From Candidatus Geocrenenecus huangii (lineage in GTDB: Archaea; Thermoproteota; Nitrososphaeria_A; Caldarchaeales; Wolframiiraptoraceae): 64,000 nucleotides of DNA. The notes beneath the pieces are model-generated. The model was not told where the DNA came from, searched no databases, and saw nothing but the letters and a program-made list of their open reading frames with translations. Positions 1-64,000 of this stretch are shown here, one piece after another. Position 1 is the first letter of the stretch; each line of letters starts with the position of its first letter. Location: contig JALNLM010000004.1 in NCBI GenBank assembly GCA_023254095.1, positions 41,359 to 105,358 on the forward strand. The letters run 5' to 3'. The translations under genes and the position numbers were made by a program.

Positions 1-465
1 GGATAACAGTATCTTCACGTCAGGATTCACTCTCTCAACTATGTCTCTAAGACTTCCTTCTTCAAGCTTCAATAGTACTCGGCCTCCTGATTCTACTACT
101 GGATATTTGTAGAGCTTCTCTACTAGGCCTTTGAATCTTTCGTATATTCTGGGAAGCTTTGTAGCGGGGTTAACATATATTATGTGGCCGCTTTGAGCTT
201 GAACATATGTCTCCACGTAGTTTGATTTGTTTAGAGGAGACCCAAGAATCTCCAGCAATGTGAAATGTGTGATGTCGGGTCTCCCCCTCTTCCACGCCTT
301 CTCAAGATTAAGCATAGCTGTGTGGTGGTAAGATCTATCTAGGAGCACTTCAGTAGGTTTTTTACCCCTTCTCCTGGCATATGAAACTACAGATGGATGG
401 TTAGCAATCTCTCTAGGGACAGGTTCTAGAGCAGCTTCGACAATTACAAAATATAGTTTCTCCAC
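1..465 (-). CDS. nep1: Nep1/Emg1 16S rRNA pseudouridine methyltransferase (runs off the window start)
   Basis: Manual translation from GTG at 465: MEKLYFVIVEAALEPVP...LLDRSYHH...RGRPDITHFTLL...LPRIYERFKGL, the characteristic Nep1 motifs; open to position 1. Confidence 0.9.
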   Translation of the reverse strand, partial: MEKLYFVIVEAALEPVPREIANHPSVVSYARRRGKKPTEVLLDRSYHHTAMLNLEKAWKRGRPDITHFTLLEILGSPLNKSNYVETYVQAQSGHIIYVNPATKLPRIYERFKGLVEKLYKYPVVESGGRVLLKLEEGSLRDIVERVNPDVKILLS

Positions 466-553
466 GCTGGCCCCCTAAAGAAAATAGCGAAGAAGAATAA
501 AATGATAAATTATTAAGGATGTTGTGTATCGAGTTAGGTAGGTAGCCGGCGGA

Positions 554-898
554 TTGGTTTCTAGGGAATTGAAGAAGATTGCTTTAGACAGGGTTTGCAG
601 GTTGATGGACTTTGCTAGAAAGCATGCAATTGAGAAACCTGAGATCGCGAGAGAAGCTGCATTATTGGCTATGCGTATAGCGCAGAAAGCTAGAGTTAGA
701 ATGCCCAGAAAATACAAGAGAATGTTCTGCAAAAAATGTGGAACGCTATTTTGGACACCATACTCTTTCACTGTAAGAATAAGAGATAGAAGAAGCACGC
801 ATATAGTAATAAAATGTTTAAAATGCGGATACATCAAGAGAATACCTGTAAAGAAGAGATCTAGATCAATATACAGAGCTCCTACTCAGAAAACATAA
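554..898 (+). CDS. rnp4: RNase P protein component 4 (Rpp21)
   Basis: IALDRV..L, KRMFCKKC ... CLKCG..KRIP zinc ribbon; next to rps19e. Confidence 0.92.
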   Translation: MVSRELKKIALDRVCRLMDFARKHAIEKPEIAREAALLAMRIAQKARVRMPRKYKRMFCKKCGTLFWTPYSFTVRIRDRRSTHIVIKCLKCGYIKRIPVKKRSRSIYRAPTQKT

Positions 899-1018
899 GG
901 GAGTAATAAAAAATAGGACCTATAACCTGATAAAACTCTAAAGGGCTCCCAGATTCAATTGAAACTTTGAAGTTTCAGATATATTTAATAATAGATGAAT
1001 GAAGTTTTTCACTAAAGG

Positions 1019-1456
1019 ATGGTGTCCCCAGTGTCTTCGGTTGATGCATGGAAGCTGATAGAGAAAGTTGCAAACTACTTAAAAGATAATAAAGTTATCG
1101 AGCCCCCTCCTTGGGCTATGTTCGTTAAGACGGGGGTTCATAAGGAGCGCCCTCCACAAAACCCCGATTGGTGGTATATTAGAGCTGCATCCATCATGAG
1201 GAAGCTATACTTGAAAGGACCCCTCGGAGTATCTAGGTTGAGGACGTTCTATGGAGGTAAGCATAGGCTAGGTCATCATCCACCTAAATTCGCTAAAGGC
1301 GGCGGTTCAGTGATCAGGAAAATCATACAACAACTTGAAGCCGCTGGATTAATGGAGAAAGCAGATAGGAAGGGTAGAAGATTAACTAGTAAGGGTAGAG
1401 AACTCTTAGAAGAGGCGGCTAAAGCCATAATAAAAACAGAAGCACGAAAAACATAA
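1019..1456 (+). CDS. rps19e: 30S ribosomal protein S19e
   Basis: PPWAMFVKTGVHKERPP..DWWYIRAASIMRKLY signature. Confidence 0.97.
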   Translation: MVSPVSSVDAWKLIEKVANYLKDNKVIEPPPWAMFVKTGVHKERPPQNPDWWYIRAASIMRKLYLKGPLGVSRLRTFYGGKHRLGHHPPKFAKGGGSVIRKIIQQLEAAGLMEKADRKGRRLTSKGRELLEEAAKAIIKTEARKT

Positions 1457-1709
1457 CTCCACGGAAATAGTCTATAAGATATGTATTCTCGATTGTTAGA
1501 ATACGCTACTTATCCGTAGCTAGAAAAGGAATTCGAACCCACCTATTAGAATATTATCTCAACGTGTAACCTGCTCCATCTATGAGAAGCCTGCCTAGAT
1601 TAACGATAAACGTACCTACCTCTACTAAACGCTATGATAGAAATGGGAAAGCTATAGTTTAGTTAGATAATCTTTAAACTATCCTTTGTCTGATATTATG
1701 TGGGTGGAA

Positions 1710-2039
1710 ATGACTATCCCTATTGATGAAGATGAGTTGGAGAAGATTAGAATGAAGAAGATGATGGAACTTCAGCAGAAAGCCGCTGAAGAAGAAAAGA
1801 GAAAGAGGGAAGAAGAAAAAACTGCTGCTCTACGTATCATTCTCACTCCAGAGGCTAGACAGAGGCTTGCAAATCTACGTCTCGTTAGACCTGAGCTTGT
1901 AGAACAGCTCGAAGAACATTTAATTAGAATTGCTCAAACTGGCAGAATAAATCTACCGATAACGGATGAGATACTTAAAGAAATATTGAAGAAACTAGAT
2001 TCTGAAAGAAGAAGAGAAATACGGATAATTAGGAAGTAG
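1710..2039 (+). CDS. PDCD5-family DNA-binding protein
   Basis: DEELEKIR...LTPEARQRLANLRLVRPE motif; conserved rps19e-rpl39e context; ATG at 1710 preferred over TTG at 1686. Confidence 0.9.
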   Translation: MTIPIDEDELEKIRMKKMMELQQKAAEEEKRKREEEKTAALRIILTPEARQRLANLRLVRPELVEQLEEHLIRIAQTGRINLPITDEILKEILKKLDSERRREIRIIRK

Positions 2040-2147
2040 TATCCCAGCTTGTATAAATATGAAAAAGTTCATACCCAGTAGGCAGCCTAGTATCGATCCT
2101 TAAAGATTATACTCATATACAAGTTCTTCCATGGATTTTAGGAAGAG

Positions 2148-2303
2148 ATGACCATTCGTACTCTCGCTTTAAAGAAGAAACTATCGAAAGCTTTGAGGAG
2201 GGCTTGGCCTGTTCCTGCATGGGTTATAGTCAAGACCAGACGTAAATTTAGAACTCACTCTAAATCTAGGCATTGGAGGAGAAGCGGTAAAATAAAGACC
2301 TAG
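2148..2303 (+). CDS. rpl39e: 50S ribosomal protein L39e (not in the ORF track)
   Basis: Manual translation MTIRTLALKKKLSKALRRAWPVPAWVIVKTRRKFRTHSKSRHWRRSGKIKT; directly upstream of rpl31e. Confidence 0.95.
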   Translation: MTIRTLALKKKLSKALRRAWPVPAWVIVKTRRKFRTHSKSRHWRRSGKIKT

Positions 2304-2318
2304 AAATGGTGATGCTAG

Positions 2319-2603
2319 ATGAGCGAGATAGAGATCGAGAGAGAATACGTTATTCCGTTAAGAGATGCCTATGAGGCTTCTAGAACTAGAAGAGCTAGAA
2401 GAGCCATAAACATAATTAAGGAATTTGCGAGAAGACACATGAAAGCAGAGATTGTAAAGATCTCTAACAAAGTAAATAGCCTAATATGGAGTAGAGGTAT
2501 AAAGAAACCACCCAGAAGAATAAAAGTAGTTATGAGAAAAGATAAGGAAGGAGTAGTAGAAGTACTACTCCCAGCAGAGGCAAAAGAAGAGAAGAAAGAG
2601 TAA
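2319..2603 (+). CDS. rpl31e: 50S ribosomal protein L31e
   Basis: EREYVIPLR...RARRA...IWSRGIKKPPRRIKV. Confidence 0.96.
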   Translation: MSEIEIEREYVIPLRDAYEASRTRRARRAINIIKEFARRHMKAEIVKISNKVNSLIWSRGIKKPPRRIKVVMRKDKEGVVEVLLPAEAKEEKKE

Positions 2604-2606
2604 AGG

Positions 2607-3548
2607 CTATAACTCATTCATATCCTTGATTATTTTCTTCGCTATCTTCTTTGAAAGTGGTGGAGGGACAGCTTCACCTACCTGGTCAAACTGTCTATCA
2701 ACTCCACCGTAAAAAACGTGATTATCTGGGAAACCCATAAGCCTAGCTTGTTCCCTAACAGTGAGAAGCCTATGCTCGTATGGATGAATGAACCTAGCTT
2801 TACCATATATTGTGGGAGCAATCTTCTTAGGGTTTAGCCTAGTCCAGTTATATCTTATATTTCCTCTACCATCTCTAAACTTGTATAATGATTGACCCCA
2901 TCTAAGCCTCTTAATCCTCGACAAACGACTCTTCCCAATACTTATTATGGAATGATTCGGGAGAGAACCCGGCGGAGGTAGATCACCCAATACTTCTTGA
3001 ACACACTTTGGAGTCTCCTCCATCCCCGAGAGATCAATCTCAAGATTGGATATGAATACTCTCCTACGTCTAGAGGGTGTACCATACTTCTCCGCTTCCA
3101 ACATATTAAAGTGGGTTTCGTAGCCAACCCTATTGAATATTTTCCTGATCATGGATCCCAACGGCTCAGAGACAAGCTCAGGCACATTCTCTAAAATATA
3201 GATTCTGGGCTTAAGCTCGTCCACTAGTCTAGTGAACTCTAGGACGAGTCTTCCCTGTCGGTCTGTGAATAGTCTATCATATGGATCAACCATTCTTTTA
3301 GGGTTTATGCTTGTAAATGGTTCGCATGGTGGGCCACCGATTACAACATCTACTTCCCCTACCGTCTTCAGTATGTCTCTTCCAGATATTCTTTTAACAT
3401 CTTCAGCGAATACTATTGCATCTGGGAAGTTCGCTCTATACGTTTTAACTACGTGAGGATGGTTTTCTATTGCTGCTAGAATGCAGTTCCTAAAACCTAG
3501 GCTAAATCCTCCAGCTCCACTGTATACGTCTAGAATTTTTAAGTTCAA
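2607..3548 (-). CDS. DNA (cytosine-5)-methyltransferase, no adjacent endonuclease
   Basis: Motif I (YSGAGG), IV (GGPPCEPF), VI (ENV), VIII (PSRRRRVF), IX-X (LTVREQARLMGFP...QVGEAVPP). Confidence 0.92.
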   Translation of the reverse strand: MNLKILDVYSGAGGFSLGFRNCILAAIENHPHVVKTYRANFPDAIVFAEDVKRISGRDILKTVGEVDVVIGGPPCEPFTSINPKRMVDPYDRLFTDRQGRLVLEFTRLVDELKPRIYILENVPELVSEPLGSMIRKIFNRVGYETHFNMLEAEKYGTPSRRRRVFISNLEIDLSGMEETPKCVQEVLGDLPPPGSLPNHSIISIGKSRLSRIKRLRWGQSLYKFRDGRGNIRYNWTRLNPKKIAPTIYGKARFIHPYEHRLLTVREQARLMGFPDNHVFYGGVDRQFDQVGEAVPPPLSKKIAKKIIKDMNEL

Positions 3549-3698
3549 TAATCAGCGTTAGGATCATAGTGTAGCCAAAATTTTAACATAATCCCACTCT
3601 TTACGTTTACCTGACTATTGGGAATATCGATATTTCAAGCTGTATCGATGTTTTAATCTTTTACTTATTTAGCTTAACCTTATGGATAATCTTTCTTC

Positions 3699-5156
3699 TT
3701 AATCGTGGAGAGCTGGGACTCCCTTTATGATTATTGATACGATTGGGTAGTTCAGGAACCCTAGTATTATTACTAGGAGTAACAGTATGCTCATCGGAGC
3801 TATCATTGTTGACGGAGCATCATGGATTTTGGACAAGTCGTGTTTAGGTTGTAGGAAGAAGACCGCTCTAATCATTCTTAGATAGTATCCAGCTGTTAGA
3901 GCAGTGTTCGCTATAGCTATAGCCGTATAGACCGTTAGACCTGCGTCGACGCCTCCGCTAAATATCATCCATTCACTTGCAAATCCTCCGAGGGGGGGTG
4001 TACCGGCAATAGATAAGGCTCCGACGAGCATGGCAGTGACGGTTATAGGCATTCGGGAAGCTAGCCCTCCCAGCTTATTCAAGTCTCTTTCATTCACTAC
4101 GTGGATTATTACTCCCGAGCACATAAAGAGGAGGCCTTTAGCAAATCCGTGATTCAGCACATGGAATATTCCTCCGGCTACACCTATTGGGGCTAGGGAC
4201 ACTAATCCAAACAATATGTATCCTACCTGGCTAATGCTACTGTATGCTAGGATTCTCTTAACGTCTGTCTGGACCAGGGCCATGATCCCTCCCCATATCA
4301 TGGATATTAATGCGAGAATGATTACCGGGATATTGATTAACGGTATAAGCTGATTGAATAATCCTATTAGTATTCTGACGATAAGGTATGCTCCAGTCTT
4401 TATCATCACGCCACTTAACAATACACTTATAGGTGTTGGAGCTTCAGCGTGAGCATCGGGGAGCCATGTATGAAATGGGAAGACGGCCATTTTAACAGCC
4501 GCACCGATAAAGATTAAGATAGCTATGTAGAGGTTCTCAGTTCTCTCTGTCATGAGTGTTGACAACTGTGAGATCTCGAGAGTGCCATGTAATGCATAGA
4601 TCCAGATTATGCCGAATAGCATGGCTAATGCTCCAGCATGAGTGAATACGAAGTACTTGAAGCCAATTACTCTAGGTCTCCCTGTACCCCAGTAGGCTAT
4701 GAGGAAGTAGCTTGGGATAAGCATGAGCTCCCAAAATATGTAGAGGAGAAATAGGTTTGTAGCTAAAACTACTCCGAGCATCCCTGCGTTGAACATTAGA
4801 AGTAAAGCCATGTAGGCCGCATATCCATGCTCATGCTCCATATACTTCGTAGAGTATATCGTTGCGAGGAAGCCCATTAAAGAGATAAGTAGAGCGAAAG
4901 GATAGCTGGTTGAATCTAGTAGAAATCCGAGTCTAAGATTAAATGCAGGAATCCATGAATATTCTTCGTAGACCCGTTGTCCACTGTAGATAGTGTTGAA
5001 GAAGTATGCGACAATTACGAACGGGATGGCTGAGATAATTATGCTTAAAGTGTCTCCAAGCTTTTTTGAATTATTGGTGGCTATGTAGATTAGTGGGGAG
5101 AGTATCAGCTGGATGAAGACCGCGATGCTTAGTTGGAAGCTACTCACTATATCCAT
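3699..5156 (-). CDS. NuoM/MrpD-like proton-translocating membrane subunit
   Basis: FWELMLIP, KMAVFPFHTWLPDAHAEAP, KRILAYSSISQ; many TM helices. Confidence 0.88.
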   Translation of the reverse strand: MDIVSSFQLSIAVFIQLILSPLIYIATNNSKKLGDTLSIIISAIPFVIVAYFFNTIYSGQRVYEEYSWIPAFNLRLGFLLDSTSYPFALLISLMGFLATIYSTKYMEHEHGYAAYMALLLMFNAGMLGVVLATNLFLLYIFWELMLIPSYFLIAYWGTGRPRVIGFKYFVFTHAGALAMLFGIIWIYALHGTLEISQLSTLMTERTENLYIAILIFIGAAVKMAVFPFHTWLPDAHAEAPTPISVLLSGVMIKTGAYLIVRILIGLFNQLIPLINIPVIILALISMIWGGIMALVQTDVKRILAYSSISQVGYILFGLVSLAPIGVAGGIFHVLNHGFAKGLLFMCSGVIIHVVNERDLNKLGGLASRMPITVTAMLVGALSIAGTPPLGGFASEWMIFSGGVDAGLTVYTAIAIANTALTAGYYLRMIRAVFFLQPKHDLSKIHDAPSTMIAPMSILLLLVIILGFLNYPIVSIIIKGVPALHD

Positions 5157-7073
5157 TTACCACAACCCTCCATAGAGGAACGTTAAGAATATTATGATTA
5201 AGACAGCTACACCTAGGAGTAGCCCTCCGATATTTATGTTGCTACTGCCAGTCTGTATATTCCTCAAGATATTTACAGCGCTCTTAACATTATCAGCAAC
5301 CAAGTAGTTAAATCTATCAATGCCCCCATCTTCTATGCTCCTCCTCAAGATGCTTGAAAACCATATAAAGCCATCAATGATCTTGTAGTATAATGCGTCA
5401 ATGTAGTACCTATTGCTGAGTATCTTATGGAGCGTGTATCCGAAGCCGCCCGCCCTAAAATATTCAGGAGGAATGATCTTACTGAAGTAGACAACGTATA
5501 CCGTTATAGCTCCCGAGATGATTATTCCAGCTGATGTAAGTAATGTTGGTAGACTCGTAGTGTGATGCATATGCATTCCTAGGTAATCTGGGAACCCATG
5601 TATTATTTCTGAGACTATTCCTGAAATAGTTGCACCTACTGCCAAGACTATTAAGGGTATAGTCATGATGGGCGGGGATTCATGTAGGTGGCCGTGACCA
5701 CCTCCATGATTATGATGATTAGAGGGAGCGAGGAATATCTTGTAGATCCATCTAAGAATGTAGATAAATGTGAGGATGGATGTAAAAGTGATTAATAGGT
5801 AGATTGGAAGGTTCCCAGCCTCTAGCGCTGCCTCAATTATCAAGTCTTTACTGAAGAATCCGGAGAAAGGAGGTATACCCGCTAATGCAAGCGCTCCAAC
5901 CATTGATGTCGAGAATGTTATTGGCATTACTTTTACGAGTCCACCCATTTCATCGATGTTTGTTGTTCCAACTGCGTGCATGACGGAGCCTGCGGCCAAG
6001 AATAGTAATGCTTTGAAAAGTGAATGGTTAAGTATGTGGAATGTGCTGGCCACCCATCCTAGCTCAGAAGCTAGTCCGAGAGATGCAAGCATCAATCCGA
6101 GCTGGCTGATAGTAGAATATGCTATCACCCTCTTGATATCCGTCATGACCAAACCCATCGTTGCAGCAAAGAACGCTGTTACTGCACCTATGTAAGCTAC
6201 CGTTAGATACCATTGATGAAGTGTGGCTGGGGGAAATTCTTCAAAAGGTATGATCGTTAAAGTTAAACGTGCTGTCAGATATATTCCAGCCTTAACCATA
6301 GTAGCCGCATGTATCAATGCGCTTACGGGCGTGGGGCCTTCCATAGCGTCGGGAAGCCAAACGTGTAGAGGTATTTGAGCAGATTTACCCACAGCTCCAC
6401 CGAATAGTAAGATAAGGATTAAAGTCAGTAATGGTAGGCCTACTGTGCCTTCTCTTAACCCGTGTGCAAGAGCGTGGCTTATCTCTGAGTAGTTAAACGT
6501 GCCGAACATCGAGAAAAGTATCACTATTCCTATAAGCATCATCACATCTCCTATCCTAGTAGTTATGAACGCCTTGATGCCTGCATGAGCTGCCTCAGGC
6601 TTCCTGTAGTAGAATCCTATTAATGCATACGAACATAATCCTACTATCTCCCAGAAAATATATGTTTGTAGAAAGTTGTCAGCCATTACAAGCCCTGTCA
6701 TCCCTCCGATGAAGAAGACCATGAAGAAATAGTATCTAGGTAATCCTTCTTCATGAGACATATACCCTACCGAATAGACGATGATCCAGGCGCCGATGAA
6801 CGTGGCGATAGAAGCCATTAATACTGAGAGTGGATCTACTAGGACTCCTGCTTCTATGAATCCCCTCGGAGTAGGAATCCAAGGAAAACTCTCAACCCAT
6901 GACTTTCCACCCCAGACATCGGGAATCATTGAGAGAGCAAAGAATGAAGCAAGGAAAACTACTGTTATAGAATATGCTTCTCCTACTCTTTTACCAAGTT
7001 TAAAGAATAATGGAACAAATACGCATCCGATAAGCGGGATTACCCATGAAAGCCAAGGCGAATATGGAAGCAA
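5157..7073 (-). CDS. nuoL: NuoL/MrpA-like proton-translocating membrane subunit
   Basis: GKSAQIPLHVWLPDAMEGPTPVSALIHAATMV, DIKRVIAYSTISQLG, GFFSKD, C-terminal lateral-helix region. Confidence 0.88.
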   Translation of the reverse strand: MLPYSPWLSWVIPLIGCVFVPLFFKLGKRVGEAYSITVVFLASFFALSMIPDVWGGKSWVESFPWIPTPRGFIEAGVLVDPLSVLMASIATFIGAWIIVYSVGYMSHEEGLPRYYFFMVFFIGGMTGLVMADNFLQTYIFWEIVGLCSYALIGFYYRKPEAAHAGIKAFITTRIGDVMMLIGIVILFSMFGTFNYSEISHALAHGLREGTVGLPLLTLILILLFGGAVGKSAQIPLHVWLPDAMEGPTPVSALIHAATMVKAGIYLTARLTLTIIPFEEFPPATLHQWYLTVAYIGAVTAFFAATMGLVMTDIKRVIAYSTISQLGLMLASLGLASELGWVASTFHILNHSLFKALLFLAAGSVMHAVGTTNIDEMGGLVKVMPITFSTSMVGALALAGIPPFSGFFSKDLIIEAALEAGNLPIYLLITFTSILTFIYILRWIYKIFLAPSNHHNHGGGHGHLHESPPIMTIPLIVLAVGATISGIVSEIIHGFPDYLGMHMHHTTSLPTLLTSAGIIISGAITVYVVYFSKIIPPEYFRAGGFGYTLHKILSNRYYIDALYYKIIDGFIWFSSILRRSIEDGGIDRFNYLVADNVKSAVNILRNIQTGSSNINIGGLLLGVAVLIIIFLTFLYGGLW

Positions 7074-7292
7074 TAATCTTCACCGACCTCATACCATATA
7101 GATGAGCCATCATTTAGATTTTTCTTATGGAACGATCATCCAACTCGAGATACAGGTTTTAGGCTATCAAGTTAAAGGTCGGCTCATTCATGAATGATGA
7201 GACAGTATCCTCCTATCAATTAATAACCTAATCAAATAAGCCAGACAGACTCTTATCCAAACTCATAGATGAAATAGGAGATATACCTTAAC

Positions 7293-7917
7293 TTGACAGT
7301 AATAATGCAAAAGAAAAACTTTAAAATCCATAGTACAATCTTGAATGAGAACAATGAGCATAAGAAAACCTCACTTTTCAAGATATACAGAAGAAAGCAG
7401 ATAAGCTACGTGAGCTATTTCAGAAGTTTCCTTCTTGGCAGTCTTCTGAAAGCTTTCTTTTTTAAAAACGAGTTCGCTCCATTAATCGCTACTATATGTG
7501 ATGAACAAATAAGGTCTGAAGATGCATGGAGTTTTCCTGAATGGTTAAATAATAAGTTAGGGACGCTTGAACTATCTGAGCTGTGTAAATTGGAGCGCAA
7601 GGAGTTCAAGAAGTATTTGGAGGGGTATTTAAATGTAAAGTGGCCGAGCGGCATGAAGAAAGAAGATAGACGAAAATATCTGGAAAAGACTTCACAGCAT
7701 TTGTATAATGCCCTTAACTTTTTCTCGCGAGAAGGGAAGACGCCAGTAACGATGTTTGAGAATAGGGAATATTCGTCTCTTGAAATCTACTTTATGTTAA
7801 GAAGATTGCCTGGGTTTGGTCCAAAGAAGGCTAGCATGATAACTAGAGACTGAATATTGTCACGAAAGAAATCCTAACTGCGATGGATGCCCAATTGTAG
7901 AGACTAGTGGATTATGA
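7293..7917 (+). pseudogene. HhH-GPD/endonuclease III-like DNA glycosylase, internally deleted and frameshifted
   Basis: ORF stops just after the HhH motif LPGFGPKKASM; another frame at 7852-7917 reads EYCHERNPNCDGCPIVETS, an Fe-S loop of the Cx6Cx2Cx5C type with the last Cys as Ser. Confidence 0.7.
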
Positions 7918-7962
7918 TTAGAGAATAGTTAATACTACAATTTTCAAAATTATTAAGAAGAG

Positions 7963-8823
7963 TTGAGAAGGCGTTTCTATATTCTTCAGGGTGGGCTCGC
8001 AGGATTCTTCTTTGGTACTTCAGCCATCTTTATCCGTTATCTACCTCTTATGGATTCTTTTACGATAGGCTTCTATAGGCTCATGATCGCTACAACGATC
8101 TTGACGGCTTTATCCGGAATATTCTACAAGACAGCTTTAGTTGAAACTTTCAAGGATAGAGGTTTCAGAGCATCCCTGCTTGGAGTAGTTATCGGTGGGC
8201 ATTTTGCAGCATATATTAGTTCCGTTAAACATACAACCATTATGAATGCAACCGTCTTAACAAATACGACCCCAATATTTGCATCGGTCTTCTCATGGAT
8301 CTTTTACAGTGTTAGGCCGAGTCTCAGAAGCGGGTTAGGGATCACGATATCCTTAATCGGCATGATCACGATATTCTGGAGGGCTGGAGACAGAGGCGCA
8401 AACATCGTCGGAGACATTGAGGCAGTTGTTGCAGCATTACTATGGGCGTTATATCTCGTTTTCGGGAGGGAAGTAAGGATTAAGTCTCATCCAATAACGA
8501 TAATGATCCCAATATATATCTCATCCTCCATCCTGCTAGTATTCTCCGGGCTCATCTTCGGGGATCCTAGGCTACCTCTAGTAGACGAGGTTCCAGCTAT
8601 ACTTGGATTAGCGGTTTTCCCAACAACTCTAGGTCATACACTCTCCTTTAGTTCTCTTAAGGGGTTACAACCATACCAGACAGCTATACTATCATTGCTA
8701 GAGCCGGTCGTGGCAACGCTCCTCGCGATACCATTATTCAACGAGGTGCCTACAATTGACGCATTGCTGGGCGCATCGTTGATATTCGCTGGAATATATC
8801 TGGTCGTGAGCTTAGAGCGTTAA
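7963..8823 (+). CDS. EamA/DMT family transporter
   Basis: About ten hydrophobic helices, duplicated architecture, LLEPVVATLLA...NEVP. Confidence 0.9.
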   Translation: MRRRFYILQGGLAGFFFGTSAIFIRYLPLMDSFTIGFYRLMIATTILTALSGIFYKTALVETFKDRGFRASLLGVVIGGHFAAYISSVKHTTIMNATVLTNTTPIFASVFSWIFYSVRPSLRSGLGITISLIGMITIFWRAGDRGANIVGDIEAVVAALLWALYLVFGREVRIKSHPITIMIPIYISSSILLVFSGLIFGDPRLPLVDEVPAILGLAVFPTTLGHTLSFSSLKGLQPYQTAILSLLEPVVATLLAIPLFNEVPTIDALLGASLIFAGIYLVVSLER

Positions 8824-9815
8824 CCATACTCTTTGGATAACTCTTTTAGATACTTCTTTAGTAACGCGTAGACTGCAGAATTATCTTGTAGAGCCAATCC
8901 TACACTTTTGAATACGGTTATTTCCTCCTCGCTTGTTCTACCAGGCTTAGCCCCTGAGACTATTTCTCCTAGCTCAGCATATATCTTATCCTCTGAATAT
9001 CTTCCCTCTCTTATAGGTATGATGATGTCTCCAGCTTCTGAGAGAGCCGCCTCCCTCATATCTACAACTACTTTCGCATTAACTATGGTTTCTGTATCTA
9101 TCTCTCTCATATCAGGAGTATATGCCCCTATAGCGTTCATGTGGACTCCTGGTTTAAGCCATTCTCTCCTAACTACGGGGGTGCTGCTGGTTGTCGCGGT
9201 ACATATTATGTCAGCTTTCTCTACTGCTTCCCTAGCGCTATTCACTACCTCGACCTCTACACCCAGCTTACGGCTCATCTCTTCAGCGAACTTCTCAGCT
9301 CTATCAGCAACTATGTCATACGAATATATCTTCTTTATCTTTCTTACTTCTTTAACGCCTGCAGCTTGCGTTCTAGCTTGAAAACCACATCCAATTATTG
9401 CCAATACTTCAGCATCTTTTCTAGAGAGATATTTTGTGGCCACGCCGCTTATCGCGCCTGTTCTAAGAGCCGTTAGATAACCTGCCTCTATCACTCCTAT
9501 AGGTACTCCTCTAACAGCATCAACGGCTACTATCAGAGCATGAATAGTCGGTAAACCGATCTCTACATTCTTTGAGTAGACTGAGACTATCTTATTCGTG
9601 TAGAGGTTAAACTCCTCTATTAGGCACGGCATGGACAGTATGTCTCCATCGTAGGTTGGGCTTCTAACCCTCACTCTTAGAGGAAGTACGACATTACCTC
9701 TAGCAAGAGACCTGAATGCTTCCTCAAGAGCATTTATAACCTCCTTCATAGTTAGAATTCTCTCAACATCTCTCTCCGACAGATAGAGCATAGACCCCCA
9801 ATCATCAATGGACAA
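8820..9815 (-). CDS. Ornithine cyclodeaminase/mu-crystallin family (archaeal alanine dehydrogenase-like)
   Basis: LTALRTGA, IIGCGFQA, FKSVGLALQD. Confidence 0.9.
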   Translation of the reverse strand: MSIDDWGSMLYLSERDVERILTMKEVINALEEAFRSLARGNVVLPLRVRVRSPTYDGDILSMPCLIEEFNLYTNKIVSVYSKNVEIGLPTIHALIVAVDAVRGVPIGVIEAGYLTALRTGAISGVATKYLSRKDAEVLAIIGCGFQARTQAAGVKEVRKIKKIYSYDIVADRAEKFAEEMSRKLGVEVEVVNSAREAVEKADIICTATTSSTPVVRREWLKPGVHMNAIGAYTPDMREIDTETIVNAKVVVDMREAALSEAGDIIIPIREGRYSEDKIYAELGEIVSGAKPGRTSEEEITVFKSVGLALQDNSAVYALLKKYLKELSKEYG

Positions 9816-9900
9816 CCTGTAGATAAATCTATTATGGGATCATGAAAAGCGTCCTTAAATAAAGATAATTAATTGCTTCCTAATCGTTTATCGAGGAGTC

Positions 9901-12177
9901 ATGAGTCGACGTCATTCAACCTCTAGATCTCTATTGCTGGTTACAATGCTTATCCTGTTTTCTTGTACCGCAATTTACCCAGTCTTAGAATCCTCTACAG
10001 CCGGCACCACAACCATGAAAGAATTATCTAAAAACTGGTTAGAAGATCTTAGGGTTCTCCGGACAAATTCATCGAGTTCTTTCTCTGTAACTAAAAAGTA
10101 CAAGATCCTACTAGATACAAGCGTACCGAATATCCACGCTGGCGACGTATGGATGATCAGAGACCGATACGGCAGATACCTCAATGGTACCGGAGTAGCT
10201 ATAGGTATTGTAGACACGGGGATCGACTATACTCACCCAGACTTCTACTTCCATAATGGTTCAACAAAGATACTGGCAATATGGGATCAGACTATAGAGG
10301 GTAAGCCTCCGAAAGGCTTTAACTATGGGCGTGAATGCACGAGAAGAGAGATAGAAGATAGGACTTGTCCTGAGAGGGATACTGTAGGCCATGGAACACA
10401 TGTAGCATCTATAGCTGCTGGGACGGGTAATGCGGGACCATACATCGGCGTAGCCCCTGGAGCATACTTAATAGTAGTGAAGTCCGGATACTCCGCATGC
10501 AACGGTACACAATGGTTCATGGATGAAGACGAGATAATAGATGGCTTGATCTATGTTGTTGAAAAAGCTAGAGAACTAGGTCTAAGACTTGTTATCAATT
10601 TAAGCATAGGCTCAAACCTAGGAGGACATGATGGGTCTTCAACTCTAGAGAAGATTATAGAGGAGCTTATAGATGGCGGCGTAATCGTTATCGCAGCTGC
10701 TGGAAACTCTGGAGATGAAAAAATACATGCTACAGGTTTCCTGAAGATAGGAGGCCAAATAAATCTTAGATGGTTTATCCCACCCTCAACTACAGGTTTT
10801 GGCCTATCTTTATGGTTAGACCATGGGGACGAGATTACGGTAAAACTCAAGACGCCCAGCAATATAACAGTTCAAGCACCAGTGAAAAACTTGTTAATCG
10901 ATGAAGTAAGCATTAGTCTCGTTAGAAGTGTCTATGATACTGGGATAGAATGGTTACTAGAATTGAGTTCTAGCGGGAGCTTACCTACTGAAGGCTGGAG
11001 TATAGAGATTCAGGCGGTAGAGACTCGGGGAAGCGGAGTATGGCATGCATGGATAAGCAGTGATACATGCTCATCATATATTGAGAGCTTCCTACCTGGA
11101 GAAGGATACATTATCTCACAGAACTATACCATAGCTATCCCCGCAACCTCCCGTAGAGTTATAGCAGTCGGAGGATACGTGACAAAGAATACATGGACAA
11201 ATTATCTAGGAGAAGTTCTCAACACTCTTTACAATGTTGGCGATATTCTAGATTTCAGCAGTAGAGGTCCGACGAGAGATGGTAGAATAAAACCCGAGAT
11301 AATCGCTCCCGGCTCAGTAATTGTCGCCGCTAGACCAGTGTCAGACCAGTTCTCCAGACTAGACGTCAATAGATACTATACTGTTAAGCATGGTACAAGC
11401 ATGTCTTCCCCCCACGTCGCCGGGGTAGCCGCAATCATCCTACAATTTATGCCCAACGCATCGTATACTGATGTTATCAAAGCTCTACAATCCTCTGCTA
11501 AATGGAGTAGAGAATACGGTGAGAGACCTAATAATGTCTGGGGATGGGGAAAGCTTGATGCGAGAGTATTCTACAACGTATCTCTTAGATTGGTTGGGCT
11601 ACCTGGAGATGTCACTGCAACGGTGTACATTAACAATTCACTAGAAAAACTCTCTGTTAGCACTCCTGTCGAAAAGGTCTTTTTGAGAGGGACCAGTCAA
11701 TTTGTTAATGCTCAAAGGGTAGTCGAATTCATAGAGAGAGGCGTTAGATATGTTGTTGAGAGGGGTAACTTCAAGATAGAAGATGGTGGAAACATCGTCA
11801 TCAGATACATTCCAGAATATCTCCTAGAAGTAGAATCGGAACTAGGCGGAGAATATGGAGGTGGATGGTATAGAGAAGGCACGATAGCGGTCTTTTCTGC
11901 TAGAAGCTATCTTTTTCCAGAAGGCTTAGAGGTACTCTTTAAGCCAATATCTATATTGAGCGGGTGGATTGATGAAAAAGGAAGGATTCTTAAAGAAAAC
12001 AAGATAGTTATGGATGGCCCCCACAAAGTTACGGCGATATATAGTAGAGACTACGGTTTGCTCTATACTGGGTGGATAATTATATCCTCCGCCATAATCT
12101 TGACGGTAATTATAATCGTGAATTATGTAAGAGAGAGAAAACTTGCCGATAGAAGTAGTTACGCCATAGACCATTAA
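9901..12177 (+). CDS. Membrane-anchored S8 subtilisin-family serine protease
   Basis: Signal peptide; triad motifs VDTGID, HGTHVA, GTSMSSP; AAGN oxyanion motif; C-terminal TM helix. Confidence 0.92.
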   Translation: MSRRHSTSRSLLLVTMLILFSCTAIYPVLESSTAGTTTMKELSKNWLEDLRVLRTNSSSSFSVTKKYKILLDTSVPNIHAGDVWMIRDRYGRYLNGTGVAIGIVDTGIDYTHPDFYFHNGSTKILAIWDQTIEGKPPKGFNYGRECTRREIEDRTCPERDTVGHGTHVASIAAGTGNAGPYIGVAPGAYLIVVKSGYSACNGTQWFMDEDEIIDGLIYVVEKARELGLRLVINLSIGSNLGGHDGSSTLEKIIEELIDGGVIVIAAAGNSGDEKIHATGFLKIGGQINLRWFIPPSTTGFGLSLWLDHGDEITVKLKTPSNITVQAPVKNLLIDEVSISLVRSVYDTGIEWLLELSSSGSLPTEGWSIEIQAVETRGSGVWHAWISSDTCSSYIESFLPGEGYIISQNYTIAIPATSRRVIAVGGYVTKNTWTNYLGEVLNTLYNVGDILDFSSRGPTRDGRIKPEIIAPGSVIVAARPVSDQFSRLDVNRYYTVKHGTSMSSPHVAGVAAIILQFMPNASYTDVIKALQSSAKWSREYGERPNNVWGWGKLDARVFYNVSLRLVGLPGDVTATVYINNSLEKLSVSTPVEKVFLRGTSQFVNAQRVVEFIERGVRYVVERGNFKIEDGGNIVIRYIPEYLLEVESELGGEYGGGWYREGTIAVFSARSYLFPEGLEVLFKPISILSGWIDEKGRILKENKIVMDGPHKVTAIYSRDYGLLYTGWIIISSAIILTVIIIVNYVRERKLADRSSYAIDH

Positions 12178-12229
12178 TTCACATATCTTAATCTATTCTA
12201 GAAAATCCTTATAGAATAGTTGATCATCC

Positions 12230-12490
12230 TTGAAATATATGGTTGATCCCAGATACATTGTTAAAGTTGTAGATGCAGGTAAGACTCTAAGAGTTTCCAA
12301 AGAAATCTCAGAACTTGTCAAGAACGTTGTAGGAGGAAAAATGATGCAGAAAATGAAGAGAGAGTACGTTGACTGCCCAGTAGCGGCTAAGCAGATTCCA
12401 TTCCTCGAATGTTATCTATGTGTCTCCTTCATAAGAAGAATGAGGGGGGAAGTACATTGCGCAGGGATAGAATTCAAGATAAGGCAATAG
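12230..12490 (+). CDS. Hypothetical Cys-containing small protein
   Basis: VDCPV...FLECYLC..F.RR.RGEVHC; compact ORF filling the gap between genes. Confidence 0.7.
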   Translation: MKYMVDPRYIVKVVDAGKTLRVSKEISELVKNVVGGKMMQKMKREYVDCPVAAKQIPFLECYLCVSFIRRMRGEVHCAGIEFKIRQ

Positions 12491-12600
12491 GCAGATTTCC
12501 AGCTTGTAAAGTATCGTTTTCCTAGGTAGGGAAGCAATATGCATAAGATAGCTTATAGCTAGTTGGATGCTATAAATAGCTAATCTTACATGTAGATAAA

Positions 12601-13080
12601 ATGAAAACACCTAAATACAGTGGATTCTACCAAATAGACGAGGGGCGAAGTTTGGCAGCTATAGCTTCAAAAAGGTTTAGTGATGAATTCTCATCTCTAC
12701 TCGATAAGCTTGTTAGAGTAAACTTTCTGAATGGGGGGTCTCTCGAAGGTAGATTATCAGCATACAATCCTACAGATTATAGCCTATGGCTATCTGATGT
12801 AAGAGATGCTTCTGGCAAACTAGTACCGAAGATATTTATCTCAGGTAGGAACATAATGTCAATAGAAGTAATCGAGGCGGGGCCGCGTCTAGAGAAGCTT
12901 GCTGAGAAGCTAAATAAGGTTTTCCCGAACATGGTGAGATACGTACGTGAAGCAGACGTTATACTAGTCATGGATAGGATCAGAGTAACTAAGGATGGAG
13001 TAGTCGAGGGTAGTGGACCTGCGGCTGAGAGAGTACAGAAAGTATACGAAGAATGGCTTGCCGAACAGGAAAGTGGATAA
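12601..13080 (+). CDS. Lsm/Sm-like RNA-binding protein, SmAP3 type
   Basis: Sm fold plus C-terminal domain (LNKVFPNMVRY...VMDRIRV...GSGPAAERV); probable start TTG at 12652. Confidence 0.85.
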   Translation: MKTPKYSGFYQIDEGRSLAAIASKRFSDEFSSLLDKLVRVNFLNGGSLEGRLSAYNPTDYSLWLSDVRDASGKLVPKIFISGRNIMSIEVIEAGPRLEKLAEKLNKVFPNMVRYVREADVILVMDRIRVTKDGVVEGSGPAAERVQKVYEEWLAEQESG

Positions 13081-13235
13081 ACAATAGAAAGAGATAAGCT
13101 AAAGTCTCTAGAGTTAGGATAATTCTTCTCTGCCGTTTATTGGATAGAATTAATGCCTCCGTCTACCTATATCTTACCTGTAAGGGGAAAGCTTTTTAAA
13201 ACGTTTTTTCTCAATTGATTTGGTTGATGGAGTAG

Positions 13236-14372
13236 TTGGTGTTCGATATTCTGCAGATAGGCGGACAACAGGATATCCTCTCCACCCTAGTCTCGCTCAT
13301 CTGGCTACTCTTACTTCTCAGCTTCTTTCTATATCCAGGATTCAGTCAGAGGATCCAGCTATCATACATTTTAAGAGATTTAGAGAGGAAATTAAATAAG
13401 CTAAGGATTATTGACGACGATGTCAAGGATAGAACTTTAAAGGCTTTTCAAGAACATTCTGAACCAAATATAGATGTAAAAAATGAGCTTGAAAGACTGG
13501 TAGATTCATTTATTATATCTCCTGAATCTATGGACCCGTACGGTATAGTGTATAAGCTTGAACACATCGTTAATACCTGGGAAGATAGGTTCGAGGAAGA
13601 TGTGGCCAGGATCTGTTCTAAAGCGGATCCCGTAAAAGTTAAGACCTTGACAAACCTCGTCGAAGTATCTAGAGGAGTACACTTCATATATCGTTACGTC
13701 CGCCACTACTATTTGCTCGGGAAGAGAACACAGAACATCTATCTAGTCCTCCAGATGCAGATGCTCATGCCTCAGATAATGGAGATAGCTGAAGCATACA
13801 GGCAGGCGAGCTATGCTTTTGCTCAAGCTCAGCCGATAGGAGATGGGATAGGAGCTCTAGTCGTAGCAAAGCTCGTTCATGGGCTGGAGAAGAAAACCTA
13901 CGAAATTGCAAAAGATACAATCGTCCACGAATTAGAACTTGATGGGAGGAAGCTTCTAATACTTAGAGCAAGTGGGCCTGGAGGCACTGTTGGGAGACCT
14001 GGTGAAGGAATTGTTAAACTGATCGAGTCGGAGGGAGATCGAGTTAAATTAATAATTACTATAGATGCCGGCTTAAAGCTTGAGGGAGAAGAGAGTGGGA
14101 AGGTAGTAGAAGGAGTAGGAGTAGCGATAGGTGGGACAGGAGTAGATAAGTTCAAGATAGAGGAGATAGCTAAGGCGAAGAGAATACCTCTCTACGCTAT
14201 AGTAATCTACGAGTCGATCACGGAGGCTATTACGCCTATGAGGGAATCGATAGTGAAAGCAGCGGACAAGATTATTGAGAAGGTCAAGCAGTTAGTCAAC
14301 GAGAAAGTTGAGAAGGGGGCCACAATCATTATTGCTGGAATAGGGAATTCAGTAGGGATAGGGGTGACATAG
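13236..14372 (+). CDS. DUF1512-family membrane-anchored protein
   Basis: N-terminal TM; PESMDPYGIV, PIGDGIG, GPGGTVGRPG, IDAGLKLEGE, GIGNSVGIG. Confidence 0.85.
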   Translation: MVFDILQIGGQQDILSTLVSLIWLLLLLSFFLYPGFSQRIQLSYILRDLERKLNKLRIIDDDVKDRTLKAFQEHSEPNIDVKNELERLVDSFIISPESMDPYGIVYKLEHIVNTWEDRFEEDVARICSKADPVKVKTLTNLVEVSRGVHFIYRYVRHYYLLGKRTQNIYLVLQMQMLMPQIMEIAEAYRQASYAFAQAQPIGDGIGALVVAKLVHGLEKKTYEIAKDTIVHELELDGRKLLILRASGPGGTVGRPGEGIVKLIESEGDRVKLIITIDAGLKLEGEESGKVVEGVGVAIGGTGVDKFKIEEIAKAKRIPLYAIVIYESITEAITPMRESIVKAADKIIEKVKQLVNEKVEKGATIIIAGIGNSVGIGVT

Positions 14373-14418
14373 ATATCTATACTATTCCAAGGTATATTAA
14401 TAGCCTAGATACTCCTAT

Positions 14419-14649
14419 GTGGCGAGTGTAGGAGGAATGTTCCCTCAGAAACCACAACTAAATAGGTTCATCCAACCGTTAACCCATCTAACATGCTTCT
14501 CATGCAATACTGAAAATTCTAGACCATTCAAAGATGGAGACTATGTATTCAAAGAAGTTGAAGAAAAATGTCCGAAATGCGGTTCAACAAAAATGCTCAT
14601 AACAGGGATCTACATAGAAGAGAGACAGTTGAAAGAAAGAGAAAGATAA
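14419..14649 (+). CDS. Small Zn-ribbon protein
   Basis: CFSC...RPFKDGDYVFK...CPKCGS...ITGIY; co-oriented after DUF1512. Confidence 0.8.
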   Translation: MASVGGMFPQKPQLNRFIQPLTHLTCFSCNTENSRPFKDGDYVFKEVEEKCPKCGSTKMLITGIYIEERQLKERER

Positions 14650-14793
14650 TCACCTAATAATCTTCAAGGACTCTTTTCTAAATAAACTAACAATAGAGAG
14701 CAGGTCAATCAGACTATCTTGAAGAAAAATTCTAATCATCCACTATTCCACATAGAGGATAAACCTCATCTCTAAATTATAGGGTAACATATC

Positions 14794-15690
14794 CTAGGTT
14801 ATGACTTCACATCCGTTTTCCGTCACTACTACAGTGTGTTCTGCTTGAGCCACAGGTTTACCTCTTCTTTCAACCAAGACAGGGTAAGAATATATCCTCC
14901 CCGTCTTAACCATTTTCTCATGAATCTTACTAAACTTCTCGAAACCATTTATCCATCTAGGAGTATAAGGTAGACTATCAAACTCTTCATACATATGTTC
15001 CAGGAACTTCTTCTCTTCTTCATCAAGCTTTCCAAATTTAAGTTTTCCGGCATTAATTCTATATATCGTGACAATATCTGAGGAGACTACTTCCCCTCCA
15101 CCATCACTGGTCGTTGCAAAGGGCTCGATAGCGTAGATATGACCTAGCTGGAGCTTCTCACCTCTAGCTGATGCGACATTCGGTATTGAGAGACCTGCAT
15201 GGAGATTATATCTGTCGATCTCGTGGCCTGTTAAGTTTCTTATCGGCTTGAAACCTCTACTAGTGATGACTTGCTGGATAACTCCACCGATAGTAGAGGT
15301 TTGAACGCCAGGCTTAATGATCTTCACAGCCTCAAGCAATGCTGTGTTAACCGCTTCGACCATTGCTTGTAATGCGGGGTCTAGAGATATTGTTATAGCT
15401 GTATCAGCGATATAGCCATCCACACAGACACCTATGTCTATCTTGACGAGTGATCTGGGGAAGATGATCGAAGTGTCCCCTATAGTGGGCGTATAATGTG
15501 CCGCTACATCGTTTATACAGATATTACATGGGAAGGCAGGCTTAGCGCCTTCATCAATAATCAATCCTTCAAGGATGTCGCATACTTCGGTCAATCTTAC
15601 GCCTTCTCTAGCAATACTTAGAGATTTCTCTCTAACCTTCCTAGCTACCCTGCCCGCCTGCCTCAAAGCATCTATTACAGCATCATCCAT
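14794..15690 (-). CDS. map: Type II methionine aminopeptidase
   Basis: AFPCN...AAHYTP, KIDIG..VDGYIADTA, NLTGH, AIEPFAT, AQAEHT. Confidence 0.95.
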   Translation of the reverse strand: MDDAVIDALRQAGRVARKVREKSLSIAREGVRLTEVCDILEGLIIDEGAKPAFPCNICINDVAAHYTPTIGDTSIIFPRSLVKIDIGVCVDGYIADTAITISLDPALQAMVEAVNTALLEAVKIIKPGVQTSTIGGVIQQVITSRGFKPIRNLTGHEIDRYNLHAGLSIPNVASARGEKLQLGHIYAIEPFATTSDGGGEVVSSDIVTIYRINAGKLKFGKLDEEEKKFLEHMYEEFDSLPYTPRWINGFEKFSKIHEKMVKTGRIYSYPVLVERRGKPVAQAEHTVVVTENGCEVIT

Positions 15691-15951
15691 ACATATCCCT
15701 CATCTAGCTTAACTATACTATAGCAATAATTACCATGACGTGTTTTATATTTTTCCTCAATCAATCCAGTAAGATAAGACTTAACCGTCAGCTTTAATAC
15801 TTGAACACAGAAGTGTAAGAAAATCAAGATGGCTATTCCTATTATCTGTTCTAGATTCATCCACTGTCGTTAAGTAATTTATGGAGCTGGAACAAGGTTT
15901 TAGAAGAAGTTTATTAACGAGATATAATTAGTTGAGGGGGGAAGAAGATGG

Positions 15952-17115
15952 GTGAATATCTTTGGCTCTAAGAATAATGGAGACTTCATGGTAACCCCGT
16001 GGACGGTTGAAGGCGAAGTAGATTATAATAAACTTGTAGAAAAATTCGGGACAAGCATCATAGATGACAGGTTGATGGAGAGATTTGTAAGTGTAGCTGG
16101 AGAAGATCACCACCTACTTAGAAGAAGGATATTCTTCTCCCATCGAGACCTAGACAGAATACTCGACGATTACGAAAGTGGTAAAGGATTCTTTCTATAT
16201 ACTGGAAGAGGCCCAAGCGGGCCAATGCATATAGGGCATATAATCCCATTCTATTTTACCAGGTGGCTTCAAGATAGGTTCAAGGTAAACGTCTACATCC
16301 AGCTGACCGATGATGAAAAATTCCTAGAGGAAAGTAGGGGGTTAAATCTTGAAGATACTGTCAGATGGTCTAATGAGAATGCACTAGATATAATTGCTAG
16401 CGGATTCGACCCGGATAGGACTTTCATCTTCCAAGATACCGAATATATTAAGAACATGTATCCGATAGCTTTGAGGGTTGCCAGGAAGGTCAATTTTAGC
16501 TGGGTTAGAGCAGTCTTCGGATTCACATATGAAACAAACATAGGTTTAATCTTCTACCCAGCATTACAGATAGTCCCATCGTTATTCGAGAAGAAGAGAT
16601 GCTTAATCCCTGCAGCGATAGACCAGGACCCATACTGGAGAGTACAGAGAGATATAGCTGAATCCCTCGGATACTATAAAGCAGCCCAAATACATAGCAA
16701 GTTTCTCCCACCACTAACTGGTCCCGTTGGAAAGATGAGTGCAAGTAAACCAGAATCAGCAATATACCTTCACGACGACCCCAAAACCGTAAGAAAGAAG
16801 ATCTGGCAAGCGTATTCAGGGGGTCAGCCTACGGTCGAACTTCATCGAAAGCTTGGAGGAAATCCCGAAGTAGATGTTGCATTCCAGTGGTTGTACTTCT
16901 TTTTCGAACCGGACGACTCGAAATTGAAGAAGCTGGAAGAAGATTATAGAGCCGGTAAGCTCTTAAGCGGAGAGATGAAGAATATACTGATCGAAAAAGT
17001 TGCCGAATTTCTTGAAGAACACCAAGAAAGAAGAAAAGAAGCTAAAGAGCTTCTCCACCTCTTCAAATATGATGGAGAACTAGCTAGAGAGATGTGGAAA
17101 AAGATCTATAAATAA
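15952..17115 (+). CDS. trpS: Tryptophanyl-tRNA synthetase
   Basis: VTPW.V, LYTGRGPS..MHIGH, IDQDPYWR, KMSAS. Confidence 0.96.
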   Translation: MNIFGSKNNGDFMVTPWTVEGEVDYNKLVEKFGTSIIDDRLMERFVSVAGEDHHLLRRRIFFSHRDLDRILDDYESGKGFFLYTGRGPSGPMHIGHIIPFYFTRWLQDRFKVNVYIQLTDDEKFLEESRGLNLEDTVRWSNENALDIIASGFDPDRTFIFQDTEYIKNMYPIALRVARKVNFSWVRAVFGFTYETNIGLIFYPALQIVPSLFEKKRCLIPAAIDQDPYWRVQRDIAESLGYYKAAQIHSKFLPPLTGPVGKMSASKPESAIYLHDDPKTVRKKIWQAYSGGQPTVELHRKLGGNPEVDVAFQWLYFFFEPDDSKLKKLEEDYRAGKLLSGEMKNILIEKVAEFLEEHQERRKEAKELLHLFKYDGELAREMWKKIYK

Positions 17116-17282
17116 CTTACATACAATATTATCTTTTATCTACTTTAAACTCTGTGGCTGTGAGACCTACGTTATAAAACAGTATATTCAGCTCTGGGAC
17201 TTCATCAAGCAACACTGTGACCTCTTCCTCTCCCATAAACTCTGGCTCGACGTGATAGGATGAGACCTACTATGTGTCCCAT

Positions 17283-18086
17283 TCATATCCGACTATTTTT
17301 AATTTTCGATGCGAAATTCCTTATCGCAGAGATAAATTGTTCAGGTGCTTCACGGTGTGGAGAGTGCCCAGCCCCCTCTATAATCATTAGAGTGCTTCCA
17401 GATATGGCTTTACTTATTCTAACACCATCTATTAGTGGTATTAGCCTATCATCTGATCCCCAGATGATCAGTGTTGGAACCTTTATCTCTGCAAAGTCCG
17501 AAGGTAAGAGTGGCCTCGAGATCTCATCAAGTAGCAATGTATAAAGTTGAGGGAATATGGGGTCCTCGAACATTTGCATAAACTCTCTTAAACGTGTTTC
17601 ATCAAGTCTTCCTAACCTCCCCAACAAACATTCTTGGTAGTATTTCCTCAATCTTTCTATACTCCACCGATCCTCCATATATTCTCTGATCTTTTTCGCA
17701 GGAGCATCACTCATCCCAGCAGCGTTAACTAATATGATGCCTTGAAATTTTTCACGGCATTTTTTGTATGCTTTTATCGAGATCATGCCTCCCATTGAGT
17801 GACCAACAATGATCACTGGATAGAAGTGCGTGGACTTCATGAAAGAACATAAAAGATCTGCAAGATTGTCAAGAGTATATGGTAATAGAGGTTTATCTGA
17901 TTTTCCGAATCCCGGTAAATCGATAGCGATCACGTGAAAACTTTCAGATAATCTATCGAAAACTTCCTCCCAGCTTTTAGAGGTCCCGCCAAGGCCATGA
18001 ATCAGCAATAGCTTGGATGCTCCTTCGTCGCCTGATTCTAGATAATGAACTCTAAGACCGCATATTTGGAGAAAAGTCTCAACCAT
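17283..18086 (-). CDS. Alpha/beta hydrolase
   Basis: HGLGG, DLPGFGKS, GHSMGG nucleophile elbow, AGHSPH. Confidence 0.92.
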   Translation of the reverse strand: MVETFLQICGLRVHYLESGDEGASKLLLIHGLGGTSKSWEEVFDRLSESFHVIAIDLPGFGKSDKPLLPYTLDNLADLLCSFMKSTHFYPVIIVGHSMGGMISIKAYKKCREKFQGIILVNAAGMSDAPAKKIREYMEDRWSIERLRKYYQECLLGRLGRLDETRLREFMQMFEDPIFPQLYTLLLDEISRPLLPSDFAEIKVPTLIIWGSDDRLIPLIDGVRISKAISGSTLMIIEGAGHSPHREAPEQFISAIRNFASKIKNSRI

Positions 18087-18225
18087 GGACAGCTATCTTT
18101 CCATCGTCAGCTATTTATAAATGCATCGGTTTAAAGAAGCTCCGAGCTCTAAACAACCCGGAAGGCAGGTAGCTGTTTAATAACATACTTGATTATCCTT
18201 TCTTTCTCACTGATTTGAGAGGGAG

Positions 18226-19122
18226 TTAGTCTTCATGCACCTTAATGTCTATAGATAGTTCAACAGGATGCTTGAGAATTAATCTGTAACTTCCCTGTCT
18301 AGCTATAATGAGAAGCATTACGTGGTAGTATACTCCCTTCTTCTCTACTGGTGTATTCAGAACTGCCTTAACAAAACCTGTATCAAGAGATGCGAGCTCG
18401 AACCTAAACATCTCTACATCTTCTCCAACGGTTTGGAAAACCCATGCATATACTTTGAATCTACCGAATCCCGAATTATCGGCCACATCTTCTATCTTAT
18501 CGACTTGAAGAGCGAAAGACCTTGTCGAACCTTCAGCTGTAAACCAGTTAGTTGTATCTTCTGGTTCGCTAGACCCTAGATTTACAATAGATGCATCGTA
18601 AGCTCTAGTTAATAGCCTCAAGCTAACCTTCCCGAAATCTTTAGCCTCTCTCCAACTAAACATTATTGTTAGAAGATATCTACCAGATTCTATGGTTAAG
18701 GGAGCATCATATCCTGGTATAATCATTGTTATCCTCGGGCATGAAGTATTGACGGCCAGAATACATGGCATATCAATCTCATAGGTCTTATTACTAGATT
18801 CAAGTTTCACCTTACCGGATAAGCTAAGAGAAGTAAGCTTCTCGATCCTTGGATCAACTATTCTAAATAATAGAGAATCAACATCATCCACTTCGATTAC
18901 GGCTACTTGTCTAAATTCGCTCACGCCTTCACTACTCTGAATCTCTAAATCTAAACTTATGAAAGAGGGATTGACCTCTACTATTGTTGAAGTAGGCGAT
19001 GTAGAAGTAGTTACTGGATGGAAAATGTTTAAGTAGAGAAAGGATGAAAACACTCCAGCGACAATAAATATCGAGACGAGTAAAGCTAGATTCTTAGAAA
19101 AAGATTGCTTAGACAAGCTCAC
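18226..19122 (-). CDS. Hypothetical membrane-anchored or secreted protein
   Basis: N-terminal TM, Thr/Ser linker, beta-rich body; no family recognised. Confidence 0.65.
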   Translation of the reverse strand: MSLSKQSFSKNLALLVSIFIVAGVFSSFLYLNIFHPVTTSTSPTSTIVEVNPSFISLDLEIQSSEGVSEFRQVAVIEVDDVDSLLFRIVDPRIEKLTSLSLSGKVKLESSNKTYEIDMPCILAVNTSCPRITMIIPGYDAPLTIESGRYLLTIMFSWREAKDFGKVSLRLLTRAYDASIVNLGSSEPEDTTNWFTAEGSTRSFALQVDKIEDVADNSGFGRFKVYAWVFQTVGEDVEMFRFELASLDTGFVKAVLNTPVEKKGVYYHVMLLIIARQGSYRLILKHPVELSIDIKVHED

Positions 19123-19150
19123 TCACGTAAATCGAGCCGCATCCTACTAT

Positions 19151-20143
19151 TTAATAAATGCGGTTATTATTGAGGTCGTTTATAATCTTCTTTATCTCCT
19201 TAAGCGCCCATAGTGTTCTAGGTCCTGTAGGCGCGCCTACCACTATCTGGGTGTACCCTATCTCGACTATCTCTCTAATTCTCTCCTCGAGCACTTTAGG
19301 ATGCCCAACGATCGCTAATCTCTCAACCACTTCTACATCGAGGAGGTCGTATAGCTTTAGCCAATCTGCTCTCTGAACTGCTTCTCTTATCTTTACCATC
19401 TTATCTTCTTCTATATCTATACTGTCTATTATCTTTTCTGGAAGCCCTGACAGTATGTAGGCAGCGTAAGGAGTCACTGTTTTGACAGCTCTCCTAAGAT
19501 CCACATCTAAGGAGATCGTTAGATACGCTGCTAAGTCGATCTCTTCTATCCTTTTACCAGCTTTCTCCACTCCCTTCATTACCTCGCCGTACGCCCATCT
19601 CAAATCTTCAACAGCTGAGTAGTTTACTAGTACGCCATCCCCTATCTCTCCACTTAATTGAAGCATCCTGGGACCTTGAGCGCCAACATACAGTAGTAAA
19701 TTGCCTCTAGGGTTAAAGTCTAACCTACCATGTATATTATCTCTTAATGTTATCCTTTTCTCAGTTAATAATTTACGAATGATTGTCGCTGCTTCTCTAA
19801 CTTTCTCCAATGGCTTAACTCTTTCTATGCCAAGGCTTTCAAGAACTGTCTTGTCTCCCGCTCCTATGGCCAGTCTAACTCTTCCCGGAGCGATCTCTAG
19901 AAGTGATGCAGATAATTGAGCTATCACAAATGGGTTTACAGTGTATGGATTAACTACGCCTAGACCTATCCAGACTCTATCAATGTTCTTCAATAAATGT
20001 GAAGCTATGATAAAGCTACTTCTATTGTGTGGATGCTCGCTTAGCCATACGCCTGGAAATCCGAGATCGCCGATAATATATGTTAATAAGTCGATCTTCC
20101 ATAAAGGATCTTTTGGGACGACTTCTACTGTGAATACCGTCAT
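19151..20143 (-). CDS. Luciferase-like (LLM) oxidoreductase, Mer-like, probably F420-dependent
   Basis: WLSEHPHNR, GVVNPY, LAIGAGD, YVGAQGPRML..GEIGDGVL. Confidence 0.88.
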   Translation of the reverse strand: MTVFTVEVVPKDPLWKIDLLTYIIGDLGFPGVWLSEHPHNRSSFIIASHLLKNIDRVWIGLGVVNPYTVNPFVIAQLSASLLEIAPGRVRLAIGAGDKTVLESLGIERVKPLEKVREAATIIRKLLTEKRITLRDNIHGRLDFNPRGNLLLYVGAQGPRMLQLSGEIGDGVLVNYSAVEDLRWAYGEVMKGVEKAGKRIEEIDLAAYLTISLDVDLRRAVKTVTPYAAYILSGLPEKIIDSIDIEEDKMVKIREAVQRADWLKLYDLLDVEVVERLAIVGHPKVLEERIREIVEIGYTQIVVGAPTGPRTLWALKEIKKIINDLNNNRIY

Positions 20144-20409
20144 CTCGGGTTTTCAGCCCCCAGCTCATCTAGTATCTTCTTGAACTTTGCAGGCTCAGCT
20201 ATTGACACAGCATATACGAGTTCTCCTATGAGCTCATCTCTGCTAAATCCTCCCTCCCTATAAGCTTTATTTATCTTCCATCCAACATCATCTGGAACCA
20301 TCTCCAAATTAACAGAGGACAACAGTATGTCAAGTAATTCTTCCACTAGAGATCCTCTATCCTCGATTGATAGTTTCCTGATAATTTCTAGGAATCTATC
20401 TATGCTCAT
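20140..20409 (-). CDS. Hypothetical protein
   Basis: 89-aa ORF whose stop overlaps the LLM start (ATGA), suggesting translational coupling. Confidence 0.7.
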   Translation of the reverse strand: MSIDRFLEIIRKLSIEDRGSLVEELLDILLSSVNLEMVPDDVGWKINKAYREGGFSRDELIGELVYAVSIAEPAKFKKILDELGAENPR

Positions 20410-20584
20410 GTATCCTCGTATAGCTTAAGAAAATGTAGGGATTTAAAAATACTAGTATATAAAAAGCAGGGTTTAGAGACCTATCTGAAGGGTGTTTGGC
20501 AACCCAGTTAGCATCAAATCCTACAAACCTCGTTGTAGGCCTTTAGGGGCCTATTCTCTGAGAGTCTACATATGCGTGGAGACG

Positions 20585-21051
20585 ATGAGTGAGACCTAAT
20601 AGCTTTAGTTATCCGATGTACTGCATCTCATAGAGTTTGTGGACAGGCTAAAAGTCTTCTATATCATCTTGACTGATAACGTAGTGATGGTTTCAGAGCT
20701 GAGGAACCAGGTGAGTTTGGAGATTCCGTATTTTATAGGTGTCCTGAATGCGGTGCTGAGTTCTCTCTCAAAGACTTTAAGAAAGATCGTAGATAGATTA
20801 GTCGAAGGAGGGAAATCCATTAAGACGTATCTGTAGGAGATGTAAGAGAGATAGATTATATCATCGGTTATGATATAATGATGATAGGATACTGCATTAC
20901 AATCTACGATGGCAAACCACGATATTATAGAGATGAAATATGCGATCGAATCTTTGAAGAGAGAAAGAAGTTCATATGTCCGAGATGCTACTTCACGTCA
21001 TCCAATCTAGAAGATATAGTAGAAGTAAGGAATGATACACGAGTGAAGTAG
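20585..21051 (+). pseudogene. Two tandem decayed small Zn-ribbon genes
   Basis: Frameshifted segments ...IEFVDRLKVFYIILTDN / DGFRAEEPGEFGDSVFYRCPECGAEF* and RICRRCK / EIDYIIGYD...KKFICPRCYF...*. Confidence 0.5.
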
Positions 21052-21137
21052 CGATAAAGATTAGTAAGTAAGATGTATTGTATGTGTTGCTAAGCTCTTA
21101 AATTTAAAGCTTAGACATTATTACATTTGAATGGAGA

Positions 21138-22214
21138 TTGGGAGAATATTGGTTTAAGTATGGGGTTACAGAAGTTTTCGCAGATATAAGTGACGAAGTT
21201 AGAGTTGATAAGATATCTACATCATACTCTAGTTTGAAATATGACTATTCCGTAATCTCGAAGATAGCTAACGAAATCGCCGAAGGTGAGAATATAGCCT
21301 TAATCTTTGATTATTCGTCTTCCAGAGATCTCGATCTGCTGAAGTCCCTAATCGCAGAGCTTGAGGCTAAAGGGGTTGAAAAGAACAAGTTCAGGATCTT
21401 GGCTTCTTCATGGAGGATTAATCGGAAAATCTTAGAGAAAGAAATAGAGGAGATCTTGAAACCATATAGAGGCAACATAATCTACCCATGGAGCGAGAGC
21501 AAAGTAGAGTATAAAGGGTTCATGATCTCGAGAAGTATTATTGACTCACAAGTTAAAATCTACATATCTACGATTCTCCCACACGGTATACTGGGATTTC
21601 CATCTATAAGCAACTCACTTAAACTTTCAGGGTGGATTAATGGAGATATAATGGATGATAGTAGTTACTGGTTTAAGTTAAGAGATGAATTAGATTTTAT
21701 GGGGGTCTGCATCGCAGGCGATAATGTTTATTCTGGATATCTGTATGAGATTGAGAATGAATGCCTTAAGAACACCGTGGATAAGTATACCGTGAAGGTC
21801 GATTATGAGGCAGACATACTGCTCGTAGATGGATTAGGATGGCCGTGGGACTCGACGCTTGAGGACAGCTTACATATAGTAAACCTGGTATGCGAGGGGG
21901 TTCGAGAAGGAGGGTTGATCGGTTTAATATCTGAGTGTAGAGAGGGGCTTGGAAGCAGCGTTTTCATAAAAGCATTGCTCTCCAAGACCTTCGAGGAAGA
22001 TACTTTAGGTGTGAAAACACTCAAAAAGACCATGGAGTTGTTAGAGAAGAAGAAGCTTGCTTTTGTAACGACAATCCCTAGAAGCATCCTCGAGAAAACA
22101 CTTAATTCAAGAGGTTTCGACACCGTTCAAGACCTGTTAACGTATGCTTTTAGGATTTACAGTAAACAAGCTGTAGTTAGAATAGTTGATGGAAGTATTC
22201 GTCTTATCAAATAG
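21138..22214 (+). CDS. Divergent LarA (lactate racemase)-like domain protein
   Basis: N-terminal W.KYG; PH..LGF; ADILLV...GWPWD; V.EGG.I.LISECREGLG. Confidence 0.7.
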   Translation: MGEYWFKYGVTEVFADISDEVRVDKISTSYSSLKYDYSVISKIANEIAEGENIALIFDYSSSRDLDLLKSLIAELEAKGVEKNKFRILASSWRINRKILEKEIEEILKPYRGNIIYPWSESKVEYKGFMISRSIIDSQVKIYISTILPHGILGFPSISNSLKLSGWINGDIMDDSSYWFKLRDELDFMGVCIAGDNVYSGYLYEIENECLKNTVDKYTVKVDYEADILLVDGLGWPWDSTLEDSLHIVNLVCEGVREGGLIGLISECREGLGSSVFIKALLSKTFEEDTLGVKTLKKTMELLEKKKLAFVTTIPRSILEKTLNSRGFDTVQDLLTYAFRIYSKQAVVRIVDGSIRLIK

Positions 22215-22238
22215 AGTAAACTGGTCTAGAATAAGAGG

Positions 22239-23342
22239 CTAACTTACAATAAAGAATCTGAGCGGTACGAAGGTTAACGCTAGTATTATGAAGACTAGTG
22301 GTATAGCTGTTTTCCGTCTTTTAGAGAGTGGTGAGACTTGGTCTAGTGGAGGTATGTCAGGTGTTCTAGGCATTAACAAGAGTATAAGAATCGCAAAGAA
22401 GAAATATCCAGTAATAGCGAATATTACAACGGAGACGTATCCCGCGATCCTATGCTGCCTCCTGCTTAGGAAACTTCTGAAAACTCTACCACCATCAAGT
22501 TGCCAAGCGGGGAAAAGGTTTAAAGCAGTTACAAGCATTCCAAGCCATGCTGCGAACCCTATCGTTGAAAATAGCGGAACCATATCCGGTCTACCGAATA
22601 GTGGGCGTGCAAGATAGAATATTAAAGGTGAAGGTAGGAGGAAACCGCCCTCGGCTAGAACTTGATTAATTATCGTATCATATTCTGTTTCTGGAATCCA
22701 TCTAGCCGTCATAAAAGAGACGAGGAGTACCCCTATACTTACTATAAAGCCTCCTATAGGTCCGCTAATACCTATGTCGAACATATCATCTCTATTGATT
22801 ATAGGGCTTTTCTGGAAGATCAGAGCACCGAAAGTCGGAATCATAGTAGGTATGCCTGGGATGAAGTATGGTGGACTCGACTCCATGTAGTCTATCTTCG
22901 CAGATATCTTGTGGCCGAGTTCATGTACCCCTATTATAGACATCAAGGCAACTGCGAAGAGTAATGCGTCTATAAACCTATCTAGGAACCCCGTCTTACC
23001 TGTAATGATCTCATACACGGTCGTAGTAGATCTCAGGTATCCGTCTATAGATATTGTTATCAACGTTGCTATGAAGAGCAGTAGAGGAAGTATACGGGAC
23101 TTCGGTATAGGTATCTCAACCCGAGGTTTCGGGAATATTCTTATAATTATCTTACCATCTTCTCTAGTTGCTGTAGGGACTAAATCATGTTGTTTAAGCT
23201 CTTTATAGAGATGTCTAAATTTCTCTTTTATGTCTTCATCATATACTCTAAAAGTCAGGATTCCTGCATCTAGATACACGTCTAGGATGGTAAAGTATCT
23301 CCCAACTATAGTTTTGACAGAGTCAAGATCGTTTACATACAT
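22239..23342 (-). CDS. Site-2 protease (M50) family
   Basis: HELGH, GPIGG, NLFPAWQLDGG. Confidence 0.93.
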   Translation of the reverse strand: MYVNDLDSVKTIVGRYFTILDVYLDAGILTFRVYDEDIKEKFRHLYKELKQHDLVPTATREDGKIIIRIFPKPRVEIPIPKSRILPLLLFIATLITISIDGYLRSTTTVYEIITGKTGFLDRFIDALLFAVALMSIIGVHELGHKISAKIDYMESSPPYFIPGIPTMIPTFGALIFQKSPIINRDDMFDIGISGPIGGFIVSIGVLLVSFMTARWIPETEYDTIINQVLAEGGFLLPSPLIFYLARPLFGRPDMVPLFSTIGFAAWLGMLVTALNLFPAWQLDGGRVFRSFLSRRQHRIAGYVSVVIFAITGYFFFAILILLLMPRTPDIPPLDQVSPLSKRRKTAIPLVFIILALTFVPLRFFIVS

Positions 23343-23669
23343 TGCTTATTCCTTTACCCTTAACCACTTAAATGTATTATTTGTATTTTAAACCTTTCTG
23401 GAAACACTGAATTTAAGTAATAGACATAACACATCAAAGTTTGTGGAACACTTTTCCAAGTCTCTATTCAAAATTGTAGACTAGAGATATAAATGAGACT
23501 CTCTTAAGATGCACCTATAGTTAAAGAACTAAGAAGAATCGGAGATCTAACTTATCATTAATCTAAGACCTTCTAGCAGTATTCTACAATATTACATTGA
23601 CCACAATGGATCTTACTTAGTTGAATATGAGCAATATTTATGCCTTGGAATTTTTAATGTATTTCTGGA

Positions 23670-24182
23670 TTGGTGACTGTGGAAGCAAAACCTGAGAAGC
23701 CCTTCATTACTAGAGAAGCTTCAGAAAAAGACCTGATCGCGGTTATGAACATTAATCGGATATGTCTCCCAGAAAATTATACGTACGGGTTCTTCGAGAT
23801 GATTCTTCATTCTTATCCTAAGAGCTTCCTAGTAGCTGAAATTGATGGACACATAGCAGGATACATTATGTGTAGAGTTGAAAGAATATTATCAAGATTT
23901 CAAAGATTCAAGATCTCTAAAGCAGGTCACGTAATATCTATAGCCGTACTGCCTGAATACAGAAAGATAGGGATAGCTTCTTCTCTACTTAAGAATGCCA
24001 TGAAGGTCTTGAGAGAAGTTTATGGCTGTAGCGAGATATTCCTCGAGGTAAGAGTCTCGAATATCCCTGCAATAAACCTGTATGAAAAAATTGGATTTAT
24101 AAAAGTAGATATTATCAAAAAATATTACATAGACGGTGAAGATGCATACGTGATGGCTAGAGAACTGACAAATATAGATTAA
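23670..24182 (+). CDS. N-terminal acetyltransferase, Ard1/RimI family
   Basis: LPENY, GHVISIAV..YR..GIA, LEVRVSN.PAI.LY, YY.DGEDAY. Confidence 0.93.
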   Translation: MVTVEAKPEKPFITREASEKDLIAVMNINRICLPENYTYGFFEMILHSYPKSFLVAEIDGHIAGYIMCRVERILSRFQRFKISKAGHVISIAVLPEYRKIGIASSLLKNAMKVLREVYGCSEIFLEVRVSNIPAINLYEKIGFIKVDIIKKYYIDGEDAYVMARELTNID

Positions 24183-24309
24183 GCTTCTTAGCTATTTGTC
24201 CCTAACTTCGTCTCTTTCGCCTCAACCTTAAGAAGGAAATCTTTGTTAGAGATTGTTTAAGAGGGAAACTATAATAAGATGTTTTTACTGTTTTAGATGG
24301 GTATCTAGG

Positions 24310-24594
24310 TTGCCATATAAGAGGAAGAATAGGGGTAGGAGGAAAGGGGATAAAGGAAGCGAGCCGGCTGTTCAATGCGATAATTGTGGAGCATTCGTTC
24401 CCAGAAGCAAGATTCAGAGAGTTACAACACGTGTCTCCCTAGTAAGAGGAGATCTAGCTAGAGAACTCAAGCAAATGGGTGCATATATCGCTGAAAACGT
24501 CGTAGTCAAGAATCTATGCATAAGCTGTGCAATTCACTACGGAATCTTAAAAGTGAGAGCAAGAGAAGAAAGAAGACCGAGACAATTTCTGTAG
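24310..24594 (+). CDS. rps26e: 30S ribosomal protein S26e
   Basis: PYKRKNRGRRKG...QCDNCG..VPR.K...CISCAIH; TTG start at 24310. Confidence 0.95.
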   Translation: MPYKRKNRGRRKGDKGSEPAVQCDNCGAFVPRSKIQRVTTRVSLVRGDLARELKQMGAYIAENVVVKNLCISCAIHYGILKVRAREERRPRQFL

Positions 24595-24695
24595 ATGTTC
24601 TCCATGTAGGTTTTCTCTTTATAGCTATACTGGTTAGATCTGACGGCTACTACTAGCCAGAGTACTAACATCAACATTATAACCGACCGAATAGA

Positions 24696-26135
24696 TTGTT
24701 AGTTAGACTGCGGATGTTTAGAGTTGATGATGTAGCCGTACGTCTTCTAAGCTATGGTCCATCAGCAAAAATCGAGGGAGTCGAACTAGGTCCAGATATA
24801 TTGATAGCTCTTGAAGGATTAGGAACGTTCAAAGGCGTAACCATCGAGGACAGATTCAAAGAACTTCAAGCTAAGAGTAGAGACCTCATAGACGTGGCCT
24901 CAAATATGCACAAGGAATCTACTAGACGTGGACATGCTTCTCTTACAACGTCTCTAATACTACAATTCGAGGTAAATCCGTGTAGTAGAGTTTCAACAAT
25001 TCTTCTTGCAGCACAGCCTTTCGGCTCATACTTACAGGAGTCTCAGAGAAGAAGACAGGTAAAAATAGATGATTTCATCATACCTCCAGAGATAGTTAAA
25101 GTAGAGAGGTATTCGAGGATCTACCATGAAGTGATCTATCATGCTTGGAAATGCTACAGGTCCCTTATCGATAAAGGGGTGCCAATAGAGGATGCACGTT
25201 ACCTTCTCCCGTTATCTTCTCGAACATCGATATTCGTAACTGGGAGCCTTGAATCATTCATCTGGCTAATATACTCTTCAGAGAATAGGGATGCATGGTA
25301 TTTTCCATCAGAGTTAAAGAAGATAGGAGAATTAATCAATAAGACGGCCTCGAGTGTTTCTCCATTACTTACTTCAGCCCGCCTCTCATTTAAGCCTCTA
25401 AGTTACGTCTATCCATATCCAGACTTATACAAGCGAGAAGATAAGGCAATAGAGGAAATAATCAGGAAGCATCACGTACCTAATCAGCTAATACTCTTAG
25501 ACTTCAGAGTTGAAGAAGGAATAGATGGTCTAATTCAACATGCTTTAAAGAATCCTGAATGCATGAATTCTCTAAATCCGCTAATTTATGCTGTAACTCT
25601 TGAACCGCTCTCACTTGCAGCATATCATCAATCTATAAGGCATAGAACCGTTCCGACATCGGTTGAATCGATCTATAAAGCAGTGGAGAGGGCTGAGAAA
25701 AAACCTGAAGCTAACGTCATTATCCCACCAACTATAAAATCTAGAGAGGAAACGGTCAACATATTTAATGATGTTGTCTACAGATTATTAGAGGCATACT
25801 CAAATCTAATAGCTGAGAATTTACCTCCGTCAGAGGCCATATATCTTTGCCCTCAAGCATTAAGGATATACGCTGTAAGGAGGTATGATGCATTCAATCT
25901 ACTCTGGCCACAGGGATACATTGGTACAAGAACGTGTAGCTACGCTCAGTGGGAAGAGAGAATGATTGCTTACAGTATATGGAGGGGTATAGAAAAGTTT
26001 TCACCCGACATAGGTAGGTTAATGGGGGAAAAATGTAAACATCTAGGATACTGCCCAGAGAAGGATTGGTGTCAAATAATAAAGAAATACTTTCCCGACT
26101 ATAATGATGAAATACATAGGAAGATGATGGAATAG
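24696..26135 (+). CDS. thyX: ThyX-like FAD-dependent thymidylate synthase, tandem two-domain form
   Basis: GHASL, QESQR, EDARYLLP in the first half; HQSIRHR, RTCSYAQWE.R in the second; C-terminal Cys cluster. Confidence 0.78.
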   Translation: MLVRLRMFRVDDVAVRLLSYGPSAKIEGVELGPDILIALEGLGTFKGVTIEDRFKELQAKSRDLIDVASNMHKESTRRGHASLTTSLILQFEVNPCSRVSTILLAAQPFGSYLQESQRRRQVKIDDFIIPPEIVKVERYSRIYHEVIYHAWKCYRSLIDKGVPIEDARYLLPLSSRTSIFVTGSLESFIWLIYSSENRDAWYFPSELKKIGELINKTASSVSPLLTSARLSFKPLSYVYPYPDLYKREDKAIEEIIRKHHVPNQLILLDFRVEEGIDGLIQHALKNPECMNSLNPLIYAVTLEPLSLAAYHQSIRHRTVPTSVESIYKAVERAEKKPEANVIIPPTIKSREETVNIFNDVVYRLLEAYSNLIAENLPPSEAIYLCPQALRIYAVRRYDAFNLLWPQGYIGTRTCSYAQWEERMIAYSIWRGIEKFSPDIGRLMGEKCKHLGYCPEKDWCQIIKKYFPDYNDEIHRKMME

Positions 26136-26166
26136 CATTGTCAATTCTGCTTTAAGGAATACATAG

Positions 26167-26964
26167 TTACTCGAGGCTTACAACCTCGATTACCTCTCCA
26201 TCAACAATTTTTACCCCTCTCGGAACAATGCCGTAGAATCTACATGAGAAGATCGTTTTTAGCCTTCCATTAAATAATTCTCCATACCCTTCTGGGTAAG
26301 GTTCATGTGCTCGAACAAGCATCTTAAGATTATTCTTCTCCATAAAAAGATTGAATGCTCTCCAACCATATAGCTTGGCCCCTCCTCCTCTCCAACTAGG
26401 TGTAAACCATTCAACATCCTCTGAAGGATCATTCCACAATAACTGGAAACCTATCATGTTCCTAGGACTAAGCTCACCTTTAGGTATAGTGTTTACTTCT
26501 TCGATTTTATCCAGGCCCTCGGGTACACCACCATGTACAGCGAATACTTTCTTATGGATTAGAGCAGCATAGGGTAGCTTCGAGAAAAGTTTTGCAAAGG
26601 AATCATATAGGTCTGGACCATACCTAGAATACACGACGTCCATAAACCCATACCATCTATTTATCTCGACGGTCTCATGATTTCCTCTTAGCATTAATAG
26701 ATTATCTCCCCAGCTGAGTTTCGATTCTAGAAGTTTAACGATGTTCTCTACCTGTCTGGGACCTCTATCAACGTAATCTCCTAGGAATAGTAGTTTAAGC
26801 CCTCCTCTCTCAGCGATCTTAAAAGCATTAGTAGTGGTTTCTTCATCTCCATGAGTATCTCCAACAACTAGAAAATCTCCAAATTCTTGGACTACTAGCT
26901 GTGGCTCACCCTCAAAGAGAGGCTCAGAAGATTCTATCAGATTCTTAATCACTGCTTTATTCAT
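26167..26964 (-). CDS. PPP-family Ser/Thr protein phosphatase
   Basis: GDTHG, GDYVDRG, RGNHE, HGG, LLWNDP, RAHE. Confidence 0.93.
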   Translation of the reverse strand: MNKAVIKNLIESSEPLFEGEPQLVVQEFGDFLVVGDTHGDEETTTNAFKIAERGGLKLLFLGDYVDRGPRQVENIVKLLESKLSWGDNLLMLRGNHETVEINRWYGFMDVVYSRYGPDLYDSFAKLFSKLPYAALIHKKVFAVHGGVPEGLDKIEEVNTIPKGELSPRNMIGFQLLWNDPSEDVEWFTPSWRGGGAKLYGWRAFNLFMEKNNLKMLVRAHEPYPEGYGELFNGRLKTIFSCRFYGIVPRGVKIVDGEVIEVVSLE

Positions 26965-27043
26965 AACTCGAAGATAGAGTAATCAATGCTGTCTAATCAA
27001 TCTATCGTAATATCAAAGTATTAAGAAAAAATTCTGTTATGTT

Positions 27044-27931
27044 TTAGCGGCCGGCTTTCTTAAGAACTTTCTTTAGAAGCTCAGGTATCTGGGATGGTAG
27101 TTCAGCCACTTCTACTCCCGCTTCTTTGAGTGCTTTGATTTTGCTAGTTGCGTCCCCCACGCCCATGGATATTATTGCTCCTGCATGGCCCATTCTCTTA
27201 CCTGGCGGAGCGGTCCTACCAGCTATGTAGGCCACTACGGGTTTCTCGTAATCTTGCTCTATTATGTATCTTGCAGCTCTCTCCTCCATGTCTCCTCCTA
27301 TCTCTCCTATCAAGATGACTGCGACTGTTTCTTCATCTTCCCTAAACATCTCTAATGCATCTATGAAAGATGTTCCCGGGACTGGGTCTCCGCCTATACC
27401 TATAGATGTACTCTGACCTATCCCTGCCTTAGTCATAGCGTAAGCTATCTCGTATGTTAGAGTACCGCTCCTAGAGACTATGCCGACTCTTCCCTTAGAA
27501 AATACGTGCCCAGGCATTATGCCGACTTTCGATACTTCCGGCGAGATCACACCTGGACAGTTAGGTCCAATAATTGTTACGCCGCTCAGCCTTGCATATC
27601 TAACGAATCTCATTGTTTCATGGACTGGGATGCCCTCGGTTATCACGACTATGAGGTCTAAGCCCGCATCGATTGCTTCATAGACGGCGTCCGCTGCAAA
27701 CCTCGATGGAACAAAGATTATAGAAGTGTTTAGTTCTTGGTGTTTTCTAACTGCTTCCATTACGTTATCGTAGACCGGTACTCCCTCGACTACTGTTCCA
27801 CCTTTGCCTGGTGTCACTCCTGCAAGTATCTTCGTTCCATAGTTTAGCATTGCTCTTGTATGGAAGCTCCCTTCCCTACCAGTTATCCCCTGAACAACGA
27901 CTCTCGTATCGGAATCTATTAGGACCGTCAT
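27044..27931 (-). CDS. sucD: Succinyl-CoA synthetase alpha subunit
   Basis: [28 protein letters not shown]. Confidence 0.96.
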
Positions 27932-29061
27932 CTTCTCCCACCCAGCTCTACAGCTTTCCTAGCTGCTTCATCCATTTCTTCTAGAACATACATCCTGTTT
28001 TCTTCAAGGATTCTTCTTCCTTCTTCTTCGTTCGTTCCTTTAAGTCTTACAACAATCTTCTTCATCGCTCCAGTTTTTTCTAATGCTCTAACTATTCCAT
28101 TAGCTACTTCATCGCATCTAGTTATTCCGCCGAGTATGTTGATGAAAACCACCTCCGTCTTCGGATGTTGGAGTAGTAGGCTCACGGCTCTCTCAACGAG
28201 GTCTGCCCTAGCCCCTCCACCTATATCTAGGAAGTTTGCGGGTCTCCCTCCGAGAACATATACTGAATCCATTGTGGCCATAGTTAACCCCGCTCCATTG
28301 CATAGTATCCCAATATTCCCATCTAATTCTACATAGCTGAAGTTCATCTTCTTCGCTTCAGCTTCATAGTATGTTAGGTCTCTAACTAACTCGCTTGAAA
28401 ACTCCGGATACTTGTATAGAGCATTATCATCGAGGATCACTTTTGCATCTATTGCTTCTAATCCACCCTCAGGAGTTAGAGCAAGAGGGTTTATCTCGGC
28501 AAGCTCGCAGTTATAGTAATCAAAGACTCGGTAAAGGTTAATAATTATTTCTTGAGCTTTCTTTAATGCTGGCTCACTTAGCTCAAGAAATCTAGCTGCT
28601 TGTCTTGCTTGATAGTCTCTAATCCCTATTATTGGGTCAACGACGATTCTGAGTATCTTCTCAGGCTTTGTACGGGCCAGTTCTTCAATATCAACTCCAC
28701 CTTCAGGTGAAGCCAAGATGACTGGCGCTCCAATACTTCTATCAATAATAATACTTAGGTATAGTTCTCTATCTATATCTACGGCTCTGGAAACTATTAT
28801 CTTGTTTACCTTCTCTCCCTTGATTTCTGATCCAAGCATTTGCTTAGCATAACCGTATGCTTCATCAGGGTTATCTGCAAGCTTAACCCCTCCAGCTTTG
28901 CCCCTACCCGCAACCAAGACTTGCGCCTTAATAACTACTCTGCCAGCAATCTCTTCCGCAGCTTCCCGAGCTCCTTCAGGAGTAGACACAGTCTTGAACC
29001 TAGGTACAGGAATACCGAACCGAGTAAAAATATTTCTAGCCTCATACTCGTACAGCTTCAT
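27928..29061 (-). CDS. sucC: Succinyl-CoA synthetase beta subunit
   Basis: [36 protein letters not shown]. Confidence 0.96.
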
Positions 29062-29160
29062 ACAGCATAGATGGTATGAACTATATAATGAATTTTATTC
29101 ATACATTATATTCCTGATTAACTATGGGGGGAATCTTCTAACTCTTAACGGTTGCGAGTT

Positions 29161-29778
29161 TTATTCCTTGCTCTTCGGCTTTATGTATATTTTACTACCT
29201 ATGATTGTATTGTTTGGAACCAATATTTTCACACCATCGGACTTCATGAGTACCGTGAAGAGTGTTGAAACATCTTCTACAACGCCTTCTTCTCCACCGA
29301 GAACTGCGGTGTCTCCAATCTTGACAGGCCTTGCTATTAATAAGAGTAATCCTGAAATTGCTTGGCCAAGTACTTGCTGTGAGGCAAACCCTATAACCAT
29401 CCCTATAAATCCTCCTAGAGCCACTCCAGCTGCACCTCCTGCTACGCCTCCAGCTATACCTGCCAGAAGAGCCCCCACACCCACGATCTTAACAATGTTC
29501 CTTACCGCCGCGGATGTTGAATGATCATATTTTGCTCTCATAGACCAGTAGAAAAATGTTGCAATGCTATTAACTATCAAGTACCCGAATCCTACTGCGA
29601 GAAGTATGTTCACGTATCCTAGGTAGTCTATGAGGTTTATCTCATATCTTAATAGAAGGTCTTTGAAGACCCATTGTATAACAGCGGCAACGGCTACGTA
29701 CGATCCAATGTATAGAATAGTTTTTACTAAAGAGGTGGTTGTCTTCTTCGCAATCTCGGATTTAGTTAATTCGAGCAT
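29161..29778 (-). CDS. MscS-family mechanosensitive channel, short form
   Basis: IGFASQQVLGQAISG...RPVKIGD...GVVEDV...VPN. Confidence 0.88.
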   Translation of the reverse strand: MLELTKSEIAKKTTTSLVKTILYIGSYVAVAAVIQWVFKDLLLRYEINLIDYLGYVNILLAVGFGYLIVNSIATFFYWSMRAKYDHSTSAAVRNIVKIVGVGALLAGIAGGVAGGAAGVALGGFIGMVIGFASQQVLGQAISGLLLLIARPVKIGDTAVLGGEEGVVEDVSTLFTVLMKSDGVKILVPNNTIIGSKIYIKPKSKE

Positions 29779-29898
29779 GTAGATGTCTATAGTTAATATC
29801 GGATAAATATTTTTCCATCCGAATAATCCTTACGAGAATGTTCGTTGATAAGAGAGTATCCTTATATTTTGATGAGACCATGTTAAGAAGATGACTAC

Positions 29899-30783
29899 TT
29901 GAAAGCGTCATACATTATTGAGAGGATCGGAGTCTACTACTCTGTTACTAAGCCCAGAGTTTGGTATCTACTAGCATATACTGCTTTCGGCGGATACATA
30001 GCAGGCTCCGGAGCAACCGTAGACTGGGTTAAAGCATTTATAGCGACTCTATCAGTTATACTTGCCTCTGCGGGCTCTGAAGCGATAGCGAACTTCATTG
30101 AAAAGGATATTGATGCATTGATGGAAAGAACTAAGAATAGACCATTACCATCTGGAAAGATTAGACCTGAATGGAAAGCGTTGATTCTAGGATTAATCTT
30201 AACCAGCCTCGGAGCATATATAGGATACACTATCAACTTGCTAGCCCTAATCTTCATCTTAATCGGAGTACTTGACTACGTAGTCATATACGTAATGCTA
30301 TCAAAGAAGAAGACGCCTCTAAACATTGTACTTGGCAGCGTTGCAGGAGGAGCCCCTACGATGGTTGGATATGTCTCAGCTGCTAATCAGATAACTCTGG
30401 ATTCTGTAATCCTCGCAGGAATAGTCGTCTTATGGATACCGAGCCATATTTGGAGTCTAGCCTTAAGATACAAAGAAGACTATATGAAGGCAGGGATACC
30501 GATGCTCCCAATAGTTATCAGTGAAGATAAAGCAATAAGATGTATTTCGTCTACAGCAATCATATTGATGATTTTCTCAATACTAGTACACTTCATTAAT
30601 CCTTTAAAATACGGATATATCTATCTGGCCTCAGCAACAGTCTCCGGGTCAATCCTACTATACTTTGCCCTCAAACTAATATATAGACCTAGTAAGACCC
30701 TGGCGTGGAAAATGTTCAAGTATACTTCCCCTCACCTTGCAGTTATCTTTACTGTAATAATTATTGAATCGCTACTAGCATAG
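29899..30783 (+). CDS. cyoE: Protoheme IX farnesyltransferase (heme O synthase)
   Basis: TKPRV, EKDIDALMERTKNRPLPSG, WIPSHIWSLA...EDY..AGIPMLP. Confidence 0.93.
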   Translation: MKASYIIERIGVYYSVTKPRVWYLLAYTAFGGYIAGSGATVDWVKAFIATLSVILASAGSEAIANFIEKDIDALMERTKNRPLPSGKIRPEWKALILGLILTSLGAYIGYTINLLALIFILIGVLDYVVIYVMLSKKKTPLNIVLGSVAGGAPTMVGYVSAANQITLDSVILAGIVVLWIPSHIWSLALRYKEDYMKAGIPMLPIVISEDKAIRCISSTAIILMIFSILVHFINPLKYGYIYLASATVSGSILLYFALKLIYRPSKTLAWKMFKYTSPHLAVIFTVIIIESLLA

Positions 30784-30854
30784 AGTAGGAAAACTAACAG
30801 TAATAGAATTAGATAATGTTTTATGCCACCTAGTATAATCTAGTAATGTAGTAG

Positions 30855-31385
30855 GTGAACAATGAGATTATGAGAGAAGATAAAGTCGGCGAGAAGATAA
30901 GCTTTCATCTAGTGGAAGATGCTTGGAATACTCTGAGAACAGAGTTCAGTAGAATAATTGGAGAAGAAGAGGCAATCTTGGTAACCGTTTTTAGATTTTC
31001 TTCACCTTCTCACAAAATGGAAGAAGAATCTGAAGAAGAGAGAAAAATGCATTTTGAGACCCCCTTCGTGAAGGATGTCAAGAAGATCGTCAAGAAGATA
31101 AAAGAGAAATTCAAAGCTGAATCTCATATACATCTACATCCGAGGCATGGATCGGTAACCTTCATGATGGTGTCTTCCGGAGAACTTCTAGTAGATAATT
31201 TTAGAAGCATAGTCGCTGAAGCATCCACATGTGAAGAGTGCGTCCTTGAATATTTAGAGGGCGAGGTAAGAATAGGAGAAGAAGTAGCCACGTTATTCTA
31301 CGGTTCATCAGCAAATGTAATTTTTATTCTCCCAGCGGCTGATGGTAGAAAATTAAAGCTTATTGAGGCGGTTATGTCAATCTAA
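30855..31385 (+). CDS. Hypothetical protein
   Basis: 176-aa ORF with HIHLHPRH and CEEC; no family recognised. Confidence 0.6.
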   Translation: MNNEIMREDKVGEKISFHLVEDAWNTLRTEFSRIIGEEEAILVTVFRFSSPSHKMEEESEEERKMHFETPFVKDVKKIVKKIKEKFKAESHIHLHPRHGSVTFMMVSSGELLVDNFRSIVAEASTCEECVLEYLEGEVRIGEEVATLFYGSSANVIFILPAADGRKLKLIEAVMSI

Positions 31386-31884
31386 GTTTTTCACCATATC
31401 TTTCAGAGAAAACGATCTCTGATAATTCCCTTCTACTCTTTACTCCTTTTATCTTCTTCACTGGGTAGCCGAAGCCTATTATCGCGGCTATCGTCAGATT
31501 GTCCGGGATACCGTACTCTTCCTTCATCTCTCTTTCTCTTACTCCAGTGTATATGCATGAACCAACTCCCATACTCCATGCTGTAAGCTGCATGTTCTGG
31601 ATGGCTCTACCAGCATCTATTAAGTGGAATGGATATTTTGGGTCTGTTAGAACTATTATTGCGAAGTCTGCTCCCGCAACCCATTTGCCTGTTGTGCTTA
31701 GTTCTGCAAGCTTCTTTAAGTTATCCTCATCCTCTACCAAAATGAACCTCCAATGCTGTAGGTTTAACCCTGTAGGGGACATCCTGGCAGCTTCTAGAAT
31801 TCGGAGCTTAACATCATCTGGAACTCTTTCACCTAAATATTCTCTAACCTCTATTCTGGAAACAATGGCCTCGAAAACTTCCAT
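31372..31884 (-). CDS. Nitroreductase family protein
   Basis: EAI.SR..VR.Y, SPTG.N.QHWRF, DAGRAIQNM.L.A...GVGSC. Confidence 0.92.
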   Translation of the reverse strand: MEVFEAIVSRIEVREYLGERVPDDVKLRILEAARMSPTGLNLQHWRFILVEDEDNLKKLAELSTTGKWVAGADFAIIVLTDPKYPFHLIDAGRAIQNMQLTAWSMGVGSCIYTGVREREMKEEYGIPDNLTIAAIIGFGYPVKKIKGVKSRRELSEIVFSERYGEKLRLT

Positions 31885-31946
31885 ACAATACTTTACCGCT
31901 AGGTAGATTAAAAATATTTTTAGATAGTCTCCTGCTTAAAGGTGGT

Positions 31947-33521
31947 TTATTCTTGTTCTGTCGTTTCTAGTATTCTTCTATAGTATTGTCTTACCGATTT
32001 ACCTTCTCTACGTTCCCACTCTTCTATGGGGGTCCCGTAGAATCTTTGAATTCTATCCCTGTACCAATGGGATAGTACGTTGAATGCGCAGAAGGGAATA
32101 GCACGGTTATCTGGTGTTAGATAGTGGATCCCACATCTCATTACTCTTTCTACATCGTAGTTATAGAGATCCATGAAATGCATCATTCCCAAGAACAAGC
32201 TTCTCCTATGCCAGTCTCCTACACTCTTATAGTCATGCTTAACTATCATTTCGTAGATCATCCTTTTAACATTTATTCCCTCAGGTTGCTTGTCTTCATG
32301 AATGTATTTTCCGAAATCCCAAAGTATTTTCGCCGCGGTTATGAACCTACTCTTCCCAGATTGTAATTCTTCTGCTCTATCTTGAAGATATTTTATCAAT
32401 CCATCAATATCTATGAATTGTGTTATCGGGACTAGTCTATCGCCATCTTTAAATACATATGTTCCTGCACCGCATACGAAATGCGTTGAAAGCTCGTATT
32501 TCGGAGACTTTACAAGCGCCTCAATCATGTGGGTTAGAGGAGTGCATGCTGGAACTGGGAACCAGGCTTCTCTCGGTATCTCACCATTTGTCTGCTCCTC
32601 TATCTTGATTATACAGTCGGGTATAGTTATCCTATATTTTTCTCTTTCTTTGTAGGTTAATCTACCTGTTAAGGATACGGGTTGGAAGTTAACAGACCTT
32701 ATGATATCTATATTCTTGAAACCGAATCTTATTATATCTCCAAGCTCATGGTCGTTGACCCCGCGAATTATTGTAGGTACAAGCACTATGCCTACATTCA
32801 GCTTCCTAGCATTCTCGATAACTTTAGGTACTTCCCAATGATTTTTCGGGTTAGTCCTAGGTGTAACACCGTCGAAGCTTAGGTAGAGATTGCTTACACC
32901 CGCTTCCTTTACTTTCTTAAAGAACTCGAAATCATATGAAAGCCTGATACCATTAGTGTTAAGTTGAATGTGGTCGACACCTTCTTCTTTTATTACTTTA
33001 ATGATCTCGGGTAGGTCATCTCTTAGAGCAGGCTCCCCACCGGTGATCTGAACAGAATTCCCTGGAACAGGATATTCCCTCCTAAGGATTCTAACCATTT
33101 CTCTAATCTGGTCGATCGAGGGCTCATACACATACCCAGCGCGCTCAGCAAAGAAGAAACAGTACCAACAATAGAGATCGCATCTATTCGTTACTACTAT
33201 GTTAGCTAAGGCTGTGTGGCTCAGATGACCTGGACAGAGTCCGCAGTTAGCTGGGCAGGCATATCCCAAGATATTTATGTTCGGGTTACCTGTACCCTTA
33301 CCATCATGTGCGTACTTATTGAATCTCTTATACATTTCAGCATCGCCATAGTAAAGTTCGACGATCTTGCCGTGGGTAGGACATTCTTTCTCCAAGAAGA
33401 TCTTGTTGTCTCTCTCAACTACCTCGGCTGGAATAACTAGGCTACATTCTGGACAGACGCTAAGAGTAGTTTTCAAGACTTGTTTAACCTCGCTTACCTC
33501 GTTAATACTCTGCCTCAACAT
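31947..33521 (-). CDS. tes: Radical SAM tetraether lipid synthase (Tes/GDGT-MAS)-like
   Basis: N-terminal CPEC...CPTHG, CP.NCGLC..H, CDLYCWYC radical SAM motif, NFQPVS, C-terminal HFMD.YN.D.ERV.RC.IHY...IPFC. Confidence 0.85.
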   Translation of the reverse strand: MLRQSINEVSEVKQVLKTTLSVCPECSLVIPAEVVERDNKIFLEKECPTHGKIVELYYGDAEMYKRFNKYAHDGKGTGNPNINILGYACPANCGLCPGHLSHTALANIVVTNRCDLYCWYCFFFAERAGYVYEPSIDQIREMVRILRREYPVPGNSVQITGGEPALRDDLPEIIKVIKEEGVDHIQLNTNGIRLSYDFEFFKKVKEAGVSNLYLSFDGVTPRTNPKNHWEVPKVIENARKLNVGIVLVPTIIRGVNDHELGDIIRFGFKNIDIIRSVNFQPVSLTGRLTYKEREKYRITIPDCIIKIEEQTNGEIPREAWFPVPACTPLTHMIEALVKSPKYELSTHFVCGAGTYVFKDGDRLVPITQFIDIDGLIKYLQDRAEELQSGKSRFITAAKILWDFGKYIHEDKQPEGINVKRMIYEMIVKHDYKSVGDWHRRSLFLGMMHFMDLYNYDVERVMRCGIHYLTPDNRAIPFCAFNVLSHWYRDRIQRFYGTPIEEWERREGKSVRQYYRRILETTEQE

Positions 33522-34055
33522 AATCTATCCTAAGATTGCTGAACATCTAATTAAAGTATTTCCAAACTAACCCTAATAAGAAAGTTAAGAATGTCTGACT
33601 CATAAAGATGATGGTCAACTACGAAATGCTAGGATAGAAATAGTAGAAGATCGATATCTTTCTCCACTACCCTCTTACAAGCATCAATCCTCGGTAATCA
33701 AAGATAAACAAATGTGGTATTCTTGGACCCCATAATTTTATTCTTCTTAGATCTTGAAGCTTCTATAATACTCCATCTGAAAGAGATGACGCAACAAATA
33801 AAAAGACTTGTAATTACTCTAAATAATTCACACTTAAAGCTTCTCTCATAATCTATTCAATAAAATACTCTAAAGAACACTTTCAAACTAGTTGATAATG
33901 GTTGTCTAGAAACTGGGGAAAACTGAAACATAAGAATCATATAGCCAATTTCATAAACACACTATCTAGTTCTCAAAAGATAAATTGAAAAACTAAAAAT
34001 TCAAGATCAAAATCTAAATATAACCATAACGTAAAAATTAATGGAGACAGCGTAG

Positions 34056-34172
34056 CCCGCGGTAGCTCAGCCTGGTAGAGCGTCCGGCTGTAGCCATACC
34101 TGCGCAGGTATGGTCACAACTACCAGGCTGACAGAAACCGGATGGTCGCAGGTTCAAATCCTGCCCGCGGGA
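34056..34172 (+). tRNA. tRNA-Tyr(GUA) with 43-nt intron at position 37/38 (34094-34136); CCA not encoded
   Basis: Acceptor stem CCCGCGG/CCGCGGG, D-stem GCTC/GAGC, anticodon stem TCCGG/CCGGA with GTA at 34090-92, T-arm GCAGG-TTCAAAT-CCTGC; BHB-type CTGT/ACAG helix with 3-nt bulges. Confidence 0.95.
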
Positions 34173-34359
34173 TATTCTATATACTATCCCATCTTTTGAC
34201 GATGCTCTTAATCTTCTGGCTGCTTCAACATGCGCTCTGAAATATCAAGTATTAATCCTTACAACATATTCTTGTTACATTTCCTAGAGTGATTAACATT
34301 TCTTTTTATCTAAAGGGATGCTACAAAGAGAATTGAAGTCACGGAATTCGTTATCTTAG

Positions 34360-34700
34360 TTATTTAAGCCTCGCTCTAGCAATAGCAGATAAGTAGATCT
34401 TTCTTCCATCTTTCTGGATTATGAGACCTTCAAGAGCAAAATTCTCAGCTACTTTCATTATCAAAATATCTAACCAGAACTTATAATAGATGATTCTATA
34501 CCCAGCGATTAGATCAGAAGTTATCGCCCTCGGTTCTAGGTTCTCTCTAAGAAATCTTTCATCAAGAACTACGACGTCTATAACCTTCCCTGTTACAATT
34601 TTTCAATATTTTAGCAATTTCTATCTCTAGTCAGGTTTTTTCACGTATATCGAAAACTTTATCTATAACTATTATACATCCAGAACTCTGGCTTTCATCG
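34360..34700 (-). pseudogene. Decayed minimal nucleotidyltransferase (MNT-like) gene
   Basis: Pieced across frameshifts and a stop: DV / IVIDKVFDIREKT*LEIEIAKIL / VTGKVIDVVVLDERFLRENLEP...DLIAGYRIIY...ARLK*. Confidence 0.5.
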
Positions 34701-35059
34701 AGTTATAGATGCCGCTATAATTTTTTATATTTCTAGATCCTGAAATGTCTAGAAATATAATAAAATAATTCCGGAGTTAAGTTTGATTAATGCTTTGGTA
34801 TAATTTTCTCATCTATAGTCTAGGTAGCATTATTATTTCTCTAAATCATGGTTCTAGAATAGGAATCTGCTTGAAGAATACATGCTATAGAGATCTTAGA
34901 TTGATCTCATGAATATTTTATTGTGGTTAAGTAGCTATGAGGAGAATGCGTATGTGTAAATGGTTCAGGTACATTATGAATGTATGCATGGGCGTATAAC
35001 TTGACAGTATATATGTAGGCATTTACATATTCTTTACTAGCTAACTAAGGTGTGAGACC

Positions 35060-36349
35060 TTGACTGGATTAATTGATAAAAGTTTTGACGTAGCAATCAT
35101 AGGTGCTGGGCCCGCGGGTTTGTCAGCTGCATATACTCTTGCGAAGAACGGGTTGAAAGTAGTTGTTCTCGAAAGAGGGCGGACGCCTGGTTCAAAGAAC
35201 CTTTATGGTGGAAGAATTTACGTTAAACCTCTTGAAGAAATTTTTGAAAATTTTAGACAAGAAGCACCTATCGAGAGATGGGTTAAGAGAGAACGCTTCA
35301 GCATAATGTCTAGAGGAGAGTTATTTACCCTAGAGTATAGTTCTCAAGATACCACAAGCTTCGTAGCTTATCTATCCAAGCTTACAGGCTGGATGGCCAA
35401 GAAAGCTGAGGATGCTGGAGCAGTGATAGTTACAGATGTACGTGTAGACAGCATTCATCTAGAAGATGGCGTAGTAAGAGGAGTGATATCCGGCGAGGAT
35501 ATACTACGAGCCGACGTAGTAGTAGATGCAGAGGGAGTAAATAGGCTAGTTCTTGAAAGACTGGGATTAGTGAATAAGCTAAGTACAACCCAGGTTGCTC
35601 TAGGCTTGAAGCAGGTTATACGACTAGACGCTGATAAGATTGAGGCTAGGCTTGGTCTTTCTCCTGGAGAAGGCCTAGCATGGCTCATAATAGGGGAAGC
35701 AACAGGATATCTCCCCGGAGGAGCATTCATCTACACTAATTCTTCTACTATCAGCATCGGATTCGTGGTATTCCTAGATGAAGCATGTAAAAGAGTCCAC
35801 AAACATGTATTCGATGCTCTTGAAGAATTTAAGCAGACCCCAGCGATCAAGAATATCATAAGTGATGGTGCACTGATCGAGTATGGCTCTCACCTAACAC
35901 CTGAAGCAGGGTTGAAGATGGGACCCACAAAATTATATGGTAATGGTTTACTGATAGTTGGTGATGCGGCTGGACTCCTCTTAAATCTTGGATACACTAT
36001 TAGAGGGGTAGACTTTGCAGCTTATAGCGGATATCTAGCGGCGAAGACTATCCTGAAAGCTCATAGTGAAGGAGGCTACAGAGAAGAGAACCTCTCAATG
36101 TATCAGAAACTTCTCGAAGAAAGTTTTATCATAAAAGAACTTAGGAGGCACAGAAATACCTCTAAGATTCTGAAATCAAGTGAAATGTTTACAATGTATC
36201 CCGTAATGATGTTAGATGTAGCTGGAAGGCTTTTCCAAATACAGGATTCCTCTCCAACGCTAATGCAAGCATTGAAAGAATCTATAAAAGGTAGGGCGTC
36301 CCTAGCGAAAATTATCTGGGATACGTTCAAGTTGGTGAGAGCACTATGA
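35060..36349 (+). CDS. fixC: FixC-like FAD-dependent ETF:quinone oxidoreductase
   Basis: GAGPAG, ERG..PGSKN.YGG, EYGSHL.PE.G, GDAAG..LN.G.TIRG.D. Confidence 0.88.
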   Translation: MTGLIDKSFDVAIIGAGPAGLSAAYTLAKNGLKVVVLERGRTPGSKNLYGGRIYVKPLEEIFENFRQEAPIERWVKRERFSIMSRGELFTLEYSSQDTTSFVAYLSKLTGWMAKKAEDAGAVIVTDVRVDSIHLEDGVVRGVISGEDILRADVVVDAEGVNRLVLERLGLVNKLSTTQVALGLKQVIRLDADKIEARLGLSPGEGLAWLIIGEATGYLPGGAFIYTNSSTISIGFVVFLDEACKRVHKHVFDALEEFKQTPAIKNIISDGALIEYGSHLTPEAGLKMGPTKLYGNGLLIVGDAAGLLLNLGYTIRGVDFAAYSGYLAAKTILKAHSEGGYREENLSMYQKLLEESFIIKELRRHRNTSKILKSSEMFTMYPVMMLDVAGRLFQIQDSSPTLMQALKESIKGRASLAKIIWDTFKLVRAL

Positions 36350-36645
36350 GTGAAGCAAAAGTACTAAAGAAGATGAAGATCGACGAAGCCTTGAATACAA
36401 ACGTATGGGATGTCGATCACAAGCCGCACATAGTCGTAGACTATGAAAAATGTAGAAAAATATGCGACAAGAAGATCTGCACCCTTCTCTGCCCAGCAGG
36501 ATGCTACACTTTAACAAGTGGCGAGATACTCTTCAGCTACGAAGGATGCCTTGAATGTGGAACATGTAGAGTAGTCTGCCCAAATGAAGCAGTAACATGG
36601 AATTACCCCCTAAGTGGAAGAGGGGTCCAATACAGATACGGTTAA
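36346..36645 (+). CDS. fixX: FixX-like ferredoxin
   Basis: PHI, C..LCPAGCY, GCLECGTCRVVC, W.YP..G.GV.YRYG. Confidence 0.9.
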   Translation: MSEAKVLKKMKIDEALNTNVWDVDHKPHIVVDYEKCRKICDKKICTLLCPAGCYTLTSGEILFSYEGCLECGTCRVVCPNEAVTWNYPLSGRGVQYRYG

Positions 36646-36962
36646 ATAAAGATGGCGGAGCCATATCGAGAATTCAGAGAGCCTATTCAACGAGAGCTTG
36701 TAATGGCCCACAACAGCTGTAACAAAAGCGAATACACTAATTAATGATGCTCTCAATCTTACAATTTTTCAACGCCAGCAACGTCTGCAGGTTATTGTTC
36801 ATACAGAATGCTCACTTCAATTTACCAACTTATATTCTCTTAAAAGTCTTCAGATTTTGTCTCTATTTAGCGATAATCGGCCTTATCTCTGAAAATTTCT
36901 CTACTTTTCGTTTAATTAGATATTTATTGCGTATCTATTTGCCGGAGCTTGCGACTAGTTGT

Positions 36963-37535
36963 TTATTTTGTTCCGTAGAGTATCTCCTCCGCGGTTGGCC
37001 ATTTAACGTTATAGTAGCCTATGTTTAATCTAGGTATGAGAGCGGAGAGTACTGATTGCATACATAGATCTATTCTAGCAATTTTCTCTCTCGTTAAGTA
37101 TCCTACGGCTCCAATAGTATTACCTATATCCTTTATCCCTGATCTTTCTTCAATTATCTGTTCTGCCTCTTTATACTTCTTTGAAACAACTCCTTTGACT
37201 ACTTCTACAGGAAACTCGAAACCCATGCTTACACCAATAGTAACTAGATGACTTCTGTCTATTATCGCACATAAATGTTTATCCATGTATCCAGTTATGC
37301 TCCAGGGAGCCTCGACCAAGCCTGCCTCTATACCAACACCATAATCATAATCGCCTGAAGAGATTGCCTGCAGACTTCTTGAAACAGCATATTTGATAGT
37401 TTCAAGATATCCGATCGGTTGAGGAATAGAATGTACATCAATACTCTCAACTAAGAAATCGTCGAAGAATAGGCTGAAGCATCTTCTAACAGCCTCGACC
37501 TTAACAGGGTTCCTCGAGCCTACCGAGACCTTCAC
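36963..37535 (-). CDS. Inosine/xanthosine triphosphatase (YjjX/DUF84)
   Basis: VGSRNPVKVEAV, QPIG..ET, GVGIEAG, GAVGYLT. Confidence 0.88.
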   Translation of the reverse strand: MKVSVGSRNPVKVEAVRRCFSLFFDDFLVESIDVHSIPQPIGYLETIKYAVSRSLQAISSGDYDYGVGIEAGLVEAPWSITGYMDKHLCAIIDRSHLVTIGVSMGFEFPVEVVKGVVSKKYKEAEQIIEERSGIKDIGNTIGAVGYLTREKIARIDLCMQSVLSALIPRLNIGYYNVKWPTAEEILYGTK

Positions 37536-37699
37536 GTAATAAGAAGAAACTGCTCGAGCAATAAAGATTGCTAAACAAAATAGGGTCAGGGATTAAATAC
37601 AGTTTCCACGAGAGTTATTCGTTCCCACCTATATCTCAGTTTTTATTTCTTTTTATAGAAATCTTATTTCAATCCTTGACCTTTTTCTAGGTGGTACAT

Positions 37700-37798
37700 A
37701 TGCCGAGATGTCAGCTATGTGGTAGAAAGACAGAGAAACTTTACTATATCGAGGGGAAGAGAGTATGTGATAAATGTAGGTTTAAAGCAAAATCTTGA
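37700..37798 (+). CDS. 32-aa zinc-finger microprotein (not in the ORF track)
   Basis: MPRCQLCGRKTEKLYYIEGKRVCDKCRFKAKS; two CxxC motifs; AGGTGG Shine-Dalgarno upstream. Confidence 0.7.
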   Translation: MPRCQLCGRKTEKLYYIEGKRVCDKCRFKAKS

Positions 37799-37916
37799 AT
37801 CATACAACATCACCATTTAAAATGCTAAATGATTTCACGATTTAGAGGATCCACGTATCTTGAGGAGAACTAGATACCTTATTCTTTGAAAACATGGAGA
37901 GACTACATTAGAAACG

Positions 37917-38207
37917 TTACTTTCTTAGTTCTTTCTCCGTATCTCTTCTCTTTACGGCTTTATCGAATACTATCCAGTTTCTATACCACTCCTCATTTTC
38001 TTTCTTCAATAATTCTAGAATCCAGCTTGTTAATTCTTTAGCCGTAATCTTCTCAAGCTTCTTCTCCAAGATCCGTGCCTCGACAATCTTAGCAATACTC
38101 CTTGCCGCCTCGATTGTGGCGCCCGATTTTAGACAACTTACAACGATCTTCTCAGGTATGAAGACTTCCTCACTCCCATCTCTTTTAACAACGACTATAC
38201 GGACCAT
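37917..38207 (-). CDS. Stand-alone ATP-cone domain protein
   Basis: VVKRDGSEE.F..EKI..S..K.GA. Confidence 0.85.
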   Translation of the reverse strand: MVRIVVVKRDGSEEVFIPEKIVVSCLKSGATIEAARSIAKIVEARILEKKLEKITAKELTSWILELLKKENEEWYRNWIVFDKAVKRRDTEKELRK

Positions 38208-38360
38208 CGTATAAGAAAACGTAAACCATGTATAAAAGAGTTTTAATAAAATATAGAAGTTCTAGAGAGCTTTCATGTCATGCGTAAAGATTAGTCTGAG
38301 AGGCGTCTATCCTGTTCCGCCTAGAAGAAAATAAGTTTTTAGACCTCCGTTAATATTATT

Positions 38361-39011
38361 TTGAATGAGAATTTGAGAAAGCTTTTTATCGCTACTCTAG
38401 GCTTTGACGAAAAGTTTATCATCAGATCGTTAATAAGAAATGGATTATCTAATGGCGACTCAATTCTAATTTTCGCTCCCAAAGGATACCTGCAAGATGA
38501 TAAATCTAGTAAAGCAGCTGAAGCCATAAAAGAGATAGTTACGAAGATCCTTCCAAACGTTGAATTGAGAATTGAGGAATATGATCTTCGAGAAGACTTT
38601 GCCAGAGAGATCCATAGGGCTAGAAGCTTAATCCAGAATTATGAATCCAATGAAGTAATCGCATGTCTATCAGGTGGGATGAGAGCATTAATACTTGGAG
38701 TAATCTCAGCTCTCATGACGCTTGATGGTTACAGGATAGTTATCGAAATAGAATTTGAGAATCTGGAAAACTATGTAAGGATACCTCTGCATACATTAAA
38801 GATACCATACAACAACAGATGGCTAACCATATTAGAACATCTAGAGTCTGGAAAGTCTATTAGGGCAATATCTAAAGACGTGGGATTGTCTGCCGCAACG
38901 ATCAGCCGGATAGTAAACGAAATGAAAAGCTATAAGCTAGTTGACGAAGAAAATCAGGTTACAGAAGACGGGTTCTTCTATATGAAAATCTATAAAAAGC
39001 TGTTTCGATGA
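38361..39011 (+). CDS. csa3: CRISPR-associated CARF-HTH regulator Csa3
   Basis: IATLGFDEKFIIR, LSGGMRAL, EIEFE, C-terminal winged HTH (SIRAISKDVGLSAATISR). Confidence 0.92.
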   Translation: MNENLRKLFIATLGFDEKFIIRSLIRNGLSNGDSILIFAPKGYLQDDKSSKAAEAIKEIVTKILPNVELRIEEYDLREDFAREIHRARSLIQNYESNEVIACLSGGMRALILGVISALMTLDGYRIVIEIEFENLENYVRIPLHTLKIPYNNRWLTILEHLESGKSIRAISKDVGLSAATISRIVNEMKSYKLVDEENQVTEDGFFYMKIYKKLFR

Positions 39012-39020
39012 TGTGAAACA
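39001..39020. promoter_or_regulatory. TGTTTC-N8-GAAACA palindrome, candidate Csa3 operator
   Basis: Perfect 6-bp inverted repeat about 40 bp upstream of a BRE/TATA-like GAAAGATTTATA that precedes the csa5 ATG at 39090. Confidence 0.5.
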
Positions 39021-39089
39021 AAATGTTCTTTCTTATGAAATATTAATACAGACGAAAGATTTATACCTTTGTTCGATGAATATGATTGT

Positions 39090-39467
39090 ATGAACCCTGA
39101 GGCAGAGGAAAGTGTGGAGGAAAAGTTTAGTGAGATAGTTAACATGCTGAGATTCTTCTCGAAGATAAGAAGATACAGTTTTCTCGATAGAATAGGAAAT
39201 GCATTAAACTATGAAACTATCGAGTTTGCTTTATGGGAAGCGATCAGAACCTTCAGGTCAATATATGATTCAGCAAAGATAGAGAAGATAGATAATAAAG
39301 AACGTAGATACTATGAAGAAGATGGAAAAACATACATCTTGCCTAAGATCCCTGAAGAGTCTCAGATTATTGAATTTTTAAGACTTGCCAGAGAAGAAAT
39401 AGGTGTGGCTAGAAGATTAGCGATCAGAGCTTTGAGTTTTCCATATATTGTTAAAGAAGAAGAGTGA
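39090..39467 (+). CDS. csa5: Type I-A small subunit Csa5 (Cas11)
   Basis: YSFLDRIGNALN.ETI.FAL.EAIR; position before cas7; TTG at 39069 is an alternative start. Confidence 0.85.
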   Translation: MNPEAEESVEEKFSEIVNMLRFFSKIRRYSFLDRIGNALNYETIEFALWEAIRTFRSIYDSAKIEKIDNKERRYYEEDGKTYILPKIPEESQIIEFLRLAREEIGVARRLAIRALSFPYIVKEEE

Positions 39468-39478
39468 GGTGAAGGTAC

Positions 39479-40453
39479 ATGTTTGTGAGCGTAGGGGCTA
39501 GATTTGAGGCAAATGTTGAAGCATTAAATATGGTTGAAACTGCTGGAAACTACTCGAAGCATAGGAGGGTGCCATACATAGTCGAAGACAAGGGAGCGAT
39601 AAAGATAATCTACGTTCCCGCTGTAAGTGGAGAAAGCATTGCTCATGCATTCCAAGAACTATTAGCTGAGGAAGCAGCAGCTGAAAATCAAAAAGTATGT
39701 AGAAAATGTGCTAGAGGAGAGTTCTTGAAGTCAATGGATGAGGAGAATGCTGCTGAAAAGTTTGAAGATAAGAAAACACCTTCCGTAGCAGAAGAGATAG
39801 AGAAAGGAATTGTAAAGAATTGCACGGTAGAAGATGTTGGTGGGTTCCTATACGCAGGTAAACCGCCTGTCAAAAGAACATCTTCTTTCCAGGTTAGTTA
39901 CGCACTACCGATAAAGAAGATGGCTGTATACTCTACTGTTGAACCTCAACTACATGCTAGACATGCAATAATCGCTAAAGTTGAGGAGAAGAAAAGAGAG
40001 GTGGGAACTGCTGCTGAGCAGATGCTATACTATGTAGAGACCGGTACCGCTATCTATGCTTTTACACTCAACATAGACCTAAAAGCCATAGGTATAAGCG
40101 CAATAACAGGCAATCTCTTAATATCTGAAGATGAGGTAAAAGCTAGAAGAAGATCAACTATACGTTCTCTGGCAAGAATGCTTTCATCTGGTCAGTTTGG
40201 TGCGAAGCTTTCAAGATTCCTGCCTTTAGGAGGCATAATATCGCTTGTGGCCTCAGTAACCGAGAAACCCTTTACAATAACATCTCCAATATACGATGGG
40301 TTTGAAGACAATACTATGAAGAGACTTGAAAAAATAGCGAGAGAATTTAATGAAGAGTATAGATACTTCGTAATGGGGAGAGAGGGGCTCGATACGCCAG
40401 AGCATGTCATGACACAGCTACTACAATACTTGAAGAGCAGAGACATAGTATAG
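39479..40453 (+). CDS. cas7: Type I-A Cas7 (Csa2)
   Basis: NVEALNMVE..GNYSKHRR, VPAVSGES.AH, EDVGGFL, KRTS, QLHARH, FGAKLSRF.P. Confidence 0.95.
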   Translation: MFVSVGARFEANVEALNMVETAGNYSKHRRVPYIVEDKGAIKIIYVPAVSGESIAHAFQELLAEEAAAENQKVCRKCARGEFLKSMDEENAAEKFEDKKTPSVAEEIEKGIVKNCTVEDVGGFLYAGKPPVKRTSSFQVSYALPIKKMAVYSTVEPQLHARHAIIAKVEEKKREVGTAAEQMLYYVETGTAIYAFTLNIDLKAIGISAITGNLLISEDEVKARRRSTIRSLARMLSSGQFGAKLSRFLPLGGIISLVASVTEKPFTITSPIYDGFEDNTMKRLEKIAREFNEEYRYFVMGREGLDTPEHVMTQLLQYLKSRDIV

Positions 40454-40459
40454 ACCTCG

Positions 40460-41194
40460 GTGCCGAAGAAGATGCCTCTGTCTTTGATGGCTACGTTGAG
40501 AAGCCACGGAGTCATCGCGCTCCGAGTTTCCCCTCAGAGTAAGATGAGGATCTCTTTCAAACATCCTCCCCCTACATCTATTATCGGTGCTTTAGCGTAT
40601 CCCCTCTTCAGAGATAGTAGGATAGAAATAGTAGCTAGCGGAGATGATGGAGTAAAGTCGACGGCCGATGAGCTTAGGAGAATGCTGATATCTGTAGCGG
40701 TGAGCAGTAGGGGTGGGTTAATGTATGGGCCTTTATTCAAGATAAACAGACTCTATCATGGTGTTGCTGAATCGGCGGTAACATCTCTCCCGATAACCGT
40801 TACTTACTCAGAATATGATTCTCCGATAAAGGTGGTATATGTCTTCGATGACGAAAAGCTGACGAATTATACAGTGGCTGAGCTTGAAAGAGCAGCCTGG
40901 GGTATAACAAGGCTAGGATCTAGAGAAAGTATCGTGAACGTTGAAGATGTAAAAACATCTAGAGTAGAGATATCGGAGATGGAGACCGTGAAAACCTCCT
41001 TCAGCTACTCTTTAGAGAGAGTAGAAAATGTTAAAGGCAGACATGACGTAGAGATGGTTGTTGATTGGAGAATCAGCGAGATAGGAGATTACTCTAGAGT
41101 TGGCAGAATCAGAGTAGCATATCCTCTCGAAGATAACATTGTTGAGGGGAAATTAAAGGTAGCTTTTGTTGATGGTGAAGCGGTGATAATATGA
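40460..41194 (+). CDS. cas5: Type I-A Cas5
   Basis: SK.R.S...PPPTSIIGALAYP; AAWGITRLGSRES. Confidence 0.92.
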   Translation: MPKKMPLSLMATLRSHGVIALRVSPQSKMRISFKHPPPTSIIGALAYPLFRDSRIEIVASGDDGVKSTADELRRMLISVAVSSRGGLMYGPLFKINRLYHGVAESAVTSLPITVTYSEYDSPIKVVYVFDDEKLTNYTVAELERAAWGITRLGSRESIVNVEDVKTSRVEISEMETVKTSFSYSLERVENVKGRHDVEMVVDWRISEIGDYSRVGRIRVAYPLEDNIVEGKLKVAFVDGEAVII

Positions 41195-42450
41195 ATCCTG
41201 CCGAGATAGTTGGCAGAATACCATTTACAGGCCTATTAAGAGAATTAATCACGATAGGCTTACTTGAATTGGTGAGGGCGCGCATCTTTACATCGAAAGA
41301 GTCAGAAATCCAGGAAAGAATAACAGAGTATATGGAGAAGCTATCAGATAAGTTTAAATCAGATTTCTCAGGCATGTCCTCCAGTAAGATCGTACTTAAT
41401 GATAGAAGTGCATACTTCATAAAAAGTAAGAGGCTTACGAAATGGTATGGGGAAAGTGGGGTACCGCAGGATTACATAGGTTTAATGATATATGTGCTAG
41501 AAAACACCTCGAAGCTCCTCAAGAAAAAGAAGATAGATTTCATAGAGAGCTTAAATAACATTAGCATAGGTAGAGAAGTAGTTTTGGGGAGAAAGTATCA
41601 TGACTCATTAGCGATCGTTCCGGCAGTAATTAAACAAGCAGAATTCTATGAATTCCAACATGAGTTTTTAAAGCCGACTGCTGGAGAGAAACCTGAGATA
41701 CTCTTAGACCCGATATGGTTTGCTGTGCTGGCCATAGGCTTCTTAATATGCTTTGCAGGATACTATGGAGGAGGATATTACTTTATCACAAGAGAAGGGG
41801 TAGAGGCGATCTTCGGCGATGCCGAGAAAACACAACAGGTATACAATGCAGTTACAAATTTGACAGCTACACATGTAAAGATAAAACCTCTACCATATAG
41901 TGAAGAACTATATGAATTAAGGTTAAGTTATGGATTGGCTTATTCGAAAATTGTTATTGATCGAGAAGCCTTTCCTCTAAAGGTCTACGAGATATCGCTA
42001 GTTGGAAATGCATATACATGTACTAGGGTGATTCTGATAGATTTGACAAAGACCATTGAGTATCTGCAGGCTTACATCGACAATCTCCACACCCCGAACC
42101 AGGCTTTCTTCCAAGTGAAATTAAAAAACAATCAATATGATAATCCAATACATGCTCTGTTAGAGCTAGCTGAGAGAGAGATTCAGAAACCAGTCAAAGG
42201 AGATAGTAGCATGTTGCTCTTGACATTTGTAAAAGATCTCTATAGAGCAATACATGTTGGAAGTCCAAGCTTGATGGAAGAAACTTTATTGAGGATGTTG
42301 AGAATCTCCCATTCTATCTTGACCACTAAGGAGAAGGTAGATCCCTTGTTGAGGGAAACATTCAAGAAATTCATGTACGAACCACATGTCTCAGCAGTTA
42401 TTAATGCATGTAAAGGTAGAATATATGATAGATCTGATCTCAATATATGA
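41191..42450 (+). CDS. cas8a: Type I-A large subunit Cas8a-like
   Basis: Sits between cas5 and cas3' with overlapping stop/start; P.VIKQ.EFYE and DPIW..LAIGF...AGY segments; assigned largely by synteny. Confidence 0.7.
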   Translation: MNPAEIVGRIPFTGLLRELITIGLLELVRARIFTSKESEIQERITEYMEKLSDKFKSDFSGMSSSKIVLNDRSAYFIKSKRLTKWYGESGVPQDYIGLMIYVLENTSKLLKKKKIDFIESLNNISIGREVVLGRKYHDSLAIVPAVIKQAEFYEFQHEFLKPTAGEKPEILLDPIWFAVLAIGFLICFAGYYGGGYYFITREGVEAIFGDAEKTQQVYNAVTNLTATHVKIKPLPYSEELYELRLSYGLAYSKIVIDREAFPLKVYEISLVGNAYTCTRVILIDLTKTIEYLQAYIDNLHTPNQAFFQVKLKNNQYDNPIHALLELAEREIQKPVKGDSSMLLLTFVKDLYRAIHVGSPSLMEETLLRMLRISHSILTTKEKVDPLLRETFKKFMYEPHVSAVINACKGRIYDRSDLNI

Positions 42451-44026
42451 TGAAGTAAAGCAGAGATTAAATGGTGAAGAACGTCCACTAATTAGAGATG
42501 TATTGAAGAGTATCGAGCAAGTTGATAAACCATTCCTCTACATAGTGAAAGCACCCACCGGATACGGAAAGACAGCGATAAGCATTTCATGCGCAGTATA
42601 CTCTATCTTTAATTCTTCTTTATTCACTAAAGTCGTACACATACTTCCAATGAGGTCGATAGTTGAAGACGTATATTTCAGAGCTTCAAGGATAATGGGG
42701 AAGGAAGCTGTAAAAGAAAAAATGATGGATGTAGAAGAAGAGAAGCTAGAAGTATTCCACTTGTTCCCGTTGAATGTTACTACCGTTGATACTTTTACGT
42801 GGGACGTAATGAAGCTTAACACAAAGAAGATCGGGTTGATCAGGGAGGAAAAAGCATTCGGCTACGATTATCTTACTCAAGGATCATTAATGGATTCTCT
42901 ACTATTCTTCGATGAAGCACACTACATTCTAGAAGATGAGCATATGAAGATCGTATTCGCAGTGATATTAGAACTACTACTAAGATATAAAACCTCCTTA
43001 ATAATCTCGACAGCTACATTATCGAAGGGATATGAAGAGTACTTCTTAAGCTTAGCAGAGGGATACGGATACGATTTTAAGATTTTTGCACCTGAGGACT
43101 CGGATCCGTTCATAAAAAGAGAAGAGGAGAAAGATTTCAATATACACCTTGTTGATAATGATGTGGAACTAGTTGATAACATTGCTAGGTTGATAGACTT
43201 AGATAAAGTAAATTTGGTAGTAGTTAACTCGCCATACACCGCTGTCAGCGTATATGATAGACTGAGTTCTTCCTATGAAGTAGACCTATTCTTACTTCAC
43301 GGTAATATGAAGAAGAAACATAGAGAGAATGTTCTTGAAAAGATTAGGATGTATTCTCGAGCTAAAACTCCAAGCATTATTATAACAACTCAAGTTATAG
43401 AGGCTGGAGTCGATATTTCTTCGGACGTATTAATCACTGAGTTATCTGTAGCGCAATCTCTTATACAGAGGATGGGGAGGGTAGCTAGATACAATGAAAA
43501 ATTTGCAGACATCTATATCCTGAAAAGCCCGGGAGAACCTTATCCAGCTGATAAGATCGAGAAGACATGGAGGCAGCTCAAAGAAGATGCTAAGCTAATC
43601 CATCCGAGAATCCCTTCTACATACTATAACTTGCTGAATCAGATTCACGGAAGAATCCAGCAAGAAGTTGACATAAGGCTATCTCCTAATTACACCAAGG
43701 CTATGAAACAATTATTGATAAAACTACTTGATATACGTGTGAGAGCGCCAGAGATACTTGGTCAGGTCGAGAGTATTATTAGACAGCAAGCTTTTCTAAG
43801 AGAGTTCACTATACCTGTAAAAGTTGAAGATGAGTATATTCTCTTCTCGCCTAGAGAGGTAGAAAAGATGTTCCGAAAGAATCTGATCGAAGTTAGAGCA
43901 GGTCATGGACCCGTAGACCCGTCTCGAGACTTTTACAAGTTAGCTGAAGAGTTTGCTTTAGGTAAGAAATCAGCTGAAGTGGTCTATATAGGAGAATATG
44001 ATTGGGTTAGAGGTATACTTCCATGA
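42425..44026 (+). CDS. cas3: Cas3' helicase
   Basis: APTGYGKT, DEAH, STAT, TQVIEAGVDIS, QRMGRVAR; ATG at 42425 preferred over 42386. Confidence 0.95.
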   Translation: MIDLISIYDEVKQRLNGEERPLIRDVLKSIEQVDKPFLYIVKAPTGYGKTAISISCAVYSIFNSSLFTKVVHILPMRSIVEDVYFRASRIMGKEAVKEKMMDVEEEKLEVFHLFPLNVTTVDTFTWDVMKLNTKKIGLIREEKAFGYDYLTQGSLMDSLLFFDEAHYILEDEHMKIVFAVILELLLRYKTSLIISTATLSKGYEEYFLSLAEGYGYDFKIFAPEDSDPFIKREEEKDFNIHLVDNDVELVDNIARLIDLDKVNLVVVNSPYTAVSVYDRLSSSYEVDLFLLHGNMKKKHRENVLEKIRMYSRAKTPSIIITTQVIEAGVDISSDVLITELSVAQSLIQRMGRVARYNEKFADIYILKSPGEPYPADKIEKTWRQLKEDAKLIHPRIPSTYYNLLNQIHGRIQQEVDIRLSPNYTKAMKQLLIKLLDIRVRAPEILGQVESIIRQQAFLREFTIPVKVEDEYILFSPREVEKMFRKNLIEVRAGHGPVDPSRDFYKLAEEFALGKKSAEVVYIGEYDWVRGILP

Positions 44027-44730
44027 ATCATGTCTGCTTAGCATACTTCCCTAGATCTCCTGATGAACGCGGCCAAACAATAGAGGAACACATCATTAGA
44101 GGGCTCGAATTCTTGGAAGAGATGTATCTGGAAAGAGGATTCGCTGAGTATCTTGTTAGATTGGCCAAGTATTTTAAGGTTGAATTATCTCTTACAGAAA
44201 GTCGAAACGCCATTTATGCTTCATACATATTCCATGACCTGGGAAAGATATCTAAAGAATATCAAGAGAAGAAATCAGGCTTCAGCGGCCATGAGATCAT
44301 TTCAGCTTATTGGGTAATGGAGCACGGCAGCCAGTTAGCTCTCGGAAAGATGCTCTACCACGTTGCGTTAGCAATATACTTACATCATCATGACATGAGG
44401 AGGGGAACTAAAACACTACAAAAGGTTAATTTATGCAGCGAATGTCTTAGAAAAATCCTAGATATATACGAGGGAAAGACATCTATCAATTTAGCAAGTT
44501 ATAAAACGAGATTCAGAGGAGAGCTCTCTTCTGGATTAACTAGGTATCTTAATAGGATCGAAAAAGAGGATGTCAGGTTATCGTATCCTTTACTACAGGT
44601 AGTCCATGGAGTGGATAACTATTCAGCACTCGAACGAGAGGGAAAACCATCGGTTCTATCGACCGAGGTCAGAAAAGTCGTCGACGCCGTCCGATTATTA
44701 AGAGAAGATTTTGGAAGAGTATTTAGATAG
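44023..44730 (+). CDS. cas3'': Cas3'' HD nuclease
   Basis: EEH, FHDLGK, GHEIIS, LHHH, VDNYSA all intact. Confidence 0.93.
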   Translation: MNHVCLAYFPRSPDERGQTIEEHIIRGLEFLEEMYLERGFAEYLVRLAKYFKVELSLTESRNAIYASYIFHDLGKISKEYQEKKSGFSGHEIISAYWVMEHGSQLALGKMLYHVALAIYLHHHDMRRGTKTLQKVNLCSECLRKILDIYEGKTSINLASYKTRFRGELSSGLTRYLNRIEKEDVRLSYPLLQVVHGVDNYSALEREGKPSVLSTEVRKVVDAVRLLREDFGRVFR

Positions 44731-44776
44731 CAAGTAAATTTAATAGAGCAGCTTTTCATAATATTTATCGATTTAT

Positions 44777-45370
44777 TTGGATAAGATATTCAAGATCAGT
44801 TTTAACGGAGTTAATAGCTATCTAATTAATAGCAGGGATGAAGCATGCTTAGTAGATGCCTCGATGCCTGTCAGCATCTTGATGGAGACCATAAGCGGTA
44901 TCCGAGATTACTTCAAGTTCAAGTATATTTTACTAACTCATGGACACCTCAACCATGTTAGATATGTTTCCGAGGTTAGATCCCTGTCAAACGGGAAAAC
45001 CTATATCCATGTTGATGATCGACCACTTCTCCGAGAAGAGGGAATAGGGATAGACGATGTCTACACATTAAGAGGCTTCGATAAATTTAAGGTCGGAGAT
45101 ATAGAGATCATCGTTTATCATACTCCAGGTCATACAGATGGATCTGTCTGCTTCTATTCTAGAGAGCTTAACGCAATCTTTACGGGGGATACGTTGATGA
45201 AGGGCGGTTTTGGAAAGATTAGGGGACCCCACTCAATGAGTAGGATGCTTAAGAGTCTGAAAACAATATCTAGGTTGATACCTCCAGATACTACCGTCTA
45301 TCCAGGTCATGGCTTCGAGACTAGGCTAGAAGATGAAGCATGGCTAGATGGATTAGATATGCTCTCATAG
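44777..45370 (+). CDS. Metallo-beta-lactamase fold hydrolase (glyoxalase II-like)
   Basis: THGHLNH (HxHxDH variant), HTPGHT.GS, FTGDTL, YPGHG. Confidence 0.85.
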   Translation: MDKIFKISFNGVNSYLINSRDEACLVDASMPVSILMETISGIRDYFKFKYILLTHGHLNHVRYVSEVRSLSNGKTYIHVDDRPLLREEGIGIDDVYTLRGFDKFKVGDIEIIVYHTPGHTDGSVCFYSRELNAIFTGDTLMKGGFGKIRGPHSMSRMLKSLKTISRLIPPDTTVYPGHGFETRLEDEAWLDGLDMLS

Positions 45371-45380
45371 ATCATCTATA

Positions 45381-45944
45381 TTACTTTGTTCCTCTCGTTA
45401 TGATGTGACCCGCAAACAGTAGAGCCCATGAAAAAACTGGGTAAACTATCATCCTCTCCATTCCTCCATGCCCTAATCCTAGATAGATCCCGAATGCGAA
45501 TAGTGATAGAGCAGTTAACGATATTATACCTAATACGACGGAGATTAATGAAATTGGCTTAGGCGTAAATCTGTAGACTGCTATAGCGGAGATACCTGCG
45601 AAGATAAATGTTGTTGCAGACATAATGATGTGTAGTTCGTATGGGCTTCCTTCCGGGAATACTCCTACTCCAGTCGCCCCAAACCCTGTCAAGAATAAGA
45701 GAATAGATAGTAGTCTACTCTTGTATTCTCGGTAGAGAAGTATCGAGGAGATGACTACAAGTATGCCTAGAAATTCTATCGAATTGTTGAAGATAGGTGC
45801 TGTTAAGCCGACACCGAGATCGCTAATATAATTGTGAGCCACATTATAACCTGGGTAAAGTGCTTCACACACAATCATGAATATCATGAACTGAGTTACA
45901 CCTATAGCTATCAATAAACCTGATAACAATCCATACCTAGGCAT
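45381..45944 (-). CDS. DUF998-like membrane protein
   Basis: EALYPGY....NYISDLG, GVGVFPE, GGMERMIVYP. Confidence 0.8.
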   Translation of the reverse strand: MPRYGLLSGLLIAIGVTQFMIFMIVCEALYPGYNVAHNYISDLGVGLTAPIFNNSIEFLGILVVISSILLYREYKSRLLSILLFLTGFGATGVGVFPEGSPYELHIIMSATTFIFAGISAIAVYRFTPKPISLISVVLGIISLTALSLFAFGIYLGLGHGGMERMIVYPVFSWALLFAGHIITRGTK

Positions 45945-46035
45945 ACTTTATAATAGTTTCAAGCTTTTTTAAATTTTCCTAAAAAGAGGGAAGATACAGT
46001 TAAGAATATTATTAATTATCTGCGGTAGCGTCAAC

Positions 46036-46545
46036 TTATTTGGGCGGAGGCCACACTCTGTCGAAGTATTTGTTCTTTGAAGACACGTTCAGCGGGATGG
46101 CGAAAGCATACTCTGCATCTATGAGTTTAAGTTCTTGTGCTGCTACACCAGCACTAAACATAACCCTATTATCAACATTATGTATCGACGCTGTCTTCAC
46201 TGATGATCCTATCGCTATCCCTAGATTGATTATACTATGCAAAGTATCTGCATCTATCTTCCAGAATGGTGGAGTCCTAAGATTCAACGTAGCTATCTTG
46301 CATCCAATCAATACTACAGCTTTGCTGGCCCTAATGTTTTGAGCATCTCTCTTAAAGAAGTCTCCATAGTATTCCGAAAGTTCCTCCATCTTCTTAGCCA
46401 GCGATTCTAGTTCCTCATCTCTATCAAGTATTCTCACGACAATATTGTCTACCCCTCTAGCTTTCGGAGCAGTGATAGCTGAGACGGCCATAAGCTTAGC
46501 GACCTCAACTATTGTTTCCTTAACAAGATCTCTATTCTCGGTCAT
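46036..46545 (-). CDS. DUF2148/ferredoxin-domain family protein
   Basis: SAITAPKARG.D, LGIAIGSSVKTA...VDNRVMFSAG, SKN.YFDR. Confidence 0.8.
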   Translation of the reverse strand: MTENRDLVKETIVEVAKLMAVSAITAPKARGVDNIVVRILDRDEELESLAKKMEELSEYYGDFFKRDAQNIRASKAVVLIGCKIATLNLRTPPFWKIDADTLHSIINLGIAIGSSVKTASIHNVDNRVMFSAGVAAQELKLIDAEYAFAIPLNVSSKNKYFDRVWPPPK

Positions 46546-46679
46546 GACTGAGACACCTGACTCGATGGTAATCTACGAATTAATATCATTTGAGTCTTTC
46601 TTTCACAGATTATATAAGCTTCTTATACACTTCTTTAAATGGAGGGTTCGAGAAAGAGATATACGTGAATTCTACAGGT

Positions 46680-47267
46680 ATGCCGACTATTAAAGAGATG
46701 GTTGGTTTAGCATCTTTCTCTGTTGTCTCCGGCGTAATATTCGCTGCTTTAAGCCACTTGGTAGCTCCAACTGTAATGCTGGTCGCAGGCCATGTAGGCG
46801 TGGCCATGATATATGGTATATGGTTTATAGGTGGAACCCTCCCCGCATATATCCTCAGGAAGAGGGGCTCAGCATTCTTAGGGGAAACCATAGCTTCAAT
46901 AATAGAACTACTTCTTGTAAGTCCTTACTCTATACTACTCTATTATTATGGCCCCGCACAAGGCCTAATGAGTGAAATAGCATTCTGGATGGGTAGGTAC
47001 AAGTCGTGGAGTTGGAGAACAATGATACTCGCAGGGATGCTACCCGTGGTAGCCGCATACCCATTCGACTGCATGGTTAGCCCATTCTATCCAGCATGTA
47101 GAAACCCAGGCTACCCCCTATATCTACACCTTGCAATAGTTTCCACAATGCTTTTAAGTGGAGCAGTCTTCGCAGGCATACTTGTAAAGATCGTTGTAGA
47201 TAAACTTGTTAGTGCAGGAGCTTTAAGGGGTTGGCCAGTTGCTCGAGATAAAATCAATGAAAGCTAG
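46680..47267 (+). CDS. ECF transporter S component (YkoE-like, thiamine/HMP type)
   Basis: YGIWFIGG.L.AYI.RK.GSAFLGE, QGL..E; ATG at 46680 preferred. Confidence 0.8.
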   Translation: MPTIKEMVGLASFSVVSGVIFAALSHLVAPTVMLVAGHVGVAMIYGIWFIGGTLPAYILRKRGSAFLGETIASIIELLLVSPYSILLYYYGPAQGLMSEIAFWMGRYKSWSWRTMILAGMLPVVAAYPFDCMVSPFYPACRNPGYPLYLHLAIVSTMLLSGAVFAGILVKIVVDKLVSAGALRGWPVARDKINES

Positions 47268-48546
47268 AAGAGACACATGGAGAAGCCCAGAGGTGAACCT
47301 AACATTAAGAAGAGGGGAGATAGCAGCTATCATCGGCCTCAGCGGTTCAGGCAAGACCAGCATCTTACTGTCATTGATAGGTTTACTACCCTACGATGGA
47401 GTGGCGGAGTACGGTGGAGTAGAGATCAAGTTGATAGACAAGACGTATCTCAGGTCGAAGATTGCATATGTCCCAGACGAGCCCGAATCCTATCTACTCA
47501 ATAGAAGAGTATTCGATGAAGTAGCCTTTGGACCTGAGAACCTTGGTTGGCATCCTAGGAAGATCATTGAGTCAACAATTAAGGCTCTAGAGATAGTTGG
47601 GCTGCTGAATCTATACGATAGTGAGGTATCAGCTTTAAGCGGGGGCCAGAAGCAGAGATTAGTTATCGCGGATGCACTGAGTATCTCCCCCGAGATAATA
47701 CTGCTTGATAATCCTTTTTCAAACATTGATTGGGAGGCTAAAAAAACAATATCAAAAACATTAGAACAACTTTGCGGTGAAGGGATCTCAATAATCTTAA
47801 CCGGATACTCTTTAGAAGAACTACATCTTAAACCAGACAAAACATTATTCATAGGAGAGTTCGGAGAACCCTATAGTAATGGTGATGGGAACGTTTCCCA
47901 TCACCCTTCTGAGAGGACGAGGAAACTATTGGAAGTTAGAGATGTATCGTTTAGCTATGATAAGATACGAAACATTTTGAGAGGTGTCTCTTTTTCTGCA
48001 AATGCAGGCGAGATCATCTCAATAATTGGAAGAAACGGTGTCGGTAAAACTACACTTCTAAAAATTCTGGCGGGGATATATAGGCCTGATAAAGGAATAA
48101 TCTCTATAAATGGTGTTAGACCGAATAGCCGTCTCTCAACATATGTTAGCCAGAACCCTTCGGCCTTCTTAACGGAGACAACGCCTAGAGAAGAATTGTC
48201 CATGCATAGAAAAATAGATATGATAAATTTTCTAGAAGAGATCGGCTTATCATACCTGCTTGATAGACCAATATATACGTTAAGCCTAGGAGAAAAACGC
48301 GTGATCTCTATCTTATCTGGATTGTCTAGGGGGACATTATTGTTATGCTTGGATGAGCCCACGTCGGGACTGGACTACAAACTGAGGCATGTAGTAGGAG
48401 AGATGCTGAGAAAGGCTACAGAAAGCGGAATGATGGTAATCACTGCTACACATGACATATCTTTCGCTGAAGCTTATTCTGATAAAATACTGTTACTCGA
48501 GGATGGTGTAATATATGATGATTGGAGGAGAATCCTCGATGGATGA
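47239..48546 (+). CDS. ECF/ABC ATPase with two nucleotide-binding domains
   Basis: GLSGSGKT and GRNGVGKT, LSGGQKQR and LSLGEKR, DEPTSGLD. Confidence 0.9.
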   Translation: MLEIKSMKARRDTWRSPEVNLTLRRGEIAAIIGLSGSGKTSILLSLIGLLPYDGVAEYGGVEIKLIDKTYLRSKIAYVPDEPESYLLNRRVFDEVAFGPENLGWHPRKIIESTIKALEIVGLLNLYDSEVSALSGGQKQRLVIADALSISPEIILLDNPFSNIDWEAKKTISKTLEQLCGEGISIILTGYSLEELHLKPDKTLFIGEFGEPYSNGDGNVSHHPSERTRKLLEVRDVSFSYDKIRNILRGVSFSANAGEIISIIGRNGVGKTTLLKILAGIYRPDKGIISINGVRPNSRLSTYVSQNPSAFLTETTPREELSMHRKIDMINFLEEIGLSYLLDRPIYTLSLGEKRVISILSGLSRGTLLLCLDEPTSGLDYKLRHVVGEMLRKATESGMMVITATHDISFAEAYSDKILLLEDGVIYDDWRRILDG

Positions 48547-49249
48547 CGCTCTCCTAATCTATACCAAGCCAACTTCAAAGATTAATCCATTAATCGCGAA
48601 CATTTTCCTATTAATAGTCGTAAGTGCCGCAACAATAGAGCCCAACATACATATCTTAACAGTAATACTTCTATTGACCGTTCTTGTAACCATCATGATT
48701 TCTCGTAAACCTATACAGATCTTGAAGATAATGCTTATCGTTGTACCGTTCGGTCTAGGCCTCGGCGTATTCTATGGGTTAGTTGGACAGGAAAAGATGC
48801 ATACAGCGATCCTGACAATAATGATGAGGGTCGAGATACTAGCTACAGGCTCAGCTATACTCTACTATGGAGTTGACCCATGGGAGCTTCCAACAATCTT
48901 GATAAATAAACTCAAGATCCAGCCCTACATATCGTACACAATTGCTATAGCTTTTACGATGTATCTACGACTCGCCATAGACCTTAAGGAGATAACCGAA
49001 TCCCTAAAATCCAAAAATATAATACGTAACCACCTGGACTACATACTCAGGATCCATAAAATACTATATGTATTGATCTACCATGCAGCCCGTAGAGCGG
49101 ATGAATTAGAGATTGTGTTGGAAGCTAGAAATTTTAATCCATCAACTAGGAGTACTAGGAAGAATCTAACAATAAGGCCTAGTGAAATACTACTTATTGC
49201 GGTAACTCTAGCAATGATCATAGGTGTTAAGATATTTTTAAACCAGTAA
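48515..49249 (+). CDS. ECF transporter T component
   Basis: TM helices; RRADEL...LEARNF motif; operon context. Confidence 0.82.
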   Translation: MMIGGESSMDDALLIYTKPTSKINPLIANIFLLIVVSAATIEPNIHILTVILLLTVLVTIMISRKPIQILKIMLIVVPFGLGLGVFYGLVGQEKMHTAILTIMMRVEILATGSAILYYGVDPWELPTILINKLKIQPYISYTIAIAFTMYLRLAIDLKEITESLKSKNIIRNHLDYILRIHKILYVLIYHAARRADELEIVLEARNFNPSTRSTRKNLTIRPSEILLIAVTLAMIIGVKIFLNQ

Positions 49250-49285
49250 GATTGATATATCTTAAGATGAACATTCATTATTAGG

Positions 49286-49717
49286 ATGGAGCCCTACCTT
49301 CCCGTATCGATATTGCTTACATCACTAATATCAATCATAATCATAATATGGGCAGTTGGAGAAATAAGGTCTAAGGAGAATCCTAGAATCGACTTCAGAA
49401 TTGAGAGATACATTATCTCTCACAAATACGCCTTTCCATCTCCTTATCCTTTAATCCTCGTAGGCTATTACAATAGATTAGAGAACAGCGTAATGTTATC
49501 GATCTCGAGCATAATCTTAATGGTTTGGAGAAAAATCTTGAAAGAATATGTCACGGATTCAGAGATCCTCGAGAGGAAATTCATCAACGAATTTACCAAG
49601 GAACTGAACACGGTCTTGATACATGAGCTCACCGAGTGGGCTATACATCAACTAGAGCTAAAGAGAATCTTGACACATGCTACGTGGAACCCGTATATAA
49701 GAAAACTAAATGAATAA
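49286..49717 (+). CDS. Hypothetical membrane-anchored protein with HExxE motif
   Basis: N-terminal TM; VLIHELTEWAIH. Confidence 0.55.
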   Translation: MEPYLPVSILLTSLISIIIIIWAVGEIRSKENPRIDFRIERYIISHKYAFPSPYPLILVGYYNRLENSVMLSISSIILMVWRKILKEYVTDSEILERKFINEFTKELNTVLIHELTEWAIHQLELKRILTHATWNPYIRKLNE

Positions 49718-49750
49718 GAATCTAAACTTACTCTGAAGATAATAAACCGA

Positions 49751-49975
49751 TCATGCTAATTCTTTTTCCGGCTGAGTGGTTTTCAACATCTCTCTTTTTG
49801 CCAACGACGTCAAATACCCTGCAATCTTGTTTCTAATCTTTTTGGAGACCCGCCCTGTCACTACCTGACCAACGAGAACCTTATTTTTCTCGAAATCCAC
49901 AGATATCTGCTCTCCAAGTGCTTTCAATACCTCCCTTGCAAGAACCTTGACTTTCCGGATTCTGACTTTACCCAT
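49751..49975 (-). CDS. rps17e: 30S ribosomal protein S17e
   Basis: MGKVR...DFEKNK...SKKIRNKIAGYLT; ATG at 49975. Confidence 0.95.
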   Translation of the reverse strand: MGKVRIRKVKVLAREVLKALGEQISVDFEKNKVLVGQVVTGRVSKKIRNKIAGYLTSLAKREMLKTTQPEKELA

Positions 49976-50416
49976 TTCCTCAGCACTGAAGAATGATCTT
50001 AAAGAAGGATAATAAAAACATTCTTGAAATCTAAGCAAAATGAATACAAATTAACGTTTTGTTCTTCTCTTTAAGACATCTTTACAAGCTAAAACATTTA
50101 ATATATGTTCATCATATTAGTCATTGGGAGACACTCAACATTATGGGTTGTAATTATATTCCCAACATCAATTATGTTTTCACATTCTCCTACTATTACT
50201 GGACTCAGAACATGTCCTTCATTACCTAATCCTAGCTTCTCTTTCTTTAAATTTTATGACGGCCTAACCTATCCCTACACAAGTTACGAACTAGTAGTAA
50301 AAGAGTAATGTTTTTAATGTAATATGCATGAAAAGTAATTAACAGGGATAGATTTATATATAAAAATAGGGTCAATTTTTATATATTAAGATTGATCCTA
50401 TTAGGCGGGTGTTTTC

Positions 50417-50623
50417 ATGCTTCAGGCGAGGAGCTCTCTGAGGAAGAAGATTCATGTAAGCGGAAATGAATACTATTACATTCATATACCTTCAAAACTT
50501 GCACATGACAGCCAGTTTCCATTTAAGGAAGGGGATGAGCTTAGAATAGCTGTTGACACTTCTAGGAGGAGAATGATAATTGAGAAAGTTAATAATAGAA
50601 GGAAGCAGAAAAACAAGAGGTAG
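50417..50623 (+). CDS. AbrB/MazE-like small DNA-binding protein
   Basis: YYIHIPSKLA.DSQFPFKEGDEL.I; TATA-rich upstream region. Confidence 0.75.
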   Translation: MLQARSSLRKKIHVSGNEYYYIHIPSKLAHDSQFPFKEGDELRIAVDTSRRRMIIEKVNNRRKQKNKR

Positions 50624-50635
50624 GAGTTCAATATA

Positions 50636-51442
50636 TCATACTACGGACTCAACTGCATGATGTCTTGAAACTAGTTGTGTCTCCTTCTTTTTCACTAGTT
50701 TGAAGATACTTGCAGAGGCTATCATTCGTTTTAGTAGTTGGATAGATTTTGCAGGATCTATTCCCTTCGGGCAAACACTACTACATGCTACTGCGAAGTG
50801 GCATCTCCAACATCCATGTTCTGAATCTATGATGGGTAATCTATGGTGAAGCCCCATATCTCTTGAATCAGCGGAAAACCTAAAAGCTTTATTCAGTATC
50901 ATCGGAGTTAGGAATAGAGAGTCGGTTGAATATGTAGGACATGCTGAAGAACATAAGCCGCATTCTATGCAATCAGCAAACTGTAGATATTCTAGTAATT
51001 CTTCAGGCTTCTGTAAATACATTCCCGTAGGATTAAGCATTTCTAGAGTATCATCTCTAATTATGTACGGTTTAACCATCTTCTCTTTGTTAAATAAATC
51101 AGAAAAATCTGTTATAAGGTCTCGGACTATTGGATAATTATTGAGTGGTTCAACAACCACTACTCTCGTGTTCAATTCTAAAACTCTTGTAAAGCATGCA
51201 AGCCTCTGTTTGCCGTTAATCATCATACCGCATGAACCACATATAGCCTGTCTGCAAGAATATCTAACCGCTAGAGATGGGTCTTGTTCTTCTTTAATTT
51301 TTAGGAGAGCATCTAACACTGTTGAGCCTCTGTCTACTTCTACTTCATAGATCTTCCACTTCGGAGAGGTGTCTATGCTCGGATTAAACCTGAACACTTT
51401 AAATTGAACCTTTCTTAATTCACTCATCCTCTTCACCACCAC
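50636..51442 (-). CDS. sdhB: Succinate dehydrogenase/fumarate reductase Fe-S subunit
   Basis: SCRQAICGSC, CIECGLCSSACP, RCH...CSSVCP. Confidence 0.95.
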   Translation of the reverse strand: MVVKRMSELRKVQFKVFRFNPSIDTSPKWKIYEVEVDRGSTVLDALLKIKEEQDPSLAVRYSCRQAICGSCGMMINGKQRLACFTRVLELNTRVVVVEPLNNYPIVRDLITDFSDLFNKEKMVKPYIIRDDTLEMLNPTGMYLQKPEELLEYLQFADCIECGLCSSACPTYSTDSLFLTPMILNKAFRFSADSRDMGLHHRLPIIDSEHGCWRCHFAVACSSVCPKGIDPAKSIQLLKRMIASASIFKLVKKKETQLVSRHHAVESVV

Positions 51443-51756
51443 TTAAATAACACTAGTAGGAAATATAGTCCAGAGATGAAGAAGACCACCCCTATAATGA
51501 ATAGTGTCGTTGAGATAATCTTCCCGCTACTTGATCCTGGAAACAACTCTACTAATATTACTCTTAGACCATTCATTGAATGGTAGAGTACTGCGGCCAA
51601 GAATATTCCAAGGCTCATAGGATACCATACCGTTTCTTTAATCCATTTGAGGGATACTAGGTTATTAGATATCAGATGGATGGCCCCTGTTACTAGTATG
51701 AGGAATCCTGTAACGTAGTGTATAAGCATCTTAGTTGATTCCTTCATTCCTACCAC
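51433..51756 (-). CDS. sdhD: Succinate dehydrogenase membrane anchor
   Basis: Three TM helices, YHSMNGLR heme-ligand motif; operon position. Confidence 0.8.
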   Translation of the reverse strand: MVGMKESTKMLIHYVTGFLILVTGAIHLISNNLVSLKWIKETVWYPMSLGIFLAAVLYHSMNGLRVILVELFPGSSSGKIISTTLFIIGVVFFISGLYFLLVLFKWW

Positions 51757-52178
51757 CCCAAGAGGTTTAATGCAACCATTATCCAGAAGTACAGTAAGAC
51801 TATGAATGCTGCCAAGACTAAATATAATGCTAACCTCTGTGCTCCGCTTAACGAGGTCATCTTATATGGGTATACGGCTCTCTCGGGCTTACCTACTATG
51901 AACCCGTATTCGGCCAGTACGAGTCTTATACCGTTAAATGTATGGAACACAACTATTATTCCAAGTATGATTAGGACTGATTTCCCTATCAATCCCGGCG
52001 GCTCCCACAGTATTCCAGTAGTAGCATAGATTAATCCGACATTCAGTATATGCGAAAGAAGAAACACTATTATCCCAACTCCTGAAATCCTCTGTGCAAC
52101 ATACATCAATTTCTCTATCGAGTATCCTCTAATCTTTAACCATCCAAGAATACCTTGCTTATTCTCTTTCCTACTCAT
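51750..52178 (-). CDS. sdhC: Succinate dehydrogenase cytochrome b subunit
   Basis: QRISG, SHI, FHTFNGIR. Confidence 0.82.
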   Translation of the reverse strand: MSRKENKQGILGWLKIRGYSIEKLMYVAQRISGVGIIVFLLSHILNVGLIYATTGILWEPPGLIGKSVLIILGIIVVFHTFNGIRLVLAEYGFIVGKPERAVYPYKMTSLSGAQRLALYLVLAAFIVLLYFWIMVALNLLGW

Positions 52179-52194
52179 TTTCTCCTCCCCCTCA

Positions 52195-53910
52195 TTAGTA
52201 TTTTCTTTCTTTTGGTTCCCATCTAGTAATCTTTACTGGGATGTACTCTAGCGTAGGTCCTTCAGGTGTTCTATATGCTAAAGTATGTTTAAGCCAGTTG
52301 GCATCGTCCCTCTTAGGGTAGTCTAGACGGTAGTGTGCCCCTCTACTCTCGGTTCTCGCAAGAGCTGAGACGAGAACAACCTCTGCTACTTCAAGCATAG
52401 CGTCTAGCTCCAATACGTTGATAAGATTCTGGTTGAATTCTTTACTCTTATCAGCCACATTACCTTTGCCGAACCTTTTTCTAAGCTCTCTTATCTTCCT
52501 TAACCCCTCTTCCAGGCTTTTTCCATCTCTGAAAACGTATGCATGCTGGGTCATCGCGCTCTGCATCTCCCTCCTAATCAAGTATGGGTCATCTCCAAAC
52601 CCACTCTTCAATATTTCATCAAATATTCTTTTTTCTTCTTTTTCTGCCTGAGCTGTGGGTATGCTCCCGCTGTTACTCTTCTTTAGAACATATTCTGCCG
52701 CATTCTTGCCTGTTATATAGCCATATACTAGGCAGTCTGTTGTTGAATTGCATCCAAGCCTATTAGCCCCATGTATGCTTACACAGTTTACTTCTCCAGC
52801 GGCCCACAAGCCTTTGACGGGTGTTTGACCATTTATATCTACGTGGACGCCGCCCATAGTGTAGTGAGCCACAGGTCTAACTGGGAGAGGTTCATTAACA
52901 GGATTTATTCCAGCAAATTTCATGCCTATCATTTTTATCTCTGTAAGCTTCTCGTTTATGACTTCCTCACCTAGATGTGTTAAGTCTAGGTGGACGTAAT
53001 CTAAACCATTCGGCCCCTCAAAGCCTCTGCCCTCCATTATCTCTCTCATCATCGCTCTTGAAACTATATCTCTTGGAGCCAGCTCCATCCTCTCCGGAGC
53101 ATACTTGGACATAAATCTCTCACCCTCCTTATTTCTTAAGTATCCTCCTTCACCTCTGGCAGCCTCTGAAATAAGTATGCCTGAAGGGACCAGACCCGTT
53201 GGATGAAACTGTATAAACTCCATATCTTTTAACGGTATACCCACTCTATACGCCATGCACATACCTTCAGCTGTAGCTGAGTGCCCATAAGTCGTAAAGG
53301 AGTACAATCTGCCCGCCCCGCCTGTCGACAGTACTCCTGCTTTTGCTTGGAAGACGTAGAGATCTCCGCTTTTCATCTCCAAGGCTGTGAATCCCCTAAA
53401 CTCGTTATCTTCAACGAGTATCGAGGTTACAAACCATTCATGATAGAATGTTATATTATCATATTTAAGACATGTATTGTATAGTGTCTGCATGGCGTGG
53501 AGCCCAGTCTTATCGGAAGCGTAACATGCTCTATCGAAGCTATGTCCTCCGAAGGGTCTCTGATCAATCCTACCATCCAATCTTCTACTCCAGGGCATCC
53601 CCCAATGTTCTAACCTAAGAATCTCTCTTGGAGCGAGCCTTACAAATAACTCTACAACATCTTGGTCTGCCAGATAGTCTGAACCCTTAACGGTATCGAA
53701 TGCGTGTAGGTCGAAACTATCGCCCTCCTCAGGATAGATGACTGCGGCGGTACCTCCAGCATATGCAACTGAGTGGCTCCTCATCGCATGGACCTTACTT
53801 AAAACAGCTACCTGGATCTTTGGGTCAGTGCTTGCTGCTTCTATAGCGGCTCTAAGACCAGCCAGTCCCGATCCCACAATAACGATATCGGTACTTATCC
53901 TATCTATCAA
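52195..53910 (-). CDS. sdhA: Succinate dehydrogenase/fumarate reductase flavoprotein
   Basis: GSGLAG, RSHS, QFHPT, SEAARGEGG, RDIVSR, HYTMGG, HGANRLG. Confidence 0.95.
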   Translation of the reverse strand: MIDRISTDIVIVGSGLAGLRAAIEAASTDPKIQVAVLSKVHAMRSHSVAYAGGTAAVIYPEEGDSFDLHAFDTVKGSDYLADQDVVELFVRLAPREILRLEHWGMPWSRRLDGRIDQRPFGGHSFDRACYASDKTGLHAMQTLYNTCLKYDNITFYHEWFVTSILVEDNEFRGFTALEMKSGDLYVFQAKAGVLSTGGAGRLYSFTTYGHSATAEGMCMAYRVGIPLKDMEFIQFHPTGLVPSGILISEAARGEGGYLRNKEGERFMSKYAPERMELAPRDIVSRAMMREIMEGRGFEGPNGLDYVHLDLTHLGEEVINEKLTEIKMIGMKFAGINPVNEPLPVRPVAHYTMGGVHVDINGQTPVKGLWAAGEVNCVSIHGANRLGCNSTTDCLVYGYITGKNAAEYVLKKSNSGSIPTAQAEKEEKRIFDEILKSGFGDDPYLIRREMQSAMTQHAYVFRDGKSLEEGLRKIRELRKRFGKGNVADKSKEFNQNLINVLELDAMLEVAEVVLVSALARTESRGAHYRLDYPKRDDANWLKHTLAYRTPEGPTLEYIPVKITRWEPKERKY

Positions 53911-53970
53911 TATAGACTCACATAAGTAGTCGCTTGACTGGAATATATAATTCTTTTCATAGAATAACTA

Positions 53971-54420
53971 TTATGAGGAATTGAGAGAAGCAATCATCTT
54001 ATGCCTGGTCTTTTTTCCTAGTTCTAGAGATTTGCTAATCCTCTTGATTAGGTTTATAGGTTTTAGGTCTCTCATGTTAAAGAGGTGAGATCTACACCTA
54101 CAATCTGAAGCTCCGAATCTACTGATACTCTCTGAGCCAATATCTTCTATGAATCTCGCTAATCTACATTCATATTTCTTGGGTAAAGGATATGCTACCG
54201 CATAGAGAACTTTAACCTTACATGAAGAAGCTAGATAATCTATATGCCATCTCATCATCTTCCTCTTCTCGAAGTGTCTCCTAATCCTGGCTTCCACATT
54301 ATTCTGTGCCGAACCTACATATACATACAAGCCTGCTGGAAAACTAATTAAACCTATTGATCCCACCTTGATATTAACTTCTTCAAGCACCTCTAAGAAT
54401 AAGAGGTAAACCCCCTTCAC
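53971..54420 (-). CDS. GIY-YIG/DUF123 family nuclease-like protein
   Basis: KGVY.L, YVYVGSA, RI.RH, WHIDYL, FGASDC.C.SHL; GTG at 54420 preferred. Confidence 0.85.
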   Translation of the reverse strand: MKGVYLLFLEVLEEVNIKVGSIGLISFPAGLYVYVGSAQNNVEARIRRHFEKRKMMRWHIDYLASSCKVKVLYAVAYPLPKKYECRLARFIEDIGSESISRFGASDCRCRSHLFNMRDLKPINLIKRISKSLELGKKTRHKMIASLNSS

Positions 54421-54497
54421 TAGAAGGTAGAATGGAATAGAGAACATATATTCTTTCCTAGACGGTCTCCCCAGAAAATATATAAGAGAATTAACAC

Positions 54498-54980
54498 ATG
54501 ATAGTAAGAAAGATAATGCTTGGCACAAGGAATTTAGAAGAATATATGGAGAAGAATAAGATTAGAGGAGAGATAATCCATCTTAGACCTAGTGAAGCGA
54601 GGACATCTATTAGTGCGGCGAGAGCTGTCGGGTGTAGTCTCGGTCAGATAGCGAAGAACATTCTACTCGTCGGCGAGAAGAATAAGATTTTAGTCATAAC
54701 TTCAGGTGATAAGAAGGTAAATTTGAAAAAGGTCTCAGAGATCTTTGGAGGAAGATTCAGACTTGCGACTCCAAGAGAAATTTTAGAAGAAACTGGATAT
54801 GGTGTTGGCGGAGTCCCTCCCTTCGGACACATAAAGGAAATAAAGACCATAATCGATCCTTCGATTAAAAGATACAGTTTCGTCTACACGTCTGGCGGGT
54901 CTGAAGATACTTTGATGAAGATAGATGTAGATGAACTGATAAGAGCATGTAATGGAGAAATACTAAGCGTTTCTGAATAA
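54498..54980 (+). CDS. YbaK/ProX aminoacyl-tRNA deacylase
   Basis: QIAKNIL, TGY.VGGVPPFG, SGGS. Confidence 0.9.
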   Translation: MIVRKIMLGTRNLEEYMEKNKIRGEIIHLRPSEARTSISAARAVGCSLGQIAKNILLVGEKNKILVITSGDKKVNLKKVSEIFGGRFRLATPREILEETGYGVGGVPPFGHIKEIKTIIDPSIKRYSFVYTSGGSEDTLMKIDVDELIRACNGEILSVSE

Positions 54981-55091
54981 GGCATGATAGGCAAGCCATA
55001 CATCGGATATACATCCTTATTGATAGAAAATTGAGATGTAGTAATCGAGATAAAGATTTAACTCAGAGAAAACCAATTATCTTTTTAGAGG

Positions 55092-56168
55092 GTGATGATA
55101 GAAGTATCAGGTAGGCCTGCACGATTGTACCGTACTTCTCAAGATGGCAGATTGATCTGTACAGCATGTGCACGTTATTGTAGGCTTAAGAATGGTCAAA
55201 TAGGGTTCTGCGGTATAAGGAGCAACATCAATGGGACATTGTATCTCCTGGTCTACGGTAAGATAATATCTGCGCATGTAGACCCTATAGAGAAGAAGCC
55301 GGTTACACACTATTCTCCGGGGACGAAGATATTCTCAATAGCTACAACTGGGTGCTCGTGGATGTGCCAGTACTGTCTAAACTTTGATATAAGTCAAAGA
55401 AGGAAAGTCGAGGGGGTAGATGTAACCCCTGATAAAATAGTTAAGATGGCTAAGAAGTATGGTAGCCACGGTATAGCGTACACATACAATGAGCCGTCTA
55501 TCTATATGGAGTTCGCTCACGACATCGGCGTCATAGCTAGAAGAGAAGGATTGATAAACGTGTTCGTTACGAATGGTTACTGGCCCGACGGTGTAAATGA
55601 GGCGAAAGATTTCCTAGACGCAGCAACGGTAGACTTCAAAGGCAATGGAGAAGTAGAATTTTTGAGAAAATACGTAGGAATACCAGATCCAGAACCTATA
55701 TTCCAGACCTTGCTTGAACTCAAGAATAAAACAAAAGTCCACATAGAGATTACAGACCTAGTGGTACCGAAGATTGGGGATAGTCTTGAAGCAGCAAAGA
55801 AGCTAGCAGAATGGGTGTACGAAAACCTGGGACCGGATACGCCTATACATTTTCTGAGATTCCATCCAGACTATAGACTACTACATCTTCCATTAACTCC
55901 TGTTGAGGTCCTGGAAAAGCATTACAAAATAGCTAGAGAGGCAGGGTTGAGATATGTGTACGTCGGTAACGTCCCTGGTCATCCATACGAGAATACGTAT
56001 TGTCCAGAATGTGGGAAGATAGTTGTCGAGAGGAGGGGATTCGATATTCTCGGATGGTATCTAGATGAAGAAAATAGATGCAGATTCTGTAAATACAGAA
56101 TAGCGATACATGGTAAGCCTCCACCAGACTATAGAACATCTAGGTTTATACCAGTCTTCTTTGAATAA
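55092..56168 (+). CDS. AmmeMemoRadiSam-type radical SAM enzyme (PFL-activase-like)
   Basis: CTACARYC...[40 protein letters not shown]. Confidence 0.88.
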
Positions 56169-56238
56169 GGTAAACGACAGCTGGGGGCCACTGGGGAGAA
56201 TATTCGTATCGAGTAGGCCACATTATCATAGGTGGAGA

Positions 56239-57417
56239 CTACTTTGAATCTAGCCCCCAGGTCAAGCTGCTTGAACCGTATCCTAATAAGTTTAGGTTAG
56301 CTGCATTTACGTGTTTCAAATGTTTTCTCGCTGCTTCTAAGCATTTATGGAATTGCCTCTCAGGTGTTACTGGGAGATCTCTCATCATGAAGTCTGGGTG
56401 GAATATTAGTAGACAGTACGGGATTTCGGGGTCGAGGCTTGCAATAAATTCTGCTATCATCTCAACTTCTCTCTCATCAACATAGTATGGAACTAAGAGT
56501 GTTGTAGCCGTTAGGATGGGTATGCTCTTCCTCTTATCATAGAATTTTTTATAGACTAGTTCAAAGTTCCTAAGTGTCTGGTCATTATCTCTACCTGCTA
56601 GAGCTTTATGGATCGCGGGCGTATATGCTTTCAAATCGAATTTTATGTTTCCACCAGTTTCAAAAGTTATCTCACCCACCCTTCTGACCAGGGAAGGGTT
56701 TCCACTCCCATTCCATTCAAAACATATCCTCAAGATCCTACTTGATTGTTTCTCCTCAATTATTCTCCTAGAGGATTCTATGGCGAAGGGGAGTTGAGGT
56801 TCAGGAGAACCTCCGAACCAGCACCAGCAAGTAATCCTGCTATTCTTTAAACTCACATCAACGATCTCGTCTACCGTCGTCTTCTCAACCCCCTTCAAGA
56901 ATTTGTGATTCCAGTTCTGGCAGAACAAACAATCAAAACTACATCCATATAAGAATAATGCAAGATTGTAGTATCCTATCTCTGCAGTGTTTCTTACTGC
57001 ATACTTTGGGTAGCCGCATCCAGTCCCAGCAGGACAGAACCATGAAGCACAGCAGTTCGTAACGTGGGGGTCAAGGTAATAGTGGAGCAGGGCAGTTCTA
57101 TTATCCACCCTTTGTATAAGCTTACCAAGCTTATTCATTCTTAAACCACAATATCCCTTCTCCCCTTCACCCATGATACAATTATTTGCACATAGCTTAC
57201 ACTCGATCCCTCCTCTTGTTCTAGGAGGCTCGGGTGGTAGACCATACTTCAATCTGACCTCGCCATGCTTCAACATAACGTATGAAAGAGATTCCTCAGG
57301 TCTGTTTCTCAGACAATCTACACATACTCCTATCGAGTCAGAGATAAATCTAGACTTCACTTTACATATAGCGCATTCTTTTTCCACCATTGACTTATAA
57401 CCAAGATTGTAAAGCAT
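56239..57417 (-). CDS. Radical SAM protein (PFL-activase-like, Cys-rich N-terminus)
   Basis: C..C.N.C...GYCGLR, DPH.TNCC..WFCP, GCSFDCLFCQNW, FHP.F. Confidence 0.85.
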   Translation of the reverse strand: MLYNLGYKSMVEKECAICKVKSRFISDSIGVCVDCLRNRPEESLSYVMLKHGEVRLKYGLPPEPPRTRGGIECKLCANNCIMGEGEKGYCGLRMNKLGKLIQRVDNRTALLHYYLDPHVTNCCASWFCPAGTGCGYPKYAVRNTAEIGYYNLALFLYGCSFDCLFCQNWNHKFLKGVEKTTVDEIVDVSLKNSRITCWCWFGGSPEPQLPFAIESSRRIIEEKQSSRILRICFEWNGSGNPSLVRRVGEITFETGGNIKFDLKAYTPAIHKALAGRDNDQTLRNFELVYKKFYDKRKSIPILTATTLLVPYYVDEREVEMIAEFIASLDPEIPYCLLIFHPDFMMRDLPVTPERQFHKCLEAARKHLKHVNAANLNLLGYGSSSLTWGLDSK

Positions 57418-57550
57418 ATCTCTACGTTATAGATAATTGGAAAAGCAATATATTTGTATAGACTCTAATAAATGTATGAAAATCATCTATCCATATAGTT
57501 TTAAGCATTAGCATCTAACACATAAATATATTAGATGTTCTGGTGGAAGT

Positions 57551-58942
57551 CTATAATTTATATTCTTCGTGGATGGCTCTCACTGCTTCGTATCCATCCT
57601 CTTCTCTTACTACGAATGATATGTTTAGTTCAGATGAGCCCTGAGCGATCATTCTAATGTTTATGCCCTTCTTCGCTACGGCTCCGAAGACCCTGCTCGC
57701 TACTCCAGGCGTCCCCTTCATCCCTTCTCCAACGACTGCGATCACGTTTACATCATCTTCAGATTCTATGTCTTCAACTAATCCTGTTCCCAGAAGGGCG
57801 GTTTCAAGCTTGTTTAAAGCTTTAGTCAACACATCTCTCTTGATCACTATGGATACACTGGATTCCGAAACACTCTGAGATATCATCATGACATTTATGT
57901 TTTCTCTAGCAAGTGTTTCAAGTATCTTCGCTACTGTCCCCGGTCTACCAACCATGCTTGCACCCCTCACGCTAATCATGGCAGCATCCTTAACGAGCAA
58001 CACAGCCTTAACGATCATATCGCTCTTCTCAGGTTTAAGGGATATCAAAGTTCCTTGATGAGAAGGGTTAAACGTATTCCTAATCCTAACCTTCATGTTA
58101 GACTTCATGGCAGGTTCAAGAGCTCTTGGGTGAAGTCCTTTTGCGCCGAAGATCGCCATTTCGATCGCTTCGTTAAAAGATACTGTGGATAGAACTTTAG
58201 CATCCTTAACTATACGAGGATCGGCTGTCATTAATCCATCTACGTCACTCCAAAGCCATACCTCGTCTGCGTCGAGGCAGTATCCAAGTATCGTCGCAGT
58301 ATAGTCGCTTCCACCTCTACCTAAAGTTGTTATAACTCCTTCCTCATTCACTGCGATGTATCCTGTTATAATGGGGGTTATCCCTCTATCAAGGAGTGAC
58401 CCAACCCTTCTCTTAACCTCAAGCTTGCTGATCTCCATTAGCGGGCTAGCTTCTCCAAAATTAGAATCAGTTATTATCCCAGCATCCCCTCCATCCAAGT
58501 ACTTACAGGTGGTTCCCAGTTCCGTCAAAGCTCCCCACATGATCCTCGTAGATAATCTCTCTCCGAAGGAGACAACGTAATCTCTTGATCGAGGTGTGGC
58601 CTCTCTTAGATAGAGTATGCTTAGAACGGCTCTCCTCAAATCCTCAATCAATTCCTTAACGATGCTTTTCACATCATTTTTTATTAACTCGTCATTCAAA
58701 GCGTCATCTACCGCTCTATAATGCTTATCGGATAAGTTACTCAATGTAATCTCTACGTCTCTTACTCTACCTCTCGAAGCCTTATCTATGAGTGCAAACA
58801 AAGTGTCTGTTACACCTGCCATAGCCGAGCATACAACTATGACTTCATTATTCTCCAAATATTCTTTAACGAGTTTTGCAGCATTCTTTATTCTTCCACC
58901 ATCTCCAAGAGATGTTCCTCCAAACTTCATTACGAGCCTCAT
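57551..58942 (-). CDS. lysC: Aspartate kinase with ACT domains
   Basis: MKFGGTS, SAMAGVTD, TLGRGGSDYTA, DVDG.MTADPR, QGSSE. Confidence 0.96.
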   Translation of the reverse strand: MRLVMKFGGTSLGDGGRIKNAAKLVKEYLENNEVIVVCSAMAGVTDTLFALIDKASRGRVRDVEITLSNLSDKHYRAVDDALNDELIKNDVKSIVKELIEDLRRAVLSILYLREATPRSRDYVVSFGERLSTRIMWGALTELGTTCKYLDGGDAGIITDSNFGEASPLMEISKLEVKRRVGSLLDRGITPIITGYIAVNEEGVITTLGRGGSDYTATILGYCLDADEVWLWSDVDGLMTADPRIVKDAKVLSTVSFNEAIEMAIFGAKGLHPRALEPAMKSNMKVRIRNTFNPSHQGTLISLKPEKSDMIVKAVLLVKDAAMISVRGASMVGRPGTVAKILETLARENINVMMISQSVSESSVSIVIKRDVLTKALNKLETALLGTGLVEDIESEDDVNVIAVVGEGMKGTPGVASRVFGAVAKKGINIRMIAQGSSELNISFVVREEDGYEAVRAIHEEYKL

Positions 58943-59962
58943 CTATATCTTCACCTCTATGAGCTTTTTCTTAATCTCTATCAAATCTCTCAGGATCGCT
59001 GTGGCGGTTTCTCTTCCTCCCGCACCTCTTCCAAGAATCACGTGTACGCCGGAATTCATGGTAGTAAAGGAGACAGCATTCATTGAATATCTTATAGCAA
59101 GAGGGTCTTCTCTCCTAATTCTAGTAGGTTTAACTTCCAATCCACTATCTACCCTACCTATCAATCTGTATGTTTCTCCATCTCGGATAGCTTCGTTTAT
59201 TTCTTTTCTGCTTAATTTTTCTATTCCTTTTATACTGACGTTGATTAACGTTGCTTTAATTCCTAAAATCTCGTTTGCAAGTATCACTAGCTTGGCCGCC
59301 GTGTCGAGCCCTTTAATGTCCAAACTCGGGTCTTTCTCTGCGTAGCCTTTCTCTTTCGCTTCACGTAGAGCTACATCGAATTCTAGACCATCCTCCATTC
59401 TAGAAATAATATAGTTTGTTGTCCCATTTAACACTCCTTCTATCTTGACTATCTTGTCTCCTCTAGCACATTGTCTCGCAAACTCTATCACCGGTAGCCC
59501 ACCACCTACCGACCCACTAAATTTTAGAATAACATCTTTGTGTTGTGCAAGTTCTTTCAGTGCAGGAAGCGCCAACGCTAGTGGCCCCTTATTAACGGTA
59601 ACAACATGAAGCCTCGATACTAAAGCTTTCCTAATGTACGTATAGCTTGGCTCACCGTCAATTAAATTTGTTGGAGTTGCATCTACTAGAACATCTATGT
59701 CTAACTCATCTAGCAAGTCTAGCACGTTTACTCCCGGTCTACCGTACTCGGCATGTAATGAGATAGAACCATTCCTCTTCTTTGTCTTTATCATTTCTTC
59801 GAGGTTGAGACCCTTCTCATATACTGCTGCTCCTCCACTATCAACTATTCCTACAATACGTATGTTTAACCCTTCTTCTCTTCTATATCTCTCAGAGTTC
59901 TCTAATAGTATCTCTGCAAGACTTCTACCTACGATCCCAAATCCTGCTAGAAGTATCCTCAG
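58943..59962 (-). CDS. hom: Homoserine dehydrogenase (apparent CTG start)
   Basis: Frame extends upstream of the track's ATG to LRILLAGFGIVG (Rossmann motif); VT.NKGP, GSVGGGLP, LNGTTNYI, GYAE.DP..DI.G.D.AAK. Confidence 0.92.
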   Translation of the reverse strand: MRILLAGFGIVGRSLAEILLENSERYRREEGLNIRIVGIVDSGGAAVYEKGLNLEEMIKTKKRNGSISLHAEYGRPGVNVLDLLDELDIDVLVDATPTNLIDGEPSYTYIRKALVSRLHVVTVNKGPLALALPALKELAQHKDVILKFSGSVGGGLPVIEFARQCARGDKIVKIEGVLNGTTNYIISRMEDGLEFDVALREAKEKGYAEKDPSLDIKGLDTAAKLVILANEILGIKATLINVSIKGIEKLSRKEINEAIRDGETYRLIGRVDSGLEVKPTRIRREDPLAIRYSMNAVSFTTMNSGVHVILGRGAGGRETATAILRDLIEIKKKLIEVKI

Positions 59963-60141
59963 CCTCCGGCACCTCCGTACATAGATTGTTTACTATTCGA
60001 GGGCGTCGTAGAGAAAAGATTAGATCTAGGTTTGATAACCCCCTCTCATTACACCTTCAGTATCTTACGATTAGCATCTGTATTTAAGTATTTCTATGAG
60101 GCAACATTCTTTTTATACGAATAGATAGAATAACTCAAAGA

Positions 60142-60948
60142 ATGTTCGAAGATGTATTGTTAAGTTTTCTATCAGGAGTTATTCAAGGGGTTACTGAATG
60201 GCTTCCGATAAGCAGTAAGACTATGTTGTTCTTCTTATTCCATCTATGGGGGATATCTACACAGGATTCATACATGCTTAGCTTGATGCTTAACGGGTCC
60301 ACGATAGCGGCGGCCTCCATTTACTTTAGAAAAGAATTAGTAAGATTACTGGGTTTATCAAGAAAAGCCGACTCGAATCTCAGCCTACTCATGTTTTTGG
60401 TAGTCTCAACGTTTGTTACTGGAGTATTAGGAGTGATCCTTCATAGATTCTCACTCAGCTTTATAACGGAGTTAAGTTCAAGCGGTCTACTCATTTTCAT
60501 AGGATGTATGCTGTTCGTATCTGCCTTGGTAAATTGGTTGAGGATGAAAATGAATCCCATCGAGAAGACTATGAATGATGTAAACTTAAGGGATGCATTT
60601 ATTACAGGGGTAGCGCAATCCTTCTCCGTCCTACCCGGTATCAGTAGAAGTGGCGTAACAATACTAGTTCTCGTTATTAGGAGATACAATGTTAAAGATT
60701 CCTTAACGATCTCATACTTAATGAGTATACCTGTAACACTGGGTGGAAGCATTTATGCTTACATAACTTACCCAAAAGTCTTCCAGATGCTGGATGTTTA
60801 TGAAGCCTTATTCTCGGTGATTGTAGCGACAATAGTCTCGTTAGCTATGATATCCATATTGCTTAGATTATCTCAAAAACTTAAACCACACCTATTCTTA
60901 TCAACGTTATCCATCATAACTATTCTCTCAGGACTCCTCTTCCGCTAA
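60142..60948 (+). CDS. uppP: Undecaprenyl-diphosphate phosphatase (UppP/BacA) family
   Basis: QGVTEWLPISS, G.AQ...LPGISRSG.T. Confidence 0.9.
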   Translation: MFEDVLLSFLSGVIQGVTEWLPISSKTMLFFLFHLWGISTQDSYMLSLMLNGSTIAAASIYFRKELVRLLGLSRKADSNLSLLMFLVVSTFVTGVLGVILHRFSLSFITELSSSGLLIFIGCMLFVSALVNWLRMKMNPIEKTMNDVNLRDAFITGVAQSFSVLPGISRSGVTILVLVIRRYNVKDSLTISYLMSIPVTLGGSIYAYITYPKVFQMLDVYEALFSVIVATIVSLAMISILLRLSQKLKPHLFLSTLSIITILSGLLFR

Positions 60949-61680
60949 CTCTATCAAGCTTCCAAGTATTCTTGCATGTTTTCTCTCATCTGCCTCCACG
61001 GACTCAATCAAGACTTTTAAGAGTTTATGTGGAAGATACGATTTTACTTCATCCAGGCTATGGACGTGAGCGATCTCTTCTTTATCCAGCAATGATTGAA
61101 GAATGTTCTTCTCCGGCACTTCTATCTTTACATCTTCACCCCTCTCGAGTATCGAGATCGTGGACATTAGAATGTCAGCATGCTTAATACTATCGCTTGC
61201 TATCTGTCTAAAGATCATTCTAGTAATCTCGTTATCTATCTTGGAAGCCGTCTCCATGAATTTCTCAGCTGCTTCATGCTCTGCCTGAGCTCTCTCACGG
61301 AGTGTTCGGATAAGCTTGGTCTTAGCTTGCTCCAAACCATACTTTATTCTTCCCTTCTTATCTTCTTCAAGTATTGATGAGATGGTCAATGCAAGCTCAT
61401 ATAGTTCCGCTTCAGAGATTTTCCCACCTTTGGAGATAATGTTCTCGACCGATTCACTGATAAGCTTACTAGCTCTTGGGTCTTCTAGAAGCTTAAGCAG
61501 TCTCCCCCTTCTACCGCTCATGTAATGTGTTACAGCTGCTGGGCTCACTCTAAGTATTTGAGAAGCTTTCCTCTTACTATAACTGTATTTCTCTACAAGT
61601 ATCTTTATCATCTTGGCCCTAATTGCAGGGACCAACTGCTCAGACCGGATAGACATCACTCGAGTATAGTTATCTTCCAA
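60928..61680 (-). CDS. HTH-ferritin/rubrerythrin-like fusion, putative iron-responsive regulator
   Basis: N-terminal HTH (VPAIR...YSKRKASQILRVSPAAVTHYMSGRRG); C-terminal helical bundle with E...DSIKH and E...DERKH; ATG at 61656 is a possible start. Confidence 0.75.
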   Translation of the reverse strand: MEDNYTRVMSIRSEQLVPAIRAKMIKILVEKYSYSKRKASQILRVSPAAVTHYMSGRRGRLLKLLEDPRASKLISESVENIISKGGKISEAELYELALTISSILEEDKKGRIKYGLEQAKTKLIRTLRERAQAEHEAAEKFMETASKIDNEITRMIFRQIASDSIKHADILMSTISILERGEDVKIEVPEKNILQSLLDKEEIAHVHSLDEVKSYLPHKLLKVLIESVEADERKHARILGSLIELAEEES

Positions 61681-61709
61681 AGTTAAAAACTTGTGTTTTA
61701 TATTCTTTG

Positions 61710-61744
61710 TTTACACTGTAAATTCAGTATTTTTACGGTGAAAA
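61710..61744. promoter_or_regulatory. Tandem palindromic operator candidates TTTACACTGTAAA and TTTACGGTGAAAA
   Basis: First site is a perfect 6-1-6 palindrome, second matches 10/13; starts 22 bp apart; between divergent TATA-like boxes. Confidence 0.6.
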
Positions 61745-61807
61745 ACTCTTAAATACGGATTTTCCCTCCTAACAGCTAGAAAGAATAGATGAGGTTAATG
61801 AAGTAAT

Positions 61808-62062
61808 ATGAGAGGAGATAAGCTAGACAACGTCCTCCCATTATCGGTTGTCAAAGAGGGGAAGACCGTTAGAATAGTTAAGATCATTGGTGGAGGAGGA
61901 TTGGTTAGAAGATTATATGAAATAGGTCTCCTACCTGGAGTAGAAGTAATGATTGTAAGAAATAGTGGGTTTGGGCCGGTCATAATCAGAAATAATGTTA
62001 GTGGGACTTTCTGCCTAGGTTTCGGGGTAGCAAAGAAAATCATTGTTGAGGTGGTGTCATGA
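61808..62062 (+). CDS. feoA: Ferrous iron transport protein A
   Basis: RRLYEIGLLPG.EV...GPVII...LG.G.A.KI.V. Confidence 0.92.
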   Translation: MRGDKLDNVLPLSVVKEGKTVRIVKIIGGGGLVRRLYEIGLLPGVEVMIVRNSGFGPVIIRNNVSGTFCLGFGVAKKIIVEVVS

Positions 62063-64000
62063 GTTGCCATGAATCAAGGGCAGGTTCCACACTTAAAGCT
62101 AGGCAAAAAGCAATTAAAATCGGCATTATCGGAAATCCAAACGTTGGCAAATCAGTTTTATTCAATAAACTGACTAAAGGAAAAGCATGGGTTGGGAATT
62201 GGCCGGGCGTAACAGTAGAGAAGAAAGTTGGGAAGCTCACTTTAGATGGAATAAGCTTCGAGTTAGTTGACCTACCTGGAATATATGGTTTAACCGCTTA
62301 TAGTCAAGATGAGCTTATCGCGAGAAAATTCCTACTTGAAGGAAAACCGGAAATTGTAATTCAGGTTACCAATGCTATCAACTTGGAGAGAAACCTCTAC
62401 CTAACTATCCAGCTGCTTGAAATGGGTTTCAAATTAGTCATAGCATTGAATATGGCTGACCTAGCGGAGAAAGAAGGTGTAAAGATAGATGTAGATGGAT
62501 TAAGAAGAGAGTTGAGAACCCCTATAATTCCCACAATCGCTGTGAAAAATTTCGGATTAAACCAGCTTATAGAAACGATTAAAGAACAATTAGATAAACC
62601 AGCTCCATTCTTTAAAATTGATTATGGGCCAGAGATAGAAGAAGCTATAGAAAAAATAAGGAGGCTCATTGATTCACCTATTAGAAGGCTAGGTTTAAAG
62701 ATTGACCCAAGATGGTTAGCAATTCGATTACTTGAGGATGATAACGATATAGTACAAAGGCTTAGAGATATGGGGTTTGAAGATATCGTTTCTGAAGCTC
62801 GACATATTAGAGATGAACTGCAAGCTCAATTAAATGAAAGCGTTGAGGTCTTGATTATTGAGAAGAGATACGAGTATCTGCTTAACTTGTCAAGGAAGTA
62901 TGTTAGAAGGAAAACTGCCGAGAAGAGTCTTACGGACTTGACAGATGGGCTAGACAAGGTTTTAACACATCCAATATTGGGCTTAATGGTGTTCGTATCT
63001 ATTCTTTACCTACTGTTTAAATTCTCATTCGATGTCGCATCCTCCTTAACCGAAGTAATCAGGGTAACCTTCTCTCAACATATACATGATCTTGTAAAAA
63101 ATTCTCTCCATCCAGAATTTATTTCATCTCTATTTGTAGACGGGGTTCTAAACGGTGTCGGAACTATATTGATATTTATTCCAAATCTTTTATTCTTGTT
63201 TATAGGCATCTCTACACTCGAAGATACCGGATACATGGCTAGAGTCGCTTTCTTATCTGATAGATTGATGAATAGGCTTGGTTTAAGCGGGCGAGCGATG
63301 ATACCATTATTGATCGGCTTCGGATGTAATGTTCCAGCGGTAATGTCAACTAGGGTTCTCGGATCCGATAGGGAGAGAAGACTATCGGTCTTCATGATAC
63401 CTTTCATGTCATGCAGCGCTAGACTTCCAATATTTCTCTTACTCACTCTCGCATTCTTTAGAGAGAACCAGCTCATAGTAATTCTAAGCATGTACTTCCT
63501 AGGCGTCTTTATAGCAGTATTAACGGCTCTTCTATTCAATAACCTATTCTACAGAAAACAGGTAGCCGGATACGTTATGGACATGCCTCCATATCTTAAT
63601 CCCTCGATCAGAAACATTCTAGCTAAGAGCTGGGAAAGAATAAGATCATTCTTGATGAAGGCTGGAACCATAATCTTGTTAATGTCAGTCGTTATATGGG
63701 TTCTCAGTGTAACAGGTCCTGAAGGATACATAGGACCAGAAGCTTTAAGAGATGTCGAACTTCTATCACGTAGCTGGATAGCCTCTTTCAGCAGGTTTCT
63801 AGAACCATTATTCAAACCATTAAACTGGGATTGGCGGATAATAGCGTCACTAAGTTTTGGTTTCATAGCTAAAGAAGTAGTGGTTTCTTCACTGGCGGTC
63901 TTATACAATGTAGGTGTAGAAAGTCTCCCTACTGTTCTTTCAGATTCTCTTACCCCCCTAGCAGCATACTCTCTCATGACTTTCGCTCTTCTCTATACTC
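62059..64000 (+). CDS. feoB: Ferrous iron transport protein B (runs off the window end)
   Basis: Manual translation: GNPNVGKS, VGNWPGVTVEKK, DLPGIY, LERNLYL, EDTGYMAR, GFGCNVPA, PFMSCSARLP. Confidence 0.96.
   Translation, partial: MSCHESRAGSTLKARQKAIKIGIIGNPNVGKSVLFNKLTKGKAWVGNWPGVTVEKKVGKLTLDGISFELVDLPGIYGLTAYSQDELIARKFLLEGKPEIVIQVTNAINLERNLYLTIQLLEMGFKLVIALNMADLAEKEGVKIDVDGLRRELRTPIIPTIAVKNFGLNQLIETIKEQLDKPAPFFKIDYGPEIEEAIEKIRRLIDSPIRRLGLKIDPRWLAIRLLEDDNDIVQRLRDMGFEDIVSEARHIRDELQAQLNESVEVLIIEKRYEYLLNLSRKYVRRKTAEKSLTDLTDGLDKVLTHPILGLMVFVSILYLLFKFSFDVASSLTEVIRVTFSQHIHDLVKNSLHPEFISSLFVDGVLNGVGTILIFIPNLLFLFIGISTLEDTGYMARVAFLSDRLMNRLGLSGRAMIPLLIGFGCNVPAVMSTRVLGSDRERRLSVFMIPFMSCSARLPIFLLLTLAFFRENQLIVILSMYFLGVFIAVLTALLFNNLFYRKQVAGYVMDMPPYLNPSIRNILAKSWERIRSFLMKAGTIILLMSVVIWVLSVTGPEGYIGPEALRDVELLSRSWIASFSRFLEPLFKPLNWDWRIIASLSFGFIAKEVVVSSLAVLYNVGVESLPTVLSDSLTPLAAYSLMTFALLYT

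Follow-up and report, generated by a model that had tools for sequence, protein, structure and literature searches.

A predicted HTH-rubrerythrin regulator divergent from feoAB in a member of the Caldarchaeales, and the putative palindromic operator family associated with it

The window analyzed here is a stretch of 64,000 nt from Candidatus Geocrenenecus huangii (Caldarchaeales), corresponding to positions 41,359 to 105,358 of contig JALNLM010000004.1. It contains a gene encoding a putative one-component regulator, transcribed divergently from feoA and feoB, an arrangement that was proposed in an earlier note on this DNA and that is borne out by the strands of the ORFs and by Pfam and TIGR00437 assignments. 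The main features of the locus are listed in Table 1. The feoB start and the feoA stop share 4 nt, and the feoB product displays FeoB_N (2.6e-60), Gate, FeoB_Cyto, and FeoB_C domains (Pfam). The two genes have the composition of a Feo system, i.e. a FeoA-domain protein followed by a FeoB with a G-domain, a Gate domain, and FeoB_C.

Table 1. Coordinates of the features of the regulator-feoAB locus (window numbering)
Feature	Position	Strand	Details
Regulator CDS	60928..61656	-	242 aa plus stop; ATG 61656
N-terminal DNA-binding domain (predicted)	61363..61656	-	residues 1-98; AF2 helices, conservation
C-terminal rubrerythrin/ferritin-like helical domain	60934..61344	-	residues 105-241; Pfam, profile, model
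Candidate ligand codon E126	61279-61281	-	invariant in 57/57 non-gap rows
Candidate ligand codon D155	61192-61194	-	invariant, 60/60
Candidate ligand codon H159	61180-61182	-	invariant, 60/60
Candidate ligand codon E193	61078-61080	-	invariant, 60/60
Candidate ligand codon D223	60988-60990	-	invariant, 60/60
Candidate ligand codon E224	60985-60987	-	invariant, 60/60
Candidate ligand codon H227	60976-60978	-	invariant, 60/60
Possible degenerate third site	61674-61686	.	TTAAC-TTT-GGAAG on minus strand; overlaps regulator TATA-like box
Likely regulator TATA box TTTTTAAC	61682-61689	-	26 nt from ATG; putative promoter element by position
Putative operator site 1, TTTACACTGTAAA	61710-61722	.	perfect 5+3+5 palindrome TTTAC-ACT-GTAAA; PWM 15.4; conserved in four loci
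Putative operator site 2, TTTACGGTGAAAA	61732-61744	.	imperfect palindrome TTTAC-GGT-GAAAA; PWM 7.0
Likely feoA TATA box CTTAAATA	61748-61755	+	53 nt before feoA ATG; promoter role inferred
feoA	61808..62062	+	84 aa; Pfam FeoA E 5.3e-16
feoB	62059..>63999	+	647 aa within window, C-terminus beyond window end; TIGR00437 599.9 bits vs cutoff 315.65

The regulator ORF (60928..61680, minus strand) encodes 250 aa if read from a TTG, which is the length originally given, but we revised this start. Because the closest gene-called relatives are 238-243 aa long and align from the methionine of a MSIRSEQ sequence, the CDS most likely begins at the downstream ATG, which is conserved in an alignment of the four closest loci, and the TTG at 61680 is an unlikely start. 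As first suggested, the protein joins an HTH to a ferritin-like region; the HTH, at the N-terminus, is here assigned to the Cro/C1 type, and the C-terminal region to a rubrerythrin-like helical domain. In the AF2 model, the HTH consists of helices spanning residues 28-35 and 39-47 (61516-61575). The recognition helix carries a conserved SPAAVTxY motif, and residues A41, Y45, and R50 are invariant, with V42 conserved at 90% or more. Pfam HTH_31 is sub-threshold on the window regulator (16.8 bits against a cutoff of 27); the relative P0060 passes HTH_3 (25.7 against a cutoff of 23), and P0025 carries precomputed PF01381 and PF13560 matches. A family profile matches a lambda-repressor-like chain (E 0.0017) as well as stand-alone HTH_3 proteins of about 100-135 aa, and its match to ScaR is weak and at the level of the HTH only (E 0.021). 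No Fur model is found among the 9 Pfam and 4 NCBIfam families reaching E <= 1 with the regulator, nor are the DtxR N-terminal HTH and Fe_dep_repr_C found among those 9 Pfam families.

On residues 132-239 (250-aa numbering), the C-terminal domain is matched by Pfam Rubrerythrin (PF02915), although marginally, with 23.4 bits where the cutoff is 22.8. Both the Rubrerythrin and HTH_3 models pass in several family members, with Rubrerythrin scores of 25.6, 27.0, and 29.7 for P0060, P0080, and P0140, respectively, the other relatives being under the cutoff. The family profile aligns over positions 117-242 with the mini-bacterioferritin 9qq4 (E 0.0012), and in this alignment the candidate ligands fall in the canonical E / ExxH / E / ExxH columns. 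The EncB ferritin-like model matches the regulator with an E value of 1.6e-5 but scores below the model cutoff, and the best hit of a single-protein PDB sequence search, BfrB, is insignificant (E 0.13). As modeled (pLDDT 92.8, pTM 0.81), the domain consists of four long helices, of which B and C are joined by a loop of 10 residues. Foldseek searches with the full two-domain model returned ferritin-like top matches with E values of 0.4 or above. With the domain-only model, probabilities were 0.91-0.99, but E values, though improved, were at least 0.037 and did not reach significance, with a TM of about 0.4 and an rmsd of about 20 A to ferritins; the top 50 matches listed are mostly ferritins, bacterioferritins, Dps-like proteins, and rubrerythrins, together with a single helical bundle of de novo design. 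By these values the monomer model fails to superpose as a closed bundle of the ferritin kind, an outcome that would fit an open, swapped protomer or an error of the model. The ferritin-like nature of the domain, on which the original proposal depended, is upheld by the sequence profile and by the invariant candidate ligands.

Conservation of these ligands was counted in 60 sequences of 27-89% identity (Table 1). The two E...D(S/E)xxH motifs noticed earlier are present and correspond, in 242-aa numbering, to E126...D155-S-I-K-H159 and E193...D223-E-R-K-H227. Five of the six positions of the E, ExxH, E, ExxH di-iron set are invariant (E126, H159, E193, E224, and H227). The sixth, position 156, which is the canonical Glu of the first ExxH, is Ser in 53 and Cys in 7 of the 60 sequences and is preceded by the invariant Asp155. 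Compared with the pair of ExxH motifs considered earlier, the putative metal site is thus non-canonical in its first ExxH. There is no conserved Cys cluster in the carboxylate/His ligand set of the 60 sequences. The regulator ends 15 residues past H227 and, with the HTH fused N-terminally, has no Cys motifs; a rubredoxin-type Fe(Cys)4 domain is absent from the whole protein.

Modeling of the regulator as a homodimer gave a score of 0.62, against 0.02 for the best control, and the model passes the controls. Of the proteins solved as one-chain pairs, 20 of 30 reach the score mark used, as does 1 of 23 solved as single chains; these counts apply only approximately, because we supplied our own alignment. 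The runs share at least 69% of contacts, with a partner pLDDT of at least 75. The predicted interface is wholly within the C-terminal domain, and the lowest-error cross-chain contacts include D155-D223, D155-H227, and D223-H159, suggesting that the metal site may form between two subunits.

The intergenic region was compared in the four closest loci. The TATA-like box previously assigned to feoA is conserved across all four and is kept as TATTTAAG/TATTTAAA in related loci. In contrast, the box first assigned to the regulator (61697-61704) is not conserved in this alignment, and the more proximal candidate listed in Table 1, around which there is an invariant block TTTTTAACTT, is better. Its distance from the ATG would imply a leaderless or near-leaderless mRNA. 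The two 13-bp sites are found where they were originally placed, with their centers 22 bp apart. Their position between two TATA boxes stands as far as coordinates and the feoA box are concerned, but the regulator box bounding them on the other side more likely lies at 61682-61689. The feoA TATA-like box begins 4 nt after the end of site 2, which puts this site at the expected BRE position. The putative third site, a full match in L001 (PWM 13.7, -33 from the start) and L002 (PWM 14.1, -30), is a lead only, because the window copy scores below 6. An inverted repeat (61720-61732 / 61751-61763, 85% complementary) was discarded since it is not conserved, and a scan for sigma-70 promoters and intrinsic terminators was set aside as uninformative for an archaeon.

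In the 64-kb window, TTTACNNNGTAAA with at most one mismatch has 3 matches, when 2.34 are expected (42 of 100 shuffles reach 3), and the broader WTHACNNNGTDAW has 5, when 2.64 are expected (9 of 100 shuffles reach 5). Neither count exceeds chance, and the window accordingly shows no wider regulon; the WTHACNNNGTDAW matches at 20676, 43433, 44802, and 60463, which are in coding DNA or have no metal-related neighbor, were taken as chance. Two of the three TTTACNNNGTAAA matches, however, sit within 35 bp in one intergenic region. This clustering and the conservation in relatives are unusual, and it is the comparison with relatives, not the window-wide counts, that makes the putative sites convincing.

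Conservation was assessed in the best 80 of 165 archaeal genome loci encoding relatives, which are related genomes rather than independent samples, using 260 nt upstream of the regulator per locus. In these regions the palindrome WTHAC-N3-GTDAW is 113-fold enriched, and WTHACNNNGTDAW has 64 matches in 20,441 nt of upstream windows compared with 22 in the other 795,750 nt. Among 52 held-out loci, left unseen during motif definition, 23 have an upstream match, and the density is 1.88 per kb upstream, compared with 0.139 in other non-coding and 0.017 in coding DNA. In 11 more held-out loci, TTCAC-N3-GTGAW precedes a ZIP-like gene that is followed by the regulator on the same strand, in a two-gene operon. 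A motif-free count of perfect 5+3+5 palindromes yielded the same arms, the top arm being TTCAC in the held-out loci (upstream in 10 loci, elsewhere in 11) and ATAAC in L001-28 (8 and 1, respectively). The palindrome is therefore conserved and concentrated upstream of the regulator, including in loci that played no part in its definition, a point that the earlier note had proposed to check; 24 of the best 80 loci have no strict motif. Site pairs 21-22 bp apart are found in the window and in L001, L002, L007, L008, L013, and L024. In each of these six relatives the weaker member of the pair is TATA-proximal, and the equivalents of site 1 have PWM scores of 10.7-15.4, except in L001 (7.0).

We found 49 relatives of the regulator at E <= 0.001 among 2167 candidates, none with a functional name, and 57 clusters at E <= 1e-30 among 1.84 billion representatives. 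Atlas clusters are named only "hypothetical protein" or "Transcriptional regulator family protein", with partial Rubrerythrin/HTH_3 labels. In the openly available full texts searched, neither an HTH-rubrerythrin regulator nor this operator is described. This agrees with the initial impression that the architecture lies outside characterized families, and the regulator probably belongs to an undescribed archaeal family of metal-sensing gene switches.

Gene neighborhoods were examined in the same best 80 of 165 loci. The gene directly upstream encodes a metal-cation importer (FeoAB, distant ZIP, FTR1, or Nramp) in 45 of the 80, spanning at least three archaeal phyla. The linkage to feo on which the original proposal relied holds in the clade of the window regulator, where 10 of 13 rows are feo-linked with the window itself counted (SH-aLRT 98), but not family-wide, feoB being adjacent in only 9 of the 80 loci. 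In L010, one of the three unlinked rows of the clade, the upstream DNA extends over no more than 494 nt. In the other 36 importer loci, the gene directly upstream encodes a distant ZIP (29), FTR1 (5), or Nramp (2). The ZIP-like permease, present in 30 of the 80 loci and at position -1 in 29, is a distant one: its profile matches structures 8j1m (1.9e-5) and 5tsa (4.7e-4), and the ZupT model matches 14 of 26 of these neighbors. An HMM of the ZIP-like neighbors recovered the same 30 members and none further among 7 genes per locus. Counts of other metal genes in these 80 loci are FTR1 5, Nramp 3, ABC-3/ZnuA 5, ferritin 2, and NicO 1. A metal-family gene is found within three genes in 52 of the 80, with the NicO locus left out; the remaining 28, one of which has NicO, show no counted metal-family gene. 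For several -1 neighbors in Thermoplasmata (L030, L066, L071, L073, and L078 among them), Pfam gave no match at E <= 1e-4, and some of these may be false ORFs due to crude gene calls in G+C-rich DNA.

With its two-domain architecture, its invariant candidate ligands, a conserved operator family before its transcription unit, and its linkage to metal importers, the protein probably controls both the adjacent importer and its own gene in response to metal, acting via this operator family. This supports the earlier view of a regulator controlling both itself and iron uptake; the linkage, the motif, and the C-terminal domain were each checked, and none spoke against it. In its full form, our reading is that the regulator is a metal-dependent dimeric repressor of feoAB and of itself, with Fe(II) probably as the effector, which we favor, if only by a little. 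Metal binding, Fe(II) as effector, repression, dimerization, and DNA binding are all steps that we infer. The regulator would dimerize through its rubrerythrin-like domain and harbor a carboxylate/histidine site of the dimetal type (E126, D155, H159, E193, D223/E224, and H227). Metal occupancy would fix the two HTH domains, and each dimer would then bind one 13-bp palindrome of the type TTnAC-N3-GTnAA. The two sites, two helical turns apart, lie between the likely divergent core promoters, and site 2 abuts the feoA TATA at the point of expected contact between TFB and the BRE. With abundant Fe(II), metal-loaded regulator on the sites would block the pre-initiation complex at feoAB and damp its own promoter; under iron scarcity, it would leave the sites and Feo would be made.

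The alternative that fares best, although we regard it as unlikely, is a redox or peroxide sensor, in which oxidation of a di-iron centre by H2O2 or O2, not iron occupancy, would alter DNA binding and shut off Fe(II) import in a PerR-like manner. The di-iron sites of rubrerythrins and bacterioferritins react with peroxide or O2, and the domain is of this lineage as judged by the Pfam and 9qq4 profile matches. In addition, Feo imports Fe(II), a Fenton-active species, and an archaeal PerR is reported to join redox sensing to metal homeostasis (PMC11724291). However, the neighbors are importers and storage proteins rather than peroxidases, SOR, or thioredoxin-type genes, and the site is without one canonical carboxylate. 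Redox sensing and simple metal sensing can coexist, and the present observations are compatible with both.

That the regulator is an activator, the apo or holo form recruiting TFB/TBP from upstream of the feoA BRE/TATA and turning feoAB on, comes next and is likewise improbable. Known archaeal activators bind upstream of TATA, and this is where both strong sites lie, relative to both TATA-like boxes, in the window and in the relatives closest to it. Nevertheless, a site ending 4 nt from the TATA, at the BRE, is no less likely to act by sterically excluding TFB, and a full site lies over the regulator TATA-like box in L001 and L002. Furthermore, in Caldarchaeum- and Pelearchaeum-type loci, sites overlap the regulator TATA/start region (start at -41/-40 from the regulator start, -41 in the Caldarchaeum type) and are also found between the neighbor's TATA-like box and start codon. 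In the Caldarchaeum type, these positions are as expected of a repressor.

We rate lower still the possibility that the effector is Mn(II) or Zn(II) instead of Fe(II), whether across the family or in this very orthologue. ZIP, Nramp, and ABC-3 systems transport Mn or Zn besides Fe; the ZIP-type permease is the commonest partner (30 of the best 80 of 165 loci), and Nramp and ABC-3/ZnuA partners are also present. Moreover, a DtxR-type gene is directly downstream of the regulator in L054 (Thermoplasmata), so the family need not be the sole metal regulator, nor iron-specific. On the other hand, the clade of the orthologue is tied to FeoAB (10 of 13 rows), FTR1 and ferritin partners point to iron, and the ligands are of the carboxylate/His kind, no Cys cluster being conserved. 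In addition, where the matched ZIP structure reads HNLPEG/QDVPEG, the ZIP-like partner reads QNLTEG/QNVTEG and so has fewer soft ligands. Finally, an ordinary XRE-type regulator whose C-terminal domain only dimerizes, senses no metal, and sits beside feoAB incidentally would fit the weak Pfam/Foldseek support for a ferritin fold in the single window protein, but is very improbable given seven acidic/His residues invariant in canonical columns in 60 sequences, down to 27% identity, and a metal importer directly upstream in 45 of the best 80 of 165 loci, in at least three archaeal phyla.

A metal-dependent repressor of this kind would have parallels among known systems. MntR has a binuclear carboxylate/His Mn site. 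In both bacteria and archaea, DtxR-family proteins act as repressors under the control of Fe(II)/Mn(II) (PMC11672702). Like DtxR/MntR, the regulator is one-component and combines an HTH with a helical domain, metal-binding and dimerizing in DtxR/MntR; that family's metal-dependent repression of Fe/Mn uptake, palindromic operators, and autoregulation have equivalents that are predicted for the regulator. It differs in its rubrerythrin-like sensor, in its Cro/C1-type rather than winged-helix HTH, and in its operator. In the case of Fur/PerR, a metal-loaded dimer controls feoAB at tandem palindromic sites, which for our regulator is a proposal, and PerR couples metal-catalyzed redox sensing to metal homeostasis, an archaeon included (PMC11724291). 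The regulator nevertheless has no Fur-family match and has another fold and another ligand chemistry.

The closest likeness of the sensor domain is to rubrerythrin, sulerythrin, (mini-)bacterioferritin, and encapsulated ferritin, by profile matches with aligned ligand columns. Rubrerythrin and sulerythrin dimers are domain-swapped, and encapsulated ferritins have a metal site at an interface; a between-chain site as in the dimer model would resemble both. These proteins are, in contrast, enzymes or iron stores without a DNA-binding domain. Compared with rubrerythrin, the regulator lacks the rubredoxin-type domain and has Ser/Cys after an invariant Asp in place of the first ExxH Glu, and compared with ferritin, its monomer model superposes poorly (TM about 0.4). 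FBXL5 is a hemerythrin-domain iron sensor of eukaryotes. FBXL5 and plant HRZ/BTS use a di-iron helical bundle as an iron/oxygen sensor governing iron homeostasis, a concept that the regulator would share, but they are eukaryotic, with a hemerythrin fold and ubiquitin ligation as output (for the HRZ hemerythrin-domain sensor, see PMC3905729).

Metal-sensing transcription factors are usually sorted into few families. A ferritin-superfamily sensor joined to an HTH would, if true, add a family with different coordination chemistry; the terms "ferritin-like" and "diiron" do not appear in 300,000 characters of the 2024 review PMC11672702. It would also provide a candidate for the control of iron uptake in little-studied archaeal lineages, namely Caldarchaeales, non-ammonia-oxidizing Nitrososphaerota, and soil/peat Thermoplasmata. 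More tentatively, and with less than even confidence, we suggest that this would be the first transcription factor family with a ferritin-superfamily sensor. Its dimetal site would be inter-chain, in a possibly domain-swapped dimer, with Fe(II) bridging the dimer and setting HTH spacing, and it would be a main iron/divalent-metal regulator in Caldarchaeales, other Nitrososphaerota, and many Thermoplasmata, over Feo, FTR1, Nramp, ZIP-type, and ABC importers. The regulator is small and the predictions are directly testable, and the operator consensus permits regulons to be predicted from genomes alone. A phosphonate-binding-type ABC importer, for which we know of no metal role, is the divergent neighbor in 6 loci. 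It and the divergent ZIP-like permease, being under the same operators, would then be likely to have a metal role. The near-identical regulators and operator arrays of L004 and L005 face different divergent neighbors, an ABC importer and FTR1, respectively.

The earlier note described the regulator encoded divergently from feoA and feoB as a 250-aa protein. An ORF of this length is present when counted from a TTG codon; however, the closest relatives are 238-243 aa long, their alignment begins at an internal methionine, and ATG 61656 is kept in the four closest loci. We therefore took 60928..61656 as the coding sequence (242 aa, the numbering used for residues). The closest public locus, in a Candidatus Geocrenenecus MAG, encodes a regulator and a FeoB that are 86 and 70% identical, respectively, to those of the window. 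The window (40.6% G+C) is a stretch of archaeal chromosome, whose genes include those for ribosomal proteins and succinate dehydrogenase, along with a type I-A cas cluster. Geocrenenecus is a genus within Wolframiiraptoraceae, Caldarchaeales (PMC9246946), and neither "feo" nor "ferrous" occurs in that paper. The 3' ends of the regulator gene and uppP/BacA overlap by 21 nt (60928-60948), an adjacency retained in L001, L002, L003, L006, and L017 (L001-L080 being the best 80 of 165 genome loci encoding a relative of the regulator).

Features of the window and partner genes of the regulator family in related loci
Feature	Location	Strand or position	Details
Regulator ORF	60928..61680	-	250 aa counted from TTG
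feoA	61808..62062	divergent from regulator	FeoA E 5.3e-16, unambiguous
feoB	62059 to window end	divergent from regulator	TIGR00437 599.9 bits vs cutoff 315.65, unambiguous
uppP/BacA (undecaprenyl-diphosphatase)	60142..60948	convergent with regulator	
Site 1, candidate operator	61710-61722		
Site 2, candidate operator	61732-61744		
CTTAAATA, putative feoA TATA-like box	61748-61755		conserved; 53 nt before feoA ATG
TTTTTAAC, putative regulator TATA-like box	61682-61689	-	conserved; 26 nt before regulator ATG
FTR1 iron permease	L005, L025, L027, L059, L072	position -1	
Nramp	L012, L058, L048		L048 by clustering
ABC-3 permease + ZnuA-type binding protein	L015, L016, L018, L019, L028	downstream, convergent	
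Ferritin	L020, L048		
NicO	L073		
DtxR-type gene	L054:6828-7259	directly downstream of regulator-family member	Fe_dep_repr_C E 5.8e-16

The window protein barely exceeds the Pfam Rubrerythrin cutoff (23.4 vs 22.8), and its matches to HTH_31 (Pfam) and to the encapsulin ferritin-like cargo model (NCBIfam) are below threshold. In an alignment of 30 sequences (A1), A41, Y45, and R50 are invariant around an SPAAVTxY helix in the N-terminal block, as are E126, D155, H159, and E193 in the C-terminal block, where D223, E224, and H227 are near-invariant. Stand-alone HTH_3 proteins of some 100-135 aa are also numerous among the matches of the N-terminal profile. A C-terminal-domain alignment of 60 sequences (27-89% identical to the window protein) has R150, D155, H159, E193, D223, E224, K226, and H227 each in 60/60 rows, E126 in 57/57 non-gap rows, and Ser (53) or Cys (7) at position 156. 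The A1 profile matches the 139-aa mini-bacterioferritin 9qq4 (E 0.0012), with E126, S156/H159, E193, and E224/H227 falling in its E, ExxH, E, and ExxH columns, so that five of six canonical di-iron ligands are retained. The sixth is replaced, and an invariant Asp lies one residue before that position. The alignments and the 9qq4 match bear out the E...D(S/E)xxH motifs originally read from the sequence. That the regulator is a di-iron redox switch is a live alternative to metal sensing.

The full-length AF2 model (pLDDT 86.5, pTM 0.54) has an HTH (helices 28-35 and 39-47) followed by two linker helices and then four long helices; a model of the C-terminal domain only is confident (pLDDT 92.8, pTM 0.81). 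As assessed by Foldseek, most of the top 50 listed matches of the domain-only model are ferritins, bacterioferritins, Dps-like proteins, or rubrerythrins (prob 0.91-0.99), along with one de novo helical bundle, all matches having E ≥ 0.037, TM about 0.4, and rmsd about 20 Å. The helix order is ferritin-like, yet the protomer fails to superpose as a closed bundle. A two-copy prediction passed, scoring 0.62 vs 0.02 for the best of three controls; the pass mark is reached by 20/30 proteins solved as same-chain pairs and 1/23 solved as single chains, counts that hold only roughly here because the input alignment was one of our own. The passing score might also stem from resemblance to ferritin-like dimers with solved structures. 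The runs share at least 69% of contacts (partner pLDDT at least 75), and the predicted interface is wholly C-terminal (residues 111-237). Its lowest-error contacts set helix B of one chain against helix D of the other, antiparallel; across chains, 155 contacts 223 and 227, 159 contacts 220 and 223, and 147-148 contact 230-234. Read jointly, these contacts and the poor monomer superposition point to a metal site that may be assembled between the two chains. Such a site would be like those of rubrerythrin/sulerythrin dimers, which are domain-swapped, or of encapsulated ferritins.

A homologous-protein search yielded 49 matches at E ≤ 0.001 among 2167 candidates, none of which has a functional name; one source labels a family member "predicted transcriptional regulator/rubrerythrin." The profile, run on 1.84 billion cluster representatives, matched 1806 proteins at E ≤ 0.001, of which 168 have E ≤ 1e-10 and 57 have E ≤ 1e-30, with full-length two-domain proteins heading the list; Atlas cluster labels of the family are "hypothetical protein" or a generic "Transcriptional regulator family protein." Across 185,579 species, with one genome each, relatives are encoded in 165 stretches, the best 80 of which were used for locus analyses. 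By record title, these 80 comprise Nitrososphaerota (Wolframiiraptoraceae, Calditenuaceae, Caldarchaeaceae, Conexivisphaerales, Gagatemarchaeaceae, and others), many Thermoplasmata, two MAGs labelled Micrarchaeota, one labelled Bathyarchaeota (L037), and four with bacterial labels (L026, L029, and L039 among them), L039 being nearly identical to L037. To our knowledge, the sensor fold has no known use in one-component metalloregulation. In full-text literature (main texts outside subscription journals), we found no HTH-rubrerythrin/ferritin-like regulator or such an operator, and neither "ferritin-like" nor "diiron" occurs in 300,000 characters of a metallostasis review (PMC11672702). We rate the regulator as a new family of one-component metalloregulators, of which a prior description is possible.

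For the 80 loci, three genes on each side of the regulator were clustered from crude ORF calls (non-overlapping ORFs ≥ 70 aa, the longest being preferred and the regulator ORF always included). Pfam was run on 40 cluster representatives and 150/154 immediate neighbours, those of L079 and L080 being left out. By our own tally, which skips a short ORF judged spurious in L011 and L013, a metal-cation importer is the gene immediately upstream (position -1) in 45/80 loci; a metal importer or ferritin lies within three genes in 52/80 (also our tally, NicO locus left out). The specificity of metal genes for position -1 serves as an internal control, standing in for a genome-wide base rate. Neighbours in the remaining loci are unrelated or without assignment (e.g. 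MTHFR, TackOD1, and MobA-like genes). The regulator is adjoined divergently by feoB in 9/80 loci. A family of ~260-aa membrane proteins occurs in 30/80 (position -1 in 29), with 15 copies divergent from the regulator and 15 co-oriented with it. Judged by sequence, this family is a distant ZIP. Its profile matches ZIP structures 8j1m (1.9e-5) and 5tsa (4.7e-4), the ZupT model matches 14/26 members (best 1.6e-11), and it carries QNLTEG/QNVTEG where the matched ZIP structure has HNLPEG/QDVPEG (metal-site motifs HNxPEG/QDxPEG). Its best Pfam ZIP score is under the cutoff (29.0 vs 35.1). Among -1 genes of L029-L080, no other partner accompanies the regulator family as often in Thermoplasmata (e.g. 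L034:5096-5887). Judging from its partner genes, the effector of the window orthologue would be Fe(II); specificity for Mn or Zn is a live alternative.

Other neighbours were also recorded. The regulator-family member of L054 itself follows a ZIP-like gene and is adjacent to the DtxR-type gene, so at least one Thermoplasmata genome carries both types of regulator. A DUF134 HTH protein is encoded downstream of the regulator in L007, L008, L013, and L024, followed by a NifB/NifX-like (Nitro_FeMo-Co) protein in L007, L008, and L024, with a NUBPL/ParA-type iron-transfer ATPase additionally in L007 and L008.

A rapid maximum-likelihood tree covering 81 regulators places that of the window in a 13-row clade (SH-aLRT 98) with 10 feo-linked rows; the others are L006, L017, and L010, the last with only 494 nt of upstream DNA. 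Neighbour labels change 26 times on the tree vs a shuffled mean of 43.0 (0/200 shuffles as low), which demonstrates no more than grouping by relatedness. Six Caldarchaeales loci (L004, L014, L016, L018, L019, and L028) have, as the divergent neighbour, an ABC importer whose binding protein is of the phosphonate-binding type. L004 and L005, both from Candidatus Pelearchaeum MAGs, encode almost identical regulators (branch lengths 0 and 0.026) and near-identical intergenic arrays of at least four operator-like sites (L004:5843-6001, L005:5825-6001), but the divergent neighbour is this ABC importer in L004 and FTR1 in L005. Because regulator and sites are shared and the neighbour differs, the pair suggests that the two importers are interchangeable targets and that the regulated transporter was swapped beside a fixed regulator-operator module, and it hints that the ABC importer is metal-related.

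The operator pattern WTHAC-N3-GTDAW was written from the upstream regions of 21 close loci. Across the 80 loci, the 260-nt stretches upstream of the regulator (20,441 nt in all) contain 64 matches vs 22 in the other 795,750 nt, a 113-fold excess. Because the pattern derives from L001-L028, the data were split into these and the held-out L029-L080. Upstream matches were found in 22/28 of the former (5.42 per kb vs 0.121 per kb in other non-coding DNA) and in 23/52 held-out loci (1.88 per kb vs 0.139 per kb in non-coding and 0.017 per kb in coding DNA). In 11 of the 22 held-out loci with a close preceding same-strand gene, TTCAC-N3-GTGAW stands before that gene instead; thus, a strict site precedes the regulator's transcription unit in 34/52 held-out loci and 56/80 overall. 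When all perfect 5+3+5 palindromes were counted irrespective of motif, the commonest upstream arm was TTCAC among the held-out loci (upstream in 10, with 11 copies elsewhere, mostly the operon sites just described) and ATAAC in L001-L028 (8 loci; 1 elsewhere). We consider it probable that the regulator is metal-responsive and controls the adjacent importer and itself via this operator family.

Scored with a weight matrix from the 64 sites, site 1 of the window reaches 15.4 and site 2 7.0. A weaker TATA-proximal site with a second site 21-22 bp off is also found in L001, L002, L007, L008, L013, and L024; two abutting sites, 13 bp apart, occur in L009 and L011. L001 and L002 have a third full site, which lies 30-33 nt ahead of the regulator start and overlaps the conserved TTTTTAAC box; its window counterpart (61674-61686) is degenerate. 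In Caldarchaeum-/Pelearchaeum-type loci, one site begins 40-41 nt before the regulator start and another lies between the TATA-like box of the divergent gene and its start codon. In the feo-linked subclade (L007 (3030-3112), L008, L013, and L024; more loosely L009 and L011), a second conserved element, ATTTTCGCGCAATCGC, comes directly after the operator pair, ahead of the regulator start; it may be another regulator's binding site or a promoter element.

The regulator TATA box was previously placed at 61697-61704, a stretch without conservation in the four closest loci; the spacing of TTTTTAAC would fit, as expected, a leaderless archaeal mRNA. The end of site 2 is 4 nt from the feoA box, at the expected contact of TFB with the BRE, and site 1 lies 20 nt from the regulator box. 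By these positions, both strong sites are upstream of both boxes, a geometry that allows repression by BRE occlusion, perhaps aided by the degenerate third site; an activator mode is also a live rival. In our preferred reading, the regulator would be a metal-loaded dimeric repressor that occludes the BRE at feoA, with the metal as co-repressor. Taken as a whole, with Fe(II) as the metal, this reading has in our judgment a slightly better than even chance of being correct.

Elsewhere in the window, a type I-A CRISPR-Cas cluster (38361-44730) encodes Csa3, Csa5, Csa2/DevR, a 244-aa ORF, Csx9, Cas3 helicase, and HD nuclease; Tandem Repeats Finder detected no repeat array anywhere in the window. 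Rfam identifies a tRNA at 34056-34172 (58.8 bits), and ARAGORN reports no tRNA in the window. Because it is 117 nt long, this tRNA presumably contains an intron; it lies inside a 1.5-kb stretch (33521-35060) without an ORF of at least 80 aa. An inter-ORF gap of 730 nt (20409-21138) has no Rfam match at gathering thresholds and contains, in the region 20440-20640, a TATA-like stretch and a G+C-richer segment with no convincing ORF. A small RNA or the gene of a small protein might lie in this gap.
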